Assembly: GCA_022072505.1 (NCBI GenBank)
Contig: JAJVHU010000029.1
Span: 5,917-69,916, forward strand
DNA from: Phycisphaerae bacterium
Lineage (GTDB): Bacteria > Planctomycetota > Phycisphaerae > UBA1845
Direction of reading: 5' to 3'
DNA length: 64,000 nucleotides
Of this stretch, positions 1-64,000 are shown one piece after another. How positions within the stretch are numbered: the first letter of the stretch is position 1; each line of letters begins with the position of its first letter. Both the position numbers and the translations under genes were made by a program. Under the pieces are notes generated by a model. That model worked only from the letters and a program-made list of their open reading frames with translations. It did not search any database and was not told the origin of the DNA.

Positions 1-303
1 TGCCGCGACATGAAGGTGGTGACAGCGGCGGTAGTAACCGAGTCCCGCCCAGAAGGGGAGAACGTCGTCGATCGACGCGGACGCCAGGGATCGCAAGGTC
101 GGGAAGCGGCGCATGAACCGCTCGAAATAAGGCAGAACCGTCCTGACCTGAGTCTGCTGGAGCATGAACTCGGAAACGAGCGTGGCGTAAGGGTCGGGCG
201 GGTTGCGTCGCCAGGGGAGGTTGCGGCGATGCCGGTCATACCAGCGCAGGAGGCGCCGGCGAACGATCGCTGCGGCGGATTCGAGCGAGACGGAGTTCCG
301 CAC
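1..303 (-). CDS. mutY: A/G-specific adenine DNA glycosylase MutY, N-terminal part (gene continues beyond the left window edge)
   Basis: Reverse-strand translation from GTG at 303 reads VRNSVSLESAAAIVRRRLLRWYDRHRRNLPWRRNPPDPYATLVSEFMLQQTQVRTVLPYFERFMRRFPTLRSLASASIDDVLPFWAGLGYYRRCHHLHVAA. The LPWR, MLQQTQV, PYFERF and GLGYY motifs are the MutY/HhH-GPD signature. It is absent from the ORF track because it has no stop inside the window. Confidence 0.8.
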   Translation of the reverse strand, partial: MRNSVSLESAAAIVRRRLLRWYDRHRRNLPWRRNPPDPYATLVSEFMLQQTQVRTVLPYFERFMRRFPTLRSLASASIDDVLPFWAGLGYYRRCHHLHVAA

Positions 304-321
304 GGTTGAGCATGCCTGTAT

Positions 322-395
322 TGCGCCCGGGAGGACTCGAACCTCCAACCTTCAGATTCGAAGTCTGCCACTCTGTCCAATTGAGCTACGGGCGC
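322..395 (-). tRNA. tRNA-Arg (anticodon TCG)
   Basis: The reverse complement reads GCGCCCGTAGCTCAATTGGACAGAGTGGCAGACTTCGAATCTGAAGGTTGGAGGTTCGAGTCCTCCCGGGCGCA. It has a 7-bp acceptor stem (GCGCCCG/CGGGCGC), a D-arm GCTC..GAGT, an anticodon loop CTTCGAA and a T-arm GGAGG-TTCGAGT-CCTCC. CCA is not encoded. Confidence 0.9.
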
Positions 396-613
396 GGACG
401 CGCGACGGGTCACATCGTCGCCGCGCGGCCATGTTATCGACCGTCCGCCAAGGGGTAAAGCCGCTCCGACGCGAGGCAGGCAGGAGGCCGTCGCAGTTCA
501 TGCAGGCACGGCGCGAACGATCGAACGTGGAAGCTGCGATTTCGGTTTCACGGCTTGATCGGGTAGGATTTGGATGTCGGGGAGGGGGGTCGGAACGAAA
601 AAAGGGGGGTCGT

Positions 614-2182
614 ATGCACGGGGGGATCATGCGCAAGATCGGGAGAAGGTCGGCGGGATGGGTTGCGGCGGCGACGGTCGCGGTGGGAGTGTTGGTTTCT
701 GACGCGAAGGCCGCGGAGGGTCCGACCGGTCTTCTGCCCGTGGTCGCGTCGCCTTTCCGCGTAGACGACCAGGGGGCGGAGGATTTTGTTGGTTTGCGTT
801 TCACGGGCGAGATCGCGGGCGGCGACTGCGGCGAGGGGACGTTCGTGATGTCGTCGTTTCCGCTGGGAGACGGGACCACCGCGGAGCTTCTGCTGGAGCC
901 GATGCAACTGACGACCGACGACGCGAGGCTGGTGATCGGAACCCGCGCAGGGGATCGACTTGCCGCGATGCCGAACGTGGTCCTGTATTCGGGCCAGGTG
1001 ATCGGGAAGGCGGACAGTCGCGTGTTCCTAAGCCTTTCCGAGGAGGCGCAATACGGATACGTGATCGTGGACGGCGCGATGCACGTGTTGTCGAGCGGGC
1101 CGGCGGGTCAGGGGCTGCCGCCGGTGATCTACCGGACGGACGCGGCGCCGGAGGGAGCGTTTGACTGGGTGGACTGGACCTGCTCGGCGGGGGAGTCGGA
1201 GCGGGTGGAGTCGGTCAGCGCGGCGGATGCGGGAGGAGAGGAGACGGCCGGGGGTGAGGAGCGGCCGCCGTGCCGCGTGGCGGTGATTGCCGTCGAGACG
1301 GACTGGGAGTACACGGGGAACATCTTCGGCGGCAATACAGAGGCGTCGGCGGCGTACGCGCTGACGTTGTGGGGCGCGGTGTCCGAGATTTACAAGCGGG
1401 ACGTGAACACGAGTCTGCGGATTTCGTTCCTGCGGGTCTGGGAAAGCGACTCCGATCCTTATGCCGGCGGGGGGCTGGGGGAGTTTCAGAATTACTGGAA
1501 CGCCAACATGGGCCACGTCCCGCGGCACGCCGCGCATATTCTCTGCGCCGGGTACGGCGGGGGGGTGGCGTATCTGCCGGGGCTTTGCAACTGGGGATAC
1601 GAATACGGGCTGTCCGGGGCGCTTTCGGGGTACTTTCCGTATCCGCTGCGCGATCACAGCAATTACAACTGGGATCCTTTTGTCGTTTCGCATGAGCTCG
1701 GGCACAACTTCGGCGCGCCTCACACGCACGATCACAACCCGGTGATCGACGGGTGCGGGCTGGGGGATTGCTCGGATGCCTTCAACGGAACGATCATGAG
1801 TTACTGTCACGGATGCGCGCGCGGGATGTTCAACATCGTGCTGCGTCTGCATGAGCGGTCGATTTCGGAGGCGATCCTGCCGTGGCTGCGGCGGGCGAAC
1901 TGCGACCTCACGACGGATCCGGAATGCGCGATCACGTGCGCCGACGTCAAGAAGATGACGGCGCGGTGCAACGCGCGGGGGCAGGTGAGCCTGAAGGTGC
2001 GGTTGCGGAATGAGGATCATAACGGGCAGGAGGTCGTGGTGAATCTCGACGGACGGGCGTTCGCGTTCACCGTGCGCGGGGACCGGGTGGCGGAGAAGGT
2101 CTGTTGTTTCGCGGGTCCGGTGACGGTGGCGCTCGAGAGTCCGGCCGGATGCGTGGCGCCGTTTGAAACGCCGTGTGAGTAG
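614..2182 (+). CDS. secreted zinc metalloprotease, metzincin / reprolysin (M12B)-like
   Basis: ATG at 614 is preceded by a G-rich RBS and followed by a signal peptide (RKIGRRSAGWVAAATVAVGVLVSDAKA). It carries the HELGHNFGAPH (HExxHxxGxxH) motif, a GTIMSY Met-turn and a Cys-rich C-terminus. The 203-613 part of the track ORF crosses the tRNA and is not coding. Confidence 0.8.
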   Translation: MHGGIMRKIGRRSAGWVAAATVAVGVLVSDAKAAEGPTGLLPVVASPFRVDDQGAEDFVGLRFTGEIAGGDCGEGTFVMSSFPLGDGTTAELLLEPMQLTTDDARLVIGTRAGDRLAAMPNVVLYSGQVIGKADSRVFLSLSEEAQYGYVIVDGAMHVLSSGPAGQGLPPVIYRTDAAPEGAFDWVDWTCSAGESERVESVSAADAGGEETAGGEERPPCRVAVIAVETDWEYTGNIFGGNTEASAAYALTLWGAVSEIYKRDVNTSLRISFLRVWESDSDPYAGGGLGEFQNYWNANMGHVPRHAAHILCAGYGGGVAYLPGLCNWGYEYGLSGALSGYFPYPLRDHSNYNWDPFVVSHELGHNFGAPHTHDHNPVIDGCGLGDCSDAFNGTIMSYCHGCARGMFNIVLRLHERSISEAILPWLRRANCDLTTDPECAITCADVKKMTARCNARGQVSLKVRLRNEDHNGQEVVVNLDGRAFAFTVRGDRVAEKVCCFAGPVTVALESPAGCVAPFETPCE

Positions 2183-2197
2183 GACAACGTTGACCGG

Positions 2198-3340
2198 ATG
2201 AGCGACGAGACGCCGGGCAAGCCTGACTCGCCGAAAGGCCGCAAGGTCCGCGTCTCGTTCCGGCGCAACCGAAGCCGTCCGGGCCGGGTCAAGGACTGGA
2301 CGAAGCAGGCGTCGGAGGCGGAAGGCGGCGACGTCGAGGCGCACAAAATCGAGTCGGTGCGTGCGAAAGGCGCGCTGTCCCGCAAGCGGACGATCATCGT
2401 CAGCGACGCACCGTCGGGCGAGTTGATCCGCGGGGTGGTTCTGTCGATCCTCGGAGGATTCAACGAGGTCGAGGCGGACGGGCGGTTGTGGCGCTGCCGT
2501 CTGCGCCGCATTCTGAAGACGCGGCTGATCGAGGCGCGCAGTCCGCTGGCGGTCGGCGATCGCGTGCTTTTCCGGGCGGCGGGGGGCGACGAGTCCGCGC
2601 CGGCGGAAGGTCTGATCGAACATGTCGAGCCGCGGACCAGCGAGTTGACGCGGCGCGTGATGAACCGCTTTCACACGGTGGCGGCCAACGTGGACCGGGC
2701 GGTGATTGTCGTGTCCGCGGGTCTGCCGCCGCCGAAGCCGCACTTGATCGACCGCTACATCGTCGCGGCGCTGAAGGGGAGGATTGTCCCCGTCGTCTGC
2801 CTCAACAAGGTGGACCTGGATCCGGAAGCGGCGGATATCCTCGAGCGTTACCGGGCGCTGGGGTACGCGGCGCTGGCGACCAGCGCGGTTCGCGGCGACG
2901 GGATCGAGGCGCTGCGCGAGGTTCTGATCGGGCGATCGTCCGTCATCGTGGGTCAAAGCGGGGTCGGGAAAACCGCGCTTCTGAACGCGATCCAGCCGGG
3001 ACTGGGTCTGCGCGTCGGGGAGCTGGACCGGCGGTGGGGGAAGGGGCGGCACACGACGACGAACGCGCGACGGATTCCTCTCGACGGCGGCGGCGTCATC
3101 GTGGACACTCCGGGGGTCCGGACGCTGGACGTGACGTTGATCGGGAAGTATGAGCTTGAGCGTTTCTTCGAGGAGTTCATCCAACTTGTGCCGAATTGCC
3201 GGTTCCCGGATTGCACGCACGTGCATGAGTCAGACTGCGCGGTGCGCGCCGCGGTTGAGCGGGGCGAAATTCACCCTGATCGGTATGAGAGTTACGTGCG
3301 TCTTTTCACGGATCCGGCGCATGAGCCGGTCTACGACTGA
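2198..3340 (+). CDS. rsgA: ribosome small-subunit-dependent GTPase A
   Basis: It shows the circularly permuted GTPase motifs CLNKVDL, GQSGVGKTALLN and DTPGVR, plus the zinc knuckle CRFPDCTHVHESDCAV. There is a basic N-terminal extension. Confidence 0.9.
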   Translation: MSDETPGKPDSPKGRKVRVSFRRNRSRPGRVKDWTKQASEAEGGDVEAHKIESVRAKGALSRKRTIIVSDAPSGELIRGVVLSILGGFNEVEADGRLWRCRLRRILKTRLIEARSPLAVGDRVLFRAAGGDESAPAEGLIEHVEPRTSELTRRVMNRFHTVAANVDRAVIVVSAGLPPPKPHLIDRYIVAALKGRIVPVVCLNKVDLDPEAADILERYRALGYAALATSAVRGDGIEALREVLIGRSSVIVGQSGVGKTALLNAIQPGLGLRVGELDRRWGKGRHTTTNARRIPLDGGGVIVDTPGVRTLDVTLIGKYELERFFEEFIQLVPNCRFPDCTHVHESDCAVRAAVERGEIHPDRYESYVRLFTDPAHEPVYD

Positions 3341-3355
3341 GCGGAGCCCCGCGGC

Positions 3356-4360
3356 ATGACCTCGCACGCCGCCCAGCGGATCGCCTACGGCGCGATCGCG
3401 ATTCTTTTTCTGGTCACCCTGACAGCGGTCGATGCGGCGGCGGCGCAGGCGGAATCCACCTGGCCGGGTCTTGCGGCGCTGGTGCGTCACGGGAGCGTGA
3501 TCCCGCTGACCTTCATCGGGTTGACGCTGGTCGCGGCGGTGGAGTTGCGTCGCATCCTGGCTGGGGCGGGGTGTCGCCCGCACGCGCGCTGGGCGTACGC
3601 GATGATCGTCCTGCTGATGTTGCAGCCGTGGGTGGCGCCGACGGGGTGGCTGGGGTACGCGCCGCAGCGTCGAGAAGGGATCGTCGGTCAGCTCGTGCTG
3701 CTCGGGCTCGCCGCGGCGGGGACGATGTGGCTTCAGGTGCGTCGTCGTGATCCGTCGCGGACGCTGCGCGACGCGGGTTCGACGCTGCTGATGATTCTGT
3801 ATCTGGGGCTTCTTCCGTCGTTCGGTCTTCAACTGCGGTGCGGGTGGGATGCGGACCCCGGTCGGGGGGCGTGGACGCTGTTGTTCGTGGTCCTGATGAT
3901 CAAGGGGTCTGACATCGGGGGCTATCTGGTCGGAAGCGTTCTCGGTCGGCACAAGCTCATTCCGGAGATCAGCCCGTCGAAGTCGTGGGAGGGAACGATC
4001 GGGGGGGTGGCTTTAAGCGCAGCGTTCGCGTTGGCTCTCGTGGCCACGGCTCGCACGCTGGGGGCCGTCGCCGGAGGACTGTGGGAAAGCGAGGCGGAGT
4101 CGATCGCGGCGTTGGTTGACGAGGTGTTCGGCGTGTTTGATCGCCTTGGATTTATTCGGGCTGGCGTGCTGGGCGCAGTTCTCGCGTGTTTTGCATTGTT
4201 AGGTGATTTATTTGAGTCTTGCATTAAACGTGAAGGCGGGGTCAAAGACTCGGCTTCTCATATCCCGACTTACGGGGGTATACTTGACCTGCTGGATAGT
4301 CCCTGCGGCGCATTGCCGGTCGCGTGGTTCCTGCTGCGGGAGGCGTGGGGCGTGCTTTGA
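3356..4360 (+). CDS. cdsA: phosphatidate cytidylyltransferase
   Basis: It is a polytopic membrane protein with the CdsA signature SKSWEGTIGG ... GDLFESCIKREGGVKDS ... GGILDLLDS. Confidence 0.85.
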   Translation: MTSHAAQRIAYGAIAILFLVTLTAVDAAAAQAESTWPGLAALVRHGSVIPLTFIGLTLVAAVELRRILAGAGCRPHARWAYAMIVLLMLQPWVAPTGWLGYAPQRREGIVGQLVLLGLAAAGTMWLQVRRRDPSRTLRDAGSTLLMILYLGLLPSFGLQLRCGWDADPGRGAWTLLFVVLMIKGSDIGGYLVGSVLGRHKLIPEISPSKSWEGTIGGVALSAAFALALVATARTLGAVAGGLWESEAESIAALVDEVFGVFDRLGFIRAGVLGAVLACFALLGDLFESCIKREGGVKDSASHIPTYGGILDLLDSPCGALPVAWFLLREAWGVL

Positions 4361-4443
4361 CGAGCCGTGTGAGGCTTCGGCGGCTGTCCGGCATCTGAAG
4401 GAGTCGGCAAAGCCGGCGTCGAGGGAGGCGTCGGCGGACGAGC

Positions 4444-5406
4444 ATGGGCGACGCAGAAACGGTTGAGCTGACGTTGACGATCGGCGACCCCCGTCATCGC
4501 GGCGCGTTGTACGGTCCGGCGGACCGTCACCTGCGCCGGATCCGCACGGCGTTCGACGTCCGCATCAGCGCCCGTGACGATCATGTGCGGATCAGCGGCG
4601 ACGCGGACGCCGTGGGTCGCGCGCGGTCGGTTCTTGAAGAGCTTCAGACGCATCTGCGAAGCTCCCCTCTCCTGGATGACGAGCACGTGGTGGACGCGAT
4701 CCGCCGGGTGGACGTGCGTCGCCCGGAGTCGGGTTCGTCGTCGTTGCGCGTCTATCTGGCGTCCGCTCATGTCACGCCTCGAACCGCCGGACAGGAGGCG
4801 TACGTCAATGCAATCCGCAATCATGACCTGACGATCTGCTTCGGACCGGCCGGAACGGGAAAGACGTACCTGGCGGTGGCGGTGGCGGTGTCGATGCTGA
4901 AGGAAGGGTTGATCCGGTCGATCGTGCTGGTTCGGCCGGCGGTGGAGGCGGGAGAGAAGCTCGGGTATCTGCCGGGCGACCTTCAGGCGAAGGTGAATCC
5001 CTACCTGCGTCCGCTCTTCGACGCGATGCACGACATGATGCCGTTTGAGCAGGTTCGGAACTTCATCAAGAACGACATCATCGAGATCGTGCCGCTGGCG
5101 TTCATGCGTGGGCGGACGCTGAACCACGCGGCGGTCATCCTCGACGAAGCCCAGAACGCGACGGTGCGCCAGATGCTGATGTTCCTGACGCGGCTGGGCA
5201 ACGGAAGCAAGATGATCGCGACCGGCGACGACACGCAGGTGGACCTGGAGTCGGACCGTCAAAGCGGGCTGACGGACGCGGTGAAGCGGCTTGATCGGAC
5301 TCCGGGGGTGGCGATCGTGCGGTTGACCGAGGTGGACATTGTGCGGCATCCGCTGGTGCAGCGGATCGTGGACGCTTACGGAAACATGATGCAACCGCGC
5401 GGATAA
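4444..5406 (+). CDS. phoH: PhoH-family ATPase (YbeZ-like)
   Basis: It has the P-loop GPAGTGKTYLAVA and the segments RPAVEAGEKLGYLPGDL and ILDEAQN. It sits in the conserved phoH-HDIG-ybeY-corC neighbourhood. Confidence 0.9.
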   Translation: MGDAETVELTLTIGDPRHRGALYGPADRHLRRIRTAFDVRISARDDHVRISGDADAVGRARSVLEELQTHLRSSPLLDDEHVVDAIRRVDVRRPESGSSSLRVYLASAHVTPRTAGQEAYVNAIRNHDLTICFGPAGTGKTYLAVAVAVSMLKEGLIRSIVLVRPAVEAGEKLGYLPGDLQAKVNPYLRPLFDAMHDMMPFEQVRNFIKNDIIEIVPLAFMRGRTLNHAAVILDEAQNATVRQMLMFLTRLGNGSKMIATGDDTQVDLESDRQSGLTDAVKRLDRTPGVAIVRLTEVDIVRHPLVQRIVDAYGNMMQPRG

Positions 5407-5445
5407 GCGCGACCGTGTGAAAGCGTTGAGCGGCGCGGAGCCGGG

Positions 5446-7827
5446 GTGTTGCGACGGAGCATCGGGACAGGAACCGAAGGAGCGCGGGAACGCAGGGCGA
5501 TGGCGAAGGTCCGGCGAATCCAGATTGACAAGCGGCTGCGCGTCGGAGCGCCGGCGCGCGGACCGGCGTGGCTGTGCGTCGTGACGAGTCGCGCGGCGCG
5601 GCTTGCGCTGGTGCTGACGCTGGGCGCCTGCGGGGTGAGCCTTTACGGGCCCGAGCCTCTGCCGTACCGGCTGGGACAGCGCATTCAGTCGCCGGTTCTG
5701 GCCCGGGTGGACTTCGACATTCCGGACCCGACGACGACGGAATTCGAGCGGCGGAAAGCGCGGGAAGGCGCGCCGAGTCATTATGCGTTTGATCCGGCGG
5801 CGGGGCAGCGAGTCGTGGCGAGCCTGCGGGCGTTGATTGAGGGGGCGGCGGAACAAACGTCGCTGGATCAGCTTTGTGTCGCGGATGCCGCGTTGAAGGT
5901 CGTCGATGGCGCGGCGTACGACCGGGTGGAAGCGTTCGCGGCGGAGCAGACGTCGGAGGCGATTGAGGCGGAACTGGACGCGCTGAGCGCGGCGCTGCTG
6001 ACGGCGTATACGGCGCGCGACGTGACGCGCGAGCCGCGTGATCCGCGCTCGACGGCGGACTGGATCCTTGTCCACGTCGGATCGACGGAAGCTCAGGAAT
6101 CCCGCGTGGTTCCGCTGGACAAGGTGACGGCGCTGGAGAAGCCGGAGGAGGTGCGGAAGCTTTCGGAATCGGCGGCGGCGCGTCTGTCGGAGCCGCTGCG
6201 GCCTGCGGCGACGGCGTTGATTCAGGAGCGACTGCTGTCCGCGCCGACGCTTCGATATGAGTCGGAGCGGACGCTTCGGGAGATGGCGCTGGCGGTGGAG
6301 CGCATTCCGGAGGCGCGGTTCGCGTACAAGCGCGGGGAGGCGTTCGTGGTTCCCGCGGCGGGCGTCCGGTCGAGCGTGCTGACGACGCGGGAGAAGGATC
6401 TGCTCGAGGCGCATCGCGAGGCGTGGGCGGGATATCTGCGTTCGGAGGAGCCGGACGCCGTGGCGGAGCGGAGCGAGGCGCGGTTGCAGACGGGGGGGCG
6501 TCTGACGCTGGTGGCGCTGGTGGCGATCGGGCTGGTGATGTACCTGGCGCAGCATCATCCGCGGATGCTGGAGTCGCGGACGAAGTGCTGGGCGTTCACG
6601 CTGCTGGTGCTTTGCACGTTGATCGGCGCGCGATTGCTGTCGGTGCAGTGGCCGGATTACCGGGAGCTGACGCTGGCGCCGGCGCTGGTATGCGCCAGCG
6701 CGTTTGCGATTTTTTTCCCGTCGCGGCTGGCGATCGGGGCGATGAGCATCCTGTGCGTGATCGTCGTGCTGGTGGCGCGGGAGTCGCTGTCGTTGCTGCT
6801 GACGATGGCGACGGCGTCGAGCGTGATGGCGTTTCAATTGAGCGCGATCCGGGCGCGGACGCGGATCCTGACGGCCGGGGCGGTGACGGCGGTGGCGGCG
6901 CCGCTGGCGGGGATTTCCGGGGATCTGATCGGGGGGGAGTCGCTGGCGTTCGCGCTTCAGTCGGCGGGCTGGGGGGCGGCGTGTTCGCTGGGGGCGGCGT
7001 TCTTCGTGTCGGGCGTGCTGCCTTTTGCGGAGGGTTTTTTCCGGCTGGCCACGCCGCTGATGCTGATGCAGTGGCGGGATTCGCGTCAGCCGCTGCTGCA
7101 ACTTCTGGCGCGGGAGGCGCCGGGGACGTATCAGCACAGCCTGACGGTGAGCAAGCTGGCGGAAGAGGCGTGTCAGGCGATCGGCGCGGACGACCTGCTC
7201 GCCTCGGTCGGCGCGCTGTATCACGACGTGGGGAAGATTCTGAAACCGGAGTATTTCACGGAGAATCAGGCGGCGCAGATCAATCTTCATTCGACGCTGG
7301 CGCCGAAAATGAGTCTTCTGATCATTCTGGCGCACGTGAAGGACGGGGTTGAACTCGCGCGGGAGTACCGGTTGCCGCCCGCGTTGATCCCCTTTATCCG
7401 CGAGCATCACGGGACGACGCTGGTGCGGTACTTTCACAACGTTGCGGCGGAGCGCCAACCGTCGATTGCGACGGGACGTCACGACCGCGAGGTTCCTGAG
7501 GCGGAGTTCCGGTATCCGGGACCGAAGCCCCGGACCCGTGAGACGGCGGTGTTGATGCTGTGCGACGGGGTCGAGGGGGCGGTGCGGTCGCTGCGGGATC
7601 CGGCGCCGGGCCGGATCGAGAACGTCGTACACTCGATCCTGATGGATCGGCTTAACGACGGGCAGTTCGACGACTGCGAAATCACGCTGGCGGACCTGCA
7701 CAAGGTCGAGCAGGCGCTGGTCAAGGCGCTGTGCAGCCTTTATCACGGACGGGTGGCGTATCCGAAGGCGGGGGAGGGAGGCGGGCGTCGTGAAGCTCCG
7801 CCGCAGCCGAAACCCGCCGCGGTGTGA
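5446..7827 (+). CDS. 7TM-receptor HDIG-domain phosphohydrolase (PgpH/YqfF-like)
   Basis: It has an N-terminal extracellular region, seven predicted TM helices and a C-terminal HD domain (HSLTVSKLAEE ... LYHDVGKILKPEYF ... REHHGT). The start is uncertain: GTG at 5446 or ATG at 5500. Confidence 0.8.
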   Translation: MLRRSIGTGTEGARERRAMAKVRRIQIDKRLRVGAPARGPAWLCVVTSRAARLALVLTLGACGVSLYGPEPLPYRLGQRIQSPVLARVDFDIPDPTTTEFERRKAREGAPSHYAFDPAAGQRVVASLRALIEGAAEQTSLDQLCVADAALKVVDGAAYDRVEAFAAEQTSEAIEAELDALSAALLTAYTARDVTREPRDPRSTADWILVHVGSTEAQESRVVPLDKVTALEKPEEVRKLSESAAARLSEPLRPAATALIQERLLSAPTLRYESERTLREMALAVERIPEARFAYKRGEAFVVPAAGVRSSVLTTREKDLLEAHREAWAGYLRSEEPDAVAERSEARLQTGGRLTLVALVAIGLVMYLAQHHPRMLESRTKCWAFTLLVLCTLIGARLLSVQWPDYRELTLAPALVCASAFAIFFPSRLAIGAMSILCVIVVLVARESLSLLLTMATASSVMAFQLSAIRARTRILTAGAVTAVAAPLAGISGDLIGGESLAFALQSAGWGAACSLGAAFFVSGVLPFAEGFFRLATPLMLMQWRDSRQPLLQLLAREAPGTYQHSLTVSKLAEEACQAIGADDLLASVGALYHDVGKILKPEYFTENQAAQINLHSTLAPKMSLLIILAHVKDGVELAREYRLPPALIPFIREHHGTTLVRYFHNVAAERQPSIATGRHDREVPEAEFRYPGPKPRTRETAVLMLCDGVEGAVRSLRDPAPGRIENVVHSILMDRLNDGQFDDCEITLADLHKVEQALVKALCSLYHGRVAYPKAGEGGGRREAPPQPKPAAV

Positions 7828-8402
7828 GTTTTGATGCGGCAGCGACATTGATGGACGAGGAGCCGCCTTACCAACTGAGCCTGAGCGCGACGCCGACGAG
7901 CGATCCGCCTTCGCGGGAGCTGATTCTTCGCGTCGTGCGCGAAGTGCTTCGCCGTCAGGGATGCGCGCGGGCGAAAATTCACGTCGCGCTCGTGCCCGAC
8001 GCATGCATCGCGGATCTGAACGAGCGTTTTCTTCAACATGAGGGGGCGACGGACGTTCTGTCCTTCGATCTTTCCGAAAACCGCGGCAGCGAGGTCGAGG
8101 GCGAGATCGTGATCTCGGTCGACACGGCGCTCCGCGAGGCGCGGCGGCGCGGTCATGATCCGGGGGTCGAACTGGCGTTGTACGCCGCCCACGGCGCGCT
8201 GCATCTTCTCGGCTGGGATGACGGCACGGAGGACGAGGCCCGCCTCATGCATGCGCGGGCGGACGACGCCCTGGAGGCGTGCGGACTGGCGCGGATTGCG
8301 CCGAAGGGGGATGAGGATCGCGAGGCTGCCGGCGCCGTCGGACCGGGGACGGCGCGCGGCGACTCCGTCCTGGGCGGCGCGAGGGCGCGGAGGCCGGCGT
8401 AA
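7824..8402 (+). CDS. ybeY: rRNA maturation endoribonuclease YbeY
   Basis: It carries the HGALHLLGWDD zinc-binding motif. Its start forms a GTGA overlap with the upstream stop codon. Confidence 0.9.
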   Translation: MSFDAAATLMDEEPPYQLSLSATPTSDPPSRELILRVVREVLRRQGCARAKIHVALVPDACIADLNERFLQHEGATDVLSFDLSENRGSEVEGEIVISVDTALREARRRGHDPGVELALYAAHGALHLLGWDDGTEDEARLMHARADDALEACGLARIAPKGDEDREAAGAVGPGTARGDSVLGGARARRPA

Positions 8403-8456
8403 GAAGCCGGGCGACGCCGGGGGGCCGGGGGGCCGGGGTCGCCGTGAGAGGACAAG

Positions 8457-9746
8457 ATGCCTCACTGGCTGGAATTGATGCTCTGGGGTTCGGCGGACGT
8501 GCTGCTGCTGACGTTGGCGGCGGCGGCGAACCTTGCCCTGCGCGCGTCGCTGGCGCGCCTCACGGGCGAGATGGAGGGATCGGTGCATGAGGAGCGTCTC
8601 AGCCGGTTGTACGCCGCTCGTCAGCAGCTCCTTCAGGCGACGGGGCTTCTGCGCATCGGGGCGATCCTCGTCCTGGCGCTGATCGTCCTTGCCTTTCTCG
8701 AGGAGACGCAGTTCGGATCGGATCGGACGCGTTCGGCGTGGGCGTTTCTGGTGACGATCCTGCTTTGCGCGGTTTTCGCCCTGGCGATTCCGGCGGGGAT
8801 CGAGCGTTATGCGGGAGAGACGCTGATTCTGCGCTGCGCTCCCGTGCTTCAAGCGGTGCGCATCGCGCTGTTCCCGTTGCTGTGGGTGCTGGACATGTTC
8901 GACCCGCTGGTGCGACGGCTCGCGGGGGTCAGCGACGAGGAAGGCCGTCAGACCGTCGAGGTGGAGCGTGAGATTCTCGGCGTGGTCAGCGAGGGGGAGC
9001 GCCAGGGCGCGGTCAGCCAGGACGAGCGCGAGATGATCGAGTCGGTGATCGAGCTGCGCAACCTGCACGTCAACGAGATCATGACGCCGCGGACCGACAT
9101 CGTGGCGGTTCCGGCGGACGCGACGCTGGAGGACGTGCGGCGGACGATCCGCGAACACGGACACTCGCGCATTCCGGTGTACGAGGAGACGATCGACCGC
9201 GTCGTGGGCGTGTTGTACGCGAAGGATCTTCTTCAGATCGACGGCGCCCCGGACTTCGATCTTCGGGCGGGGCTGCGGACGCCGCTTTTTGTGCCGGAAA
9301 CGAAGCGCGTCCGGGAGCTGTTGCACGAGTTTCAGCAGCAGAAGATCCACCTGGCGGTGGTGCTTGATGAATACGGCGGGACGGCGGGGCTGGTCACGAT
9401 CGAGGACATCATCGAGGAGCTGGTCGGAGACATCTCGGACGAGCATGAGCAGCCCGAGCCGCGCGCGGTCGTCCAGATCGACCCGCGCACGTACGATGTA
9501 GACGCGCGGATGAGCATCGAGGAAGTCAACGAGGAGCTGCGGATCGACATTCCTGAGAGCGAGTACTACGAGACGATCGGCGGGTTCATTTCCTCCTCGC
9601 TGGGACGGATTCCGGGCGTCGGGGAGTCGTGCCGCCACGACGGCATCGCCTTTGAGGTCGTGGACGGCGACGCGCGCAAGGTGTCGCGTCTGCGGATCCG
9701 CCTGCCCGACGGGTCAGCGCAGGAGGCTGAGGAAATCCGCGCGTAA
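8457..9746 (+). CDS. CNNM/DUF21-CBS-CorC_HlyC family protein (TlyC/CorC-like)
   Basis: An N-terminal 4-TM DUF21 region is followed by a CBS pair (IMTPRTDIV ... RIPVYEE) and a C-terminal CorC_HlyC domain (ETIGGFI). Confidence 0.85.
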   Translation: MPHWLELMLWGSADVLLLTLAAAANLALRASLARLTGEMEGSVHEERLSRLYAARQQLLQATGLLRIGAILVLALIVLAFLEETQFGSDRTRSAWAFLVTILLCAVFALAIPAGIERYAGETLILRCAPVLQAVRIALFPLLWVLDMFDPLVRRLAGVSDEEGRQTVEVEREILGVVSEGERQGAVSQDEREMIESVIELRNLHVNEIMTPRTDIVAVPADATLEDVRRTIREHGHSRIPVYEETIDRVVGVLYAKDLLQIDGAPDFDLRAGLRTPLFVPETKRVRELLHEFQQQKIHLAVVLDEYGGTAGLVTIEDIIEELVGDISDEHEQPEPRAVVQIDPRTYDVDARMSIEEVNEELRIDIPESEYYETIGGFISSSLGRIPGVGESCRHDGIAFEVVDGDARKVSRLRIRLPDGSAQEAEEIRA

Positions 9747-9756
9747 TCCGCTTCGA

Positions 9757-11115
9757 TCAGGTCAGGCCCGTGATCGGCCGGCCGTCGCGGACGATGCGGA
9801 TCGGGCGATCCCCCGGCGCCATCAGATCCTTGTCGGGATTGACGCCGAGCTGGGTGAAGATCGTCGCCGCGACGTCGCCGGGCGAAACCGGACGATCCTT
9901 CGGTTCGGCGGCGTAAGCGTTGGACTCGCCGATGACCTGCCCGCCGCGGACCCCGCCGCCCGCGACCGCGATGCTGAACACTTTCGGCCAGTGATCGCGG
10001 CCTCGGTCCTTGTTGAGCTTCGTGGTGCGCCCGAACTCGGTGCCGAGGACGACCAGCGTTTTCGGGAGCAGTCCGCGCAGATCAAGATCGCGCAACAGCG
10101 CTGCGTACCCCTGATCCAGCGGGGGCACGAGGCTCCTCATTCCGCCGTGGATGTCGACGTGCATGTCCCAGCCGCCGGAAAAGACGGTGACGAAGCGAGC
10201 GCCGGCCTCGATCAGGCGCCGCGCCATCAGGAGGCGCTGCCCGATCGGCGTGCGCCCGTAAGCGTCGCGGATGAGGTCGGGTTCGGCGGCGATGTTGAAG
10301 GCCTCGCGGGCGCGCGGGGAACTGATCAGGTTGTACGCGCGCTGGTAGAAGGCGTCCATCGCGTCGAGGGCGTCGCCGTCCTCCAGTTTGCGGAAGTGGG
10401 CGTCGACCGCGGCGAGCATGCCCTTGCGCCGATCCATCCGGGTCTCGTCCACGTTGCCGGGCAGGCTGAGGTCGCGGACGACGAACTGCTGGTTCGAGGG
10501 CTCGGCGCCGAGCGAGAAGGGTCCGAACGCCGAGCTGAGATAACCTGTGTGCGCGAAACCGAAACCGCCGCCGTCGTCCGGGACGCAGATGTAGGGGGGC
10601 AGGTCGTTGCGCACGCCGAGTTCGCAGGAGACGACCGACCCAAGGCTGGGGTACGTGACGGCCGGGCTGGGCTTGTACCCGGTCAACATGTTGTGCGCGC
10701 CGCGTTCATGCGCGGCCTCGCCGTGGGTCATTGAGCGGATGAACGCGATCTTGTCGGCGATCTGGGCGGTGTGTCCCCACAACGCGGAAATCTGCACGCC
10801 GTCGACGTTGGTTCCGATCGTGCCGAGTTCGCCGCGGATGTCGATCGGGGCATAAGGCTTCGGATCGAAGGAGTCGATGTGGCTCATTCCGCCTTCGAGG
10901 AAGATGTAAATAACGCCGTCGCAGGGGGGCGTCGGCGGCGTCGAGGGATTCTGCGCGGCGCCGACCGGCGCCGCCGCGGCGGCACGAAGCGCGAACCAGT
11001 CCCCCAGCGCCAGCCCCGCAGCGCCGACGAACCCGACGCGAAGCATCTCGCGCCGGGTCACCCCGCGCATGTGCCAGGGATCCTGCTGATACAAGGGGAG
11101 TCCGACGTCGGTCAT
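9757..11115 (-). CDS. DUF1501 domain protein (sulfatase-like fold, TAT signal)
   Basis: ATG at 11115 has an AAGGAGG RBS 7 nt upstream. The protein has a twin-arginine leader (TRREMLRVGFVGAAGLALG) and the characteristic segments FGRT...NKDRGRDHWP and GGG.RGGQV.G. Confidence 0.85.
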   Translation of the reverse strand: MTDVGLPLYQQDPWHMRGVTRREMLRVGFVGAAGLALGDWFALRAAAAAPVGAAQNPSTPPTPPCDGVIYIFLEGGMSHIDSFDPKPYAPIDIRGELGTIGTNVDGVQISALWGHTAQIADKIAFIRSMTHGEAAHERGAHNMLTGYKPSPAVTYPSLGSVVSCELGVRNDLPPYICVPDDGGGFGFAHTGYLSSAFGPFSLGAEPSNQQFVVRDLSLPGNVDETRMDRRKGMLAAVDAHFRKLEDGDALDAMDAFYQRAYNLISSPRAREAFNIAAEPDLIRDAYGRTPIGQRLLMARRLIEAGARFVTVFSGGWDMHVDIHGGMRSLVPPLDQGYAALLRDLDLRGLLPKTLVVLGTEFGRTTKLNKDRGRDHWPKVFSIAVAGGGVRGGQVIGESNAYAAEPKDRPVSPGDVAATIFTQLGVNPDKDLMAPGDRPIRIVRDGRPITGLT

Positions 11116-11213
11116 GCGCGTTCCTCCTTTGCCGGCGGCAGGCGACAAGCCTGCGTCGCGTTGACGGGGTGAATCCGCCGCGCTACTTTATGCAATTGAC
11201 GGGGGAGGGGTCA

Positions 11214-13703
11214 ATGAGATTCGCCGTGCATTTCAGGTTCCTTCGTCAAACAACTCGGTTTCAGCGGTTGTCAGGACCGCGGCGCGGCGGGATGGTGTTC
11301 TTAATGCTCCCGACGGTCTTCGCGCCGGTCTGTCTCGCCTCGGCCCCACCCGCGATCGAGAGCGTGCTTCCGCGCGGCGGTCAGCGAGGGACGGATGTGG
11401 TGGTCACGTTCCGCGGCGCTCGCCTTGAGGCTCCGCTGGACGTGTTGTGTCATGAACCGGGCGTCACCTGCATTGCGGTCGAGGCGGTGGAGCCTGGCGC
11501 GGCTCGCGCGACGCTGCGGCTTGCGCCGGATGGCGCACCGGGGTTGCGTTTCCTGCGGTTGCGGACGGCGGCGGGCATCTCAAACGGGCGCTTGTTCTCT
11601 GTCGGCGCTTTGCCGGAGATTTCCGAAACTGAACCGAATCAGACTTTGCAGACCGCGCAAGCGGTGACCCTGCCGGTCTGCATCAACGGCGCGATTCCAC
11701 CGGAAGACGTGGACGTCTTTTCCTTTGTCGGCGGGGCGGGGCAGGTCGTCTCGGTCGAGATCGAGGGGCAGCGCCTCGGGGACGTTTTGTTTGATCCGCG
11801 GATTGCGTTGACGGACGCGTCGGGAACCGAGCTTGTCGTTGCGGATGACTCGCCCCTGTTGCGCCAGGATGCGGTCCTGACGGCGACGCTTCCGGCGGAG
11901 GGGACATATTACGTCGTGGCGCGCGAGACGGCCTTCGGTGGGGCGGGGAACGCGCGCTACCGACTTCACATCGGGTCTTTCCCGCGGCCTGCGGCGTCGC
12001 ATCCCTGCGGGGGTCAGGCGGGGAGCACTGCGCTGATAACGTGGATCGGAGGTGGGGGATCGACGCAGAGTGTGACGTTTCCCGCAGAGCCCGGGCTTGC
12101 GCACGTGCCTGCAATCGACGAGCGCGGCACAAGCCCCAGTCCGATGTCCTTTCGGGTGTCCGAGTCGGGAGTCACCGTCGAAGTCGAACCGAACGACAGC
12201 CCGGAGCAGGCGACCCCGCTGACGCTGCCGGGGGCGGCATCGGGCGTCATCTCCGCGGCGAGAGACGTTGATTACTTTGCGTTCGACGGCGTGCAGGGTC
12301 AGACAATTGAGGCGAGGGTGTTCGCCCGGCGACTCGGATCGCCGCTGGATGCGGTGATCGAAGTACGAAGGCTCTCCGGCGGCGAGGGCGCGGGGAACGA
12401 CGATGCAGCGGGTGCGGACAGCGTGCTGCGGTGGACGTGTCAGGCGTCTGAGAAGTACGTGATCGCCGTGCGGGATCTGCTCTGGCGTGGCGGCGAAGAC
12501 TTCGTGTACTTCCTGGAGATCGGTCCGCCGAAACCGGCGCTGACGCTGACGGTTTCATCGAGGGACGGAGGGCTGACCGTCCCGGCGGGAAACCGTGCCG
12601 CGCTGCTGGTGACCGCCAACCGAGCGGACTTCGGCGGCGCTCTGAATCTGGCGGCGGAGGGTTTGCCCGGAGGCGTGACGGCGCACTTTGTGCGGATGCC
12701 GGCGAGCGTCGGGCAGATTCCGGTCGTGTTCGAGGCGGCGGCGGATGCGGCGACGGCGGGGGCGCTGGTCGATCTGACGGCGACGCACGTTGATACGGCG
12801 ACGGGCATCCGAGGTCGTTTGCGCCAGGACATCGAGTTGGTTCGCTACGAGAACAACCCCTTCTACAGTTATGCCGTGGATCGCCTGGCCGTTGCGTCGG
12901 CACAGCCGGCGCCTTTCCGGATTGAACTTCGCCCGCCGGATACGCCGATCGTCCGTTTTGGATCGATGTCGCTGCCGGTGCGCGTCGAGCGCGCGGAAGG
13001 TTACGAGGGGCACGTCACGGCGCGGATGATCTGGAATCCGCCCGGAATCGCATCCGGGGCGCTGGAACTGCCGCCGGGAACGACCGAGGGCGGGATTCCG
13101 CTGAACGCCGCGGGAAGCGCGGTGACGGGTCGGTGGCCGATCGTCGTGATCGCATCGGCGGACGGAGGCGGCGCCCCGATCGAAGTGTCGAGCGGTCTGG
13201 TCGAGCTGGAGGTCGCCGACCCCTTCGTCGAGTTTGCGATCGAACGAACGCGGACGGAGCAGGGGAAGCCGGTCGAACTGGTCGTGAAGCTGACGCATCG
13301 GGCGTCGTTTGAGGGCGAGGCACAGGCGCAACTTCTCGGATTGCCGAACAAGGTGATGACGGGGCCGCTGAACTTCACGGCGCAGACCCCGGAGCTGCGG
13401 TTTCCCCTTCAGGTCGAGGCGGACGCTCCGCCCGGGGAGCACGGCGGCGTATTCGTTCATGTCCCGGTACCGGTCGGTTCGGCCGCGGTGGCGCATAACT
13501 CTCCGACCGGGCAGCTTGTCATTGATCGACCGCTCCCGCCGAAAGATCCTCAGAAGGAGGCGGAACGCGCGGAGGCCGCCCGCAAGGCGCAGGAGGAGAA
13601 GGATCGCAAGAAGGCGGAGCGCCTCGCGGCGATCGAAGCCCGCCGCAAGGAGGCCGAGGCGCGCAAGGCCGCTGATCCGCCCGCCCCACCTCCGCAACCC
13701 TGA
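11214..13703 (+). CDS. large secreted protein with two pre-peptidase C-terminal (PPC) domains and a Lys/Glu-rich tail
   Basis: ATG at 11214 follows a GGGGAGGGG RBS. There are two EPN(D/Q)...A..L...G.I...D.D.F.F modules (around ETEPNQTLQTAQAV and EVEPNDSPEQATPL). The C-terminus is charged and helical (KEAERAEAARKAQEEKDRKKAERLAAIEARRKEAEARKA) and ends in a Pro-rich stretch. Confidence 0.7.
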   Translation: MRFAVHFRFLRQTTRFQRLSGPRRGGMVFLMLPTVFAPVCLASAPPAIESVLPRGGQRGTDVVVTFRGARLEAPLDVLCHEPGVTCIAVEAVEPGAARATLRLAPDGAPGLRFLRLRTAAGISNGRLFSVGALPEISETEPNQTLQTAQAVTLPVCINGAIPPEDVDVFSFVGGAGQVVSVEIEGQRLGDVLFDPRIALTDASGTELVVADDSPLLRQDAVLTATLPAEGTYYVVARETAFGGAGNARYRLHIGSFPRPAASHPCGGQAGSTALITWIGGGGSTQSVTFPAEPGLAHVPAIDERGTSPSPMSFRVSESGVTVEVEPNDSPEQATPLTLPGAASGVISAARDVDYFAFDGVQGQTIEARVFARRLGSPLDAVIEVRRLSGGEGAGNDDAAGADSVLRWTCQASEKYVIAVRDLLWRGGEDFVYFLEIGPPKPALTLTVSSRDGGLTVPAGNRAALLVTANRADFGGALNLAAEGLPGGVTAHFVRMPASVGQIPVVFEAAADAATAGALVDLTATHVDTATGIRGRLRQDIELVRYENNPFYSYAVDRLAVASAQPAPFRIELRPPDTPIVRFGSMSLPVRVERAEGYEGHVTARMIWNPPGIASGALELPPGTTEGGIPLNAAGSAVTGRWPIVVIASADGGGAPIEVSSGLVELEVADPFVEFAIERTRTEQGKPVELVVKLTHRASFEGEAQAQLLGLPNKVMTGPLNFTAQTPELRFPLQVEADAPPGEHGGVFVHVPVPVGSAAVAHNSPTGQLVIDRPLPPKDPQKEAERAEAARKAQEEKDRKKAERLAAIEARRKEAEARKAADPPAPPPQP

Positions 13704-13743
13704 CCGCGCGGTCGCGCTGCGCGGGCTTCAGATGTCCCGAACG

Positions 13744-14238
13744 TCACAGGGGCTTGAAGAACCCGAATTCCCAGGTGAAGTTGGAGTCCTTCAGTTCGCG
13801 CAGCCCGTCCAGCGTGAATCCGAGGCGGCGGTAAAGACGGTGCGCATCCAGGAAGCGCGTGTCGCTCCAGAGGATCAGGCGTCGGGCGTCGCGGGACGCG
13901 GCGTGAGCGATGCAAAGATCGACGAGCCGGCGGGCGAGCCCTTGCCTGCGGTGCGCGGCGTGAACGTACAACGTCTTCAGTTCGGCGTCATCGCCGACCC
14001 GCTTCACGCCGCAGGTTGCGACGATCGTGCCGCCGACGTCCGCCACCCAGAATTCTCCGCCGTGGCCGCGAAAGTAAGCTCCCGGGTCGAAGACGTGCGG
14101 CTCCTCATCCGGATAGAGCGTCTGCCCGTATTCGGCGTAGACTCCTCGGATCAGATCAAGGAGGCCCGGAACGTCGTCGTTCCGAACCGGTCTGACGCGG
14201 CATGCAGCGCCGGAATCCGACAAAGCGATGTGGCTCAC
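13744..14238 (-). CDS. GNAT-family N-acetyltransferase
   Basis: It has the acetyl-CoA pocket motif HAAHRRQGLARRLV. It starts with GTG in a GTGA overlap with the upstream gene's stop. Confidence 0.8.
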   Translation of the reverse strand: MSHIALSDSGAACRVRPVRNDDVPGLLDLIRGVYAEYGQTLYPDEEPHVFDPGAYFRGHGGEFWVADVGGTIVATCGVKRVGDDAELKTLYVHAAHRRQGLARRLVDLCIAHAASRDARRLILWSDTRFLDAHRLYRRLGFTLDGLRELKDSNFTWEFGFFKPL

Positions 14239-15194
14239 GGCGTCGACGCGGCCTCAGGGGGCGGCGGGTCCGAAGGAGGTTGCGCAGGAGCCGGCTCAGG
14301 GGCGGCCGCAGGCGGCATCGGCTTCGGCGCTCTTGAGAGGATCCACTGCGCCGTTTCAATCACGACATCCTTCGAGACCTTGCCGGGAGAACTGTATTCT
14401 CCAGGCGAGGAGGGGCCGGTTCCCTGACCGCCCATCAGGAGGTGATTGAGGCGGCGGTAGGTTCGGAATTCAACACCGGGCCGGTCAGCGAGCCGGTTCT
14501 TCCAGAGCGCCGTGTCCTCCTCGGTGACCTGAAAATCCCGCTCTCCGCGCACGATCAGCAACGGTTGTTTCGTCGCCAGGCAGGCACGGACGGAATCCAG
14601 CTTCTCATAACGGCTCCAGTACATTGCAGGCGTGTTGAGGATCGAGCCCTTCGGGTCGCCCGCGCGCACCGACGCGATCGCCTCAAGAGCCGCGGCAAGC
14701 TCTCGCTGCTCTTTTTCACTGATGACCTGGTCGAAATTGACGAGGTAGTGCAGTTGATCCTCGATCATGTTGAGCATCGGGCGGGCGGGCGTCGCCAGCA
14801 GAACCACGCCGGCGATCTGCGGGTCTTTCTGGGCGATCAAGGGCGTGACGACGCCGCCCATCCCGTGCCCGAGGAGGAACACCGCGCGGGGATCCACCGC
14901 GAGGACATCGCGCCCGTCCTCGCGGATCAGGCGGGCCGATTCCTCGGCGGAAAAATGCCCGATTTTGAAGTGAATGCGATCCCAGATTCCGGTTCCGATC
15001 GCGACCGTGAACTTCTCTTTGAAGGTCGCGTCGCCCCGGTCGATGAACTCGGGGAGCTTCTTATCCAGAAAGAGCTTCAGCGCCTGTCGCGCGGTTTCGA
15101 TCCTTGAGGGTTGCTCCTGCGAGCCGAAAGCGAGCCTTCCACCCCCCGCGAGAACCGCGAGAATCACCGCCGCCGTCTGTCGCCCATGAAACAT
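14235..15194 (-). CDS. alpha/beta-hydrolase-fold protein (nucleophile elbow reads GHGMGG)
   Basis: ATG at 15194 is followed by a signal-like N-terminus (MFHGRQTAAVILAVLAGGG). The layout is that of an alpha/beta hydrolase, with the segment LLGHGMGGVV, and the C-terminal tail is Pro-rich. Confidence 0.7.
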   Translation of the reverse strand: MFHGRQTAAVILAVLAGGGRLAFGSQEQPSRIETARQALKLFLDKKLPEFIDRGDATFKEKFTVAIGTGIWDRIHFKIGHFSAEESARLIREDGRDVLAVDPRAVFLLGHGMGGVVTPLIAQKDPQIAGVVLLATPARPMLNMIEDQLHYLVNFDQVISEKEQRELAAALEAIASVRAGDPKGSILNTPAMYWSRYEKLDSVRACLATKQPLLIVRGERDFQVTEEDTALWKNRLADRPGVEFRTYRRLNHLLMGGQGTGPSSPGEYSSPGKVSKDVVIETAQWILSRAPKPMPPAAAPEPAPAQPPSDPPPPEAASTP

Positions 15195-15307
15195 ATAAAG
15201 GCTCTTCTCATGCGACCGTCGTGGATTGTAGCAGGTCGTCCGTCGAGGCGCAAGGCGTCGGCGCTGCGCTGGTCGGGGGGCATCGGTTCGGTATACTCGC
15301 AAGCGTC

Positions 15308-17287
15308 ATGTTGTCGGCGAACCGGATACGCGTACTTCCGCCCTTGCTGGTCAGCCAGATCGCCGCCGGCGAAGTGATCGAGCGGCCGGCCAGCGTCGTG
15401 AAGGAACTGCTCGACAACGCGATCGACGCCGGGTCGGCTGAGCCTCTTCCGGGTCCGCTCGAGATCACCGTAGCCGTCGAAAAAGGCGGTACCGAGCTGA
15501 TCCGCGTGACCGACAACGCGGGGGGGATGAGTCCGGACGAGCTGGAGTTGGCGGTCCGAGCGCACGCCACCAGCAAGCTTGCGGATGAGCACGACCTTTA
15601 CCGCATCGCCACGCTCGGGTTTCGCGGCGAGGCCCTGGCGAGCATCGGCGCCGTGTCGACGCTGCGGATGGTGTCCCGGCGTCGGGAATCCGCGGGCGGT
15701 CACGAGATCCGCGTCAGCGGTTCGACGCTTGAGCGGGCGCAGGCCGCCGCTGCGGCGCCGGGCACAACCGTCGAGGTCCGCGACCTGTTTCACAACGTTC
15801 CGGCGCGGCGCAAGTTTTTGAAGGCGCCGGCGACCGAGACCGGCCACGTGACGGAAGTGTTTGTGCGGGCGGCGCTCGCCTTCCCGGACGCCGGGTTCCG
15901 GATGTCCAGCGGGGGGCGCACAACGTACGATCTTCCTCCCGCCGGCGGGCCCGTCGACCGGATCCGGCGGCTCTTCGGGCACGAGCTTGCGGATGTGTTG
16001 CTGGCGGCCGATCGACGCGAGCGCGGACTGAACCTTCAGATCTTCGCCGCGCCGCCGGCGCACTCCCGGGCGACCGGAACGTGGCAGTATTTCTTCGTCA
16101 ACGGCCGATACATCCGCGACCGGTTCCTTCAGCACGCGGTGAAGGAGGCGTACCGCGGCCTGATCGAACCGTCGCGGTTTCCGGTCGTGTTCGTGTTCAT
16201 CACGATCCATCCCGAGTTGATCGACGTCAACGTTCATCCGACGAAGATCGAGGTTCGCTGGGCGGAGCCGAACCTCGTGCATTCGCAGGTGCTCAGCGCG
16301 CTGCGGGAGTTGCTGCAACGCGCCGATCTGACGCCCGGGCTTCGGACGGATCGCGCCCGACCGGACGTGGACGCCGCCGAGCAGGACCGCATCCGTCGCG
16401 AGTTCGCGTCGTTGCTGCTGAGTCAGCCGCCGCTGATCCGGGCGGGCGGTTCCGGGGGGGCGTCGTTCAGCGGCGGCGGTCCGGCGGGCATGTCGGAAGG
16501 GTTCGCGCGGGGAGCCACCGTCGGCGGAGAATCCACCGTCGCACAGGCCGCGGCGGTCTGGCGGTCGTTGTATGACGCAAGATCCGAAGGCGGCCCCGCC
16601 GCGTCGACCGACTCGGGTGGGTTGGATGCGAGAGTGAGCGGCATCGGCGGGACGGGTTCGGCGGAGGAGGTTGAAAACCGGCAGGACGATGAGGGTCCGG
16701 GCGTCTCGCGCAGGTCAGGTCTCCGCGCGATCCAGCTTCACAACACCTACATCGTTGTCGAGTCAGACGACGGTCTGCTCATTATCGACCAGCATGCTTT
16801 GCACGAGCGGATCATGTACGAGCATCTTCGCCAGCGGATCATGTCCGCTCCGCTGGAGTCTCAGCGCCTGCTGCTTCCGGAGTCGATCCCGGCGTCCGCG
16901 GCTGATCTGGCGGCGGTGGAGGCGCGTGCCGATCTCCTGGAACGCCTTGGCATCGACGCCGGGGCGTTCGGCGCGGACCGGATCGCCGTCCACGCCTTTC
17001 CGTCGCTGATGAAGGACACGGACGTCCCGCAATTCATGCGCGACCTTCTCGATCGGCTTCAGCGACAGGGGGATCAGGAGCACCCGGAAGCGCTCATCCA
17101 CGACGTGCTGGACATGATGGCGTGCAAGGCGGCGGTCAAGGCGGGCGATCCGCTGACCGCCGAGGAAATCAACGCGCTGGTCGCGCATAAGAGCCTCGTC
17201 GAACGATCGAGCAACTGCCCTCACGGACGTCCGACCACGCTGCGCCTCACAAAGTCGGACCTGGAGCGACAGTTCAAACGAACCTGA
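15308..17287 (+). CDS. mutL: DNA mismatch repair protein MutL (endonuclease-type)
   Basis: The N-terminus reads IRVLPPLLVSQIAAGEVIERPASVVKELLDNAIDAG (GHKL ATPase). The C-terminal endonuclease motif DQHALHERIMYE is present, along with the CPHGRPT motif. Confidence 0.9.
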   Translation: MLSANRIRVLPPLLVSQIAAGEVIERPASVVKELLDNAIDAGSAEPLPGPLEITVAVEKGGTELIRVTDNAGGMSPDELELAVRAHATSKLADEHDLYRIATLGFRGEALASIGAVSTLRMVSRRRESAGGHEIRVSGSTLERAQAAAAAPGTTVEVRDLFHNVPARRKFLKAPATETGHVTEVFVRAALAFPDAGFRMSSGGRTTYDLPPAGGPVDRIRRLFGHELADVLLAADRRERGLNLQIFAAPPAHSRATGTWQYFFVNGRYIRDRFLQHAVKEAYRGLIEPSRFPVVFVFITIHPELIDVNVHPTKIEVRWAEPNLVHSQVLSALRELLQRADLTPGLRTDRARPDVDAAEQDRIRREFASLLLSQPPLIRAGGSGGASFSGGGPAGMSEGFARGATVGGESTVAQAAAVWRSLYDARSEGGPAASTDSGGLDARVSGIGGTGSAEEVENRQDDEGPGVSRRSGLRAIQLHNTYIVVESDDGLLIIDQHALHERIMYEHLRQRIMSAPLESQRLLLPESIPASAADLAAVEARADLLERLGIDAGAFGADRIAVHAFPSLMKDTDVPQFMRDLLDRLQRQGDQEHPEALIHDVLDMMACKAAVKAGDPLTAEEINALVAHKSLVERSSNCPHGRPTTLRLTKSDLERQFKRT

Positions 17288-17415
17288 CGGCGGCGGCGGA
17301 GCGGAAGCGTCCGAAGCGCCGCGGTCAAGTTCGCGCAGGCCGCTTCCGACAAACACCTGTGCGCCGCGACCGGCTTGCGCATTGCAGGCTCGCGGCCCCA
17401 CGCGAGGAACGTCGG

Positions 17416-18336
17416 ATGGCGCAACCGCAGATCAGGATCAGACCGGACGCCGCCTGGGAACACCGATCCGATCCTTCCGGCGCGTCAAAACGCCTCCGAT
17501 GTCCGGGGGGGATCGAGAACGCGCTCGGGCAGATCAAGACGGAGCTTGACCGCGCCCGGCGACTCTCAGACCAGCTCTTGCGCCGGGTCCGGGATCTGGA
17601 CGCCGAGCTGGCGCTGGCGGAACAGGTTCAGAGGGAGTTGCTCCCGGCGCATCTTCCGCAGGTCGCCGGGGCGCGGCTGCAAAGCTGGTACGCGCCCGCC
17701 GATCGCGTCAGCGGAGATTTCTACGACGTTTATCGCGCCGATGACCGGACGATCGTGATGACGATCGCCGACGCCACCGGTCACGGAGTTCCCGCCGCCT
17801 TGATGTCCGCGTTTCTGAAACGCAGCCTGCGATGTCGGGACGGCGAGCGGGGTGAGGCGGCGTGTCGTCCGGACGAAGCCCTGCGCCGGATCAACGCCGA
17901 CCTCATCAGCCTTGGCGCGACGCAGGAGCAGTACGTCGCCGCGGTCTGCGTCACGTACGACGAGCCGTCCCGCCGCATCCGGGTGGCCCGCGGAGGGGCG
18001 CCGGCGCCCGCGCTGCTGCGGCGCGACGGGTGCGTCGAACCGGTGAACTCAGACGGTATTCTGCTCGGCGTCGTCTCGTCCCCCCGGTTTCAGGTTGCCG
18101 AGTATGACCTGGCGCCGGGCGACGTCGTCCTGCTCTGGTCGGACGGGCTGGATAATCTTCTGCTCCGAACCGGGTCCGCTGCGGAGCCTCATGCACCGAC
18201 GGACTGGCGCGCCGACGTCGCCGTCGCAGGGGTGACGCACGCGTTGAACGCCTGGCGCCGGCGCCGTGAAGTGGTGAGGCCTCCCGACTGGCGCGCGGAC
18301 GACATCACGGTCCTTGCGCTGGAGTGTGCGCCTTGA
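17416..18336 (+). CDS. PP2C/SpoIIE-family serine phosphatase
   Basis: It has the segments SGDFYDV ... DATGHGVPAALMSAF ... SDGL, which are typical of the SpoIIE/PP2C fold. The ATG follows a GAGGAAC RBS. Confidence 0.8.
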   Translation: MAQPQIRIRPDAAWEHRSDPSGASKRLRCPGGIENALGQIKTELDRARRLSDQLLRRVRDLDAELALAEQVQRELLPAHLPQVAGARLQSWYAPADRVSGDFYDVYRADDRTIVMTIADATGHGVPAALMSAFLKRSLRCRDGERGEAACRPDEALRRINADLISLGATQEQYVAAVCVTYDEPSRRIRVARGGAPAPALLRRDGCVEPVNSDGILLGVVSSPRFQVAEYDLAPGDVVLLWSDGLDNLLLRTGSAAEPHAPTDWRADVAVAGVTHALNAWRRRREVVRPPDWRADDITVLALECAP

Positions 18337-18361
18337 CCGGTCGTTCGAGCGTCGCCTGAGG

Positions 18362-19999
18362 TCACGGAGCCTCGGATTCGGGATGCGCTTCGAGGAAGAC
18401 GTCGAGCGAGTAAGCCGGGTTCGTCATAAACGGCCGGTAAAGCGGGTCGCCGACGAGCGCGACGCGCCATGACAGAAACGGGTTCGTCCGCGCGAAGCAC
18501 TCGACCAGCGTCAGTTCGCCGGTCATCAGCAGCCCGAAGAACTCACTCGGCCGTGGAAACGCCGCCAGATACGGCTCGCTGGTCGGTCCCAGCGTCGCCG
18601 CCGCGCCGTCCGTCAGCATCCCGCGGCACCAGTAAGCCTTGTTCGTGCGGGACAGCGACCCCAGCTCGAAGCTGGCGATGTGATACCCGACGGCCCCGCG
18701 CTCGAACGAGAACGCGGGTACATATTTCGCCAGCGAGTACCAGCCGCAATACAAGGCAGTTCCGGGGCACGAACCCTCCGCGAAGACGGGTTCGCGCTGG
18801 TCGAACACGACGGGGATCGCGGTCCGCGTGCGCGTCCACTCCGCCAGAGCCGCCAGATCGCGGTCGTACACCCGGTATTCGTCATCCTTCGTAAGCCCGC
18901 GGGCGTCGATGTAGAACGTGCCGCGCAGCCCGCTCCGCTCCGTGTGAAGCGCGTCGGTCATCATCCGCTCGACGATCGCCGGGTCAGGCCCGTCCAGGCG
19001 CGCGATCATCAAGGCGGCGTCGTGCGGTCGCGAGGGTTTGCGCAGGCCTCGCAGAGGGTTCGGAACCCACCGCGCGAGCGGGTAAGCGTCGCCGCGAACC
19101 AACGCCAGCTCGCTGTCGAAGGCGGCTTCGCTGTCGGGCGGAACGAGCGACTCGGCGCGCTTCGTGAGGAACGCGGACGCGCCGGCCAGCCCGCTGCGAA
19201 CCCGCAGGGCCTGCGCGAGTGCTCCGAACTCCGGCGATCCCGGCTCGGCGTCGGCGTTCCGCTGCACGCGTTCCTCGGCGTCCTTCAGGGTCCGCTCAAC
19301 AAGCGCGATCTTCTCCGGCGACTCCGGGATCCCGCGGTCATCCGCAAACTGAATCAGCTCCAGCAGAACCCGGCCGCCTTCGACGCACTCGAGGTACGCG
19401 ACCAGCTCGCGGTTAAGGTTGATCCGCGCCTCGTCGGGAAGCTCTCGCGCGTACGCGGACCACGCCCGGCGCGTCGCGTCGTGACGATCCCAGAGCGAAG
19501 GCTTGCGCCCCTTCAGGGCCGAGGCGACGCGCGCCTGCACGATCGCCGGAAGCGCGGCGAGTCGCTCCTCAAGCAGCGCGGTCCACTCCGCCTCCAGCGC
19601 CGCCCGCGCCTCGGTCAGCGCGTCCGCTTTCCGACGATCTTCAGGAGACGGTTCGACCGCGGCCACCTTCAGCGGAACGCCGCGAAAGACGACGACGCAT
19701 CGGAGGTCGCGGTCTTTCATCGGTCCCGCCAGCCACGTCCGGATGCGATCGGCGGCCGCTTCATACTGCCGGCGAGTGAGCGTCTCCGCCTGCGGAAAGG
19801 GAAGGGCGAGCATCTGATCGGTCGGAACTCCGCGAAAGTCGGCGTACCGCGCGGCAAGGGCGACCGAGTCGGCGTCGCCTTCCCGCGCGATCAAGGCGCA
19901 TTGCTCCGCTCGAAGCTGACCGGTCGCGGGCGTCGTCCCGACCGCCAGCGCGAGGAGCGCGGTGAACGTGAGGATCGAAGGCGGGTGCGCGAGGATCAT
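18362..19999 (-). CDS. secreted conserved hypothetical protein, resembles the TIGR03790 family
   Basis: It has a signal peptide, a N-terminal segment ALIAREGDADSVALAARYADFRGVP and a C-terminal segment YCGWYSLAKY ... GYHIASFE. The family assignment is from memory and has not been searched. Confidence 0.6.
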   Translation of the reverse strand: MILAHPPSILTFTALLALAVGTTPATGQLRAEQCALIAREGDADSVALAARYADFRGVPTDQMLALPFPQAETLTRRQYEAAADRIRTWLAGPMKDRDLRCVVVFRGVPLKVAAVEPSPEDRRKADALTEARAALEAEWTALLEERLAALPAIVQARVASALKGRKPSLWDRHDATRRAWSAYARELPDEARINLNRELVAYLECVEGGRVLLELIQFADDRGIPESPEKIALVERTLKDAEERVQRNADAEPGSPEFGALAQALRVRSGLAGASAFLTKRAESLVPPDSEAAFDSELALVRGDAYPLARWVPNPLRGLRKPSRPHDAALMIARLDGPDPAIVERMMTDALHTERSGLRGTFYIDARGLTKDDEYRVYDRDLAALAEWTRTRTAIPVVFDQREPVFAEGSCPGTALYCGWYSLAKYVPAFSFERGAVGYHIASFELGSLSRTNKAYWCRGMLTDGAAATLGPTSEPYLAAFPRPSEFFGLLMTGELTLVECFARTNPFLSWRVALVGDPLYRPFMTNPAYSLDVFLEAHPESEAP

Positions 20000-20448
20000 C
20001 AGAAGCGCTTCCGGGAGTCCATCAGAATGCAGACCGGTCCGTCGTTGACCGCGTCGATCTTCATGTCCGCGCCGAAGCGCCCCCTCGACACCGGGACGCC
20101 GAGCGCCGCGGCCGCCTCGCAGAACCGGTCGACGAGGCGCGCCGCCCCCTCGCCCGACCTCGCACTGTCGAAGCTCGGGCGGCGTCCGCGTCGCGCGTCG
20201 GCACTGACGGTGAACGCGCTGACGACGAGCATGGCGCCGCCGACGCCGCTCACGTCGAGGTTCATCTTCCCGTCCGCGTCGGGGAAGACGCGGAGACGCG
20301 CCGTCCGCTCCGCGAGAGCAAGCGCGTCGTCCTCCGTGTCATCCGCGTCCACACCGAGGTAAACGAGCAATCCCCGGTCGATCCCGGCGAAAATCGCGCC
20401 GTCGATCGTGACGTCGCCCCGTGACACCCGTTGCACCACCGCCCGCAT
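19999..20448 (-). CDS. dtd: D-aminoacyl-tRNA deacylase
   Basis: The sequence contains MRAVVQRVSRGDVTIDG ... GLLVYLGV ... SAFTV and is of full Dtd length. Its stop overlaps the downstream start codon by 1 nt. Confidence 0.9.
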   Translation of the reverse strand: MRAVVQRVSRGDVTIDGAIFAGIDRGLLVYLGVDADDTEDDALALAERTARLRVFPDADGKMNLDVSGVGGAMLVVSAFTVSADARRGRRPSFDSARSGEGAARLVDRFCEAAAALGVPVSRGRFGADMKIDAVNDGPVCILMDSRKRF

Positions 20449-20452
20449 CCGC

Positions 20453-21448
20453 TCAGGCCTCTTTCGCCGCCGTGACGCCGTTCATGTACAACGCTCTCAT
20501 GCCCTCGATGCGGTCCTTGATCAACTCCCGAAGCGCCGGCGGCTGAAGCACGCGCACCTCGTCGCCGTAACCGAGGATCCACCAGGATATTTCCTTCAAC
20601 CCGTCCACGTCGACCTCGAAGATCAGTCCGCCATCCGACGCGCGGAACGTCCGCTGCGTCGCGTGCCAGCGGATCTCAGCGACGTTCTCGGCGACGCGCG
20701 GCGAGAAGCGGAGCTTCACCCGCCAGGTCCGGTCCTCGCGGATGACGTTCCACGCCCGCCCGAAGTGGCGCTCGACGCTGAAGTCCGGGTCGGGGCGGTA
20801 CGTCTCCTGCGTCACCTCGATCGAAACGAACCGCTCGATCTTGAACATCCGCACTTCGCTATGCGCCTCGCTGAAGCCCAGCAGATACCAGCCGCGATGA
20901 ACATGCACCAGCCGGTAAGGGCGGATGACCGAAGTGACCAACTCTCGGGGGCTTAAGGCGCGGTATACGCCGCGGACCTTCAGCCGCATCGACATCGCCC
21001 GCTGGAGATACTCGACCTTCGACGCGGCCAGCTCCGTCCGCGACTCCGGAGGCGGGATGAATTCGATGTCGCGCAGGAGCGGACCGCAGGTGTCCTGAAG
21101 GCGGCGCGGCAGAAGGCTCTCGATCTTGACGGCGGCCGACGCCAGCTCGCGCGGGTTCGGGTGGCTGCGCTGCCGCAGTCCCTGCCGCAGCAGCGCCAGC
21201 AGCGCGAGCGCCTCGGGAAACGTCAGGTGCGTCGGCGGCAGGAGCGACTCCTCCTTCGGTTGATACGTCGCGGAGCGCCGGCTGAACGCAAACCCCACGC
21301 CGGCGTCGTCCAGCAGCTTCAGATCGCGGAAGAGGGTGCGGCGCGAGACTTTGAGGGACTCGGCGAGCTTCTCGGGCTCGAGCGGGCGACCGCTCTGCAG
21401 AAGCTGCATCATCTTCAGGAGTCGTGCGACTCGATCCACGCGTTTCAT
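20453..21448 (-). CDS. HTH + WYL domain transcriptional regulator (YafY-like)
   Basis: The N-terminal wHTH reads RVARLLKMMQLLQSGRPLEPEKLAESLKVSRRTLFRDLKLLDDAGV. The central WYL core reads PYRLVHVHRGWYLLGF, and a C-terminal WCX-like region follows. Confidence 0.85.
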   Translation of the reverse strand: MKRVDRVARLLKMMQLLQSGRPLEPEKLAESLKVSRRTLFRDLKLLDDAGVGFAFSRRSATYQPKEESLLPPTHLTFPEALALLALLRQGLRQRSHPNPRELASAAVKIESLLPRRLQDTCGPLLRDIEFIPPPESRTELAASKVEYLQRAMSMRLKVRGVYRALSPRELVTSVIRPYRLVHVHRGWYLLGFSEAHSEVRMFKIERFVSIEVTQETYRPDPDFSVERHFGRAWNVIREDRTWRVKLRFSPRVAENVAEIRWHATQRTFRASDGGLIFEVDVDGLKEISWWILGYGDEVRVLQPPALRELIKDRIEGMRALYMNGVTAAKEA

Positions 21449-21532
21449 GACGCCGGGTCCGCGCCTCGAGCCTGCGCCCCCGCGGGATGCGGTCCGAGAC
21501 GGACGGGCGTCGAGGGTGCGCGCATCCTACCG

Positions 21533-22912
21533 TTATCGCGCCGAAAACGGCAACATTCTCACCGCAACAAACCCCAGCAGGCTCATCATCCCCAGCCCGA
21601 CGACCAGATGAAACACGGGTCGCCGGCCGCGACGGGCGCAACCGACGAAGACCAGCAGGGCGAAAAAATTGACGCCGACGCCCGCGGCGAAACGACCCAG
21701 CGTGTCATCCGCCGAAGCCACCCCGGGAAACCGCGGCCACAACGCCAGCAATCCGCCGCACAGCAGCGTGACGCACGAGCACGCGAAGGAGAAGCGCCGC
21801 GCCAGCGGGATCATCCGCCCCGCGGTCGTCCACGCCTCGCGGTCCCGGAGCTGCTGCATCCAGACCCCCGCGAGCCACCCCCACAACCACGTCAGGAACG
21901 CGAACCCGGCCATCAAGGCATTGAACACCATCGCATACCGCGCCGACGGCGAGCCGACGCGCGCCGGAACGATCGATTGAAAAACCGCCGCGCATCCCAG
22001 CGAGATCAGGGCAAGCCCGATCTCCGCCAGCCCCTCGCCGAAGGATCGGTTCAGGTGCGTCAGCAGCGACAATCCGCAGAGGATCGCACAAACGGCGCAC
22101 GCGGGCAGCGCCGCGCGGCAGGTCCAGCCTGCCGGGACCGGCAGCACCATCGTCGCCGCCAGCGCCAGAAAGGAAGTAAGCGCCAGAACGCAGCACCCGG
22201 TCCGAAGCCCGGCGGAAGCCGAATCTGGCGTGGCGCTCAATTTCCACGGCGCCGACCGCGCCTGCGACCAGTTTCGACGCCGCAGCGCCGCTCCTTCCAG
22301 GAGGGTCACGGCCGCAACCAGCACGGTCGCGCAGAACTGCCAGCGCGCCAGCGTCGTAAGCAGACACGCATAACGCGCCTCGCCCGTCGGAAGCGCCGAC
22401 GGGACCGCGTCGAGCGCCCACGTCAGCGCCGCCGCAACTCCCGTCCAGAGCGGGATCACGCGCGGGAGAACGCCGACGCCGGCGGGCAGAAGCGTCGCCA
22501 GCAGCAGCAGCAACGACGGCCACAACGAAGGCGCATCCGCAACGTTTGATATCCCGGGCGCAGTCGCCGGCGAGGACAATGCCGCAGCCAGCGACACTCC
22601 GCGCAACGCCAGACCGACGCAGATCCCCACGCCCGCGCATACGCCGAAACCGAGGAGGAAGTAACCCGCCACGACGGATAATTCGGATGCCGACGAAGCG
22701 TCGCCGTCGCCTTGCCTGCGTCGAACGTCCGCCCTGCGGGTCGCGGCATGAATCACGCTCCACGACAGGGCGGCGCCTGCGGCGGACCCCGCGATCCTCT
22801 CGAGCAAGGCTTCAGTGCGAGGCCACGGGGTCAGGACGGCGTGCAAGACGGCGGTGGTCAATGACGCCCCGATCAGCGCCAGACCGACCCCGCGCGGCAA
22901 GATCCGGATCAT
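21533..22912 (-). CDS. polytopic membrane protein, unknown function
   Basis: The sequence is hydrophobic with at least 10 predicted TM segments and I recognise no family motif. The 557-aa track ORF overlaps the upstream TIM-barrel gene, so the real start is later: ATG at 22912 or GTG at 22957. Confidence 0.55.
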   Translation of the reverse strand: MIRILPRGVGLALIGASLTTAVLHAVLTPWPRTEALLERIAGSAAGAALSWSVIHAATRRADVRRRQGDGDASSASELSVVAGYFLLGFGVCAGVGICVGLALRGVSLAAALSSPATAPGISNVADAPSLWPSLLLLLATLLPAGVGVLPRVIPLWTGVAAALTWALDAVPSALPTGEARYACLLTTLARWQFCATVLVAAVTLLEGAALRRRNWSQARSAPWKLSATPDSASAGLRTGCCVLALTSFLALAATMVLPVPAGWTCRAALPACAVCAILCGLSLLTHLNRSFGEGLAEIGLALISLGCAAVFQSIVPARVGSPSARYAMVFNALMAGFAFLTWLWGWLAGVWMQQLRDREAWTTAGRMIPLARRFSFACSCVTLLCGGLLALWPRFPGVASADDTLGRFAAGVGVNFFALLVFVGCARRGRRPVFHLVVGLGMMSLLGFVAVRMLPFSAR

Positions 22913-23031
22913 CACCAACCCGAGGAGTGCGACGCTGAGGATGGCAAGCGTGATCACGATGGTGACAAGGTCCAGCGCCTGCGTTCCGGTTGCGTCAGGC
23001 GCTCGTTCTCGAGGCCGCCTTCGACGCTGAT

Positions 23032-23934
23032 TCAGCTTGACGGGACGGAGGCCGACGCCTTCGCCGCGAATTTCGCCGCGTTCTTGTCCCCCTTGTATGC
23101 GGAAAGGACGGCCTGTTTTTTCGACAACTCCGCCTTGAGAAACTGCGCCGCGGCGGGCAGGGCCGCGGACGGGTCGGGCAGGTCCGGGATCCAGGCCTTC
23201 GGCCACTCAAAAACCAGCCACCCCTCGTGCCCCACGCCGCGGAGCAACTCGATCTGGCGGGCGACGCCGACCTGACCCTCCCCCGGGAGCTGGTACGCCT
23301 TCAACACGCCGCTCTCGTCGAAGTCCGCGTCGCAGATATGCGACACGGCGATCTTGATGCCCAGGCGCGGGATGGACACGCTGGGGAACTCCCGCCGCGT
23401 TCCGGCGTTCGTTTGATTCCAGCAGCATTGAACCGCGGGGTGCGACACGGCGTCGAGCAGATACCACATGTCGTCGCTGCGGGTGAAATCGCCGGTGTTT
23501 TCGATCAAAAGCGTTACGCCGTGCTTCACCGCGGTCGGAACCAGCTCGTGCAGTTCGCGGGCGATCCGGCTCAGTGCGGCGTCATGATGATCGAAGCGCT
23601 GGATCTCGCCGGCGAAAAGCTTCACAAAGGGGCAGCCGAGCCGCCCGGCCAGTTCGACGTGTTCGACCAGCGTCCGCCGGGATTCGTCGAGGCGGGACCG
23701 CTTCTTGCTGTCGAGGGTGACGGAGGGGGACAGGCAGATCAACTCGACGCCGGCGTCCGTGAAAGCCTTTTTCGCCAGGTCGGGGTTGCCCGCGAGGGCG
23801 GCGCAGCGGAGGAGGTCGAACTCGCCTTTGAGACCGCGGACTTCAACTCCGGCGTACCCCAGCGCAGCGGCCTGGGCGATCGCCGTCGGCAAATCCCAGG
23901 CAGGACAGACAAGCGTGCTGAAACCGATCTTCAT
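23032..23934 (-). CDS. sugar phosphate isomerase/epimerase (xylose-isomerase-like TIM barrel)
   Basis: From ATG at 23934 it reads MKIGFSTLVCPAWDLPTAIAQAAALGYAGVEVRG, typical of AP_endonuc_2/TIM-barrel proteins. The upstream 52 codons of the track ORF are not supported. Confidence 0.8.
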   Translation of the reverse strand: MKIGFSTLVCPAWDLPTAIAQAAALGYAGVEVRGLKGEFDLLRCAALAGNPDLAKKAFTDAGVELICLSPSVTLDSKKRSRLDESRRTLVEHVELAGRLGCPFVKLFAGEIQRFDHHDAALSRIARELHELVPTAVKHGVTLLIENTGDFTRSDDMWYLLDAVSHPAVQCCWNQTNAGTRREFPSVSIPRLGIKIAVSHICDADFDESGVLKAYQLPGEGQVGVARQIELLRGVGHEGWLVFEWPKAWIPDLPDPSAALPAAAQFLKAELSKKQAVLSAYKGDKNAAKFAAKASASVPSS

Positions 23935-24302
23935 GACCGTCACCTGATCCGCCGGACGTCGCAGGCGGTTCCGACCGGCGTGGCGCGTCCGAGTCGGGCA
24001 TTCTGGCGATCCTTCGATCCCGGTCAATGCGCCCGCGGCGGCGCCCCCCGGGATTGTCGAAACTCGTCCGGTCGTCCGGATTCGGGGCATGAGGGGGTCT
24101 TGACGGGTCGTTATTCGGTAAGTAAGCTATCGCTTTCATACTTCGTGAAAAAAATCACGAAGTCGGAACGACAAGTCGATATATGCGGATGACAACGGGT
24201 TCTGAGTCCGGACACCGGCGGAGGGCTCGGGACAAAGACGGATCGGGATCAGCGGCCAGGCGCCGCCCCGCCGCCGGCGGGCCAGGTAAAGGAGACGCAA
24301 AG

Positions 24303-25055
24303 ATGTTGCGAAGCATTCGCACCGGGATGGGAAGCGCGTTGGCGTTCGGAATCATTTGCGCGGCGGCTGCGGCGCAGGACACGGGCACGCTGAAGGGGAC
24401 GATCTTCCTCTCGCACAAGGCGGGCGAGCCGCCGAAGCGGACCAACCTTTTCAACGACATCAAGACGGAGGCGAAGTGCGCGGAGCAGTATGAAAAGCCG
24501 CAGGTCGGCTCCGAGCAGGTTGTCAGCAAGTCGATCGAAGGCAAGGATGACGCGCGTATCCTCCAGTACGCAATCATCTACGTGTCGTCGGACGTGGGTC
24601 CGGCGTCGGCGCCGCCGGCGGAGGCGAAGGTGCTGGATCAGAAGGGGTGTCTCTACATTCCGCACGTGGTGACGTTGCAGGTCGATCAGACGCTGGAGGT
24701 TCTCAACAGCGACCCGATCCTGCACAACATCAACGCCCAGCCGGAGAAGAACCCGGCGTTCAATTACGGGCAGCCGCAGAAGGGCATGAAGAACCCGGTG
24801 ATCTTCAAGAAACCGGAAATCTTCAAGGTCAAGTGCGACGTTCACAAGTGGATGGGCGCCTGGATCGGCGTGTTCCCGCACGCGTTCCACGCGGTCAGCA
24901 ATGAGAAGGGCGAGTTCGAGATCAAGGGTCTTCCGCCGGGCGAGCACGAGATCACGTTCTGGCATGAGGTGTTCGGCGAGCAGAAGCAGAAAGTGACGAT
25001 CAAGGCCGGCGAGAACAAGCTGGATCACACGTTCAAGATGGAAGGCAGCGGCTGA
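24303..25055 (+). CDS. secreted cupredoxin (type-1 copper, amicyanin-like loop) with a C-terminal beta-sandwich domain
   Basis: ATG at 24303 follows an AAAGGAGA RBS and leads into a signal peptide. The candidate copper ligands are H in PILHNI, and C, H and M in KCDVHKWM. Confidence 0.75.
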   Translation: MLRSIRTGMGSALAFGIICAAAAAQDTGTLKGTIFLSHKAGEPPKRTNLFNDIKTEAKCAEQYEKPQVGSEQVVSKSIEGKDDARILQYAIIYVSSDVGPASAPPAEAKVLDQKGCLYIPHVVTLQVDQTLEVLNSDPILHNINAQPEKNPAFNYGQPQKGMKNPVIFKKPEIFKVKCDVHKWMGAWIGVFPHAFHAVSNEKGEFEIKGLPPGEHEITFWHEVFGEQKQKVTIKAGENKLDHTFKMEGSG

Positions 25056-25183
25056 AGCGGCGCGGACTGAAGCGCGCGTCCCGCAGGAATGACGGCGGGT
25101 GACGTCCCGAGGGCGTCATCCGCCGTTTGACTTTGCGGGTTCAGCCGGGCAGAAGGGTTCCGGATTTCGAAAGTTGAGGCTGC

Positions 25184-26167
25184 GTGAGACGGATGATTGC
25201 GGTGGAGCGTGCAGCAGCAAGTCAAGCCTTGTCGCGAGGGGCGGGAGAGGCGTCGTCGCGTTGGATGTTCCGGTTTGCGGTGGCGACGGTGGTGCTGGCG
25301 TCGTTTCTGATCTTTGTCGGCGGCTCGGTGACCAGTCTGGACGCGGGGATGGCGTACCCGGATGCGCCGCTGTCGAACGGCGCGTTGATTAACCCGCCCG
25401 GGTGGTTGAAGCAGGTCAAGACGTTCTGGGAGCACAAGCATCGGCTGGTCGGCTGGGGGGTCGGTCTTTGCGCGGTGGCGACTGTCGTGGCGGGTTTTGT
25501 CTCGGAGCGTCGGTCGTGGGTGAGGTTGGCGTCGATCGGATCGCTGTTTCTGATTGTGTCGCAGGGGATTCTCGGCATTTTCCGGGTGCGGTATGACTCG
25601 GTGGCGATGGCGATGGGTCACGGGGTGTTGGGCCAGGTGACGTTCACGTGGCTGGTGTGCGCGGCGATGTTCTCAAGTCCGTCGTGGGCGCGTAGACTGC
25701 CGCCGGCGCGATCCGAGGAGGCGGCGTGGCGGGCGCGGTGGTCGCGGTGGCTGGTCGTGGTGCTGGGGGTGCAGTTGCTGCTCGGGGCGGGCGTCCGGCA
25801 TTTCGGCTCGTTCGGGCTGCTGATCGTCCACATCTGGTGGGGGACGATGGCGGCGGTGATCGCGCTGCGGGTGACGATGCGCGTCCTGGGCGAGGTGGCG
25901 GACGGGCGGGGGTTGCGGCGAGCGGCTTCGATCCTCGGGGCGGCGACGGTGGCTCAGGTGTTGCTGGGCGTCGGCGCGTTTGCGGTGACGGGGGGGTCGA
26001 GCGCGTTGATCGAGTCCGCGACATTATCGCAGTGGATCGTGCCGACGCTGCACGTGCTGACGGGGGCGGTGGTGCTTGCGTCGGCGGGCGCGGTGTGCGC
26101 GCTGTGCCAGGCAGGGACGGTTGCGGATTGTCGTGTTGTTCCGCAGGACGCGGCGACGGCGGCGTAA
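25184..26167 (+). CDS. ctaA: heme A synthase (COX15/CtaA family)
   Basis: It is a multi-TM protein with the segment FVGGSVTSLDAGMAYPD and conserved His-bearing helices. The start is uncertain (25184, 25193 or 25265). Confidence 0.8.
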   Translation: MRRMIAVERAAASQALSRGAGEASSRWMFRFAVATVVLASFLIFVGGSVTSLDAGMAYPDAPLSNGALINPPGWLKQVKTFWEHKHRLVGWGVGLCAVATVVAGFVSERRSWVRLASIGSLFLIVSQGILGIFRVRYDSVAMAMGHGVLGQVTFTWLVCAAMFSSPSWARRLPPARSEEAAWRARWSRWLVVVLGVQLLLGAGVRHFGSFGLLIVHIWWGTMAAVIALRVTMRVLGEVADGRGLRRAASILGAATVAQVLLGVGAFAVTGGSSALIESATLSQWIVPTLHVLTGAVVLASAGAVCALCQAGTVADCRVVPQDAATAA

Positions 26168-26173
26168 CGCGAG

Positions 26174-27100
26174 ATGATTCAGAGTCCGACACAAGATGCC
26201 GGCATGATGATCGCCGCGGCGCCGGCGGGGCGAGCGGAGGGTCTTGCCGCCGTCCGCGCGGGAGTCGAACTGTTGAAGCCGCGTCTGACGGCGCTGGCGG
26301 CGGCGGCGTGTGCCGCGGGGTACGTCCTTGCTTCAGGGGACGGATTCTCCGCGCAGGGGATTCTGGCGGTTGTCGCGGGCTCCTTTCTCGTCGGCGGCGG
26401 CGCGAACGCGCTGAATCAATACCTGGAGCGTGATCTGGATCTGCTGATGACTCGGACGCGCGGTCGTCCGCTGCCTTCGCGGCGACTTGCGCCGGGCGCC
26501 GGGCTTGCGATCGGGTTTGCCTGCGCGCTGGCGGGGCTGGGGGTTCTGGCGGGGTTCGGGAACGTCCGGGGCGCGGCATATGCGTTGTTCTCGCTGGGGC
26601 TGTATCTGCTGGTGTACACGCCGATGAAGCGGCGGTCGGCGTGGAACACGGTGGTGGGGACGGTTCCGGGAGCGTTGCCGGTGCTGATCGGCTGGGGGTT
26701 TGCGGGCGCGGCGCTTTCGCCCGCCGCTCTGGGCGTGTTCGGGATCCTTGTGTTGTGGCAGCTTCCGCATTTCTTCGCGATCTGCCGGCTTTGGCGGGAC
26801 GATTATGCTCGGGCGGGTTACGTGATGTGGCCGCTGTCGGACGTTGACGGCCGTCGGACGGGCTGGGCGGCGGCGGCGTTATGCGCGGCGTTGGCGCCGG
26901 CGTCGCTTCTGCCGTGGTGGACCGGGCTTTCGGGCGTGGTTTCGGGCGTGGCGGGAGTGGGGCTGAGTCTGGCTTATCTGGCATGCACGATTCCGATGGC
27001 GGCGCGTCCTTCGGCGCGGACGGAGCGGTTGTCGTTCATCGCGTCGATCGCTTACCTGCCGCTTCTGATGGCGTCGCTGGTGCTGGATCGCGCGGTCTGA
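26174..27100 (+). CDS. ctaB: protoheme IX farnesyltransferase (heme O synthase)
   Basis: It has the UbiA-family motifs LLKPRLT and NQYLERDLDLLMTRTRGRPLPS and the layout of a 9-TM protein. Confidence 0.9.
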   Translation: MIQSPTQDAGMMIAAAPAGRAEGLAAVRAGVELLKPRLTALAAAACAAGYVLASGDGFSAQGILAVVAGSFLVGGGANALNQYLERDLDLLMTRTRGRPLPSRRLAPGAGLAIGFACALAGLGVLAGFGNVRGAAYALFSLGLYLLVYTPMKRRSAWNTVVGTVPGALPVLIGWGFAGAALSPAALGVFGILVLWQLPHFFAICRLWRDDYARAGYVMWPLSDVDGRRTGWAAAALCAALAPASLLPWWTGLSGVVSGVAGVGLSLAYLACTIPMAARPSARTERLSFIASIAYLPLLMASLVLDRAV

Positions 27101-27112
27101 CGGAGAGAGCGG

Positions 27113-28057
27113 ATGAGACCGACGCCGGCCGTGTTGGTGCAGGAGATCGGGCATCAATACGGGTCGCTGGCGGCGCTGTCGGACCTGACGTTTGATGTTG
27201 CGCAAGGCGAGTTCGTCGCGCTGCTGGGTCCGAACGGCTGCGGCAAGACGACGCTTTTCCGGATTCTTGCGACGCTGATGCGGCCGACCCGGGGTCGGGC
27301 GTCGGTGTTGGGTGCGGACGTGGAGGCGGATCCCGGCGCGGTGCGGCGTCGGATCGGGGTGACGTTTCAGTCTCCGAGCCTGGACGGTCGGTTGTCGGTG
27401 CGCGAGAACCTGAGGCATCACGGGCATCTTTACGGTTTGCGCGGTCGGGATCTTTCAGCGCGGATCGAGTCAGGGCTGGAGCGTGTGCAGTTGTGCGACC
27501 GGGGGAAGGATCGCGTGGACCGGCTTTCGGGCGGGATGAGACGTCGGGTTGAGATTGCGAAATCCCTGCTGCACGAACCGGACGTGTTGTTGATGGACGA
27601 GCCGAGCACGGGGCTGGATCCGGCGGCGCGGCGGAGCCTGGCGGACCTGCTTGCGGGGCTGCGCCGGGATCGGGGTCTGACCTGTCTGATGACGACGCAC
27701 CTGATGGACGAGGCCGAGTGCTGCGACCGGGTGGCGATTCTGGATCGGGGCCGGCTGGCGGCGCTGGACGCGCCGTCGGCGCTGAAGGCCTGCGTCGGCG
27801 GCGAGGTGGTGACGATCCACGCCGAAGATGCCGGCGCGCTGGCGGGGCGGATCCGCGAGGAGTTCGGGGTTGCGCCGCAGGAGACGGATCGGGGCCTGTG
27901 CATTGCGGATCCGCGCGGTCATGCGTTGGCGGCGCGGCTGGCGGAGAGGTTCGGCGATCGAGTCCGGTCGATTACCGTGAGTCGTCCGTCGCTGGATGAC
28001 GTGTTTCTTCGGCTGACGGGGCGGCGCCTCGAAGGAAGCGGCGACCTAGGCGGATAA
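27113..28057 (+). CDS. ABC transporter ATP-binding protein
   Basis: Walker A GPNGCGKTT, signature LSGGMRRR and Walker B LLMDEPSTGLD are all present. Confidence 0.9.
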   Translation: MRPTPAVLVQEIGHQYGSLAALSDLTFDVAQGEFVALLGPNGCGKTTLFRILATLMRPTRGRASVLGADVEADPGAVRRRIGVTFQSPSLDGRLSVRENLRHHGHLYGLRGRDLSARIESGLERVQLCDRGKDRVDRLSGGMRRRVEIAKSLLHEPDVLLMDEPSTGLDPAARRSLADLLAGLRRDRGLTCLMTTHLMDEAECCDRVAILDRGRLAALDAPSALKACVGGEVVTIHAEDAGALAGRIREEFGVAPQETDRGLCIADPRGHALAARLAERFGDRVRSITVSRPSLDDVFLRLTGRRLEGSGDLGG

Positions 28058-28063
28058 GAAACG

Positions 28064-28942
28064 TTGCAAGATCCGCAATCGACAACCCAGGCAACCGCGT
28101 CCTTCCGGGCGCGGCCCGGTTTTTCGGAAACGTCGCAAGTGCGGCGGGGTCTCCTCGGCTCGCGAGGCGTGCTGGCGGCGGGGTCGCTGGCGCGTCGGGA
28201 GGTGGTGCGGTTTCTGCGGCAGCCTGGTCGGATCGTCGGGGCGGTGTCGACGCCGGTGTTGTTCTGGTTTCTGCTGGGGTCGGGGCTGGGGCGGTCGTTC
28301 AACGTCGAGGGCGTCGGGGAGGGGGGATACCTGGAGTACGCTTTCGCGGGGGCGCTGGCGATGGTGGTGCTCTTCACGGCGATTTTCTCGACGATCACGG
28401 TGATCGAGGATCGTCGGGAGGGGTTCCTTCAGGGGGTGCTGGCGTCGCCGGCGCCGCGAGGGAGCATCGTGGCGGGGAAGATTGTCGGGGCGACGATGCT
28501 GGCGGTCGTTCAGGCGGGGTTGCTGCTGGTGCTCGCGCCGCTGACGGGGGTGCGGGTGAGCGCCGGGGGCGTGTTGCATGTGCTGGCGGCGCTGACGGCG
28601 ATGGCGGCGGGGTTGAGCGGACTGGGGCTGGTCGCGGCGTGGCGGGCGGAGTCGGTGCAGGGATATCACGCGGTGATGAACCTGGTGATGATGCCGATGT
28701 GGCTGCTGTCGGGAGCGGTGTTTCCCGCGTCGGGCGCTTCGGGATGGGTTCGTGCGGCGATGACGGTGAATCCGCTGACTTACGGAGTTGCGGAACTGAG
28801 AAGCGCGCTGGGAGGGTCGCGGGAGGCGTTGAGGGCGGCGGGCGCGCCTGGAGCGTCGGCAAGCTGGCTGGTGATGATCGTTTTCGCGGCGGTGATGATC
28901 GTGGCGGCTGAGCGCCTGGCGGGTCGTCGACCGGGGGCGTGA
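28064..28942 (+). CDS. ABC-2 type transporter permease
   Basis: It has six predicted TM helices and lies immediately downstream of the ATPase. It resembles the ABC-2/NosY class. The start codon is TTG and is uncertain. Confidence 0.75.
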   Translation: MQDPQSTTQATASFRARPGFSETSQVRRGLLGSRGVLAAGSLARREVVRFLRQPGRIVGAVSTPVLFWFLLGSGLGRSFNVEGVGEGGYLEYAFAGALAMVVLFTAIFSTITVIEDRREGFLQGVLASPAPRGSIVAGKIVGATMLAVVQAGLLLVLAPLTGVRVSAGGVLHVLAALTAMAAGLSGLGLVAAWRAESVQGYHAVMNLVMMPMWLLSGAVFPASGASGWVRAAMTVNPLTYGVAELRSALGGSREALRAAGAPGASASWLVMIVFAAVMIVAAERLAGRRPGA

Positions 28943-29012
28943 CGCAGGGTCCGGGAAAGCGCGCTTTCTTCCCGGCGCGGATCGGTTACGAACCCGCGGC
29001 AAAGAGGATGCA

Positions 29013-29660
29013 ATGACGGTTGAGGCAAAGATACGTGTGATGACGCCGATGCGGGCGGTCGGCGTGGGGTTGGCGCTGGCGATCGGGGCGTTGGCGCTGG
29101 TCCGCGCGCGGCTTGAGGTTCGGCGCGAGGCGGAGCGTCTGAATGCGGCGCGTGCGGCGGTGGTTTCGGTGGATTACGGGTCGGCGCCGCAGTTCGAGCT
29201 GACGGAGCGCAGCGGAAGGACGGTGACGAGCGCGGACCTGAAGGGGAAAACCTGGGTGGCGAGCTTCATCTTCACTCGATGCCTGGGACCGTGTCCGCAG
29301 ATGACGGAGAACACGCGGCGTTTGCAGGACATGCTGGCGGGGGTTCCGGACGTGGTGCTGACGACGTTCACGGTCGATCCGCAATACGACACGCCGGAAG
29401 TTCTGCGGGAATACGCGACGAAGAAGGGGGCGGATCCGCAGCGCTGGCTGTTCCTGACGGGTTCGATCGAGGCGCTGGACGCGGTGCAGGTGAAGGGATT
29501 CCGGATCGGGATGGCTGGGGAGTCGATCCATCACAGCACGTCGTTCGTCCTGGTGGACGGCGAAGGCCGCATCCGGGGGTATTACGACTCGAACGAAAGC
29601 GGGGTGCTGGAAAAGCTGGCGGCGGACGCGGCGGCGCTGGTGAAGGGCGGGGGGTCGTGA
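29013..29660 (+). CDS. SCO1/SenC copper chaperone
   Basis: It has a membrane anchor, a thioredoxin fold with FIFTRCLGPCP (CxxxC) and a downstream His (SIHHS). Confidence 0.85.
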   Translation: MTVEAKIRVMTPMRAVGVGLALAIGALALVRARLEVRREAERLNAARAAVVSVDYGSAPQFELTERSGRTVTSADLKGKTWVASFIFTRCLGPCPQMTENTRRLQDMLAGVPDVVLTTFTVDPQYDTPEVLREYATKKGADPQRWLFLTGSIEALDAVQVKGFRIGMAGESIHHSTSFVLVDGEGRIRGYYDSNESGVLEKLAADAAALVKGGGS

Positions 29661-30109
29661 GCTGGGTGCTGGAGCTGCCCGCGGTGAACGCGGGTCTGAA
29701 CGGCGTTGCGGCGGTACTGCTGATATGCGGGTGGTCGGCGATCCGCGCGGGGCGTCGGGACGCGCACAAGCGGTTGATGCTTGCGGCCCTGGGGACGTCG
29801 GCGTTGTTTCTTGCGTCGTATGCGACGTATCACCTGAATGCGCAATCGCCGAAGTTTCCGGGGCAGGGGTGGGGGAGACCGGCGTATTTCGCGATGCTGA
29901 TCAGTCACGTGGTGCTGGCGGCGGCGGTGGTACCGCTGGCGCTGGTGACGGCGGTCCGGGGTTTGCGGGGGCGGATCGAGGCGCATCGGCGGCTGGCGCG
30001 ATGGACGCTGCCGATCTGGTTGTACGTGTCCATCACGGGGGTGGCGATCTACGTGGTGATGTACGTCGTGTACGGGGCGAAGGCGGCGCTGCGCGGGGCG
30101 GGGGGATGA
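29657..30109 (+). CDS. DUF420 membrane protein
   Basis: GTG at 29657 forms a GTGA overlap with the SCO stop. There are four TM helices, with the segments LNGVAAVLLICGWSAIRAGRRDAHKRLM and HRRLARWTLPIWLYVSITG. The 29279-29656 part of the track ORF overlaps SCO and is not coding. Confidence 0.75.
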   Translation: MSWVLELPAVNAGLNGVAAVLLICGWSAIRAGRRDAHKRLMLAALGTSALFLASYATYHLNAQSPKFPGQGWGRPAYFAMLISHVVLAAAVVPLALVTAVRGLRGRIEAHRRLARWTLPIWLYVSITGVAIYVVMYVVYGAKAALRGAGG

Positions 30110-30140
30110 GAATGCGGAATGTCGAATGCTGAATGCTGAA
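30110..30140 (+). repeat. GAATGCGG-type short tandem repeat immediately after the DUF420 stop codon
   Basis: GAATGCGGAATGTCGAATGCTGAATGCTGAA starts 1 nt after the TGA at 30107-30109. Confidence 0.75.
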
Positions 30141-30276
30141 CCGGGGAGGTTGAATTGAGCGGGGGGCGCGCGCCCGGTTCCGCGCTGGGCCGCGTTGTCG
30201 AGGAGTGCGCCCTGCTGCATCGGATCGGGATTCCGCTTAGATGCGGTTTCAAAACCTCCGGGGCAGGGCGGGAAAA

Positions 30277-30312
30277 GAACGCTTCCTGACGGGCGCGGCT
30301 CGGTTTTGCAAC
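30277..30312 (+). repeat. REP-like dispersed element, copy 1 (GAACGCTTCCTGACGGGCGCGGCTCGGTTTTGCAAC)
   Basis: The same roughly 36-nt sequence recurs at 54250-54285 and 59840-59875 as the reverse complement, and in part at 54461-54488. Degenerate copies lie at 34821-34842 and 35447-35477. Confidence 0.8.
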
Positions 30313-30485
30313 AGCGTCTTATTCTCGTTCAGGGCGATGGGGAGCGGATGAACGCGCTCCGCGCGCGGGCGGGGTTTTCGCCGGGGGCCGCGGTCGATCG
30401 ATCGGTTGGTCCGGCGGTCGGTCCGTTGGGCGTCGGTCGGGCGATCGGGTCGTTCGGGCGGCGGTTTTTCCGAGTTGTGGGCGGT

Positions 30486-30513
30486 TTGCGGCGGCGCGCG
30501 GGTTCGCTAGAAT
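30486..30513 (+). promoter_or_regulatory. candidate sigma70-type promoter for the cox operon (TTGCGG-N16-TAGAAT)
   Basis: This is the only AT-rich hexamer pair in the 540-bp gap upstream of cox II. TAGAAT lies at 30508-30513 and TTGCGG at 30486-30491. The call rests on the pattern match only. Confidence 0.25.
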
Positions 30514-30680
30514 GCCGCTCCCTTCCGGGTCGGCGCGGACTTGGCGGGAGGGGTCGGGGCTTGCCCGGCGGGGGGTTGAAGAGATTCAGGCGTTGTTGAA
30601 GAACCCGTGATCGGCAAGGCGGGCGTTCGCCTCCTTGCGGGACGGCGTTGTTCTTCGGCAACGTCCTACATCCTGGAGCA

Positions 30681-31697
30681 ATGACGGTGTCGTTATTGGC
30701 GCAAACACAACCGATGTACTGGCTGCCGCCGGATTACTCGACGCACGGGTGGCAGATCGACCAGTTGATCAACTGGATGCACGTCTTCATGGCGGTGTTG
30801 TTCGTGGGGTGGGGCGCGTTCTTCACGCAGTGCCTCGTGAAGTACCGCTACCGGCGCAACCCGACGGCCCTTTATGAGCCGATCAAGGCGAAGGCGTCGA
30901 AGGTGGTCGAGGCGGCGGTGGTGGTGATCGAGGTGGTGCTGCTGGTGGCGTTCGCGATCCCGGTGCTGGCGGAATACAAGAACGATCCGCCGAAGCCGGA
31001 AGACAATCCCTTCGAGGTTCACGTCGTCGCGCAGCAGTTCGCGTGGAACATTCACTATCCCGGTCCGGACGGGAAGTTCGGCAAGCGGAATCCGAAGCTG
31101 GTCAGCGACGCCAACAGCAACCCGCTCGGACTGGACCGCGACGGCGACCCGGACGCCAAGGATGACATCGTCGGCAACAACGAGATGCACCTGCCGGTGG
31201 GGCGCCCGATCATCGTCAAGCTGACGTCGAAGGACGTGATTCACTCGTTCTCCGTGCCGATGCTGCGGGTGAAGCAGGACACCGTGCCGGGGATGGAGAT
31301 TCCGGTCTGGTTCACGGTGAAGGAAGGGACGAGCAGCGACGCGATCCGGGAGACCATGATCCGCACGGTGGCGGTGCCCGCCGCGGGCGCGAACCCGCGG
31401 GATTTCGTGCTGTGGTGTACGAACAACATCGCGGTCGAGGACATCAAGGGCTCCGACGGGACGGTGATCGTGGGCAAGGGGCGCGAGCCGAGCGCGGAGC
31501 ACCTCGAGGCGCTTCAGAAGGCGGGGATCGGCGAGATCCGCGTCGCCCCGCGGCATCCGGTCGAGATCCACTGCACGCAGCTTTGCGGCATCACGCATTA
31601 CAAGATGCGCGGGTTCGTCATTCTGATGCCTCCGGACGAGTTCGAGACGTGGTACGCGGAGCAGGCGGCGGGCGGCGACGAATTCATTGAGGAATGA
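30681..31697 (+). CDS. ctaC: cytochrome c oxidase subunit II (CuA; no fused cytochrome c)
   Basis: ATG at 30681 follows a GGAG RBS. There are two N-terminal TM helices, the segment DVIHSFSVPMLRVKQDTVPG and the CuA loop HCTQLCGITHYKM. Confidence 0.85.
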   Translation: MTVSLLAQTQPMYWLPPDYSTHGWQIDQLINWMHVFMAVLFVGWGAFFTQCLVKYRYRRNPTALYEPIKAKASKVVEAAVVVIEVVLLVAFAIPVLAEYKNDPPKPEDNPFEVHVVAQQFAWNIHYPGPDGKFGKRNPKLVSDANSNPLGLDRDGDPDAKDDIVGNNEMHLPVGRPIIVKLTSKDVIHSFSVPMLRVKQDTVPGMEIPVWFTVKEGTSSDAIRETMIRTVAVPAAGANPRDFVLWCTNNIAVEDIKGSDGTVIVGKGREPSAEHLEALQKAGIGEIRVAPRHPVEIHCTQLCGITHYKMRGFVILMPPDEFETWYAEQAAGGDEFIEE

Positions 31698-31721
31698 CGG
31701 CGGTCGCATAAGGAACAGGGC

Positions 31722-33515
31722 ATGAGCGGCGGACATCATCACGATCACGGCGGCGGGCATCACGGGCACGAGCCCGCGCTGCACGGGCATCATCACGAGC
31801 CCGGATTCATCGGGAAATACCTCTTCTCGGTGGATCACAAGGTCATCGGCGTGCAGTACACGGTGACCGCGCTGGTCTTCCTGCTGGTGGGCTTCTCGAT
31901 GATGCTCATCATGCGGTGGCAGTTGGCGCGTCCGGGCGAGGCGGTTCCCCTGGTGGGATCGCTGCTGTCGCAACTGGGCATCACGCACGCGCAGACGAAG
32001 GCGCTGACGAACGAAGGTTACAACATGCTGGGGGCGATGCACGGGACGATCATGGTGTTCCTGGGCGTCGTGCCGCTGGCGGTGGGCGGGTTCGGCAACT
32101 ACGTGATGCCGTTGCAGATCGGGGCGAAGGACATGGCGTTCCCGAAGCTCAACATGATGAGCTACTGGGTGTACCTGTCCGGCGGCATCGTGATGATGGC
32201 GAGCTTCTGGGCCAACGGCGGGGCGGCGCAATCCGGGTGGACGTCGTATCCGCCCCTGGCGAACACGGCGCTATCGGGTCAGACGTGGTGGCTGGTCGGG
32301 ATGGTGCTGCTGATCACGTCGTCGCTGCTGGGGTCGGTGAACTTCATCGTCACGATCATGCACCTGCGGGCGAAGGGGCTGTCGATGTGGCGGCTGCCGT
32401 TTTTCGTCTGGGCGCAGTTCGTGACGGCGTTCCTGCTGCTGCTGGCGTTTCCGCCGCTGGAGGCCGCGGGCGTGATGCAGTTGATGGACCGCGTCGCGGG
32501 AACGAGCTTCTTCATGCCCGAGGGGTTGATCGTCAGCGACAAGCCGACGGCGTGGACGGGCGGCGGAAGTCCGCTGTTGTGGCAGCACCTGTTCTGGTTC
32601 CTGGCGCACCCGGAGGTGTACGTGCTGATCCTTCCGGCGATGGGGATCGTGGGGGAGATCATCGCGAACAACACGCGGAAGCCGCTGTGGGGGTACACGA
32701 CGCTGGTGTACTCGATCATTTTTCTGGGGTTCATGTCGTTCATCGTGTGGGCGCACCACATGTACATGACGGGGATGGGGACGGCGCTGTCCACGTTCTT
32801 CCAGGCGACGACGATGATCATCTCGGTTCCGTCGGTGATCATTCTGACGTGCTTCATCATCAGTCTTTACGGGGCGCGGATCCGGTACAACACGCCGATG
32901 CTTTTCGCGCTGGCGTTCCTGCCGATGTTCGCGATCGGCGGGCTGACCGGTCTGCCGCTGGGGCTGGCGGCTTCGGACATTCACCTGCACGACACGTATT
33001 ACGTGATCGGGCATTTCCACTACGTGGTGGCGCCGGGGACGATCATCGCGTTGTTCGCGGGGATTTATTACTGGTTTCCGAAGGTGACGGGGCGGCGGAT
33101 GAGCGAGTTTCTCGGCAAGCTGCACTTCTGGCCGACGCTGATCGGGATGAACATGGTGTTCGGACCGATGTTCTTCGTGGGGATCGTGGGGGTGCAGCGG
33201 CGCTTGTGGACGCAGACGGATTATCAGCTCGGTCAGATGACGCAGTACTGGGTGGTGTTCTCGTCGGTGGGCGCGGCGGTGCTGGGTCTGGGTCAGCTTC
33301 CGTTCATCTGGAACTTCTTCAGCAGCATCTTCGCGGGGAGGAAGGCGGAGCAGAACGCGTGGGAGGCGACGACGCTGGAGTGGGCGGCCGCTCCGTCGCC
33401 TCCGCCGCACGGCAACTTCCTCGCCGACCCGGTGGTGGTGTGCGGGCCGTATGAGTACAGCGTTCCGGGCAGTCCGAAAGATTACTGCCCGCAGTGTCAA
33501 ACGTCGGAGGCGTAA
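31722..33515 (+). CDS. ctaD: cytochrome c oxidase subunit I
   Basis: It shows the canonical heme-copper oxidase helices (WFLAHPEVYVLILPAMG, VWAHHMYMTG, HDTYYVIGHFHYV). The N-terminus is His-rich. Confidence 0.95.
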   Translation: MSGGHHHDHGGGHHGHEPALHGHHHEPGFIGKYLFSVDHKVIGVQYTVTALVFLLVGFSMMLIMRWQLARPGEAVPLVGSLLSQLGITHAQTKALTNEGYNMLGAMHGTIMVFLGVVPLAVGGFGNYVMPLQIGAKDMAFPKLNMMSYWVYLSGGIVMMASFWANGGAAQSGWTSYPPLANTALSGQTWWLVGMVLLITSSLLGSVNFIVTIMHLRAKGLSMWRLPFFVWAQFVTAFLLLLAFPPLEAAGVMQLMDRVAGTSFFMPEGLIVSDKPTAWTGGGSPLLWQHLFWFLAHPEVYVLILPAMGIVGEIIANNTRKPLWGYTTLVYSIIFLGFMSFIVWAHHMYMTGMGTALSTFFQATTMIISVPSVIILTCFIISLYGARIRYNTPMLFALAFLPMFAIGGLTGLPLGLAASDIHLHDTYYVIGHFHYVVAPGTIIALFAGIYYWFPKVTGRRMSEFLGKLHFWPTLIGMNMVFGPMFFVGIVGVQRRLWTQTDYQLGQMTQYWVVFSSVGAAVLGLGQLPFIWNFFSSIFAGRKAEQNAWEATTLEWAAAPSPPPHGNFLADPVVVCGPYEYSVPGSPKDYCPQCQTSEA

Positions 33516-33518
33516 CCC

Positions 33519-34124
33519 TTGTCGCACGAGCTTCTTCCTTACACGGTCAAGGCGCATCCCGTCACCGGGATGTACAGCGGGAAGCTGGGGACGTGGTTGT
33601 TCCTGGCGAGCGAGGTCATGCTCTTCGGGGCGTTGTTCTCGTCGTACATTCTGCTGCGGATCGGCAACCCCGGCGTGTTCGATCATCACGTGACGGGGTT
33701 GAACGTCTGGATCGGGCTGATCAACACGTTCGTGCTGATCGTCTCCAGCGTCTGCATGGTGCTGGCGTGGGCGAGGCTGCACGAGCAGGATCTGCCCGGA
33801 TGCCGCAAGTACCTGGCGTGGACGCTGGTGTGCGCGGTCTTCTTCCTCGTGGTGAAGTTCATCTTCGAGTACAAGTACAAGTGGGACCACGGGACGTACC
33901 CCTCGACGAACCCGTTCTACGCCTGCTACTTCACGATGACGGGGCTGCACGCGCTGCACATCGTCGGGGGGATCGTGGTCATCGGGTACTTCCTGGGTCC
34001 GGGAAGCAGGCTGTATCACACCAACCCCGAGTATTACACGAACCGGATCGAATGCACGGGGTTGTACTGGCACTTCGTCGATATCGTGTGGATTTTCCTG
34101 TTTCCGGTCTTATACTTGTTGTAG
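33519..34124 (+). CDS. ctaE: cytochrome c oxidase subunit III
   Basis: The segments LFLASEVMLFGALF, YFTMTGLHALHIVGG and YWHFVDIVWIFLF are present. Confidence 0.9.
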   Translation: MSHELLPYTVKAHPVTGMYSGKLGTWLFLASEVMLFGALFSSYILLRIGNPGVFDHHVTGLNVWIGLINTFVLIVSSVCMVLAWARLHEQDLPGCRKYLAWTLVCAVFFLVVKFIFEYKYKWDHGTYPSTNPFYACYFTMTGLHALHIVGGIVVIGYFLGPGSRLYHTNPEYYTNRIECTGLYWHFVDIVWIFLFPVLYLL

Positions 34125-34136
34125 GAGAGCTTCGCC

Positions 34137-34550
34137 GTGGAAGCCGCGCATCACGTGGACGTCAAGGCGCATGTGCGCAAATACATGATCGTGTTCGCCG
34201 CGCTGACGGCGGGGACGATCCTGACCGTGGCGGCGTCGTGGCTGCCGGTGTCGTTCACCGGGCACGTCGTCATCGCCCTGCTGATCGCCCTGGTGAAGGG
34301 GACGCTGGTGGCGGCGTTCTTCATGCACCTGGTGTCGGAGCGGAAGGCGCTGTACTCGATCCTGATCCTGACGGTGGGGTTCTTCTTCGTGCTGCTGGCG
34401 CTGCCGAGCTTCATGCACGGGGAGATGGCGTCGCACCCGCAGATTCACGTGGCGCCGGGCGTGGCGCCGCCGGCGCACGACGATCACGGCGGCGGACACG
34501 GCTCGGCGGAGCACGCGACCGACGGCGCGGCGGAGAAAGGCGGATCCTGA
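34137..34550 (+). CDS. ctaF: cytochrome c oxidase subunit IV (bacterial CtaF/QoxD-like)
   Basis: It is a three-TM small subunit with the segments HVRKYMIVFAALTAGTILTV and LVKGTLVAAFFMH. It lies directly after subunit III. Confidence 0.75.
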   Translation: MEAAHHVDVKAHVRKYMIVFAALTAGTILTVAASWLPVSFTGHVVIALLIALVKGTLVAAFFMHLVSERKALYSILILTVGFFFVLLALPSFMHGEMASHPQIHVAPGVAPPAHDDHGGGHGSAEHATDGAAEKGGS

Positions 34551-34551
34551 C

Positions 34552-34758
34552 GTGTCCCTGAAGGCGTTCCACGTTTTCTTCATCATCCTTTCGACGATGA
34601 TGTCCGCCGGATGCGGGTTGTGGGCGGCGCGCGAGTACGCGACGACGAAGGAGGGGTGGCTGCTGGCGTTCGCGGGGGTCTGCACGGCGGCGACGCTGGC
34701 GTGCCTCGGCTACGGGGCGTGGTTCATCCGCAGCAAGAAACACCTCAGCTACATCTGA
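34552..34758 (+). CDS. small two-TM membrane protein, oxidase-operon associated
   Basis: The GTG start lies 1 nt after the subunit IV stop. There are two clear hydrophobic helices (FHVFFIILSTMMSAGCGLWAA and LLAFAGVCTAATLACLGYGAWF). I recognise no homology. Confidence 0.5.
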   Translation: MSLKAFHVFFIILSTMMSAGCGLWAAREYATTKEGWLLAFAGVCTAATLACLGYGAWFIRSKKHLSYI

Positions 34759-34820
34759 GCGATGGGGCGGAGTCAAATTGTGAATGATGAATGACCTGTG
34801 ACCGATGACCGAGCCGGGAC

Positions 34821-34842
34821 AGGCGGGCGCGGCTCGGTTATG
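34821..34842 (+). repeat. REP-like element, degenerate copy (AGGCGGGCGCGGCTCGGTTATG), forming an 8-bp hairpin with 34809-34816
   Basis: The shared core is CGGGCGCGGCTCGGTT. CCGAGCCG (34809-34816) pairs with CGGCTCGG (34830-34837). Confidence 0.6.
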
Positions 34843-34972
34843 ACGCAGAGATCGAATGCATCTGAGGCAACAACATCCCGTGTTTGCAGGCCGGGGCGCC
34901 GAGGATCAGGCGGTGCGGCGGACGTCCGGCGGCGCGCGCGGCGTCGGATCGAGGGGGCGGCGGGCGCGGTGG

Positions 34973-35191
34973 ATGACGTTGTCGCTGCTGACGATGGCAT
35001 CGCTTCTGCTGCGGGCGCCGGCCGTTCAGGCGTGCGCGGTGTGCTTCGGCAAGTCGGACGATCCGATGGTGCGCGGGGCGGCGGCGGGGGTGATCTTCCT
35101 GGCGATCGTTGTTTACGGCGTGTTGTTTTCCTTCGCGGGGATTGCGGGTTTGTTCTTCCTCAAGGCCCGGCGGTTGTCCCGCCGCGGATAA
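34973..35191 (+). CDS. small secreted/membrane CxxC protein (72 aa)
   Basis: It has a signal-like N-terminus (MTLSLLTMASLLLRAPAVQA), a CAVCFG motif, then one TM helix and a basic tail. The upstream part of the track ORF (34856-34972) is Arg/Gly-rich and unlikely to be coding. Confidence 0.45.
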   Translation: MTLSLLTMASLLLRAPAVQACAVCFGKSDDPMVRGAAAGVIFLAIVVYGVLFSFAGIAGLFFLKARRLSRRG

Positions 35192-35446
35192 CGGGCGTCC
35201 GACTCTTCTGCGGCGCGACCGTGCCGCGTGTCCGTCATTCCCGAGCCCGGACCGTCCAGGGGACATTTCAATCATCCCGCGGCGCAACCGAGGTTCATTC
35301 CGGCTTCTCCGGTCGTGATTGACGGGTTCGGATTCACCGACGCCTCGCCGGTTCAAGCGCGGCTTCCAGGAGTTTCGACGGCGTGGTGGGGATCAAAGCT
35401 CCGGACTCTTGCGCTGCCGCAAAACGTTCGGAGGAGGCCGGGATAC

Positions 35447-35477
35447 GATCGCTTCCTTACCGGCGCGGTTCGGTATG
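35447..35477 (+). repeat. REP-like element, degenerate copy (GATCGCTTCCTTACCGGCGCGGTTCGGTATG)
   Basis: It aligns with copy 1 with several mismatches. It lies in the intergenic DNA between the small cox-linked ORF and feoB. Confidence 0.55.
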
Positions 35478-35519
35478 TAAGACACGGCCGGCGGGAATCT
35501 TTCGGTTGGGATGCCGGGG

Positions 35520-37820
35520 TCATCCCAGGCGGCTTGCGACCTGATAGGCCCCGAGGGCGGCGAGGTAGGCGAGGACGGTCATGTAGGTGAAGGTGAAGGC
35601 GGGCCAGCGCCACGAGCCGGTTTCGCGGCGGATGACCGCCAGGGTCGAGACGCACTGGCAGCAGAGGGCGAAGAACACCATCAGGGAAAGGGCGGAAGCC
35701 GTGGTGAAGAGCGGGCGGCCGTCCGGCCAGGAGGCTTGCGCGAGGGCGGCGCGTAATTCCGGAGATTCCTCGGTTTCCTCGGCGGAGAGGTTGAAGATCG
35801 TGGCGAGCGTGGCGACGACGACTTCGCGTGCGGGGAAGGAGGCGACGGCGGCGGTTCCGATGCGCCAGTCCCAGCCGAGAGGGCGGACCGCCGGTTCGAT
35901 CCAGCTTCCGAAGCGCCCGAGGCAGCTTTGCCGCAGGTAGACGCCGGCCTCTTCCGCGTCGAGGCGGGCCAGCGCGGCTTCAAGGGCTGCATCCGGCGCG
36001 TCGCCTGAAGCGGACTCGGCATCGGCATCGGCGGACTCGCCGGACGCGGACGAAGTCGCCAACGCCTGCCGCCGGGCCTCGAACTCGGCGTGGATCGAAA
36101 CCGGCCTCGGGTAGTAAGCGAGCGCCCAGATGACGACGGAGCACGCCAGAATGACCGTTCCGGCGTTGACCACGAATTCGCGCCCGGCGCGATAGGCGCG
36201 GTGTACGACGGACTTCCACGCCGGCCAGGTGTAATTCGGAAGCTCGATCACCAGCCCGGGCACGATCCGGCTGCCCAGCAGGGCGTGCAACACCCCTGCG
36301 ACAACGACCGCGACCGCCGCGCCGACCAGATACATCGCCAACCAGGTCACGGCGCGGGTGCTGACGGATCCGCCGAAGATTCGCGTGTCCGGGATGAACG
36401 CGCTGATGAGCAGGGCGTAGACGGGGAGGCGGGCGCTGCAGCTCATCAGCGGCGCGACGAGCATCGTGATCAACCGGTTTCGGCGGTCTTCGATTACGCG
36501 CGTGGCGAGGATGCCGGGCACGGCGCAGGCGAAGGAGGACAGCAGAGGGATGAAGGATCGGCCGCTCAGGCCGACGCGGCGCAAATGCCGGTCCAGCACG
36601 AACGCCGCCCGCGACATGTATCCGCAGTCCTCAAGCAGCGCGATGAACAGGAAGAGAATGACGATCTGCGGCAGGAAGATGAGGACGCCGCCGACGCCGC
36701 CGATCGCGCCGTCGACGATCAGGCTGCGCAGCGCGCCCTCGGTCATCACGCCCTCGACCCACCCTCCGACGGCGGCGAACCCGCCTTCGACGAGGTCCAT
36801 CAGGGGCGACGCCCAACTGTAGATCGCCTGAAAGACGACGAGCATCAGCAGGAGGAACGCCGCCAGTCCGAACACCGGATGCGCGAGGACGCCGTCCACC
36901 CGGTCCGAGCGGGAGGCCGCGGCGGCATCCGCGTTGCGTCGCGTCACGCGGGACACGACCTCCTCGATCCAGCGGTAGCGAACCTCGGCCTCGATCGTCG
37001 GCAGGGCGATGCCTTCGGAAAGGAGGCGTCCGCGGTGCTCCTGAAGGGCGGAGAGCAGGCGTGGATCGCAGCGGCGGCTGAGGTGGCCTTCGACGATGCC
37101 TGCGGGGTTGAGCAGGGTCTGAAGGAGTTCGGCGCGGCAGGGATGATGACAGGCGTCGCCGCAGGCATGTCCGCCGCCCGGGGACGCGTTGGCCGACAGG
37201 ACGTCCAAGGCGGTGCAGATGCAGTCAGGGAATTTGAGGCAATGCGCGCCGGACTGCCCGGCGAGCGCTTTGCGGACCGCCTCGTCGAGTCGGGCGACGC
37301 CGACGCCTTTGAGGGCGAGCACCGGCACGACCGGGACACCCAGCGCCTCCGTCAGCGCCGAGGCGTCGATCGTTTCCCCCCGGCGCCGGGCGACGTCGGT
37401 CATCGTCAGCGCCACGACCGTGGGGCAGCCGAGTTCGAGGATCTGGCTCACGAGAAACAGGTTGCGCCGCAGGTTGGACGCGTCCACGACGCAGATCACG
37501 CCGTCCGGACGAGGCGTGCTCGGCTCATACCCGAGAAGGACGCGAAGCGTGATGTCCTCGTCCGCCGCCGCGGCGTCGAGGCTGTAAGCGCCCGGCAGAT
37601 CAAGGAGGTCCACCTCGGCAGGCTCGCCCACCGCGCGAAGCCGCCCCAGTTTTTTCTCGACGGTGACGCCGGCGTAGTTGGCCACGTGCTGCCGGAACCC
37701 CGTCAGGGCGTTGAACAGCGTGGATTTCCCCGTGTTCGGATTGCCGACGAGCGCCACCGTCCAGCGCCGCACCGGAACGGACGGGAGCGTGGTCAGGGAG
37801 AGGCTGACGCCGGCGCTCAT
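35520..37820 (-). CDS. feoB: ferrous iron transporter FeoB
   Basis: The N-terminal G-domain reads GNPNTGKSTLFNALTG ... DLPGAYSL, followed by the polytopic permease domain. Confidence 0.9.
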   Translation of the reverse strand: MSAGVSLSLTTLPSVPVRRWTVALVGNPNTGKSTLFNALTGFRQHVANYAGVTVEKKLGRLRAVGEPAEVDLLDLPGAYSLDAAAADEDITLRVLLGYEPSTPRPDGVICVVDASNLRRNLFLVSQILELGCPTVVALTMTDVARRRGETIDASALTEALGVPVVPVLALKGVGVARLDEAVRKALAGQSGAHCLKFPDCICTALDVLSANASPGGGHACGDACHHPCRAELLQTLLNPAGIVEGHLSRRCDPRLLSALQEHRGRLLSEGIALPTIEAEVRYRWIEEVVSRVTRRNADAAAASRSDRVDGVLAHPVFGLAAFLLLMLVVFQAIYSWASPLMDLVEGGFAAVGGWVEGVMTEGALRSLIVDGAIGGVGGVLIFLPQIVILFLFIALLEDCGYMSRAAFVLDRHLRRVGLSGRSFIPLLSSFACAVPGILATRVIEDRRNRLITMLVAPLMSCSARLPVYALLISAFIPDTRIFGGSVSTRAVTWLAMYLVGAAVAVVVAGVLHALLGSRIVPGLVIELPNYTWPAWKSVVHRAYRAGREFVVNAGTVILACSVVIWALAYYPRPVSIHAEFEARRQALATSSASGESADADAESASGDAPDAALEAALARLDAEEAGVYLRQSCLGRFGSWIEPAVRPLGWDWRIGTAAVASFPAREVVVATLATIFNLSAEETEESPELRAALAQASWPDGRPLFTTASALSLMVFFALCCQCVSTLAVIRRETGSWRWPAFTFTYMTVLAYLAALGAYQVASRLG

Positions 37821-37893
37821 GAGCCGCGCTCCGGAGGACGGGCGCCGTCGAGGCCAACCGGTTGAGTCGCGGGCGGGAACATGTTCAGTCGCG

Positions 37894-38124
37894 TCAGTCT
37901 CCCGCCCGGCGCAGCATCACGGATTTCTGAAGGCAGTCGCTCAACCCCAGCCGCGAGTTCGACAAACGCACGATGCAGGGGCGACCGGGGCGCAGCATCT
38001 GAACGATCGCCCCGGGCACGAAACCCAGGTCCGCCAGCCGTTTCGCGGACGGGTTGGCCAAGTCCACCCGGACCACGCTCGCCTGCTCGCCGCGGCGCAG
38101 CAAATCCATCGTTACCGTGTTCAT
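37894..38124 (-). CDS. feoA: FeoA family protein
   Basis: From ATG at 38124 it forms an SH3-like FeoA domain (LLRRGEQASVVRVDLANPSAKRLADLGFVPGAIVQML). It lies upstream of feoB. Confidence 0.8.
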   Translation of the reverse strand: MNTVTMDLLRRGEQASVVRVDLANPSAKRLADLGFVPGAIVQMLRPGRPCIVRLSNSRLGLSDCLQKSVMLRRAGD

Positions 38125-38292
38125 GCTGAAATGACCCGCGGACGCGAGGACGATCTTATTCCGGGAGTCCGGCGTCCGTTTAGACCGGATACTAACGAGC
38201 CGAGCGTGCGGCGGCAACGCGGGGCGCGAGTCGGGCGGCGGTGGCGGCGCGCCAGGTCAAAGCGCCGCCGCGGTCCAGCGTTACGGGATCCG

Positions 38293-39267
38293 CTACAACC
38301 AGCGCTTCCGGCGGAAGTACGCGAACATCCCTCCCCCGACCGCCGCCATGAAAGCGAGGACGATCCAGAACCCCAACGGGTGTTCCGCGCCAGGCCACGA
38401 CCGCAGGTTCATCCCGTAGATGCCCGCGACGGCCGTCATCGGCAGCAGGATCGCCGCGTAACCGGTCAGCACGCGCATGACCTCGCTGGTGCGCGTCGCC
38501 AGGGCCGAGTGATAGTTGTCGCGCACGCCGTCGAGGCGGTCGCGCAGCGTTCCGATCGTGTCGATGACGTTAATCAGGTGATCGCGGAGCCGGGTGAAGC
38601 GCTGCCCGAGGTTCTCGGAGATGTGGTCGAACTCCCCCTTGGCGACGGGGGCGATCAGGTCTCGCTTCGAGGTCGCCGCCCGCCGCAGCTCAAGCAGCTC
38701 CCGGTGAAGGCGCGACACCATCTGGACGATGCCCGCATCGACGTCGTCCTCGAGCGACTCCTCCTCGAGGTGTTCGACGAGGCGCTCGTAGTGCTCCGTG
38801 ACCTCGACGTAGCGGTCCACCATCATGTCGATGATGTCGTAAAGGACGAAGTCGGGCCCGCGGGCGAGGAGTTGATGCCCGATCTTCGAGCAGCGTTCGC
38901 GCATCGCGCTGATCGTGCGCAGCGGCTCGTGATGGATCGTCACCAGAAACCGCGATCCGCAGAACGCCGCGACGCGCCGCGGCTGGAACTCGGTCCCTTC
39001 GCGCGGGGCGAACGCGCCGAGCATGACGATGAAGAGGTAATGCTCGAACTCCTCGATCCGCGGTCTCGGGTCGCCGCGTTGACAGGCGTCCAGCGCCGCT
39101 CCGTCCAGGGCGCTGATGCGTCGAAGCTGCTCGATCTCCTCGGGCGTGGGGGCTTCGAGGTCCACCCAGACCGTCACCCCCTCCTGCGCCCACGCCGGAC
39201 CGAGCACCTCCAGCGACGCGATCTGCTCGGCGGTTCCATCGGAGAATCGTGCGAAAGCGGTGAACAT
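38293..39267 (-). CDS. corA: magnesium/cobalt transporter CorA
   Basis: It has a cytoplasmic funnel domain plus two C-terminal TM helices carrying the GIYGMNL (GMN) motif. Confidence 0.9.
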   Translation of the reverse strand: MFTAFARFSDGTAEQIASLEVLGPAWAQEGVTVWVDLEAPTPEEIEQLRRISALDGAALDACQRGDPRPRIEEFEHYLFIVMLGAFAPREGTEFQPRRVAAFCGSRFLVTIHHEPLRTISAMRERCSKIGHQLLARGPDFVLYDIIDMMVDRYVEVTEHYERLVEHLEEESLEDDVDAGIVQMVSRLHRELLELRRAATSKRDLIAPVAKGEFDHISENLGQRFTRLRDHLINVIDTIGTLRDRLDGVRDNYHSALATRTSEVMRVLTGYAAILLPMTAVAGIYGMNLRSWPGAEHPLGFWIVLAFMAAVGGGMFAYFRRKRWL

Positions 39268-39404
39268 GCGGTCGAAGTGTTCTCCAGGGTAATCCGGGCA
39301 TCATGCGCCAAGTCACATCGAAGGTCCACCTCCTGTCGATTTGATCGAAAACGGGTCGATCCCTAAGCTTGCGATCGGATCAACCGCGGCGGAAACAAAT
39401 GTGA

Positions 39405-42400
39405 TTGAACATGTCTGAACAGTCCGCAACCGTTCAAAAACGCGAGCGAACCGGCGCCTACGACCCGTCGGTCATCGAGCCGCGGTGGCAGGCGTGGTGG
39501 GCCGCGCGGGGGACGTACCGCGCGCCGAACCCGGGGGAGCCGGGGTTCGACCCGGCGCGGCCCAAGTTCTACGTGCTCGACATGTTCCCCTACCCGAGCG
39601 GGGCGGGGCTGCACGTCGGGCATCCGGAGGGGTACACCGCGACGGACATCGTGGCGCGATACAAGCGGGCGCGGGGGTTCAACGTCTTGCACCCGATGGG
39701 GTGGGACGCCTTCGGGTTGCCGGCCGAGCAGTACGCCATCCAGACCGGCGTCCACCCGGCGATCACCACGCGCAAGGCGATCGATACGTTCCGCCGGCAG
39801 CTTCAGCGCTTCGGGTTCTGCTACGACTGGTCGCGCGAGTTCGCCACGATCGACCCGGATTACTACCGCTGGACGCAGTGGATCTTCCTGAAGCTCTACA
39901 ATTCGTGGTTTGATACGGGAGATAGGCAACAGGCAACAGGGAACAGGCAACAGGCGGCAGGCAGCGGGCAACAGGCAGCAGGGAGCGGGCAGCAGGCGAC
40001 GGGCAGCGGGCAGCAGGAGGAGGCGCAAAAGCACACAGGGACAGAGGCGCACAGGGATGAAGGCAGGGGGGCGCAAACGTGGGACGGCGCGGAGGGCAAG
40101 GGTCGTGCCCGGGCGATTGAGGCGCTGGTGGCGGAGCTCGAGTCCGGCGAGCGCGAGCCGCGGATCAACCCCGAGGCAGCGGAGCACTCGACGGCGGACA
40201 AAGCGCAGGTCTTCGGATCGTGGTCCACGTTGGATCGAGCGACGAAGCGGCGGATCATCGACAGCTACCGACTCGCGTACCTTGCGGAACAGACCGTCAA
40301 CTGGTGCCCGAAGCTCGGCACAGCGCTGGCGAACGAGGAGGTGACGGCGGACGGGCTGTCGGAGCGCGGGCACTTCCCGGTGTTCCGAAAACCGCTGAAA
40401 CAGTGGATGCTGCGCATCACGGCGTACGCGGATCGCCTGCTGGACGGTCTGAACGTCGTGGACTGGCCGGAGAGCACGCGCATCCAGCAGACGGAGTGGA
40501 TCGGCAGAAGCGAAGGGGCGGAGATCGAGTTTCCGCTGGCGGACGTTGGCGTGGTTCAACAAGATGGGCCAGAGTTGCGTGGTGAGGCAGGGTTGCGTGG
40601 TGGGGCAGGTCTCCGACCTGCCGCGGGTCAGCCAACTCTCCGAGTTGGCTCCAAGGATTCCACGACCGAGGGAGATGGTTCGTCGATGTCATTGCATCCG
40701 CCCTCGGTCGTCGCCGACGTTGAAGTCGGCCGTGAGCCGGTCGTTCGTGCGGCGACCTTTGTCGGCCGCGATCCGTATCCGCCGGGCGAGCCGTCTCCCC
40801 ACGACTTGATTGCTCAGGCTCGCCGCCTTCCGCATCTGGAGTTGGAAGGAGCTACCTACTTCGTAACCTGGAAGACCGCTGACGGCTTGCCGCTGTCGCG
40901 GCACGAGCGGACGATGGCGTTGAAGGCGCTGGGACATTGGGACGGTCAGCGCTGCCGGGTGTATCTGGCCAATGTGATGTCGAATCACGTTCATTGGATT
41001 GTTCGGCCGTTCGAGGGAGTGCGTCTGGGCGACCTGGTGGGGAGCGTCAAGAAGTTCAGCGCACGGGAGATCCACGCGGGGCGCGGCGCGCAGGGCCGGC
41101 TTTGGCAGGAGGAACGGTTCGATCACATCATTCGGGATGAACGATGGTTCACGGCATTTACGTATTATGTCCTGCGAAATCCCGTCGTGGCGGGCGTTGT
41201 GAAGAAGCCTTCGGAATACGATCACACGTGGGTGCATGAGGAGGTCTGCGCGGCGGAGGGCCTGAGCCTGGCTGCGGGCAGTTCGGAGAACTGCCCGACC
41301 GGCGGCAGGTCGGAGACCTGCCCCACCACGCAACCCTGCCCCACCACGCAACCCTGCCTCACCACGCAACCCTGCCCCACCTTGGAGACCTGCCCCACCT
41401 TGGAGAACCGCCCGACTTTGCGCGTCTTCACCACGCGGCCCGACACGATCTTCGGGGCGACGTACATGGTGGTGGCGCCGGAGCATCCGCTGGTGGCGCG
41501 GGTGCTGGAGAACCCGGCGCCGGAGACGGATGTTCAGAAATTGCGGGCGTACGTCGAGGCGGCGCGGAACCGCGGCGACGTGGAGCGGATGGCCGGTGCG
41601 GAGAAGACCAAGACCGGCGTGTTCACGGGCGTGTATTGCATCAATCCGGCGGTGGCGGCGGAATCCACCGTCGCGGCGGGATCGACGGATCCGGTTTTCG
41701 CTGCGCATCCGGCGCGAATTCCGGTCTGGACGGCGGATTACGTGCTGATGGGATACGGCACGGGCGCGATCATGGCCGTGCCGGGACAGGACCAGCGCGA
41801 CTGGGATTTCGCCGAGGCGTTCGACCTTCCGATCGTCCGGACGGTTCAGCCGCCGGAGGGGTTTGACGGGGAGGCTTACCTCGGCGACGGACCGGCGATG
41901 AACAGCGGGTTCCTGAACGGGCTGGACATCGACGACGCGAAGCGACGGATCATCGACTGGCTGGAGGAGCGGGGTGTCGGCCGGCGGCGCGTGCAGTACA
42001 AGCTGCGCGACTGGTTGTTCTCGCGGCAGCGGTACTGGGGCGAGCCGTTTCCGATCGTCTTCGACGAGGCGGGGAATCATTACCCGGTTGAGGAGTGTCA
42101 TCTTCCTGTCACTCTTCCGGAGATGGCCGACTATCACCCGGAGGAAAGCGACGAGCCGCGTCCGCTGCTGGCGAAGGCGAGCGGGTGGGCGCGGACGACG
42201 GCGGGCGCGGCGGGGGTCCGCGCGGCGACGGATGAGGCGGACGTGCTGGGTCTGCCGCCGGACGCGCGGGTGTCGCGCGAGACGAACACGATGCCCGGGT
42301 GGGCCGGGTCGTGCTGGTACTACCTGCGCTACTGCGATCCGAAGAACCCCGCGTGCTTCTCGGGTCCGGAGGCGCATCAGTACTGGATGGGCAGGGGCGG

Positions 42401-43385
42401 CGTCGATCTTTACATCGGGGGGTCCGAACACGCCGTGCTGCACCTGCTGTATGCGCGGTTCTGGCACAAGGTCTTGTTCGACCTCGGGTGCGTCGGCACG
42501 ATCGAGCCGTTCCGCAAGCTGTTTCACCAGGGATTGATCACGTCGTACGCGTATCAGCGGCCCGACAAGTCGCTGGTCGCGGTGGACGCCGTCGAGGAAG
42601 TCGAGGAGGGGAGGTTCATCGAGCGCGAGACCGGAAAGCCGGTGGCGCAGGTCGTCGCGAAGATGAGCAAGTCGCTCAAGAACGTGGTGAACCCGGACGA
42701 CGTGATCGCGGAGTACGGCGCGGACACGTTCCGGATGTACGAGATGTTCATGGGCCCGCTGGAGGCGTCGAAACCGTGGAACCCGCGCGACGTCGGCGGG
42801 CTTTTCAAGCTGTGCAACCGGATCTGGCGGTTGTTCATCGATCCGGATACGGGAGAGGTGGGCGAGACGGTCACGACGGATGAGCCGACGCGCGAGGCGC
42901 TGCGCATCCTGCACAAGACGATCCAGCACGTCGGCGAGGACGTCGAGCATCTGAAATTCAACACCGCGATCGCCCGGTTGTTCGACTTCGTCAACGCCCT
43001 GACCCCGATGGAGCGGCGCCCCGTCGCGGTGCTCGAACCCTTCCTGCGCGTGCTGGCGCCGTTCGCGCCGCACCTGGCGGAGGAATTGCGGCATCGGCTG
43101 TGTGCGGCCGGATTGATCCCGGATGCGCCGGCGGAGTCCCCCAGCATCACGGGGCTTGCGTGGCCGGAGCACGACGAGGCGCTGGCGAAGGACGACGAGG
43201 TGGAGATTGCGGTGCAGATTCTGGGCAAAGTGAAGGCGAAGATCGTCGTTTCGGCGGACGCGGACGAAGCGACGCTGGAGCGCGTCGCGCTGGCGGACGC
43301 GAAGGTGCAGGAGCAGCTCGCGGGCAAGACGGTGCGCAAGGTCATCACGGTCCGGGGGCGGCTGGTGAACATCGTGGCGGGGTGA
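39405..43385 (+). CDS. leuS: leucine--tRNA ligase carrying two in-frame foreign insertions (1326 codons)
   Basis: The class I signatures are FPYPSGAGLHVGHPEGY (HIGH) and KMSKSLKN (KMSKS). The CP1/editing entry reads WIGRSEGAEIEF ... TLRVFTTRPDTIFGATYMVVAPEHPL. Ordinary bacterial LeuS proteins are roughly 800-900 aa. The excess maps to 39912-40100 and 40545-41414. Confidence 0.9.
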   Translation: MNMSEQSATVQKRERTGAYDPSVIEPRWQAWWAARGTYRAPNPGEPGFDPARPKFYVLDMFPYPSGAGLHVGHPEGYTATDIVARYKRARGFNVLHPMGWDAFGLPAEQYAIQTGVHPAITTRKAIDTFRRQLQRFGFCYDWSREFATIDPDYYRWTQWIFLKLYNSWFDTGDRQQATGNRQQAAGSGQQAAGSGQQATGSGQQEEAQKHTGTEAHRDEGRGAQTWDGAEGKGRARAIEALVAELESGEREPRINPEAAEHSTADKAQVFGSWSTLDRATKRRIIDSYRLAYLAEQTVNWCPKLGTALANEEVTADGLSERGHFPVFRKPLKQWMLRITAYADRLLDGLNVVDWPESTRIQQTEWIGRSEGAEIEFPLADVGVVQQDGPELRGEAGLRGGAGLRPAAGQPTLRVGSKDSTTEGDGSSMSLHPPSVVADVEVGREPVVRAATFVGRDPYPPGEPSPHDLIAQARRLPHLELEGATYFVTWKTADGLPLSRHERTMALKALGHWDGQRCRVYLANVMSNHVHWIVRPFEGVRLGDLVGSVKKFSAREIHAGRGAQGRLWQEERFDHIIRDERWFTAFTYYVLRNPVVAGVVKKPSEYDHTWVHEEVCAAEGLSLAAGSSENCPTGGRSETCPTTQPCPTTQPCLTTQPCPTLETCPTLENRPTLRVFTTRPDTIFGATYMVVAPEHPLVARVLENPAPETDVQKLRAYVEAARNRGDVERMAGAEKTKTGVFTGVYCINPAVAAESTVAAGSTDPVFAAHPARIPVWTADYVLMGYGTGAIMAVPGQDQRDWDFAEAFDLPIVRTVQPPEGFDGEAYLGDGPAMNSGFLNGLDIDDAKRRIIDWLEERGVGRRRVQYKLRDWLFSRQRYWGEPFPIVFDEAGNHYPVEECHLPVTLPEMADYHPEESDEPRPLLAKASGWARTTAGAAGVRAATDEADVLGLPPDARVSRETNTMPGWAGSCWYYLRYCDPKNPACFSGPEAHQYWMGRGGVDLYIGGSEHAVLHLLYARFWHKVLFDLGCVGTIEPFRKLFHQGLITSYAYQRPDKSLVAVDAVEEVEEGRFIERETGKPVAQVVAKMSKSLKNVVNPDDVIAEYGADTFRMYEMFMGPLEASKPWNPRDVGGLFKLCNRIWRLFIDPDTGEVGETVTTDEPTREALRILHKTIQHVGEDVEHLKFNTAIARLFDFVNALTPMERRPVAVLEPFLRVLAPFAPHLAEELRHRLCAAGLIPDAPAESPSITGLAWPEHDEALAKDDEVEIAVQILGKVKAKIVVSADADEATLERVALADAKVQEQLAGKTVRKVITVRGRLVNIVAG
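39912..40016 (+). repeat. 5 x 21-nt tandem repeat inside leuS (encodes DTGDRQQ ATGNRQQ AAGSGQQ AAGSGQQ ATGSGQQ)
   Basis: Manual reading gives five head-to-tail 21-nt units of the GCNNCNGGNAGCGGGCARCAG type, in frame with leuS. Confidence 0.8.
40575..40622 (+). repeat. left inverted repeat of the Y1-transposase unit (contains hairpin GGCAGGTC-TCC-GACCTGCC at 40604-40622)
   Basis: TTGCGTGGTGAGGCAGGGTTGCGTGGTGGGGCAGGTCTCCGACCTGCC is the exact reverse complement of the right-end sequence once that end's extra 18-nt unit is removed. A second hairpin, GCCAACTC-TCC-GAGTTGGC, follows at 40631-40649. Confidence 0.85.
41304..41369 (+). repeat. right inverted repeat of the Y1-transposase unit (hairpin GGCAGGTC-GGA-GACCTGCC at 41304-41322, then 3 x 18-nt CCACCACGCAACCCTGCC units)
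   Basis: It is the reverse complement of 40575-40622 with one additional 18-nt unit. It is followed by 2 x CCTGCCCCACCTTGGAGA at about 41371-41406. Confidence 0.85.
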
Positions 43386-43386
43386 G

Positions 43387-44280
43387 ATGAATCGCGGCGC
43401 GCAACATCACGGGATCCTGCACGTCCACCCGGCGCGAGCGCGGTGCAACAGGCGTCCGTCGCTCGTTGTAAACGCACGGCGACTTCGCGCTGCCGGTCTT
43501 TTTCTGATGTTGCCGGCGTTGATGTGCGGTTGCCGCCGGTCTTCGGAATCCGTCGAAACATCCGACGCCGAACGCGGGCCAGCGAACGTTCTGCTCATCT
43601 CGCTGGACACGACGCGGGCGGATCATCTGGGTTGTTACGGGCACCCGAAGGTGAAGACGCCGAACCTCGACCGGCTGGCGGCGGAGGGGGTGCGGTTCGT
43701 CGAGTGCGTGTCGCCCGCGCCGATCACGCTTCCGTCGCATGCGAGTCTGCTGGCGGGGGTGTATCCCTTCGTTCACGGCGCGCGGGACAACAGCGTGTTC
43801 CGCCTGCCGGAGGCGCAGGAGACGCTGGCGGAGGCGATGAAGCAGGCCGGGTACACCACGGTCGCGGAAGTGGCGGCGGAAGTGCTGGATCGCCAGTTCG
43901 GTCTCGCGCAGGGTTTTGACGCATATACGGACACGCGCGGAGGAGGTTCGCGCGTGCATGAGCGTTCAGGGGCGGAGGTGGCGGCGCGCGCGGCGGCGCG
44001 GTTGAAAGGGTTGAAGGATCGGCCTTTCTTCCTCTTTCTTCATTTCTACGATCCGCACCTGCCGTATAAGCCGCCTGAACCTCATGCCTCGGCGTATCCG
44101 GGCGAGCCTTATCTGGGCGAAATCGCGGCGGTGGACGCGTACGTGGGGCGGGTGCTCGACGCCTTGGATGAACTGGGGCTGGCGGAGCGGACGCTCGTGG
44201 TGCTGACCGCCGATCACGGCGAAGGTCTCGGGCAGCATGACGAACCGTCGGGCGCTGGAGCTGGATCCGCAGAGCGTTGA
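43387..44280 (+). CDS. sulfatase-family lipoprotein, truncated after the ADHGEGLGQH segment
   Basis: It has a lipobox (LMLPALMCGC) and the N-terminal sulfatase segments NVLLISLDTTRADHLGCYG, ITLPSHASLLAGVYP and LTADHGEGLG. The ORF then runs into a short out-of-frame tail and stops. Confidence 0.7.
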   Translation: MNRGAQHHGILHVHPARARCNRRPSLVVNARRLRAAGLFLMLPALMCGCRRSSESVETSDAERGPANVLLISLDTTRADHLGCYGHPKVKTPNLDRLAAEGVRFVECVSPAPITLPSHASLLAGVYPFVHGARDNSVFRLPEAQETLAEAMKQAGYTTVAEVAAEVLDRQFGLAQGFDAYTDTRGGGSRVHERSGAEVAARAAARLKGLKDRPFFLFLHFYDPHLPYKPPEPHASAYPGEPYLGEIAAVDAYVGRVLDALDELGLAERTLVVLTADHGEGLGQHDEPSGAGAGSAER

Positions 44281-44422
44281 GGCGCATACGAATCTTGCGG
44301 TGATCTTCGCCCGGATCGGTCGTCGCGCGGATGCGATCCGGGAGCTTCAGGCGGCGCTGAAGATTGCGCCGAACGATCCGGCGCTGCGGCAGCGGCTCGC
44401 ACAGCTTCAGGGGGGGCGCTGA
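44207..44422 (+). pseudogene. orphan TPR fragment in the +1 frame relative to the sulfatase ORF
   Basis: The frame opens at 44207. The translation RALELDPQSVEAHTNLAVIFARIGRRADAIRELQAALKIAPNDPALRQRLAQLQ is a TPR repeat pair. This looks like the C-terminal end of a sulfatase-TPR fusion after an internal deletion or frameshift. Confidence 0.5.
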
Positions 44423-44549
44423 TCGGCGCGCTTGTGCGGTCGCAGGTTCCTTGAATCCGGATCCGGCGCGCGGATATCTGCTCTCCGCAGGTGCGGACCG
44501 GAGATCCGCGGTTCGATGTGAAGATGGGAACCCGCAGCCGCTGAGGGCG

Positions 44550-45422
44550 CTAGACCGAGAGGTGACCCTTCTCGACGAGATAGGCGCGGAGGGCTTCGGT
44601 CCACGGGCGCATCGGCCGGCCGGTCGCGTCCGCCAGCCGCTTGCCGGACAGCGCCGAGTACGTCGGGCGCCGAACCTTCGACGGGAATGCGTCCGACGTC
44701 ACCGGTGCGACCTCGACCTTCAGCCCGCAAAGATCCACCGCTTTTTTCGCGAAATCGTACCACGTACACGCAGGCTGATTCGTGACGTGCAGAAGGCCCG
44801 CCGGCTGCCTGCGGACCAGGTCCAGCAGGGCCGCGGCGGCATCCATCGTGTACGTGGGCGTCATCGGCGTGTCGTTGACGACCTTCAGGGGTTCGCCGGC
44901 CTTGGCTTTCTTGAGGATCGCCTCGATGAAGTTTCCGCCCTTGCCGCGGGCGCCGGATTTTCCGAAGACGCTGGCGATGCGGGCGACGAGGGACTTCGGG
45001 CAGGCTGACCGCGTGAGATACTCGCCGGCAAGTTTCGACGCGCCGTAGATGGACAGGGGCATCGGGGCGTCGCCCTCGTCGTAGGGCGCGCCCTTGGCGC
45101 CGTCGAAGACGTAGTCGGTGCTGATGTAGACGCAGTACGCGCCGAGTTCGTTGCACGCGCGGGCGACGTTCCAGGCGCCGAGGGCGTTGATGCGGAAGGC
45201 CTGCTCGGGATCCTCCTCGCACTTGTCCACCTGGTGAAACGCGGCGGAGTTGATCACCGCCTGCGGGGCGGCGGCGGTCAGCGCGGCGCGCACGGACGCC
45301 AGGTCGCCGATTTCGATCTGTTCGTGCGACAGCGGGACAACCTCCACGCCCGCCGCGTTGCGGAACACTTCGACCACGTCCGTCCCCAACTGTCCCGTGG
45401 ACCCCGTCACCGCGACTTTCAT
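44550..45422 (-). CDS. rfbD: dTDP-4-dehydrorhamnose reductase
   Basis: From ATG at 45422 it reads MKVAVTGSTGQLG (Rossmann fold), followed by STDYVFDG and YGASKLAGE (YxxxK). Confidence 0.85.
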   Translation of the reverse strand: MKVAVTGSTGQLGTDVVEVFRNAAGVEVVPLSHEQIEIGDLASVRAALTAAAPQAVINSAAFHQVDKCEEDPEQAFRINALGAWNVARACNELGAYCVYISTDYVFDGAKGAPYDEGDAPMPLSIYGASKLAGEYLTRSACPKSLVARIASVFGKSGARGKGGNFIEAILKKAKAGEPLKVVNDTPMTPTYTMDAAAALLDLVRRQPAGLLHVTNQPACTWYDFAKKAVDLCGLKVEVAPVTSDAFPSKVRRPTYSALSGKRLADATGRPMRPWTEALRAYLVEKGHLSV

Positions 45423-45593
45423 GTTTCGCAATGCTCCATTGTGATCATTCTTGACGACGCTCAAAGGTCGAGGGCCGATCGTAGGCCCAAGGCTTGGCGC
45501 CGACAAGGGGCGCAGAGGGCTTGTCGTATAAGACGCTGGCGGCGCGGGGCCGAGCGCGTTGCTGATGCGGGCAAGGAGTGGGAGACGTCGCCG

Positions 45594-47021
45594 TCATTCG
45601 AGAGGAAGGCGCACGACGAACCGGGATCCAGGCGTGTACGCCTCGTCGAGCCGGATCGTTCCACCCAGCAGGCGCGCCAACCCCTCGGCGATCGGAAGCC
45701 CCAGCCCGCAATGTCCGTCGGCGCGCGTTCGGGCGTCGTCGCCCCGGACGAAACGGTCAAAGATGCGGTCCCGAAGATGCGGCGGAACTCCCGGTCCGGC
45801 GTCCGTCACCGCGATGAACAGGCTTGCCCTGTTTCGTTCGACGGAAAGCCCGATCGTGGATCCCGAAGGACTGTGCTCGATCGCGTTGCTGAACAAGTTG
45901 GACAAGATCTTGACCAGCCGAGGCGGATCCGTCCGCAATTCCATCCCGTCTGTCCCGGATGCCGCCAGCCGCACGTTGCGCGACGTCGCAAGAGGTTGAA
46001 CCGTGGCCGCGGCTGCGATCACGACTTCATCAAGTTGAACACGCTGAAAACCCGGACGATCCACGCCCGCTTCGAGCCGCGACAGCGTCAGCACGTCATC
46101 CAGAAGGCGGCTTAGTTCACGCAGCGCGGCGCGGGACTGCTCGATCGCCTCTTCGTACTCCGCCGACGTGCGCGGGCGCTGAATGCAGACGTCCAGCAAC
46201 GCCCGCACCCCCGCGACGGGCGTTCGCAGGTCATGCGCGATGTCCGTGGTGAGCCGGCGGCGCCGGTCCAACTCCTCGCGGACGCGCGCCAGCAACGCGC
46301 GTGTCGTGTCCGCGATCGGCGCCAGTTCGATCGGGACGCGGTCGTTCGCCAGGTTCCACTCCGGGTTCGCCGGGTTGACCTGGCTCATGCTGTCGGCAAG
46401 CTCGCGCACCGGCGCCGCGCCGCGTCGCGCCACGGCGCGGCCGATCAGGACGGAAAGACAGAGTGAACCCGCGACCGCGATCCCCAGCACAGCCGCCAAC
46501 GGCGCGAGCGTCGCCTGGACCGGATCGAGAGACCGTGCGACCAAGACGCGGGCTTCACGCGAGTTTCCGTCGCCAGACGGATTGACAGGCTCGTCCTCCG
46601 CATGAATTCGCAGTGCGTAACGCACGGCGCGAAACGGCGTCTCGTCAGGAAGGATTTGCGTCGTCACCCACCCCGGCGAGTCTTCGAGGAATCCGCTTCC
46701 CGCGAACTTCGCCAGGAAGGATGTCTCGACCCATGTCGAGGAGGCGAACACGGCGCCCCCGCGATCGTCGAGGATGAGCACATGCGCGTCCGACGCCCCC
46801 GAGCGAGCGCTCGTCTCGGATCCAAGCTCGAACTCGAATCGGCCGTGATCCAGTTCGACGCGTCCCGCGAGCGCGCGAGCCTCGGCGAGCAGGGCGTCGT
46901 CCATCGCCCCCAGCAGGGCGCGACGCATCATGAACCACACCGAGACCGCCGTGAGCATCAACACGACGAGAATCATCGCCGTGTAAAGATTCGCCAGGCG
47001 CCGGGTCAATGACGGTCGCAC
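45594..47021 (-). CDS. two-component sensor histidine kinase
   Basis: Two TM helices flank a periplasmic domain. The H-box reads DIAHDLRTP and the HATPase motifs are NLFSNAIEHS, DAGPGV and GLGLPI. Confidence 0.85.
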   Translation of the reverse strand: MRPSLTRRLANLYTAMILVVLMLTAVSVWFMMRRALLGAMDDALLAEARALAGRVELDHGRFEFELGSETSARSGASDAHVLILDDRGGAVFASSTWVETSFLAKFAGSGFLEDSPGWVTTQILPDETPFRAVRYALRIHAEDEPVNPSGDGNSREARVLVARSLDPVQATLAPLAAVLGIAVAGSLCLSVLIGRAVARRGAAPVRELADSMSQVNPANPEWNLANDRVPIELAPIADTTRALLARVREELDRRRRLTTDIAHDLRTPVAGVRALLDVCIQRPRTSAEYEEAIEQSRAALRELSRLLDDVLTLSRLEAGVDRPGFQRVQLDEVVIAAAATVQPLATSRNVRLAASGTDGMELRTDPPRLVKILSNLFSNAIEHSPSGSTIGLSVERNRASLFIAVTDAGPGVPPHLRDRIFDRFVRGDDARTRADGHCGLGLPIAEGLARLLGGTIRLDEAYTPGSRFVVRLPLE

Positions 47022-47689
47022 GGTTCGCCTCGCAACAGATAGCCTTCGCCGCGCCGGGTGACGATCAGCGGCGCGCGCCCGCGGTCGATCTTGCGCCGCA
47101 GGTAGGAGATGTAAACGTCCACGACGTTGCTGGTCCGGTCGTCCTCCGTTTCGTAGAGCTTCTCCCAGATATCCAGGCGCGGCACGACCTGATTGAGGCG
47201 GAGAGCAAGCAGCTCCAGGAGTTTGAACTCGCGCGGCGTCAGATTCAGCGGCACGCCGGCGCGCCGGGCCTCGCGGGCGCCGAGATCCACCTCCAGATCC
47301 CCGGTACGAATGATGGAGGCCGTTTGTGCGTATTTGTGGCGAAGAAGCACGCGGATGCGGGCGAGCAGTTCCGCGAACTCAAACGGCTTGACCAGATAAT
47401 CGTCGGCCCCGCCGTCCAGCGCCGTCACGAGGTCGTGCGTCGCGTCCCGCGCCGTCAGCATCAATACCGGCGTTTTCGCGCCGCGCCGCCGCAGTCCACG
47501 CACCACGGAAAGTCCGTCGAGGCCGGGGAGCATCCAGTCGAGGATCACGCCGTCGTAGTCCGACCCGCGCAGCAACCGGTCGGCGTGGAGGCCGTCCCGC
47601 GCCCAGTCCAGCGCGTAGCCGTTCTCGCGCAGGCCCCTCATCAGCGACCCTCCCAGCAGCGCGTCATCTTCAACCAGAAGCAGCTTCAT
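47006..47689 (-). CDS. OmpR/PhoB-family response regulator
   Basis: From ATG at 47689 it reads MKLLLVEDD ... DGVILDWMLPGLDG ... LTARD ... DDYLVKPF, followed by a winged helix (LTPREFKLLELL ... RRGEGYLL). It overlaps the HK start by 16 nt. Confidence 0.9.
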   Translation of the reverse strand: MKLLLVEDDALLGGSLMRGLRENGYALDWARDGLHADRLLRGSDYDGVILDWMLPGLDGLSVVRGLRRRGAKTPVLMLTARDATHDLVTALDGGADDYLVKPFEFAELLARIRVLLRHKYAQTASIIRTGDLEVDLGAREARRAGVPLNLTPREFKLLELLALRLNQVVPRLDIWEKLYETEDDRTSNVVDVYISYLRRKIDRGRAPLIVTRRGEGYLLRGEPCDRH

Positions 47690-47729
47690 CAGGGTTTCAT
47701 GACGCACGAACGCCGCCGTCGGCGCCCGG

Positions 47730-48545
47730 CTACGGCGTCGCCTCCACCAGCTCCACGCGCTCGCCGCCGTCCGCAGGCTCCTCCGCCACCAGTCCGACGC
47801 CTTCCGCGTAGTATTTGAACTCGCCCGCCCCGCCATCCAGAGGATTGGTGTCAAGCGTCTGAAGGCACGCGTAGGTCGTGCCGTCCGACAGCGTGATTTC
47901 GACCCCCAGCGCCACGACCTCGCCCCTGTCCTCGGCCTCGCCGGGGTAATACTCCTGATTGTACACATCGCCGGGTGAGGGATCAGCCGGCATGACGTAG
48001 CCCGGCAAGGCGATCTCGCCGGTTCCGGCCACGTCTTTTCCGGCTTCCCAGGCGCCTTCGTGCGTCACGTCGATAAGGTTCCCCTGCCTGTCGTAGGTGT
48101 AGTTATCGACCTCTTCGCCCATGTACCAGACGTTGCCGTCGTCATCCTGGGCGAACCAGTCGTGCGTGTCCTCGAGGAGCACGTCATCCAGAAACACGCG
48201 GTCGCGGACGACGCGGCAGGCGACGCCGTTGACCACTCGGGTCTTATCGAGCACCTCGACGACGATGCGCTCCGCGCCTTCGCCCGTCTCCACGGCGTAG
48301 GTCCACGTTGCGCCGACCGGAAAGGAAAGGTAGGGGTTGTCGATCTGCGTCGGGTTGCGGAACGACGCAGATGCGAAATCCGGAACCGTGTCGGGCACGT
48401 CGCCCGCAGGCAGCGGATTCGAGGACGTGCAACCCGCCACCAGCACGACGAATCCCATCTTGAACCAACCCCCAAGACCGAACCTCCCGCCTCGGTCTTT
48501 CGTGGCCGAGGCGGCGGTGACGCCCTCTCTCTGGTAATTGAACAT
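47730..48545 (-). CDS. secreted lipoprotein, unknown family (paralog B)
   Basis: ATG at 48545 follows a GGAG RBS and the lipobox is LVAGC. It shares NPY(L/F)..P.G.T..Y, GV.C..(V/I)RD and EDT.DW(F/Y)AQD.DGNVWY.GE with the adjacent gene. Confidence 0.65.
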   Translation of the reverse strand: MFNYQREGVTAASATKDRGGRFGLGGWFKMGFVVLVAGCTSSNPLPAGDVPDTVPDFASASFRNPTQIDNPYLSFPVGATWTYAVETGEGAERIVVEVLDKTRVVNGVACRVVRDRVFLDDVLLEDTHDWFAQDDDGNVWYMGEEVDNYTYDRQGNLIDVTHEGAWEAGKDVAGTGEIALPGYVMPADPSPGDVYNQEYYPGEAEDRGEVVALGVEITLSDGTTYACLQTLDTNPLDGGAGEFKYYAEGVGLVAEEPADGGERVELVEATP

Positions 48546-48717
48546 CTTGGTCTCCGAATAGCGGGTGCAAACCTCCGGCGCGTCATCCACTGTGCGCGCC
48601 CGGTCAGACGTTTCGGTTCCCCGAGCGTCGAGCGGCATCCGGTGCGGCGCGACGACGCGCCTGCATCCTGGTCCGGTTCGCGCATACCGTCCTCACCGAT
48701 CGCGGCGTCCCATCGCC

Positions 48718-49650
48718 CTAATCGTGCCGTATGTCAATCAGTTCCAGCCGCGTGCCGGTCTCGAGATTGACCGTCAGCACCTGACCTACGCCCGGTGTGT
48801 AGAACTTGTGCTCCCGGGCATCCGGCTCGATCGGCGTCCAATCCTCCGTCTGCAGGCAGCTCTCGAAATCGCCATACGGGACCGATACAGCCTCTTCGAG
48901 GCTCAGCACCAGCCCGACGTCCTCGGCGTTGCCGAGGTCGAACTCCTGCCGGTAAAGGTCGCCGCTCTGCGGGTGGGCCTTCATGATGACGCCGGCCTTG
49001 GCGCGGTTCACGCCGGCGACCCACGAGCCGTCGATGTTGTCGAGCCACCCGTCTTCGAAGTTCATCGCGATTTCCCCGAAGTACCAGACGTTTCCGTCCA
49101 TGTCCTGAGCGTACCAGTCGAGCGTGTCCTCGATCACCTGTCCGTTAAGGGCCACGACGTCGCGGATCTGCACGCAGGTGACACCCTGGATGACGCGCGT
49201 CTGATGCGTGACCGTCATCTCCTGACGCTCAGTCCCTTTCTCGTCGTGCTGCTCGTACACGTACGTCATGCCGGGGATCAACGGGAAGTAAGGATTATCC
49301 ACGCCCGACACGAAGTTAGAGGGATCGATCGTCGGATCGTAGGCCTCTCCCCCGAGGACTTCGCAGAGATCCTCGCGGGCGTCGAACTGGTCGGGGCAGG
49401 TCTCGATCGCCTCGGCGCGGCTTTCCCGCGCCTCCTGCTTGCAGGCGCGTCGTTCCTTGCGGTCGGCGAGGTTCTCGCACTTGCCGGCCTCCAGCCAGTG
49501 GGTCGCCCTTGCGTCGAGTCTGCACGACGCCAGCGCGCTTTCAGACGTGTCGGGACAAGCGTCGTCGTCCGAGGCTCGGACCGGCGACAAACCTGCGGAC
49601 GCGCCGCACACCATCGCCACCAACCTTCCCATTGTGATTCGCATTTCCAT
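48718..49650 (-). CDS. secreted protein, unknown family (paralog A, with an extra 6-Cys N-terminal module)
   Basis: It has a signal peptide, then DDDACPDTSESALASCRLD...GKCENL...RRACKQE...ETCPDQFDAREDLCE. The core that follows is clearly alignable with the 47730-48545 product. Confidence 0.65.
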   Translation of the reverse strand: MEMRITMGRLVAMVCGASAGLSPVRASDDDACPDTSESALASCRLDARATHWLEAGKCENLADRKERRACKQEARESRAEAIETCPDQFDAREDLCEVLGGEAYDPTIDPSNFVSGVDNPYFPLIPGMTYVYEQHDEKGTERQEMTVTHQTRVIQGVTCVQIRDVVALNGQVIEDTLDWYAQDMDGNVWYFGEIAMNFEDGWLDNIDGSWVAGVNRAKAGVIMKAHPQSGDLYRQEFDLGNAEDVGLVLSLEEAVSVPYGDFESCLQTEDWTPIEPDAREHKFYTPGVGQVLTVNLETGTRLELIDIRHD

Positions 49651-49743
49651 GTCTCCTTTTCTGTTTCAACTGCGGGCGCCATACGATGATGGCCCTGTTT
49701 CGACATCCCAGAGTAACGAGTCTGCGTCACACGCCGCTCCAGA

Positions 49744-50574
49744 CTATTCGGTCGCGAACTCGCTCGACGACAGCGTCTGATTTCCGCCATCTTCGACCGC
49801 CAATCCCTCCCACTTGTATGCCGTGCCCGGTTCGAGAAACTCATTCGGAACCGTCACACGGGTCACAGACGCCGGCACAAAGAGGCTCATACCGATTTTT
49901 CCGATCGCGCGGGAGTGCGGCTCTTCGTCCTTTTCGACGATGAGCTGGTAGCGCAGGATGATGACCGGTTCTCCGGTGAGGATCTGCGTCATCGGGCTCC
50001 AGCTCATCACCAGATTCGCAGCGGGGACGATCGCCCCTTCGGCGGGCGTGAGGAGCACGGGCCCCGCGGGGATGCGTTGGTTGAGCACCGCGACGCCGGT
50101 CGTCCGATTCCCATCGACCGTGGAACCTTCGATCGTGTATTGCCATTCAGGCAAAACGGCAAGTACATCCTCGATAGGCGCCTCAGTATTTTCCGGCTCG
50201 ACTGTTTCGAAGAACAGCTCGGTCAAACCGTGGGTCGCCAGGCTGCCGCGCCCCTGGATGGTCAGGACGACGCCGGCCGGGCCCGTAATGTCGAGACGAT
50301 CCCAGCCCTCGCCGTCGATGGCGCCCTGGAAGCCGGTGTCCTCGTCGGTGGCGTTGTGCTCGATAATGAGCTTCGCCTCTTTGAGCGGGACATTTTCGCC
50401 GCCATTGGTTCCGTTGTCATTGGCGTTGTTGTTGTCGTTCACATTCGCGTCATTCCCGTTCGAATTGGGGATTCCAACTATTGTGCATCCATGCAGGTTC
50501 AGGAATCCCGCGCCCGCCAGTGCGAGCGCCCACGCGCCGATCCGCCGGACTTGATGTCTGAGGTTCCTCTTCAC
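49744..50574 (-). CDS. secreted lipoprotein, unknown function (Asn/Asp-rich linker)
   Basis: The likely start is GTG at 50574, after an AAGGA RBS, giving VKRNLRHQVRRIGAWALALAGAGFLNLHGC (lipobox). A low-complexity stretch NSNGNDANVNDNNNANDNGTNGGEN follows. ATG at 50637 is the alternative start. Confidence 0.55.
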   Translation of the reverse strand: MKRNLRHQVRRIGAWALALAGAGFLNLHGCTIVGIPNSNGNDANVNDNNNANDNGTNGGENVPLKEAKLIIEHNATDEDTGFQGAIDGEGWDRLDITGPAGVVLTIQGRGSLATHGLTELFFETVEPENTEAPIEDVLAVLPEWQYTIEGSTVDGNRTTGVAVLNQRIPAGPVLLTPAEGAIVPAANLVMSWSPMTQILTGEPVIILRYQLIVEKDEEPHSRAIGKIGMSLFVPASVTRVTVPNEFLEPGTAYKWEGLAVEDGGNQTLSSSEFATE

Positions 50575-50974
50575 TTGTCGATCCTTGTATTGATTCACGC
50601 ATTCAGTTGACGCGCCACAGGATGGCGTCGTTTTCATGGGTCATATACAAACGGCCGCGCAGCCGGTCGCAACCCGGGACGAATCCTTGGGAGTGACTGA
50701 TGATCTTTACAGTCCGTTTCAGTCGGCGCGCACTATCGGCGCGAAGTCGTATGCGGCGCGCCGTGGTAACAAGCAGCTCATGCCCCGCCGCGGGGGAAGC
50801 CGCAGACTTAAGAACCCAGGAAATCCCTACGCGCAGACGTGCAGGCGACGCAGTCCAGGGTTGCGGCGGCGCCCAGCGGGAGGACGCGACGGAAAGGGGG
50901 GTTGGTCCGCCACCTACTGCGCAGTCAGCGCATCCGCCGTCCGCCGGGTTCGCCGCACCCGATTGATTCAATCG

Positions 50975-51742
50975 TTAATCATCGTCCCCTTTATCATCAT
51001 CGTCGTCATCGTCGTCGCCATCCTCATCATCATCGTCGTCATCGTCGTCGCCATCCTCGTCATCATCGTCTCCATCGTCGCCGCTGGCCGTGCGGCCGGT
51101 GGGGAAGACCACGATCTCGCGGGACTTGCCGTTGAGATTGCCGGAGATTTCGTAGACGACAATCATCTGCCGCTCGATCGTCACCGGGGCGCCGGCGAAG
51201 TGCTTCTGCACGGCGACCCGGACCACGGCGGGCGCCTTGTCGAGGGCGACGGTGTCCTCGATTTCCACGAGCGTGCCGTCCTCGGTGACTGTGGCCTCAT
51301 AGGACGTTCCGTTAACGGTCCAGGCCGCTTCGTAGACGATGACTCGACCCTCCTGCTCGCGCGTGACGCTCGTTATTGGGGCTCCGTGGGCCACGCCGTT
51401 AAGCGCTTTCCGGGCGGCCTCGGGAACCTGATCCAGCGTCAGCTTGGCGGGGGGAAGGCGCGGCGCCTCGACGCTGCGACTCAGGACGTTGCCCTCGGCG
51501 TCCATGTGAATCTCGATGATTTCGCCGTTGATCTGAATCTCGGCCTCGTAGGTGGTCACGCCGTTTCGGGTCTCGCTTTCGATCTCCATGATCGCGCCAG
51601 CGCCCGCTTCCTTGAGCAGTGTCGCCTTCACACCAGCCGGCGCCTGATCCAGCGTGATCCGCACCTCCTGCGCGGGCGGCAGCGCCGCCGCGAGACACAC
51701 GATCGCCCCTCCGCAGAAAAACACCATCATCCGTACCGTCAT
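50975..51742 (-). CDS. secreted protein with three PepSY-like repeats and a poly-Asp C-terminal tail
   Basis: It has a signal peptide. There are three roughly 65-aa repeats of the form L(D/T)LDQ.P..(V/A)K..L......A.I..(I/V)..E...G..VYEA.....G. The tail reads GDDGDDDDEDGDDDDDDDDEDGDDDDDDDDKGDDD. Confidence 0.7.
   Translation of the reverse strand: MTVRMMVFFCGGAIVCLAAALPPAQEVRITLDQAPAGVKATLLKEAGAGAIMEIESETRNGVTTYEAEIQINGEIIEIHMDAEGNVLSRSVEAPRLPPAKLTLDQVPEAARKALNGVAHGAPITSVTREQEGRVIVYEAAWTVNGTSYEATVTEDGTLVEIEDTVALDKAPAVVRVAVQKHFAGAPVTIERQMIVVYEISGNLNGKSREIVVFPTGRTASGDDGDDDDEDGDDDDDDDDEDGDDDDDDDDKGDDD
50993..51058. repeat. perfect 2 x 33-nt tandem duplication encoding the poly-Asp tail
   Basis: ATCATCATCGTCGTCATCGTCGTCGCCATCCTC occurs twice back to back (50993-51025 and 51026-51058). 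Confidence 0.85.
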
Positions 51743-52187
51743 GACTGCATCCTTTCGGGAAAAACCGCTCGTCGCCGATGCATCGAGGCCTCCGCTCCCC
51801 GGAAACTAACCGGCGGGTGCTCGAGCGGTATTCTAGGACGCCAACCTTAAAGGAGGATGAGAAGACGACGCTGCGGTTTCCCGTGAGGCAACCTTCGCCT
51901 GACAGGGGACGCCGACGAGCATTGAGGGCGTGCGAGTTACCGACCCGAACCAACCCGCCGTTGCATCGCGGCGTGGACGGCGGCGTCCACTCATACGGTT
52001 TCGGGGTGAAGAAACGGTTGCGGATGTTCGAATCCGATCCGTACTTCCCCAACAGGAAAAGGAAGCGGAAGTTTGGGCACGCGGCGGGGATCTGGTCTCG
52101 AAAACGGGTATTCAACCCCAGGCGTATTGTGTCCGATAAAGCCTGCATCAGGCCTTGCAGCCGCAGAGTTGTTGAAAGGACGCATCC

Positions 52188-52856
52188 TTGAGCACGGTGA
52201 TCATGCCCGCGCCAGCCGCCCCATCGTCCGCGTCGCCTGAACCGGCCGAGCTCCTCGGCGCGACGCAGGCCGACCCCGACCGCGGCGACGCTTTTTACAC
52301 CCGGTTTTACGCCGACGGCGGCTGGCGCTACGGATTCCTGCGTGAGTGGTGGTGGTTGCGGCGCAACGTGGTGAAGCGGTTCGGGCTGGTTCGCGGCATG
52401 AACGCGCTGGAAGTCGCCTGCGGCGCGGGATTTCACACGCACGTCCTGAACCGGATGGGGTTTCGCTGCATCGGCGTGGACCGCAATCGCGCCGCTATCG
52501 ACTGGGCGCGACGAAAGCATCCCCGGTGGACGTATCACTGCGCGGACCTGGCGGACCTGCTGCCGGATCACGCGGGAACCTTCGACATCGTCCTCGCTCG
52601 AGGATGCAGCCACTATCATTACGACTTGTCGTCCGCGCAGGCGCTCGACACGACGCGCACGCTGCTTCGCTACCTCAAGCCCGGCGGCGTGTTCATCATG
52701 ACCATCGCCACCGACCTCTCGGGCCGCCGACCCGCCGGTCAGATCTGGAACAACACGCTTGACGACTACCGGCGCCACTTCGGCTCGTTCGGACTTCGGC
52801 ACGACGAGACCTGGGTGAGGGGCATGGCGCTCTGCGCCATCTACGCTCCCGTCTGA
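52188..52856 (+). CDS. class I SAM-dependent methyltransferase
   Basis: Motif I reads ALEVACGAGFHTHVLNRMG and motif II reads FDIVLARG. The start is TTG at 52188 or ATG at 52203. Confidence 0.8.
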   Translation: MSTVIMPAPAAPSSASPEPAELLGATQADPDRGDAFYTRFYADGGWRYGFLREWWWLRRNVVKRFGLVRGMNALEVACGAGFHTHVLNRMGFRCIGVDRNRAAIDWARRKHPRWTYHCADLADLLPDHAGTFDIVLARGCSHYHYDLSSAQALDTTRTLLRYLKPGGVFIMTIATDLSGRRPAGQIWNNTLDDYRRHFGSFGLRHDETWVRGMALCAIYAPV

Positions 52857-54229
52857 GTCGATCCACGCCCGCCCGCCAGCAGCCGGGCGATCGCGTCGCG
52901 TCGGCGCTTCGCGGCCTTTCCCGCCGCGTTCGCCAGGTCCGTCAGTTCGATCGTCAGCTCTGCGACCGTCGCAGGAACGGTTCCGGCGTCCGCGCTGCCG
53001 TCCGCGCGCGTCGGCGGTGAGAAGACCTTTCCCTGCGTGAATTCCGTGGCAATGTCGCGGTAAGCCTGGCGAAACGGAACGCCCGCCCGGACGCGCTCGT
53101 ACGCCTCGGCGGCGGCGAACATGTCGGGGGTGACGGCCTGCGTCATCCTCGCCCGGTCCGCCTCGAAGGCTTCGATCACCCGTGTCGCGACGCGAAGCAG
53201 GTCGGAGGTCTCGCCCGCGGCGCGGATCGCGGGGGCCTTGGTCAGTTGAAGATCGCGGTGGTAACTGCTCGGAAGCTTGCCGGCGACGTGCTCCAGTTCG
53301 CCGGCCCAGGCCCGGAGCCGCGCGGCGCGTCCCCGCAGCAGTTCCAGCGCGTCCGGGTTGCGCTTCTGAGGCATGATGGACGATCCGGTCGTCATCGACG
53401 CCGGCAACCGGAAGAAACCGAACTCCGCCGTCGTGAACAACACGAAGTCCCACGCCAGCTTCTCCAGCACCGCGCCGATGTCGGACGCATACCGAGTGAA
53501 CGCCAGCTCGTAGCGACCCCGGCTGTTCTGCACGTCGATCGCGCTGCGCTGCACCCGCGAGAAACCCAGCAGTTCGGCCGTGTACACCCGGTCCAGCGGC
53601 AGCGGAACGCCGAACCCGGCCCCGGTCCCCAGAGGACAGGCGTCGAGGCGATCCAGCAGGTGCAACCCGGCGCGCATCTGATCGGCCGCGCCCTCCGCGA
53701 ATGCCTGAAGCCACTGTCCCAGGCTCGACGGCATCGCCCGCTGAAGGTGAGTGTACCCCGGCATGACCGCGTCGCCGTCGCGCCCGACTCGCGTCACGCA
53801 AACCTCGGCGAACGTGTTCAACTCCTCGATCAGCCTCGAGGCGGCGTTGCAAAGAAAAAGCCGCATCGCCACCGCGACCTGGTCATTGCGCGAGCGCCCG
53901 GTATGAATCTTCTCTCCCGCCGGCCCCAGCGTCCGCGTCAGATGCGCCTCAATCGCCGTGTGTCCGTCCTCCAGCTCCGGCGGAATCCGGAACGCCCCGC
54001 GCCCGCTCAGCTCGGCGATGCGCGCCAGCTCCGCGACCAGCGCCGCCGACTCTCCGGGCGTCAGCAGCCCCGCCCGCTCGAGCGTCCTCGCGTGCGCCGC
54101 CGACGCCGCGCAATCCCAGGGCACAAGGAACAAATCCCAGTGCGGATCATCCCCCACGGTGAACCGGTGCAGCAAGGCATCGAGCGGTTCCCCCTTGTCC
54201 CAAAGTGTTCGTGCCGGTGACTCGCTCAT
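52841..54229 (-). CDS. argH: argininosuccinate lyase
   Basis: From ATG at 54229 it reads MSESPARTLWDKGEPLD, with the segments TGRSRNDQV and GSSIMPQKRNPDALELLRG (fumarate-lyase signature). The 141 upstream codons of the track ORF run through repeat DNA and are rejected. Confidence 0.9.
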   Translation of the reverse strand: MSESPARTLWDKGEPLDALLHRFTVGDDPHWDLFLVPWDCAASAAHARTLERAGLLTPGESAALVAELARIAELSGRGAFRIPPELEDGHTAIEAHLTRTLGPAGEKIHTGRSRNDQVAVAMRLFLCNAASRLIEELNTFAEVCVTRVGRDGDAVMPGYTHLQRAMPSSLGQWLQAFAEGAADQMRAGLHLLDRLDACPLGTGAGFGVPLPLDRVYTAELLGFSRVQRSAIDVQNSRGRYELAFTRYASDIGAVLEKLAWDFVLFTTAEFGFFRLPASMTTGSSIMPQKRNPDALELLRGRAARLRAWAGELEHVAGKLPSSYHRDLQLTKAPAIRAAGETSDLLRVATRVIEAFEADRARMTQAVTPDMFAAAEAYERVRAGVPFRQAYRDIATEFTQGKVFSPPTRADGSADAGTVPATVAELTIELTDLANAAGKAAKRRRDAIARLLAGGRGSTQTGA

Positions 54230-54249
54230 CCGTCGCGCTCTTGAACCGT

Positions 54250-54285
54250 GTTTCAAAACCGAGCCGCGCCCGTAAGGAAGCGTTC
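54250..54285 (-). repeat. REP-like element (plus strand reads GTTTCAAAACCGAGCCGCGCCCGTAAGGAAGCGTTC)
   Basis: It is the reverse complement of the copy-1 consensus with one difference (TAAGG versus TCAGG). Confidence 0.8.
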
Positions 54286-54400
54286 CTCCTCCAGCCTGCG
54301 CCGCGGGGCTTGCAACCGCGTCCTGATCCGTCCTGCTTCGCCTCGTTCCGATCCGCGAAGGCGTCGTTATTCCGCTTTGAAATACCCCCGCACGATCCGC
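54258..54400. repeat. 143-bp direct repeat, copy 1 (decayed copy of the argE 3' end plus its downstream region)
   Basis: By manual comparison it is base-for-base identical to 54461-54603. Confidence 0.85.
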
Positions 54401-54460
54401 GCCCCGGACGGCGTCTCCACGGGAAACAGCCGGTTGCGTGGACGTGGTCCGCACGTCCGC

Positions 54461-54603
54461 ACCGAGCCGCGCCCGTAAGGAAGCGTTCCTCCTCCAGCCT
54501 GCGCCGCGGGGCTTGCAACCGCGTCCTGATCCGTCCTGCTTCGCCTCGTTCCGATCCGCGAAGGCGTCGTTATTCCGCTTTGAAATACCCCCGCACGATC
54601 CGC
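54461..54603. repeat. 143-bp direct repeat, copy 2 (last 34 nt of argE plus 109 nt downstream)
   Basis: It is identical to 54258-54400 and contains the true argE stop codon at 54570-54572. Confidence 0.85.
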
Positions 54604-55649
54604 TCGTAAACCGCCGCTCCGTCGCGCAGCTCCGTCTCCGTGACGAACTCATCCGCCGTGTGCGATCGCTCCGGCCGCCCCGGACCGATCTTCACCGCCG
54701 GCGTCCCCGAAAGACACACCATGTCGCTCATCGACGGGCTTCCCGTCGGCGACGATCCCGGAAGCGCCGCCAGAACCGCCCGCACGATCCGCGCCCCGGA
54801 CGGCGTCTCCACGGGAACCAGCCGGTCGCTGTGGACGTGGACGTCGCTTCGCAGCGCGTTCCGCAGACGCTCGACCGCCGGCCCGTGCGGCTGAAGCGGC
54901 GTCGTCCGCACGTCCACGAAGAACTCGCAGGAATCCGGAATCACGTTTCGCGCCACGCCTCCGTGAATCTGGGTGACATGCGCGTGACACTTCCCCAGCA
55001 GCGGATGCGCCGGACCCCAGTCGAACGCCCGCAGCGCCGCCACGTCCTCTGCCGCGAGGTGGATCGCGTTCGCCGCCCGGTCCGGCGGTTCATGCGCCGG
55101 ATGCCCCGTTCGCCCGCGCGCCGTCAGCCGCAGAATCAGCAGCCCGCGCTGCGCCGTCATCGGCACAAGGCCCGTCGGCTCGCCCACCAGCGCCGCGTCG
55201 ATCGGCCCGATCCGGTCGAGGATCGTCCCCAGCCCCGCGCCGCTCGTCTCTTCCTCCGCGGTCAGCGCCAGGACGACGGTCCCGCCAAGGCGTTCACCGT
55301 GCTTCAAACCCTCCGCCAGCCGCAGCGCCGCCTGCATCATCGCGCTGACGCATCCCTTCGCGTCATTCGCGCCCAACGCCGTAATGCGCCCGTCCCCGCG
55401 ACGAGGCGTCCACGGATCCGCGCTCCAGCCTTCGCCCGGCGGGACCGTGTCCAGGTGGGAGTTCAGCAGTAATCGCGGTCGAGGCGCGTCCCCGATTTCG
55501 CACCAGACATTGCAGCCGCCGCGCTCGAGGCGCAACCCGGCCGATGCCAGCTCCGCCGTCACCGCATCCACGATCGCGCCTTCGTCGCGCGACAGGCTGC
55601 GGATCGACGCCAGCCGCACAAGCCGCTCGACCAGCGCGTCGTCGTTCAT
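54570..55649 (-). CDS. argE: M20-family deacetylase (ArgE-like; probable N-acetylcitrulline/acetylornithine deacetylase)
   Basis: The M20 motifs are NSHLDTVPPG, GANDAKG and TAEEETSGAG. It sits within the arg operon and has a 4-nt overlap with argB. Confidence 0.8.
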   Translation of the reverse strand: MNDDALVERLVRLASIRSLSRDEGAIVDAVTAELASAGLRLERGGCNVWCEIGDAPRPRLLLNSHLDTVPPGEGWSADPWTPRRGDGRITALGANDAKGCVSAMMQAALRLAEGLKHGERLGGTVVLALTAEEETSGAGLGTILDRIGPIDAALVGEPTGLVPMTAQRGLLILRLTARGRTGHPAHEPPDRAANAIHLAAEDVAALRAFDWGPAHPLLGKCHAHVTQIHGGVARNVIPDSCEFFVDVRTTPLQPHGPAVERLRNALRSDVHVHSDRLVPVETPSGARIVRAVLAALPGSSPTGSPSMSDMVCLSGTPAVKIGPGRPERSHTADEFVTETELRDGAAVYERIVRGYFKAE

Positions 55650-56560
55650 TTCCCGATCCCGTCAGACGTGACCCCGCGCCGCCCCACGATCAGCGTCCCG
55701 CAACCTGCGTTGGTGAACACTTCGCCCAGCAGCGTGTCGCGCACCACGCCGTTGATGATGTGGACGCGGTCCACTCCGCCCGTCAGCGCGTCCAGACACG
55801 CCCGGATCTTCGGCAGCATCCCTCCGCTGATGACCCCGCGCTCGATCAACGCGCCGACTTCGTCCGTCGAAAGCTGCGAGAACAACGTCGCCGGGTTGTT
55901 CACGTCCGCCAGCACGCCGTCCACCGTCGTCAGAAGAAAGTACTTCGTCGCCTCGACGCGCACCGCCAGCGCCGACGCCACCGTGTCCGCGTTCACGTTG
56001 TACACCTGGCCCGCGTCATCCGCCGCCAGCGAGCACACCACCGGGACGTACCCCAGCGACATCAGGTGCAGCAGCGGCGCGGGATTCACCTCCGCCACGT
56101 CCCCGACGTAACCGTAATCCACGTCCACCGTCGCCCCGCCGTCCTGCACGCGCTGCACCGGTCTGCGCACCGCCCGGATCAACCCCGCGTCCACCCCCGA
56201 AAGCCCGATGGCCGACAGCCGCCGCGCCCGGCACGACGCCAGCACGTCCGTATGCACCGACCCGGCGAACACCATCGTCGCCAGCCGCAGCGTCTCCGCG
56301 TCCGTCACGCGCCGCCCCGCGACGATCCGCGGTGCAAGACCCGTCTTCGCGCTGAGCGCGTTCATCTGCTCCCCGCCGCCGTGGACGAGGATGAGTTGAA
56401 TCCCGAGCTGGTGCAGCAGGGCGCACTGCTCGATGACGTGGTCCAGCACCGGTCCGGGCGAGCACAACCCGCCTCCGAGCTTCACCACGAACGTCCGCCC
56501 CTTGTACGCCCGAAGATACGGAATCGCCCCCCGAAACGTGCTCAAATCAACCGTGTGCAT
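55646..56560 (-). CDS. argB: acetylglutamate kinase
   Basis: The segments IPYLRAYKGRTFVVKLGGG, LVHGGG and NVNADT are present. Confidence 0.9.
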   Translation of the reverse strand: MHTVDLSTFRGAIPYLRAYKGRTFVVKLGGGLCSPGPVLDHVIEQCALLHQLGIQLILVHGGGEQMNALSAKTGLAPRIVAGRRVTDAETLRLATMVFAGSVHTDVLASCRARRLSAIGLSGVDAGLIRAVRRPVQRVQDGGATVDVDYGYVGDVAEVNPAPLLHLMSLGYVPVVCSLAADDAGQVYNVNADTVASALAVRVEATKYFLLTTVDGVLADVNNPATLFSQLSTDEVGALIERGVISGGMLPKIRACLDALTGGVDRVHIINGVVRDTLLGEVFTNAGCGTLIVGRRGVTSDGIGK

Positions 56561-56593
56561 CGATGCTCCAACCGCTCAACCCGACGACTGAAG

Positions 56594-56637
56594 TTCGCAT
56601 TCAGAAATCCGGATTCCGCATTCCTCATTCCGCGTTC
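56594..56637 (-). repeat. GAATGCGG-type repeat overlapping the argF' stop codon
   Basis: The minus strand reads GAACGCGGAATGAGGAATGCGGAATCCGGATTTCTGAATGCGAA. The argF' stop is the TGA inside GGAATGAGG. Confidence 0.75.
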
Positions 56638-57632
56638 AACAGTTTCATCACCACCGCCATCTGCGCCCACATCCGGTTCTCCGCCTGATCCACCACCACG
56701 CGGTGCCGGCTGTCCAGCGCCTCGTCCGCGATGACCACGTTCCTCCGCACCGGGAGGCAGTGCATCAGCAGCGCTTCGTCTTTGCCGAAGTGCCGCAGGG
56801 CGACGGTCCAGTCCCGATGCGCCCGGAAGCTCGCGGTCTGCTCGTCCGGCTTGCCGTAAAGCGCCGCGCTCCCCCAGCTCTTGACGTACACGACGTCCGC
56901 CGCGCGGCACGCCGGCGTCTGCTCATGCGCGATCTCGAACGACGTTCCCGCTTCCGCGCACCACCGCCGCGCCGTCGCCATCACGTCCGCGTTCAATTCG
57001 TACCCCGGCGGATGCGCGACGGTCACGTGCATCCCCGCGCTCGCCGCCGCCAGCGCCGCCGAGTGCGGAACCGCCATCGGCAGCCCCTTCACGTGCGGCG
57101 CCCACGTCAGCACGAAGCGCTTCCCCCGCGCGTCGCGCAGCTTCTCCTCGATCGTCATCCGGTCCGCCAGCCCCTGACACGGATGCTCCATCGCCGATTC
57201 CATGTTGATGATCGGGACCGTCGCGTGCCGCGCGAACGACCGGATCACCGCGTCCTTCGCGTCCCCCGCCGCGTCCTTCAACCCCGCGAACGTCCGCACG
57301 CCCAGCACGTCGCAGTACCGCGAAAGCACCGGCGCGGCCTCCCGGATGTGCTCCGCCGCCGCCCCGTCCATCACCACGCCGTCCCGATGCTCCAGCGCCC
57401 ACGTGTCGCCGCCGACGTTCAGGCAGATCGCATGACCCCCGAGCCGCGCCATCAGCGACTCGAACGACGTCCGCGTCCGCAGCGACGGGTTGAAGAACAC
57501 CATCCCCATCACCCGCCCGCGCAAAGCGTCCTTCGGAAGGCGATCGCGCCGCGACTTCAACGTGGTCGCCGCAACCAGCAACTTTCGAAGCGGTTCGAGC
57601 GAATCAGCAGTCCAATGAACGAAACCGTCCAT
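56625..57632 (-). CDS. argF': N-acetylornithine carbamoyltransferase (AOTCase type)
   Basis: FFNPSLRTRTSFE, INMESAMEHPCQ, VYVKSWGS, HCLPVRRNV and DQAENRMWAQ match the Xanthomonas-type AOTCase pattern as I remember it (FFNPSMRTRTSFE, HPCQ, HCLPLRRNV), rather than the STRTR of classical OTCase. ATG at 57632 follows a GGGAG RBS. Confidence 0.85.
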   Translation of the reverse strand: MDGFVHWTADSLEPLRKLLVAATTLKSRRDRLPKDALRGRVMGMVFFNPSLRTRTSFESLMARLGGHAICLNVGGDTWALEHRDGVVMDGAAAEHIREAAPVLSRYCDVLGVRTFAGLKDAAGDAKDAVIRSFARHATVPIINMESAMEHPCQGLADRMTIEEKLRDARGKRFVLTWAPHVKGLPMAVPHSAALAAASAGMHVTVAHPPGYELNADVMATARRWCAEAGTSFEIAHEQTPACRAADVVYVKSWGSAALYGKPDEQTASFRAHRDWTVALRHFGKDEALLMHCLPVRRNVVIADEALDSRHRVVVDQAENRMWAQMAVVMKLLNAE

Positions 57633-57719
57633 ATTGGCTCCCGTCCGGCTTCTCGCTCTTGCGCGGAATCCGAAACCCAACTCCACCTCTGCGTTCTCTG
57701 CGCACTCTGCGGATATTTC

Positions 57720-57843
57720 TCACACCGGCCTCACCGAAGGCCGCCACAACCCCGTCGTCTCCTCCAGTCCGCACATCAGATTCATGTTCTGGATCGCCGT
57801 CCCCGCCATGCACTTGACTAGGCTGTTCAGCGCCGCCATCGCG
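57720..57843 (-). pseudogene. displaced, decaying copy of the argC 3' end (last about 40 codons)
   Basis: It encodes ...AALNSLVKCMAGTAIQNMNLMCGLEETTGLWRPSVRPV*, compared with ...AALDNLVKGMAGTAIQNMNLMCGLEETTGLWQPSVRPV* in the functional argC. It is a 124-nt direct repeat of 58589-58712, with about 10 mismatches by manual alignment. Confidence 0.8.
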
Positions 57844-57915
57844 TGCCGAGAGCACTCCCGTCGGGGCGCGCATTCGCGACGCAAAGTCCCCCTTGCCGTC
57901 GACCACCCGTGAGAA

Positions 57916-58098
57916 CTACACTGGAACCCTCTCCGCCGTTCGCTTAGCGCGCAACTCGGCTTGCAGGCGTCGGAGCTCTTCCGTCTGTTCCTTCCAGTAC
58001 TGTTCAACCTGCTCGCGTGAGAGACCTTCCAGCCGCTGCCGGATTCGCTCTGCGCCTTGGCGCTTCATCTCGACGCAGTCAAACTCCTTCTTCTTCAT
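57916..58098 (-). CDS. small helical protein, candidate partner/antitoxin of the PIN protein
   Basis: ATG at 58098 has a GGAGG RBS 9 nt upstream, inside the PIN gene's 3' end. The product is charged and coiled-coil-like (MKKKEFDCVEMKRQGAERIRQRLEGLSREQVEQYWKEQTEELRRLQAELRAKR). Its function is inferred from position only. Confidence 0.5.
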   Translation of the reverse strand: MKKKEFDCVEMKRQGAERIRQRLEGLSREQVEQYWKEQTEELRRLQAELRAKRTAERVPV

Positions 58099-58549
58099 AC
58101 TCAATCACCTCCGATGGCGACAGGATCAAAATCTTCGGCAGGCCGTTCAAGGTGTTGACTGCCTGATACAGGGGCACCTTATCGTAGTGCACGATGTGCC
58201 GGAAATTCCAGCTGACGATGCAGTCGCAACGTCCCACCGAGGCAAGGGCTACGTGGAGTGCGTCGTTGGCGCTGCGTCGTGAAACGACCCCGGCGGTCAA
58301 GTATGCTTCCTGCAGCTTGAGGGATTTCGTGTCTGTTTCGAGTAGCTCCATGTCGGGCAGGTGCTCCGCAAACAGATCGCGGACCCTCGGAGGCGCCAAG
58401 TCAATCTCGCGCAGCACGACAGCGGAGGTCTTCAACAAGAACCGCCCGGCGATGGCCTGCGAAAGCAGCTCTCGGCTCGCAACCTCAAACTGAACGTCAA
58501 AGCACCCCCCAAACACCGAGGTGTCAACATAGATCGTCAACGCGCCCAT
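58079..58549 (-). CDS. PIN-domain protein (VapC-like toxin candidate)
   Basis: It has the layout of acidic residues seen in PIN domains: IYVDTSVFGG (Asp 1), LREI (Glu), NDALHVALA (Asp 3) and the C-terminal SWNFRH. Local G+C is visibly lower than in the flanks. Confidence 0.8.
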   Translation of the reverse strand: MGALTIYVDTSVFGGCFDVQFEVASRELLSQAIAGRFLLKTSAVVLREIDLAPPRVRDLFAEHLPDMELLETDTKSLKLQEAYLTAGVVSRRSANDALHVALASVGRCDCIVSWNFRHIVHYDKVPLYQAVNTLNGLPKILILSPSEVIEYEEEGV

Positions 58550-58588
58550 GCCGCCGCTCCCGTTTACCGCGATCTCATCGACCCCGCC

Positions 58589-59689
58589 TCACACCGGCCT
58601 CACCGACGGCTGCCACAACCCCGTCGTCTCCTCCAGTCCGCACATCAGGTTCATGTTCTGGATCGCCGTCCCCGCCATCCCTTTCACGAGGTTGTCCAGC
58701 GCCGCCATCGCGATCACCTGCCGTCCGCGCACCGCCACGCCGATGTCGCAAAAGTTCGACCCGACGACGTCTTGCAGCGTCGGCGAGCCCTCGACGATGC
58801 GCACGAAAGGCGACCCGGCGTAAAACGCGCGATACCGCCCCGAAACCGACTCCGCCGTCGGCGCGCTCGAACCCGCGGGCGCGAGTGCCGCAGCCGCCGC
58901 CTCGTCAAGCGTCACATGCGCCGTCACGAAGATCCCGCGGGTCACGTCCATGCTCTGCGCCACGAACGACAGCGTGATCCGCTCGCCCGCCGCGTCGCCC
59001 CACGCCTGAAGAATCTCCGGTTCGTGCTGATGCGCCAGCGGCTTGTACGCCCGGAAATCCGCATGCCGCGTCGGGTGATGCGTCGTCTCCTTGAGCTGCC
59101 GCCCCGACCCCGACGACCCGGTCTTCGCGTCCACGACCACCGTCCCGCGGAACCCGCCGCCCACCAGCGGCGCCGCCGCCAGGATCGACGCGCTCGCCAG
59201 GCACCCGGGATTCGCAATGCACGCCGCCTCCCGGACCCGATCCCGATTCAACTCGGGCAACCCGTACAAGAAGCGCGGCCGCAAGTCCGCCAACCACGGC
59301 GTCTCCCCGTAGTGCGCCTCATGCACCTCGCGCCGCGCCAACCGAAAATCGCCGGACAGATCGATCACCTTCAACCGGCTTGCCTGCTTCGCGTCCATCT
59401 CGCGAAGGAGCCGTTCGACCGCCTTACCGCTCGACCCGTTCGGCAGCGCCGAGAACACCACCGCATGCTCGCCTCCCAGCAGCCGCTCGAACTCGATCCG
59501 CTCCGCCATCGCCAGGTCATAAAACCCGCGCAGGTGCGGATGCACGCGGTCCACGCGCTGCCCCGCCTGCGACGACGTGACCACGCTGACCACCTCGACG
59601 TGCGGATGCTGCGTCAGCAGGCGCAGCAACTCCCCCGCGCCGTACCCGCTCCCGCCGAGGATTGCGACTTTGATAAAACGCTCATTCAT
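58589..59689 (-). CDS. argC: N-acetyl-gamma-glutamyl-phosphate reductase
   Basis: The segments VAILGGSGYGAGELLRLL (Rossmann fold), the active-site IANPGCLASA and the C-terminal DNLVKGMAGTAIQNMN are present. Confidence 0.9.
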   Translation of the reverse strand: MNERFIKVAILGGSGYGAGELLRLLTQHPHVEVVSVVTSSQAGQRVDRVHPHLRGFYDLAMAERIEFERLLGGEHAVVFSALPNGSSGKAVERLLREMDAKQASRLKVIDLSGDFRLARREVHEAHYGETPWLADLRPRFLYGLPELNRDRVREAACIANPGCLASASILAAAPLVGGGFRGTVVVDAKTGSSGSGRQLKETTHHPTRHADFRAYKPLAHQHEPEILQAWGDAAGERITLSFVAQSMDVTRGIFVTAHVTLDEAAAAALAPAGSSAPTAESVSGRYRAFYAGSPFVRIVEGSPTLQDVVGSNFCDIGVAVRGRQVIAMAALDNLVKGMAGTAIQNMNLMCGLEETTGLWQPSVRPV

Positions 59690-59839
59690 CCCGAGCCGCG
59701 GGCTTCAGCCCGCGCGATCAACCCTGTACCCCAGTGCTTGCACCTATCCGCCCCTTCCCCGCGCAATGCCTCGCTTGGACGGCACGCCTCGGCGCTTCAA
59801 GATCGCCGCGGGCGAATCTCATCGCTTGCTGAAAACGCT

Positions 59840-59875
59840 GTTTCAAAACCGAGCCGCGCCCGTAAGGAAGCGTTC
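59840..59875 (-). repeat. REP-like element (plus strand reads GTTTCAAAACCGAGCCGCGCCCGTAAGGAAGCGTTC)
   Basis: It is identical to 54250-54285 by eye and lies 70 nt downstream of the stop codon of the 59945-60991 gene. Confidence 0.8.
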
Positions 59876-59944
59876 TTATTTCGCCCGGTTCGGAGGATTA
59901 TGAAACAGCGTGTAAGCCGCCCCTTGTTCGAGGACTCGCGCGGG

Positions 59945-60991
59945 CTAAAGCCCGCGGTTCAGACGCCCCGCCACGAACGCCCCGAACTCCTCCGGATGCG
60001 TCCGCGCGTTGATCGCCGTCAGCCCCAGCTCCCGCTCGACGAACCCCGTGCCTACCGCGTTGTCCGTCGCCGGGCCGGTCACCACGTCGATCTTCAGCCC
60101 GAACCGCTCGTCCATCACCCGCTGCGCCCCCCAGACCCCGACCGGGTCATTCGCGCACATGACGATCGCTCCGGCCGCCTTCATCAGCGCCGCGTCGCCC
60201 AGAATCGCCTGCACGCCGTATTCGCCGAGAATTCCGTCTCCCAGCTCCGCGACGATCACCTGCGCCCCCGCGTCCGCCAGATGCCGCACCAGCCCCCGCG
60301 CCACCCGCTTCGACGTCTCCGGCGACGTCGTCACCACGCCCGCGTCCGTGAACGACACCGCCCACTTCGCCCCGTAATCCATCATCGACAGCGTATCCCG
60401 CCGCAGGGACACGCCCGTCAGCTTGCATCCGCCCACCGTCATCCCCTGACGCGACAGGTGGCGGATCAGGCGCGACGCCGCCGCCGTCTTCCCACTGTTC
60501 ATGCACGTCCCCGCGACGAACGCCACCGGCACGTCCGTGCGCGGCTCATCGCGCAAGGCGATCGCGTTCATCCCGATGTGCGCCGGAACGCCCGAGCGGT
60601 CCTCGAAATCCGGGAACGTCAGCACCGCCCCGAGAATCTCCACCTCGAACGGCTTGCCCACCTCCGGGTTCTGCGAGGTGCATACGCCGATGACGCCGCC
60701 GAGATTCAGCAGGTGCAGCCGGTCGCCGACGTTGATCGCCTCGGGCACGTAACCCGAGTACCCGTGCAGCGCATTGCGATGCCCGAGCACGCCGACGATC
60801 ACGTCGCCTTCATGCAACGTCACCATCCTCCCGTGTACGTCCTCGATCTGGTTGTACACCGACTTCGTGCCGTGGATGCGCCCGGCCACGAGAAACCCTT
60901 CGCGGGCGATGACCGCGGAGGCAACGCGGATATCGCGCCCGACAGGCACGTTGCGCGTCGCGGAAGCAATTTTGTCCACAAGAATTCGCAT
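59945..60991 (-). CDS. uncharacterised protein with an internal P-loop (GTCMNSGKT), embedded in the arg operon
   Basis: This 348-aa ORF has normal codon usage. An N-terminal roughly 150-aa beta-rich region precedes VAFVAGTCMNSGKTAAASRLIRHL (a GTxxxxGKT loop of the BioD/CobQ/DUF1611 kind). I cannot assign a family with confidence. Confidence 0.7.
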   Translation of the reverse strand: MRILVDKIASATRNVPVGRDIRVASAVIAREGFLVAGRIHGTKSVYNQIEDVHGRMVTLHEGDVIVGVLGHRNALHGYSGYVPEAINVGDRLHLLNLGGVIGVCTSQNPEVGKPFEVEILGAVLTFPDFEDRSGVPAHIGMNAIALRDEPRTDVPVAFVAGTCMNSGKTAAASRLIRHLSRQGMTVGGCKLTGVSLRRDTLSMMDYGAKWAVSFTDAGVVTTSPETSKRVARGLVRHLADAGAQVIVAELGDGILGEYGVQAILGDAALMKAAGAIVMCANDPVGVWGAQRVMDERFGLKIDVVTGPATDNAVGTGFVERELGLTAINARTHPEEFGAFVAGRLNRGL

Positions 60992-61122
60992 GAAAGCTGC
61001 TTAGCTTTGAGCTGCCGGCGGTTAGCCGGAACCCCTTTCGATCCAGACGCCAACGATGCGAGCCGTCACCACGCTCGGCGGCTTCCAGCTCATCCCCTCA
61101 TCCACGCAGAGCTTGAATCTGT

Positions 61123-61162
61123 ATTCCGCATTCCGCATTCCGCATTCGTTATTCGTCATTCC
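61123..61162 (-). repeat. GAATGCGG-type repeat overlapping the argG stop codon
   Basis: The minus strand reads GGAATGACGAATAACGAATGCGGAATGCGGAATGCGGAAT. The last argG codons and its TAA stop are part of the repeat. Confidence 0.75.
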
Positions 61163-62348
61163 CCTGCATCCCATCCGCCACCCCATAAATTTTGCAGAAC
61201 GCCGCCGCTTCCTCGCCCGTCCACAGCTTGCTGCCCTCGCCGTACTTCGCCTTGTCGCTGTTCATCAGCGAGTGCGGGCTGGTCGCGCCCAGCACGGTGG
61301 CGATCCGATCTTCGAGCCGCACGGTCACGCGCCCCGTCACCTTCCGCTGCGACGATTCCAGAAACGCCTCGAGGTCGCGCATGATCGGGTCGAAAAAGCG
61401 GGCTTCATGCACGTTCGCGCCGTACACGTCGCCCAGCGTTCGCTTCCAGAACTGCTGCGGCTTCGAGAGCACCAGTTTCTCCAGCTCCCGATGCGCCGCG
61501 ATCAGCACGGTCGCCGCAGGCGCTTCGAACGCCACGCGCCCTTTGATGCCCAGGATCGTGTCGCCCACGTGCATCCCGCGCCCGATCCCGCGCCGTCCGG
61601 CGCGGGTGTTCAAACGCTCGATCAGCGTAACCGGCGAAAGCCGCTCCACGGCGCCGGCGTTCCCGAAGGCCGTCGGCACGCCTTGCTCGAACTCGATAAC
61701 GACGTCCTCAGGCTCTCCCGGGCGATCCGCCGCCAGCGCCGTCAGCACGTAAGCCGACTCGGGGAGCACGCCGTCGCTCTTGTGTGTCTCTCCGCCGCCG
61801 ATCGTCGCTCCCCACAGTCCGCGGTTGATCGAGTACACGCCCGTCTTCGGCGGGATGTCTACGCCGCGGTCCGCGAGATATTTCATCTCCGCCTCGCGCG
61901 ACAGCGCCTGCGCCCGGATCGGGGTGACGATCTCGACCCCCGGCGCCAGAACCCGGAACGCCAGGTCGAACCGCACTTGATCGTTCCCCGCTCCCGTCGA
62001 CCCGTGAACCAGCGTCGTCGCTCCCACGCGCCGTCCGTATTCCGCGACGCACTTCGCCTGCACTAACCGCTCCGCGGACACACACAACGGATACACGTCG
62101 CCGCGCAATGCGTTGGCGAAAAGCAGGTATTTCAGCGTTCGGTCAAACAGCTCTCCTCGCGCGTCGATCAGATGAAACGCCGCCGCGCCCGCCGCCTCGG
62201 CCCGCTGCGCGATCAGCCGCCGCTCGTCGTCGTCAAAGCCGCCTGTATCCACGGCCACCGCGTGGACGGCGTATCCCTGTTCGCGCAGAAACACGGCGCA
62301 GTAAGTCGTGTCCAACCCGCCAGAAAATGCGAGCGCGGCGATGCGCAC
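61149..62348 (-). CDS. argG: argininosuccinate synthase
   Basis: The segments AFSGGLDTT (PP-loop) and GSTGAGNDQVRF are present, and the protein is of full length. Confidence 0.95.
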   Translation of the reverse strand: MRIAALAFSGGLDTTYCAVFLREQGYAVHAVAVDTGGFDDDERRLIAQRAEAAGAAAFHLIDARGELFDRTLKYLLFANALRGDVYPLCVSAERLVQAKCVAEYGRRVGATTLVHGSTGAGNDQVRFDLAFRVLAPGVEIVTPIRAQALSREAEMKYLADRGVDIPPKTGVYSINRGLWGATIGGGETHKSDGVLPESAYVLTALAADRPGEPEDVVIEFEQGVPTAFGNAGAVERLSPVTLIERLNTRAGRRGIGRGMHVGDTILGIKGRVAFEAPAATVLIAAHRELEKLVLSKPQQFWKRTLGDVYGANVHEARFFDPIMRDLEAFLESSQRKVTGRVTVRLEDRIATVLGATSPHSLMNSDKAKYGEGSKLWTGEEAAAFCKIYGVADGMQGNDE

Positions 62349-62368
62349 GATCGTCTCTCCCGTCTTGA

Positions 62369-62833
62369 TTAAGGTCGCTGCGCCGAGACGCGGCGAAGGA
62401 GGGCGATCACCCGACCCTGATCACTGCGGCTGCGAACCGCCACGAACACCGTGTCGTCGCCCGCGAGCGTACCCACGATCTGCGGAACCTTCTTGCGATC
62501 CAGCGCCACCGCGACGGAATTGGCGGCGCCGGTGGCCGTGCGCACCACGATCAGGTTCGCTCCGACCGGTTCGAACCCCGTGATTAATGCGAACGAAGGA
62601 TCATTGTGCAGGTCGTTCGTTCGTTCTGTCCCGAGATCCTCAACCCTCCGGTAAAGCCCGGAAACCTTGACCAGTCCCAACTCGCGTATGTCCCGGCTCA
62701 TGCTGGCTTGCGTCGTCCGAAAGCCCCGTTCCCGTAGCGCGGAGACGAGTTCGCGTTGGCTGGCCAGGGGGCGGGTGGTCAGAACCTGCATTAACGCGCG
62801 TTGCCGGTCATGCTTGTGAAGATTGTCGGGCAT
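62369..62833 (-). CDS. argR: arginine repressor
   Basis: The N-terminal wHTH reads QRELVSALRERGFRTTQASMSRDIRELGLVKV. The C-terminal arginine-binding core reads GTLAGDDTVFV. Confidence 0.9.
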   Translation of the reverse strand: MPDNLHKHDRQRALMQVLTTRPLASQRELVSALRERGFRTTQASMSRDIRELGLVKVSGLYRRVEDLGTERTNDLHNDPSFALITGFEPVGANLIVVRTATGAANSVAVALDRKKVPQIVGTLAGDDTVFVAVRSRSDQGRVIALLRRVSAQRP

Positions 62834-62844
62834 AAGCTCCTCGC

Positions 62845-62884
62845 GGACTAATTAATCGCGTCCGATGGCATGATTATACATGCC
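62845..62884. promoter_or_regulatory. candidate ArgR operator (two AT-rich palindromic boxes about 22 bp apart) upstream of argR
   Basis: CTAATTAATCG (62848-62858) and CATGATTATACATG (62869-62882) are isolated AT-rich, partly palindromic sites in GC-rich DNA, 12-50 nt upstream of the argR start. The spacing is compatible with tandem ARG boxes. This is a pattern-level call only. Confidence 0.3.
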
Positions 62885-63105
62885 GTGAAGTCCGTGTCAA
62901 TCTTCGCGCCCCTCACTGGCCGATCCGGTTTCGACGACCGCGCGGAGAGGACGCCAGTTCATCAGGCACGAAGTTTGCCCTGCAAGCGGCGGGCGTCGGT
63001 TGCGTCGCGCAGGGCGGCGACGTACAACGCTTCGCTTTCCCGAAAGCAACCGGTGAGGGCTGGACCACGGATCAGGGGCGAAAAGCGCCCCGCAGGGAGG
63101 TGTCG

Positions 63106-64000
63106 GTGGCGATTCCGTATAACAAACGTACGCACCAATGTGGCGAGCTTCGAGCCCCCCAGGTCGGGCAGAAGGTCCGCCTCGCGGGCTGGGTGGACAG
63201 CTACCGTGACCACGGCGGGATGGCGTTCATCGACCTGCGCGATTACACGGGCATCACCCAGGTTCGGTTCAACCCGGAAGGCAACGCGGCCGCCCTCGAG
63301 CTGGCGCGGTCGTTGCGCACCGAAGACGTGATCGTCATTGAGGGCACGGTGGTGTCGCGCGGCACGAACATCAACCCGCGGATTCCCACGGGTGAAATCG
63401 AGGTCATCGGCGAAGCGCTCGACCTCCTGTCCAAGGCCGAGCCGCCGCCCTTTGAGATCAGCGACCGCACCGACGCCAGCGAGGAGCTTCGCCTCAAGCA
63501 TCGCTACCTGGATCTGCGCCGGCCCGTCATGCAGCGGGTCTTCCGCATGCGCCACGTGATCGCCAAGACGATCCGCGATTACTTCGACGCCAACGGTTTT
63601 GTCGAGATCGAGACGCCGTTTCTGACGAAGTCCACGCCTGAAGGCGCCCGCGACTACCTCGTGCCGTCGCGCGTGCGCCAGGGATCGTTCTACGCCCTGC
63701 CGCAGTCGCCGCAGATCTTCAAGCAGCTTTTCATGGTCGCGGGCTTCGAGCGCTACGCCCAGATCGTCCGCTGCTTCCGCGACGAGGATCTCCGCGCCGA
63801 CCGCCAGCCGGAGTTCACCCAGCTCGACATGGAGATGTCGTTCGTGCAGGCCGACGACGTCATGACGATGGTCGAAGGCTGCGCGAAGGCGATTTTCAGG
63901 AACGCGCTGGGCATCGACGTCCGCACGCCGCTGCCGCGGATGACCTATCAGGAGGCGATGGACCGCTTCGGCATCGACCGCCCGGACACGCGCTTCGGAC
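63106..64000 (+). CDS. aspS: aspartate--tRNA ligase, N-terminal part (runs off the right window edge)
   Basis: GTG at 63106 follows a GGGAGG RBS. The translation contains [69 protein letters not shown] and [25 protein letters not shown]. It is not in the ORF track because it has no stop inside the window. Confidence 0.9.

Follow-up and report, generated by a model that had tools for sequence, protein, structure and literature searches.

A REP-bracketed RAYT transposase domain carried in frame within the leuS gene of a Phycisphaerae bacterium

The leuS copy examined here lies within the window, the whole 64-kb stretch of DNA that was analyzed. In the ORF list of the window it is one reading frame of 1,326 codons without interruption, as the initial annotation had stated. 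The product retains the HIGH and KMSKS motifs, and all LeuS catalytic blocks are conserved. The gene is at its orthologous locus, with CorA upstream as in relatives. However, the spacing between WIGRSEGAEIEFPLAD and LRVFTTRPDT is 309 residues, versus 26 or 27 residues in about 90 LeuS relatives without an insert. Alignment to LeuS orthologs showed that an insert of about 293 codons replaces a short loop, which bears out the roughly 290 extra codons that had been noted at the entry to CP1. The loop is that of the first β-hairpin of the CP1 editing domain, and it maps to the loop FPVEGKEV in Thermus thermophilus LeuRS. The GC3 of the insert is 0.72, versus 0.87 to 0.89 in the leuS flanks. Relative to the sister genome L003, the flanks are 94 to 96% identical and the insert itself shows no similarity. 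Elsewhere in the window, an apparent split ileS (30693-34073, minus strand) was rejected as a spurious translation of an antisense ORF.

Table 1. Features of the leuS locus and its insert (window coordinates).
Feature	Position	Strand	Basis or remarks
leuS	39405..43385	+	One ORF, TTG start; TIGR00396 leuS_bact, 921 bits
Whole inserted element, ~293 codons	40538..41416	+	Stands where insert-free LeuS has a short loop
Inverted arms, 79 nt each	40565..40643 / 41283..41361		89% complementary
Left array, 2 units of 18 nt, CAGGGTTGCGTGGTGRGG	40570..40605	+	Each unit a foot plus half a stem
Left REP, 23 nt	40600..40622	+	8-3-8 scan; foot GTGG, GGCAGGTC-TCC-GACCTGCC; perfect hairpin 40604-40622
Inner left hairpin	40627..40649	+	8-3-8 scan; GTCA, GCCAACTC-TCC-GAGTTGGC; perfect hairpin 40631-40649
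RAYT (TnpAREP-like HUH/Y1) domain, 174 aa	40746..41267	+	NCBIfam, profile, AF2, Foldseek
HUH motif, His-Val-His within SNHVHWIV	40986..40994	+	Invariant in 25 family members
Catalytic Tyr, Y-x3-N-P motif (YVLRNP)	41166..41168	+	Aligns with Tyr115 of E. coli TnpAREP (4ER8)
Inner right hairpin	41277..41299	-	8-3-8 scan; GTCG, GGCAGTTC-TCC-GAACTGCC; perfect hairpin 41277-41295
Right REP	41304..41326	-	8-3-8 scan; foot GTGG, GGCAGGTC-TCC-GACCTGCC, same sequence as left REP; perfect hairpin 41304-41322
Right array, 3 CAGGGTTGCGTGGTGRGG-type 18-nt units and ~2 variant units	41317..41413	-	Variant units CCTGCCCCACCTTGGAGA on the plus strand

The insert encodes a RAYT domain that is read in the leuS frame, has no stop codon of its own, and has no conserved internal start. 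A Met at 40686 is not conserved among relatives. No sigma-70-like promoter was found upstream of the domain, the single match (41102-41131) falling within it, and no terminator-like site was found. The domain matched NCBIfam NF047646 (REP_Tyr_transpos) with an E value of 2.2e-21 and near-full coverage (profile positions 4 to 145 of 146), but its scores were just below the curated cut-offs, at 76.3 bits against 80 for NCBIfam and 22.4 bits against 23 for Pfam Y1_Tnp. A family profile matched PDB entry 4ER8 (E = 2e-10). The AF2 model of the RAYT core has a pLDDT of 92, and Foldseek with this model returned 4er8_A as the best match (E = 5e-9), followed by IS200-family TnpA structures at ranks 2 to 30. 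The catalytic motifs had been described as intact, and this is the case: H81-V82-H83, Y141, N145, and P146 are invariant in an alignment of 25 embedded sequences. The length of the RAYT core is constant in the embedded copies, at 173 to 175 aa, and the clade carries its own N-terminal extension, F-x-x-R-D-P-Y-P-P-G. In a model of LeuS residues 1 to 1200, the RAYT (433 to 619) and the LeuS body are predicted with confidence. Low confidence is confined to the REP-coded linkers (383 to 432 and 620 to 666) and a tandem-repeat insert (175 to 230). No second RAYT copy was found in the 64-kb window. Pfam analysis of the whole LeuS protein returned only aaRS families and Y1_Tnp, with no intein or Hint family. 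An intein or splicing domain was therefore rejected, in keeping with the earlier description of the insert as intein-like without splicing motifs.

The RAYT domain is bracketed by inverted arrays of REP hairpins, whose feet and stems were assigned by a fixed 8-3-8 scan (8-bp stem, 3-nt loop). The hairpin pattern gave five matches across the window, every one at the insert, where 0.03 were expected; no REP was found outside the element. The perfect 8-bp hairpins with TCC or GGA loops at both ends and the second hairpin on the left were confirmed. The GTGG-footed REP written as a single-stranded oligonucleotide is GTGGGGCAGGTCTCCGACCTGCC. The 48-nt block on the left, described earlier together with an extra 18-nt unit on the right, does match the right side exactly in reverse complement apart from that one unit. 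When folded as a single strand, the arms pair with each other (z = -10.9). The end architecture had been likened to both IS200/IS605 ends and REP-RAYT units; only the second comparison stands, because the ends are inverted REPs and not same-strand hairpins. The exact 23-mer of the left REP also lies scattered in many other genomes of the PVC group (including Phycisphaerales) and of Acidobacteriota, at no fewer than 117 loci. We considered these loci as RAYT sites and rejected them as such. A RAYT adjoins only 2 of the approximately 117, and they are therefore ordinary dispersed REPs.

Among the 120 best LeuS relatives (Phycisphaerae), about 25 have a RAYT at exactly the same loop. Further LeuS proteins carry RAYTs at two other LeuS sites, and about 75% of close LeuS relatives have no RAYT. 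This patchy distribution could reflect one old in-frame event in an ancestral Phycisphaerae leuS, followed by repeated precise losses and fast RAYT evolution without mobility. Such a history agrees with the identical loop in the 25 or so LeuS proteins, with the constant core length, and with a weak tendency of RAYT identity to rise with host identity (Spearman 0.24). However, three host pairs that are 96.6, 93.6, and 83.9% identical carry RAYTs that are 57.6, 53.9, and 46.6% identical, respectively, whereas hosts only 63% identical can have RAYTs that are 66% identical. The sister hosts P0105 and P0076 differ in REP class, and the RAYT inside MiaA is no farther from that of the window than most LeuS copies. 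Between L126 and L127, DNA identity is 95 to 100% up to the REP foot and drops exactly there. The lower GC3 of the insert also speaks against long residence in the host gene. At the leuS site of the closest relative, the sister genome L003, we found an unrelated, in-frame, REPIN-like mini-element that lacks a RAYT. Near-identical hosts with divergent RAYTs, and a RAYT-less element in the closest relative, indicate that the element turns over horizontally. We therefore regard a single ancient, immobile insertion as unlikely. Nor is the segment an ancient conserved domain devoid of repeats, since inverted or footed REPs are present in those relatives whose DNA was checked, and the RAYT and host phylogenies are discordant. 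The two trees share 1 of 22 bipartitions, in a noisy comparison of 163 columns with long branches. A patch beside the element in L126 and L127 has 11 differences in 57 nt where 3.1 are expected, and 2.3% of other windows are equally divergent; it is weak evidence, suggestive of a possible co-conversion tract.

The RAYT clade also occurs in frame in more than 12 housekeeping gene families besides leuS. A profile search located the domain inside ValS, AlaS, MiaA, PurH, DnaK, RdgB, PriA, RecG, MurB, SNF2, and DNA methylases. A search of the RAYT family gave 287 matches below 1e-30, and among the 149 best family representatives the domain is internal in 39 and has one long flank in 22. The element is thus recurrent and not unique. 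In a full-text literature search, no account came up of a RAYT that is carried in frame by a host gene. All seven RAYT-bearing DNA loci that were inspected have flanking footed hairpins or inverted repeats. In six of the seven, the geometry is regular at both ends (GT[AG][GC] foot, 8-bp stem, 3-nt loop), with stems that differ by locus. The RAYT-bearing locus L006 has irregular REP stems that fall outside the 8-3-8 scan and were detected as inverted repeats only. L003 has a footed 8-3-8 REP at one end, and L002 shows a compensatory change between its two ends. The insert junctions in relatives are variable, REP-coded peptides with no conserved junction residues. These elements occupy conserved sites in essential proteins in frame and sporadically.

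It has to be asked whether the RAYT was domesticated as a LeuS accessory, for example for nucleic-acid binding or regulation, and inherited vertically with its hairpins as relics. A domain with intact motifs is conserved at one site across many Phycisphaerae LeuS proteins, and RAYTs are generally viewed as domesticated single-copy genes (PMC5581495, PMC8266576). We nevertheless consider exaptation quite improbable. The cassette is found in more than a dozen unrelated host proteins and at no fewer than three LeuS sites, it is missing from most close LeuS relatives, and near-identical hosts carry very different RAYTs and REP stems. The flanking repeats at every inspected RAYT-bearing locus, mostly regular at both ends, also argue against relics.

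The initial annotation left open a tolerated fusion or a precise excision of the element at the DNA level. The latter might occur in part of the population, or the arms might drive mRNA processing; insert-free templates would then supply the working LeuS, and the fusion itself would be nonfunctional. Seamless excision is a known property of Y1/HUH enzymes such as the IS200/IS605 transposases, and the 79-nt arms pair strongly in the single strand. Furthermore, array copy number varies. The metagenome contig L128, which is 98.7% identical to the window, has three 18-nt units in the left array versus two in the window. However, the element is present in both independent assemblies of the strain. 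In dozens of lineages, and in other hosts as well, the frame is kept open over at least 290 codons, which would be needless if the fusion were unused. At its two ends, moreover, the element has the REP and the iREP on opposite strands, so that excising the cassette as a single strand in the manner of IS608 would not be simple, given that the E. coli TnpAREP is inactive on the iREP (PMC8266576). Conditional excision is thus highly improbable, and the long persistence across lineages favors a functional fusion. An assembly chimera had also been a concern, and L128 argues against it: this independent contig contains the same element in an intact frame. An assembly artifact, or a disrupted leuS kept open merely by the 66% GC content, is effectively refuted, because, even though long spurious ORFs are common in the window (for example, 827 aa at 40689..43172 on the minus strand), the frame encodes a RAYT (E = 2e-21) with a confident fold, every LeuS catalytic block is conserved, the locus is syntenic with relatives, and the element recurs in L128 as well as in over 25 further assemblies.

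We conclude that the insert is probably a REPtron-type selfish element that resides in a permissive surface loop of LeuS and keeps the reading frame open. We propose that a RAYT gene, together with the inverted arrays of cognate REP hairpins on either side of it, colonized the LeuS loop. Transcription and translation of leuS would then produce a fusion protein of about 147 kDa with the RAYT as one of its internal domains, so that the RAYT would not need its own promoter, start, or stop. The translated REP arrays would form two disordered linkers of about 45 to 50 residues each. These may tether the folded, catalytically intact RAYT to the first CP1 β-hairpin in a way that leaves the synthetase functional. 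By analogy with the biochemistry of TnpAREP from E. coli and S. maltophilia, the RAYT may recognize GT[AG]G-footed 8-3-8 REP hairpins in single-stranded DNA and then cut and rejoin them. It could thereby maintain and reshape its own flanking arrays, and probably dispersed REPs too. The element would be shielded from loss, since leuS is essential: an imprecise deletion would be lethal, and only in-frame, stop-free states would survive. It may spread or replace itself horizontally among leuS alleles and into other housekeeping genes. One candidate route is RAYT-mediated single-strand transposition of the whole "giant REPIN." Another is homologous recombination via the conserved gene flanks, in a homing-like manner.

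Among known systems, the element is nearer to REP/RAYT systems than to IS200/IS605. With the group-3 REPtrons, such as REPtron Sm of S. maltophilia, it shares the HUH and Tyr nuclease, for which 4ER8 is the best match both in sequence and in fold. It also shares the geometry of the group-3 REP of S. maltophilia: 23 nt in all, with a foot of the GT[AG]G type and a perfect 8-bp palindrome around a loop of 3 nt. In REPtrons, too, the REPs flank the gene in inverted orientation (PMC8266576, PMC6006769). The REP 23-mer of the leuS element is dispersed in other genomes. However, the REPtrons described so far stand alone between genes and have a start and a stop of their own, whereas this one lies inside an essential ORF, in frame and stop free. 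The leuS-type clade further differs from them in its N-terminal extension and in its recurrence in many housekeeping genes. Long terminal inverted repeats also enclose some RAYT-like genes, the TIRtrons or TIRYTs (PMC3733652), but TIRtrons are intergenic and not intragenic. As in REPINs, two inverted REP arms would pair in single-stranded DNA, but the REPIN spacer is short, whereas here the RAYT gene is the spacer, which would make the element an autonomous giant REPIN. IS200/IS605 elements such as IS608 and ISDra2 share the Y1 HUH fold and the use of hairpins as recognition elements. Their ends carry same-strand hairpins without inverted repeats and without GT[AG]G-footed REPs, whereas the leuS element has such REPs within its 79-nt inverted repeats, feet outward and on opposite strands. 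IS200/IS605 elements also occur in multiple identical copies and disrupt genes; in the 64-kb window there is one copy, in an open frame.

Two other kinds of translated insert are informative. In-frame intragenic REPs and Rickettsia palindromic elements (RPEs) are likewise palindromes translated inside functional, often housekeeping, proteins. Translated palindromic inserts are known in tRNA synthetases and in PVC bacteria such as Opitutus terrae (PMC3733652). These inserts are 20 to 80 aa long and encode no enzyme, whereas the leuS element holds a complete transposase between its repeats. The L003 mini-element is of the REP/RPE kind, with short translated palindromes and no protein of its own. 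Inteins share with the leuS element an in-frame parasitism of conserved, essential proteins, expression by the host gene, sporadic occurrence among close relatives, re-occupation of one site by divergent elements, and possibly co-conversion of the flanks. However, inteins have a Hint splicing domain and conserved junction residues, and the leuS element has neither; its insert presumably remains in the mature protein. Moreover, inteins use LAGLIDADG or HNH endonucleases, whereas the enzyme of the leuS element is, by homology, a single-strand HUH nuclease.

We suggest, tentatively, that the cassettes could constitute mobile elements of a distinct and unrecognized class, which might be called protein-embedded HUH transposons or else "autonomous giant REPINs." Such elements would live specifically in essential housekeeping genes of PVC and neighboring phyla, in frame and nonsplicing, would be expressed only by the host gene, and would be capable of homing-like horizontal re-invasion of the same conserved sites. 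Inteins would then have a counterpart among DNA transposons, and the cassettes may also represent the autonomous state from which REPIN/RAYT systems arose, a progenitor that has long been sought. Large-scale surveys dropped "too long" Y1 proteins as errors, and the phenomenon has therefore probably been systematically overlooked. For example, Quentin et al. (2018) left out TnpAY1 proteins that were "unexpectedly long," taking them for fusions or errors of annotation.

If this interpretation is correct, a DNA transposase is able to persist by being translated as a passenger domain within essential enzymes, including aaRSs, DnaK, PurH, and PriA. To our knowledge, this passenger strategy has so far been known only for inteins, which must splice out. 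The insertion loops would flag sites at which LeuRS, ValRS, AlaRS, DnaK, and other hosts tolerate an inserted domain, and the predicted fusions may be natural HUH-tagged proteins. The finding would also bear on the origin, movement, and persistence of REP/RAYT systems. Here the RAYT and its REPs form one bounded unit, whose gain, loss, and replacement may be read against a highly conserved host gene.

The window leuS is a single unbroken ORF of 1326 codons, as the initial annotation had read it. It scored 921 bits against TIGR00396, the bacterial leuS equivalog, and the class-I aaRS, editing-domain, and anticodon-domain families were all found. The gene order CorA-leuS is common to the window and its closest relatives. 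Judged by sequence, the gene is the orthologous leuS. The stretch from WIGRSEGAEIEF to LRVFTTRPDT has 309 residues in the window protein versus 26 to 27 in about 90 related LeuS proteins, which bears out the roughly 290 extra codons first noticed at the entry to CP1. Alignment to the LeuS relatives set the borders of the insert, and alignment to Thermus thermophilus LeuRS (1H3N) placed it in the loop FPVEGKEV (about residues 236 to 240) of the first β-hairpin of the CP1 editing domain. The GC3 of the insert is 0.72, versus 0.87 to 0.89 for leuS.

Features of the window leuS and its insert (window coordinates)
Feature	Position	Strand	Remark
leuS ORF	39405..43385	+	1326 codons
Repeat insertion	39924-40017		codons ~175-230; 21-nt tandem repeats, 7-nt sub-period
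Insert borders	~40538-41416		~290 extra codons
Inverted-repeat arms	40565-40643 and 41283-41361		79 nt, 89% complementary
Hairpin GGCAGGTC-TCC-GACCTGCC	40604-22 and 41304-22	+ and -	perfect
Second hairpins	40631-49 and 41277-95		also TCC loop
HUH motif	40986-40994		intact
Catalytic Tyr	41166-41168		intact; aligned to Tyr115
Antisense ORF over leuS	40689-43172	-	827 aa; R/P/H-rich
Antisense ORF over leuS	39363-40562	-	399 aa; R/P/H-rich
Antisense ORF	30693-34073	-

The antisense ORFs look spurious, a consequence of the 66% GC of the DNA; ORF length by itself is no evidence here. The gene also has a second in-frame insertion of tandem repeats, which encodes GNRQQAAGSGQQ-type low-complexity sequence that AlphaFold2 predicts to be disordered. 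The sister LeuS, P0016, has a shorter version, and the metagenome contig L128 has several substitutions in this insertion, in which we saw neither a hairpin nor a REP signature.

The insert was recognized by NCBIfam NF047646 (REP-associated tyrosine transposase [RAYT]) with an E value of 2.2e-21. The profile check proposed initially thus gave a nearly full-length match (positions 4 to 145 of 146), but its 76.3 bits are slightly below the curated cut-off of 80, and the Pfam Y1_Tnp score of 22.4 bits is below the cut-off of 23. A profile built from 25 family members matched Escherichia coli TnpAREP (PDB 4ER8; E = 2e-10), and the invariant Tyr of Y-x3-N-P aligned with its catalytic Tyr115. The 174-aa RAYT core was modeled by AlphaFold2 with a pLDDT of 92 and a pTM of 0.88. 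A Foldseek search of the PDB with this model returned 4er8_A at the top, followed by the IS200, IS608, and ISDra2 transposases. The early call of a RAYT/IS200-type transposase with intact motifs therefore holds.

We also modeled LeuS residues 1 to 1200 from a 66-sequence alignment. The LeuS body and the RAYT (residues 433 to 619; pLDDT 77 to 97) were confident, and the REP-coded segments were not. Values under 50 were confined to residues 1-8, 175-230, 383-432, and 620-666, and the last two stretches coincide exactly with the REP-array-encoded peptides. By their low pLDDT, these peptides are probably flexible linkers. We found no sigma-70-like promoter upstream of the RAYT domain, the sole match (41102-41131) lying within it, and no terminator-like site. 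Relatives do not share the Met at 40686.

The inverted repeats and perfect TCC-loop hairpins described initially are present where they had been placed, and the arms continue outward as 18-nt tandem units. The hairpin pattern had five matches in the 64-kb window, all at the insert, with 0.03 expected. A fixed scan for hairpins with 8-bp stems and a 3-nt loop located GTGG plus GGCAGGTC-TCC-GACCTGCC on the + strand at the left end and an identical 23-mer on the - strand at the right end. Therefore, the tetranucleotide foot faces outward at both ends. This anatomy matches that of GT[AG]G-tagged REPs, in particular the group-3 REP of Stenotrophomonas maltophilia (23 nt: GTAG, 8-bp perfect palindrome, 3-nt loop), which is bound and cleaved by its TnpAREP in vitro (PMC8266576). 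The ends had at first been likened to IS200/IS605 or REP-RAYT units. The footed inverted REPs uphold the latter comparison, and the strand arrangement rejects the former, because IS200/IS605 elements have their hairpins on one strand and ends without inverted repeats. As single-stranded DNA, the two arms are predicted to pair into a single long stem that closes off the RAYT as a loop (ΔG, -243.5 kcal/mol; z = -10.9). In this fold, the insert would in effect be a giant REPIN whose spacer is the transposase.

The exact 23-mer, GTGGGGCAGGTCTCCGACCTGCC, is dispersed over at least 117 loci in genomes of Acidobacteriota (Bryobacterales), Verrucomicrobiota (Verrucomicrobiales and Opitutaceae), Planctomycetota (Phycisphaerales), and one Deltaproteobacteria MAG. 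A RAYT was near two of the loci listed. The copies are often clustered with sibling hairpins, in which the TCC loop is common and the stems differ. An identical 23-mer across phyla suggests either that the REP/RAYT system has spread horizontally or that the sequence is strongly constrained. With its REP-type ends, the leuS unit is therefore a REPtron, a RAYT with flanking REP arrays.

An assembly chimera or a pseudogene is very unlikely, because the CorA-leuS order is shared and an independent metagenome contig, L128 (WBZY01008304.1), holds the same cassette with an open frame. L128 comes from the same strain (98.7% identity to window positions 39000-41486), and its RAYT is 100% identical. Its few substitutions are clustered in the repeat arrays, and its left REP array has three 18-nt units versus two in the window, the extra unit encoding AGLRGG. 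The REP arrays are the fast-evolving part of the cassette, and they change in multiples of 3 nt.

The same arrangement recurs in other proteins. Among the 120 best relatives of the window LeuS (Phycisphaerae/Phycisphaerales MAGs), about 25 have a RAYT of 173 to 175 aa at exactly this loop, four have one at a second site, and in one protein a more distant RAYT occupies a third site. The top match to the insert alone was a MiaA protein with an internal RAYT (54% identity), followed by a DUF1156 methylase. Searching 1.84 billion representative proteins with a RAYT profile yielded 287 matches below 1e-30. In the best 149 of these, the domain was internal (at least 80 aa on either side) in 39 and had one long flank in 22. 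Pfam identified the hosts as ValS and RdgB/Ham1 (about 8 seen of each), AlaS (3), PurH and RecG (2 each), MiaA, DnaK, MurB, SNF2 helicase, SAM methyltransferase, several DNA methylases/type ISP enzymes, PriA (Verrucomicrobiota; on 48 contigs), and LeuS, the query family. Automatic names at JGI already read "DnaK/REP element-mobilizing transposase RayT." In three further proteins, P0146 (721 aa), P0194 (1107 aa), and P0208 (617 aa), the RAYT is internal or near-terminal, and Pfam found no family in the host parts at E ≤ 1e-5; we count them as uncharacterized hosts of this element family.

We inspected seven RAYT-bearing DNA loci, namely leuS (three), miaA, the DUF1156 methylase gene, dnaK, and purH. 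Footed hairpins or inverted repeats flank the RAYT in all seven, and six (window, L001, L002, L005, L124, and L125) have the GT[AG][GC] foot, 8-bp stem, and 3-nt loop at both ends. The loop is mostly TCC. The stems are wholly different between loci, and L002 has a compensatory change between its two ends. Structure-specific recognition would predict just such a constant geometry with variable stems. The in-frame RAYT cassette is, by these sequence comparisons, not unique to the window leuS but a family-level phenomenon, which is our main new result.

In dnaK (L124:2989-3694; GCA_022843565.1), a complete REPIN (REP and inverted REP about 55 nt apart) lies on either side of the RAYT, so that a 35-aa peptide (GAGVPPASPG...RRDACPT) is directly repeated before and after it. 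In P0010, a free-standing RAYT (224 aa; 8.65-Mb contig), the ORF itself includes two peptides encoded by REPs, SETCPTT and WQVGDLPH, internally or at its end. We read them as in-frame REP insertions in the RAYT gene, of the kind described by Quentin et al. for subclass 2.4.

Several observations together argue against simple vertical inheritance. P0016, the closest relative of the window LeuS (DNA flanks 94 to 96% identical), has no RAYT at the site. Its locus, L003:11085-11259 (GCA_045863715.1), and also L004 have in the same loop a 175-nt pair of inverted repeats, in frame and unrelated, whose hairpin GGCCTGTC-TCC-GAGAGGCC has a GTAC foot; we take this pair to be a REPIN-like mini-element. 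RAYT identity tracks host identity poorly (Spearman, 0.24), and the two NJ trees have 1 of 22 bipartitions in common. Host versus RAYT identity is 96.6 versus 57.6% for the RAYT-bearing proteins P0066 and P0034, 93.6 versus 53.9% for P0107 and P0077, 83.9 versus 46.6% for P0105 and P0076 (different REP classes), and 63 versus 66% for P0112 and P0028. The P0066 and P0034 DNAs are 95 to 100% identical as far as the REP foot (...TTGGGTACCCC, a terminus also present in the MiaA element), fall to 45 to 78% across the element, and recover about 50 nt past its right end. Along with the GC3 difference, these data favor a permissive site that is repeatedly re-invaded or has its element replaced. A 57-nt patch right of the element has 11 synonymous differences versus 3.1 expected; this is only a hint of co-conversion, because 2.3% of other windows are equally divergent.

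The best-supported model, which we consider probable, is a selfish REPtron that lives inside essential genes by keeping its frame open. The host gene would provide transcription and translation, the REP arrays would become linkers, and the RAYT would be an appended, folded domain. Since the host gene is essential, selection would purge out-of-frame and stop-containing variants and imprecise deletions. The whole hairpinned unit might move by RAYT-catalyzed single-stranded DNA cut-and-rejoin, a route complicated by the REP and inverted REP lying on opposite strands. Alternatively, it might arrive by horizontal DNA transfer followed by homologous recombination via the conserved gene flanks.

The literature describes REPtrons, REPINs, and TIRtrons as intergenic (PMC3733652, PMC6006769, PMC8266576, PMC5581495). 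Within genes, short REPs and Rickettsia RPEs are known to occur in frame; examples are tRNA synthetase genes and genes of the verrucomicrobium Opitutus terrae. REPs are also known in frame within tnpAREP itself. In full-text literature searches, no account of a host gene carrying a whole RAYT cassette in frame turned up. Inteins are the closest functional analogy. Like the cassette, they lie in frame in essential, conserved proteins, are sporadic, and re-occupy the same sites; however, the cassette has no Hint domain and presumably stays in the protein. The initial interpretation was essentially right, and it generalizes to the family level. The new aspect is a REP/RAYT system with a protein-embedded lifestyle. 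We tentatively suggest that these cassettes may form a class of their own, in which HUH elements are embedded in proteins and home; they are possibly autonomous REPIN progenitors.

Follow-up and report, generated by a model that had tools for sequence, protein, structure and literature searches.

How gene modules enter chromosomes without a transposase or integrase is poorly understood. Some integrative and cis-mobilisable elements insert at the 3′ end of a protein-coding gene; examples are those of the ICESt1/CIME family, which use fda in Streptococcus thermophilus, have a common, defined attachment core, and descend from relatives that carry an integrase. In VapBC modules, a PIN-fold toxin with conserved acidic residues is preceded by an antitoxin gene with a DNA-binding domain (AbrB, RHH, Phd/YefM, or MerR). 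Chromosomal integrons typically carry toxin-antitoxin cassettes among their cargo (PMC2654758). For restriction-modification gene complexes, reports of insertion with long target duplication go back to 2000 (Nobusato et al. 2000, Gene 259:99; Furuta, Abe & Kobayashi 2010, PMC2853133). In these cases modules without mobility genes are flanked by target duplications of 45-420 bp, which vary in length and often extend across a start or stop codon, and the target gene survives (PMC2853133; PMC3874152). In the literature surveyed, no experiment on the insertion step itself is described. Here we describe a small insert in the arg operon of a Phycisphaerae bacterium that fits insertion with long target duplication more closely than any other known category; it is neither an integrase element nor an integron cassette.

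Results

A two-gene insert between two copies of the argC 3′ end

A repeat search of the window, the 64-kb stretch of DNA analyzed here, recovered a pair of direct repeats at 57719-57843 and 58588-58712 that are 125 nt long, 92% identical, and spaced 869 nt apart. The repeat takes in the final 122 nt of argC, the TGA stop codon, and the base after it; its copy number within the window is two, and its sequence is unique argC coding sequence there. The first-pass annotation of this DNA had reported a 124-nt duplication of the argC end, and computed alignment of 57720-57843 to argC confirms it at 92% identity, with the length corrected to 125 nt. In an ungapped alignment, the copy attached to argC (copy A) and the distal copy (copy B) differ at 10 of 125 positions, of which 7 are packed into the 18 nt at repeat positions 17-34 (p~0.0013 against a uniform spread), in agreement with the roughly 10 differences and the 18-nt cluster first counted by eye. 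Local alignment against shuffled sequences gave no significant homology beyond the repeat at either edge, as an older, longer duplication would leave (p=0.07 and p=0.15); the right inner segment of the insert does not significantly resemble argC upstream of the repeat (p=0.07). The left inner segment likewise does not significantly resemble the native spacer, and its secondary structure is unremarkable. An assembly artefact is ruled out because both copies and the whole structure are also present, at 99.93% identity, in an independent assembly (L001; GCA_009612775.1). The features of the region are as follows, with L003-L006 denoting the related loci described below.

56625..57632, minus strand: argF′ (N-acetylornithine carbamoyltransferase), 335 aa, ATG at 57632; NCBIfam NF003384 at 393 bits (cutoff 288)
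57633..57718, minus strand: native argC-argF′ spacer, 86-87 nt; aligns base for base to the 87-nt spacer of L003/L004
57719..57843, minus strand: repeat copy B, the displaced, non-functional argC 3′ end, continuous with the native spacer; 18-nt patch with 7 changes, DNLVKG to NSLVKC
57844..58587, minus strand: whole insert, 744 nt, GC 0.60; missing from the empty sites L003-L006
57844..57915, minus strand: right inner segment (72 nt of the insert), non-coding; fold z about 0, no hairpin of attC type and no GTT/AAC core by eye
57916..58098, minus strand: small partner gene, 60 aa, putative antitoxin; 20-nt overlap with the PIN gene, GGAGG 9 nt upstream
58079..58549, minus strand: PIN-fold gene, 156 aa, putative VapC-like toxin; AF2, Foldseek, and sub-threshold Pfam PIN
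58550..58587, minus strand: left inner segment (38 nt of the insert); PIN ATG preceded at 7 nt by a GGGAG ribosome-binding site, no promoter
58588..58712, minus strand: repeat copy A, the functional argC 3′ end, continuous with the argC body; repeat search and alignment
58589..59689, minus strand: argC (N-acetyl-gamma-glutamyl-phosphate reductase), intact, 366 aa; Pfam Semialdhyde_dhC_1 1.5e-41, Semialdhyde_dh 5.7e-25

The insert (57844-58587) has a GC content of 0.60, compared with 0.70 and 0.66 in its flanks, and its 744 nt match the lower-GC segment of about 745 bp seen at first reading. The PIN-fold gene and the overlapping 60-codon gene are its entire gene content: as the first-pass annotation stated, no integrase, transposase, or terminal inverted repeat was found in it, and searches of Pfam, NCBIfam, and PADLOC detected no methyltransferase or restriction domains. 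We found no promoter inside the cassette, and only weak 5-6-bp stems as possible terminators. An Rfam search of positions 50000-64000 returned no match, and the window contains no other copy of the 18-nt patch of copy B that could have served as its template. The start of argF′ is most likely the ATG at 57632, which was chosen by the gene caller for L001 and aligns with the relatives, and the distance from the end of copy B to argF′ is therefore 87 nt, not the 33 nt initially given. The small ORF most likely starts at the ATG at 58098, giving a protein of 60 aa and an overlap of 20 nt with the PIN gene; its 60 codons, GGAGG ribosome-binding site, and overlap had been recognized from the outset, with the overlap put at 26 nt.

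Empty sites in related Phycisphaerae

In the closest relatives, L003/L004 (86% ArgC identity over the full length) and L005/L006 (77%), argC directly adjoins argF′ and the cassette is absent, which is the synteny expected if the arg operon received an insertion, as first proposed. In all four Phycisphaerae, argC has one 3′ end, to which both repeat copies align, and an 87-nt spacer that aligns to the sequence following copy B. The match of a single argC end to both copies therefore indicates that the insertion is specific to this lineage and duplicated 125 bp of its target. Homologs of the PIN or small gene were found in none of the 80 argC loci examined, and conservation of the arrangement across the clade, which would argue against an insertion, was not seen in any of these relatives. 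All three assemblies of the source population carry the arrangement; a search for a cassette-free allele in that population found no record of the exact ArgC protein, and the exact ArgF′ protein led only to a contig whose start lies within the repeat.

Comparison of these loci shows an ancestral order of argC, 87-nt spacer, and argF′, and a present order in which argC, with copy A as its end, is followed by the 744-nt insert, copy B, the same 87-nt spacer, and argF′. Because copy A is continuous with the argC body and copy B with the ancestral spacer, the structure is target-insert-target. With the 125-nt target on both sides of the insert, the argC reading frame is therefore complete at 366 aa, consistent with the initial description of the attached copy as intact, and the operon is broken by the cassette alone.

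A VapC-like PIN protein and a small helical partner

The larger ORF matches Pfam PIN (PF01850) with E=0.0015 and 19.5 bits, under the gathering threshold of 23.6, so that the original PIN assignment stands on predicted structure and not on the Pfam score. The AF2 model of the protein (pLDDT 89.2) has as its best Foldseek matches nearly all VapC toxins (prob 1.0, TM 0.53-0.69), led in the PDB by VapC11, VapC2, VapC15, and VapC21 (E 9e-5 to 2.4e-4, TM 0.53-0.64). Residues D9, E48, and D96 are retained together with S113-W-N-F, and the three acidic residues are invariant in 22 homologs. Neither cassette protein matched PADLOC or NCBIfam, and a sequence-profile search of the PDB returned nothing for the PIN protein and only noise for the small partner, which also had no Pfam match. 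An AF2 model of the partner, built with six database homologs, predicts a two-helix hairpin (H8-23 and H28-56, pLDDT 88.6).

The first-pass annotation had observed that the PIN-first, partner-second order is the reverse of classical VapBC, and both this order and the gene overlap (1-20 nt) are conserved family-wide. In about 88 of 96 loci (about 90%), the gene immediately after the PIN gene encodes a homolog of the partner whose N terminus carries the motif K-x-FDCVEMKR. This conserved pairing and the translational coupling of the two genes suggest that their products may interact, and the pair is a putative toxin-antitoxin system.

The module resembles VapBC in its PIN-fold toxin candidate with VapC structures as best matches, its overlapping two-gene operon, its patchy distribution across many phyla, and the NCBI labeling of its homologs as VapC family toxins. 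Unlike in VapBC, the toxin gene comes first, and no upstream antitoxin gene with an AbrB, RHH, Phd/YefM, or MerR domain is present; the gap of 38 nt between argC and the PIN gene leaves no room for one. Further differences are that the partner is a 50-70 aa two-helix hairpin with no AbrB, RHH, Phd, or MerR DNA-binding domain, no known antitoxin domain, and no Pfam family, that the Pfam PIN score of the toxin candidate is sub-threshold, and that this PIN family has an invariant Asn (SWNF) after the last strand, a possible substitute for the usual fourth acidic residue.

Homologous cassettes and their flanking repeats

The PIN gene and its partner form a very large, horizontally spread module family, with >3,700 homologs and members in many phyla; the nearest PIN homolog is only 60% identical. 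Together with the lower GC of the insert, this distant nearest homolog and broad distribution point to a foreign origin of the insert. Direct repeats of 18-219 nt bracket 7/42 homologous cassettes when 400-nt flanks are considered and 12/71 with 800-nt flanks, compared with 3/299 and 7/300 random pseudo-cassettes (Fisher p about 2e-5; locus L160 was left out of the scan because of a spurious self-match). In 10 of the 12 bracketed cassettes the insert is 650-1000 nt long and comprises two genes with short flanks, the other two measuring 1343 and 1957 nt, and the 12 repeats are mutually unrelated in sequence; among these cassettes, the empty-site comparison covers the window locus. The repeats are of mixed origin. 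In L179-L186 they are a multi-copy inter-cassette repeat of ~150 nt, and in L172 a 43-nt hsdS 3′ end is present three times around two successive inserts, so part of the enrichment comes from arrays and not from unique target duplications. Many cassettes have no long repeat, such as that of L002 between ispD and ispF.

An identical PIN protein, P0097, occurs in at least four neighborhoods, within toxin-antitoxin cassette arrays parted by a ~150-nt repeat, and the exchange boundaries of these arrays fall inside that repeat. A larger related element was not found among the 96 homologous loci. Distant homologs occur on 4 of 72,556 plasmids (three from Leptospira, one from Thiodictyon), in none of the isolated phages, and on only 7 low-identity viral contigs; we considered a plasmid or phage vehicle and rejected it, as homologs are nearly absent from the plasmids and phages searched.

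Comparison with insertion with long target duplication

The locus has three of the properties by which Furuta (2010) recognized this class: both repeats align to one single-copy empty site (L003/L004, L005/L006), the duplication exceeds 30 bp (125 nt), and the insert is below 20 kb and free of integrase, transposase, and phage genes (744 nt, two ORFs). The class also excludes repeats that are multi-copy in the genome, and across the 64-kb window this repeat has two copies. The class was originally defined by restriction-modification cargo, whereas the cargo here is a PIN-fold gene and a small helical protein. The two cases share an addiction-type module without a mobility gene, long direct repeats of variable length, a repeat that extends across the stop codon and keeps the target gene intact, and a deviating GC content of the insert. 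They differ in that the cargo here is PIN-fold and toxin-antitoxin-like, the insert is far smaller (0.74 kb), and the repeat copies have diverged in one clustered patch; moreover, the double-strand cutting invoked by those authors is not obvious for a VapC-like RNase.

Alternative explanations

An unlikely alternative that must still be weighed is that the insert is a cis-mobilisable element, or what is left of a site-specific integrative element without its integrase. In this view, an argC-3′-like attachment segment on a circular element recombined with argC. The element would have given argC a new last ~25 nt and displaced the old end, with the integrase lost or supplied in trans. We polarized the mismatches between the copies with L003/L004 as the outgroup and compared them more widely with 23 relatives. 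Copy A has the outgroup state at 7/8 5′-side variable sites, the eighth matching neither copy, and differs from L003/L004 at the two 3′-most variable sites (CAG CCG vs CGG CCT). Copy B keeps the outgroup state at those two 3′ sites and has its changes concentrated in the 18-nt patch at its 5′ edge; its first description as a decaying remnant is too simple. A single crossover in the 37-nt identical stretch would resolve the copies into a ‘native’ parent with 9/10 outgroup states and a ‘donor’ parent with 0/10, and the chance of this mismatch ordering is 1/45. This polarity favors the element, as do the end of the repeat exactly at the argC stop codon and the threefold hsdS end of L172, which resembles tandem accretion at an attachment site. 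However, the two ‘derived’ copy A sites are variable across relatives, and homoplasy could therefore explain the polarity; at position 106, the copy A state is the majority among the 23 relatives. As a separate possibility, we considered a foreign origin of copy B and set it aside, although the evidence is not decisive: copy B is never closer to the 23 relatives than copy A and is worse in all but two ties, and only three synonymous states in its patch match alleles common elsewhere.

Other features of the locus speak against an integrative element. The 744-nt insert is too small for a recombinase, neither inverted repeats nor structure are found at its non-coding ends, and the flanking repeats of the family are unrelated and range from 18 to 219 nt, which argues that there is no family-wide attachment site. 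As in ICESt1/CIME, the repeats consist of a coding gene's 3′ end, the insertion leaves that gene restored, and the DNA between the repeats encodes no recombinase; unlike in that family, we found no integrase-bearing relative, conserved attachment site, or family-wide target. Specifically, no recombinase was detected in the insert and no larger parent element among the 96 homologous loci, and no conserved attachment core is shared by the 12 repeat-bearing cassettes. The earlier analogy to elements that bring a replacement 3′ end for their target gene is thus not the best fit, both copies being outwardly continuous with native sequence. It should be noted that the repeat end at one base past the stop codon and the mismatch polarity fit an element-borne homology segment about as well.

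A second scenario, which we judge quite improbable, is that the host first duplicated the gene 3′ end in tandem, by slippage or template switching, and that the cassette then inserted at the junction as a neutral landing pad. Its support is a second, cargo-free duplication in the same operon, at the argE/argH junction, where a 143-nt stretch occurs twice (100% identity), accompanied by a diverged fragment from within argE that joins at a 13-nt repeat; this duplication is absent from L003/L004, and mismatches in its distal copy are likewise clustered at the 5′ edge. This scenario requires two independent events at one spot, and it leaves unexplained the ~8-20-fold enrichment of repeats around the cassette family in unrelated genomes.

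Mobilization as an integron-type gene cassette, by an integron integrase or within an integrase-less attC cluster, is very hard to reconcile with the locus. Like integron cassettes, the insert is a minimal, promoter-poor unit of ~0.7 kb that relies on outside transcription, and like toxin-antitoxin cassettes of integrons it has homologs in repeat-punctuated arrays (L179-L186). In contrast to them, the window has no attC or integrase, and its flanking repeat is unique host coding sequence. By eye and by folding, no attC (RYYYAAC ... GTTRRRY) is present at the cassette 3′ end: the 72-nt 3′ segment has no GTT/AAC cores and folds like shuffled controls (z = -0.07 and +0.49). The P0097 repeat is not attC-like in folding either (z = -0.86), and integrase-mediated insertion makes no 125-bp target duplication. 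Lastly, an ancient fixed arrangement or an assembly artefact, for which nothing speaks beyond the presence of the structure in all three assemblies of the population, has practically no likelihood given that the cassette is missing from all relatives and that the two copies, with 10 differences between them, recur in an independent assembly.

Discussion

Taking these comparisons together, we consider it probable that a horizontally acquired module of a VapC-like PIN gene and a 60-aa partner, most likely a toxin-antitoxin pair in reverse order, inserted at the end of argC with a long target duplication. On this reading, the partner would be translationally coupled to the PIN gene and the pair would act as an addiction module. 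Lacking its own promoter and terminator, the cassette is presumably transcribed by read-through of the ArgR-controlled arg operon. The insertions that survive may be those that chanced to duplicate a gene end. An insert between 125-bp repeats would be expected to be lost by recombination, and the persistence of the cassette could be explained if loss of an addiction module is counter-selected and the mismatch patch reduces uninterrupted homology to <=37 nt. Several routes could have produced the duplication: (a) a template switch to foreign DNA and back, landing 125 nt upstream, in the course of break repair or replication; (b) a widely staggered break that was filled in; or (c) an 869-bp circle from an insertion-bearing donor, re-integrated by a single crossover. 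A bolder proposal, which we regard as unlikely, is that the PIN-partner pair is itself a minimal mobile unit that generates long variable target duplications and repeat-punctuated arrays, through a DNA-acting PIN nuclease or as cargo of another recombination route.

The insertion at argC combines a verified empty site, a minimal cargo of 744 bp, and a target within an essential biosynthetic operon, and it shows that the long-target-duplication signature, described for restriction-modification complexes, also occurs with a PIN-type toxin-antitoxin-like module. The same signature with PIN-type cargo argues that a DNA-cutting restriction enzyme is not required. It further suggests that addiction, through counter-selection of repeat-mediated loss, may explain why such insertions mostly carry addiction modules. 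With >3,700 homologs, about one in six of them repeat-flanked, the family could support systematic study, and if the pair does prove to be a minimal mobile unit, it would provide a 0.75-kb experimental model for the unsolved mechanism of long target duplication. In this bacterium, a putative toxin now lies under arginine-responsive transcription, which may have physiological consequences.

Structure of the insertion and its empty site

The minus-strand arg operon runs in the order argR, argG, a conserved gene for a 348-aa protein, argC, the insert, argF', argB, argE and argH. The first-pass annotation had proposed that the 3' end of argC is duplicated around a stretch of lower-GC DNA, and our analyses confirmed this. 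A repeat search recovered one 125-nt direct-repeat pair (92% identity), and the distal segment aligned to the end of argC without gaps and with 10 mismatches. The argC-end repeat occurs twice within the 64 kb, flank comparison found no similarity between the copies beyond either repeat edge, and the 744 nt between them have a GC content of 0.60, compared to 0.66-0.70 in the flanks.

58588-58712, minus strand: copy A, attached to argC (last 122 nt of argC, the TGA stop codon and one base)
57719-57843, direct repeat of copy A: copy B, distal to argC
58079-58549, minus strand: PIN-fold gene
58098 (most likely ATG start), minus strand: small partner gene, 60 aa, with GGAGG 9 nt upstream

A second, independent assembly contig (GCA_009612775.1) shares 99.93% identity with the window over 2,684 nt and has the two repeat copies; the repeat structure is therefore not an assembly artefact, and we ruled out this explanation. 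A third assembly of the same population (an SRR10609163 contig) is identical to window positions 54779-57772 and starts within 37 nt that the two copies of the argC-end repeat share without mismatch, where a short-k-mer assembly would be expected to break.

To place the insert in its lineage we used an ArgC scan of species-representative genomes, which returned 80 loci, none of them with a homologue of the PIN or small gene; the clade-wide conservation that the first-pass annotation had named as a sign of an ancient, fixed arrangement was thus not seen. In the four closest relatives (ArgC identity to the window of 86% in L003/L004 and ~77% in L005/L006), argF' begins 91-161 nt after argC with no cassette, in agreement with the synteny anticipated earlier. 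Direct argC-argF' adjacency also occurs in several further Phycisphaerae, and in more distant relatives an argD-like aminotransferase gene takes the position of argF'. At the DNA level, the one argC 3' end of L003/L004 is matched by copy A and by copy B alike, and the 87 nt past copy B correspond base for base to the argC-argF' spacer of these relatives as far as the argF' start codon (ATG); what follows copy A and what precedes copy B have no counterpart in them. The structure is therefore target-insert-target, with native DNA adjoining the outer edge of each repeat copy. Judged from these alignments, the cassette is an insertion specific to this lineage, and its empty site can be identified in the relatives. 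The inserted DNA is foreign; its arrival left argC intact and 125 bp of target sequence in duplicate.

The PIN gene and its small partner

The 156-aa product of the first cassette gene scored 19.5 bits against Pfam PIN, short of the gathering threshold of 23.6, and had no sequence-level relative in the PDB, profile search included. When its AF2 model (pLDDT 89.2) was compared using Foldseek, VapC or related PIN toxins made up seven of the eight best matches and most of the top 20 (VapC11, VapC2, VapC15 and VapC21; E from 9e-5, TM 0.53-0.64), and D9, E48 and D96 were invariant across 22 homologues. Together, these matches and residues support the original PIN assignment at the level of the predicted fold, and not at that of the Pfam profile. 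Homologues number >3,700 database proteins from many phyla at ~50-60% identity, several of which are named VapC family toxins by NCBI.

The small helical ORF with its GGAGG was also recovered downstream of the PIN gene, with an overlap of 20 nt from its probable start at ATG 58098 rather than the 26 nt first claimed. The PIN-first, small-second order is general: ~88 of 96 loci with PIN homologues have a 50-80-aa ORF at this position, usually overlapping the PIN stop codon by 1-20 nt and sharing an N-terminal motif, K-x-FDCVEMKR...W. These observations point to a conserved, translationally coupled module of PIN followed by partner. Structure prediction gave a two-helix hairpin for the partner, which had no match in Pfam, NCBIfam, PADLOC or PDB families. 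The most economical reading of the module would be a reverse-order toxin-antitoxin pair; its match to VapBC is partial, as the PIN fold agrees and the gene order and antitoxin type do not.

Two loci show further arrangements. L139 has an 18-nt exact repeat (3589-3606 and 4259-4276), of which one copy codes for PGEYKT at the C-terminus of the small protein and the other lies directly upstream of the PIN gene; this would be consistent with a tandem or circular precursor of the cassette. UPF0175 is a known PIN-associated antitoxin family, and in L170 (contig_5803, 3.2 Mb) a gene of this family (2698-2943) immediately precedes the PIN-plus-small pair, so that part of the cassette family may consist of modules with three genes.

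Flanking repeats across the cassette family

Homologous cassettes in metagenomes and genomes were examined for direct repeats of at least 30 bits in their flanks. With 400-nt flanks, 7 of 42 cassettes were bracketed by repeats, as were 12 of 71 distinct cassettes when the flanks were 800 nt; random 620-630-nt pseudo-cassettes in the same loci gave 3 of 299 and 7 of 300 (Fisher p ~2e-5). The bracketing repeats (18, 20, 25, 30, 43, 44, 47, 59, 80, 111, 125 and 219 nt) are mutually unrelated in sequence and mixed in nature, that of L089 being non-coding. Ten of the 12 bracketed inserts span 650-1000 nt, comprising the two genes and short flanks, in some cases with their own promoter; the remaining two are 1343 and 1957 nt.

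Locus L172, from Candidatus Moduliflexus flocculans (DF820456.1), has three copies of a 43-nt sequence (locus positions 1924-1966, 2921-2963 and 3698-3740), the 3' end of the type I restriction-modification specificity gene hsdS. A ~950-nt segment with three small ORFs lies between the first two copies and a PIN-plus-small cassette between the last two, as though insertions had followed one another at the end of a single gene. Another PIN homologue, P0097, is found in 17 contigs, with its cassette, identical each time, in at least four different neighbourhoods. These (L179-L186) are arrays of toxin-antitoxin cassettes (DUF6883-DUF4926, DUF2281-PIN, HigBA and DUF4258) with a ~150-nt repeat (90-97% identity) between neighbouring cassettes, and the shared sequence ends inside this repeat (-221 to about +853/+897 from the PIN start). 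The layout resembles an integron array, but the ~150-nt repeat does not fold as an attC site. In L002 the cassette lies between ispD and ispF with no long repeat, and other members likewise sit between operon genes. The PIN-plus-small family is clearly mobile as a two-gene cassette, and flanking repeats are its recurrent companion; more than one process may lie behind them, and the empty-site control pertains to the window case only.

Mismatches and further duplications in the arg operon

Seven of the 10 differences between copies A and B fall within 18 nt close to the 5' edge of copy B (clustering p ~0.001), a patch for which there is no template elsewhere in the window. The patch changes the invariant DNLVKG to NSLVKC in copy B, as first described, yet this copy retains the outgroup state at the two 3'-most sites. 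Polarised with L003/L004 as the outgroup, copy A has the ancestral state in the patch and at position 64 but reads CAG CCG rather than CGG CCT at those two sites, and the polarity of copy B is the mirror image. Given a single crossover, the sites would fall into a "native" set with 9/10 outgroup matches and a "donor" set with 0/10, an ordering with a chance of 1/45. As both 3' sites vary among 23 relatives, this polarity is at most a weak hint of single-crossover integration of a circle carrying a diverged target copy.

The operon contains a second duplication and other repeats.

54258-54850, minus strand: lineage-specific argE/argH duplication
54258-54400 and 54461-54603, minus strand: 143-nt pair, 100% identical
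54244-54321, 54447-54524 and 59834-59911, between arg genes: ~78-nt intergenic repeat element, 76-88% identity
56606-56630 and 61116-61147, minus strand: GGAATGC heptamer runs directly after the argF' and argG stop codons
59945-60991, minus strand: 348-aa protein gene between argG and argC

At the argE/argH junction, the argE 3' end is duplicated without a cargo gene, an arrangement absent from L003/L004. In each 143-nt unit, ~30 nt from the very end of argE and the TAA are followed by a downstream element of ~111 nt; a diverged internal-argE copy (54850-54778) precedes the distal unit, the join being a 13-nt repeat, CGGATCGTGCGGG, and mismatches are concentrated at the 5' edge of the distal copy. 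This cargo-free duplication and its 5'-edge mismatches suggest a lineage prone to template-switch-like events. The argE-argH spacer is 324 nt in the window and 98 nt in L003; the part holding the ~78-nt element, possibly a non-autonomous repeat of small size, finds no alignment in the L003 spacer. The GGAATGC runs gave five matches to an 18-mer (0.1 expected). The 348-aa gene keeps its position in most retrieved Phycisphaerae arg clusters, and its product is 94% identical to that of L003, exceeding ArgC; its sole domain match is a weak one to MobB/P-loop and it has no PDB sequence relative. It is an uncharacterised, arginine-pathway-linked gene.

Origin of the insertion and relation to known systems

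Among described categories, the nearest is one known from restriction-modification systems, insertion with long target duplication (Nobusato et al. 2000; Furuta et al. 2010, PMC2853133; review PMC3874152), in which repeats of ~45-420 bp flank an insert without mobility genes, both repeats align to the empty site, and the repeats often span a start or stop codon and leave the target gene intact (PMC2853133; PMC3874152). The window insertion shares these structural features, with copy number assessed within 64 kb, and differs in cargo. In a literature search of incomplete coverage, no type II toxin-antitoxin-like module was described as having this signature. The absence of an integrase, transposase or terminal inverted repeat, noted at the outset, held for the 744-nt insert, which also has no other mobility gene, attC-like structure, promoter or strong terminator. 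An integrase-borne element and an integron cassette are less likely readings, each lacking a defining feature: the insert has no recombinase gene for the former and no attC-like structure for the latter.

The long target duplication could have arisen by a template switch during repair or replication, to foreign DNA and back 125 nt upstream; by a widely staggered break that was filled in; or by single-crossover re-integration of an 869-bp circle from an already-inserted donor, which would account for the mismatch polarity. Selection would have kept an insertion whose duplication chanced to span the stop codon, the cassette would be transcribed by read-through from the arg operon, and as a putative addiction module it may have been kept from loss by recombination between its repeats.

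The initial description of a cassette inserted in the arg operon was thus largely right, and the insertion is best understood as a variant of a known, mechanistically unsolved insertion kind. Its interest would rise if the cassette family proves a tractable model for the mechanism of long target duplication.
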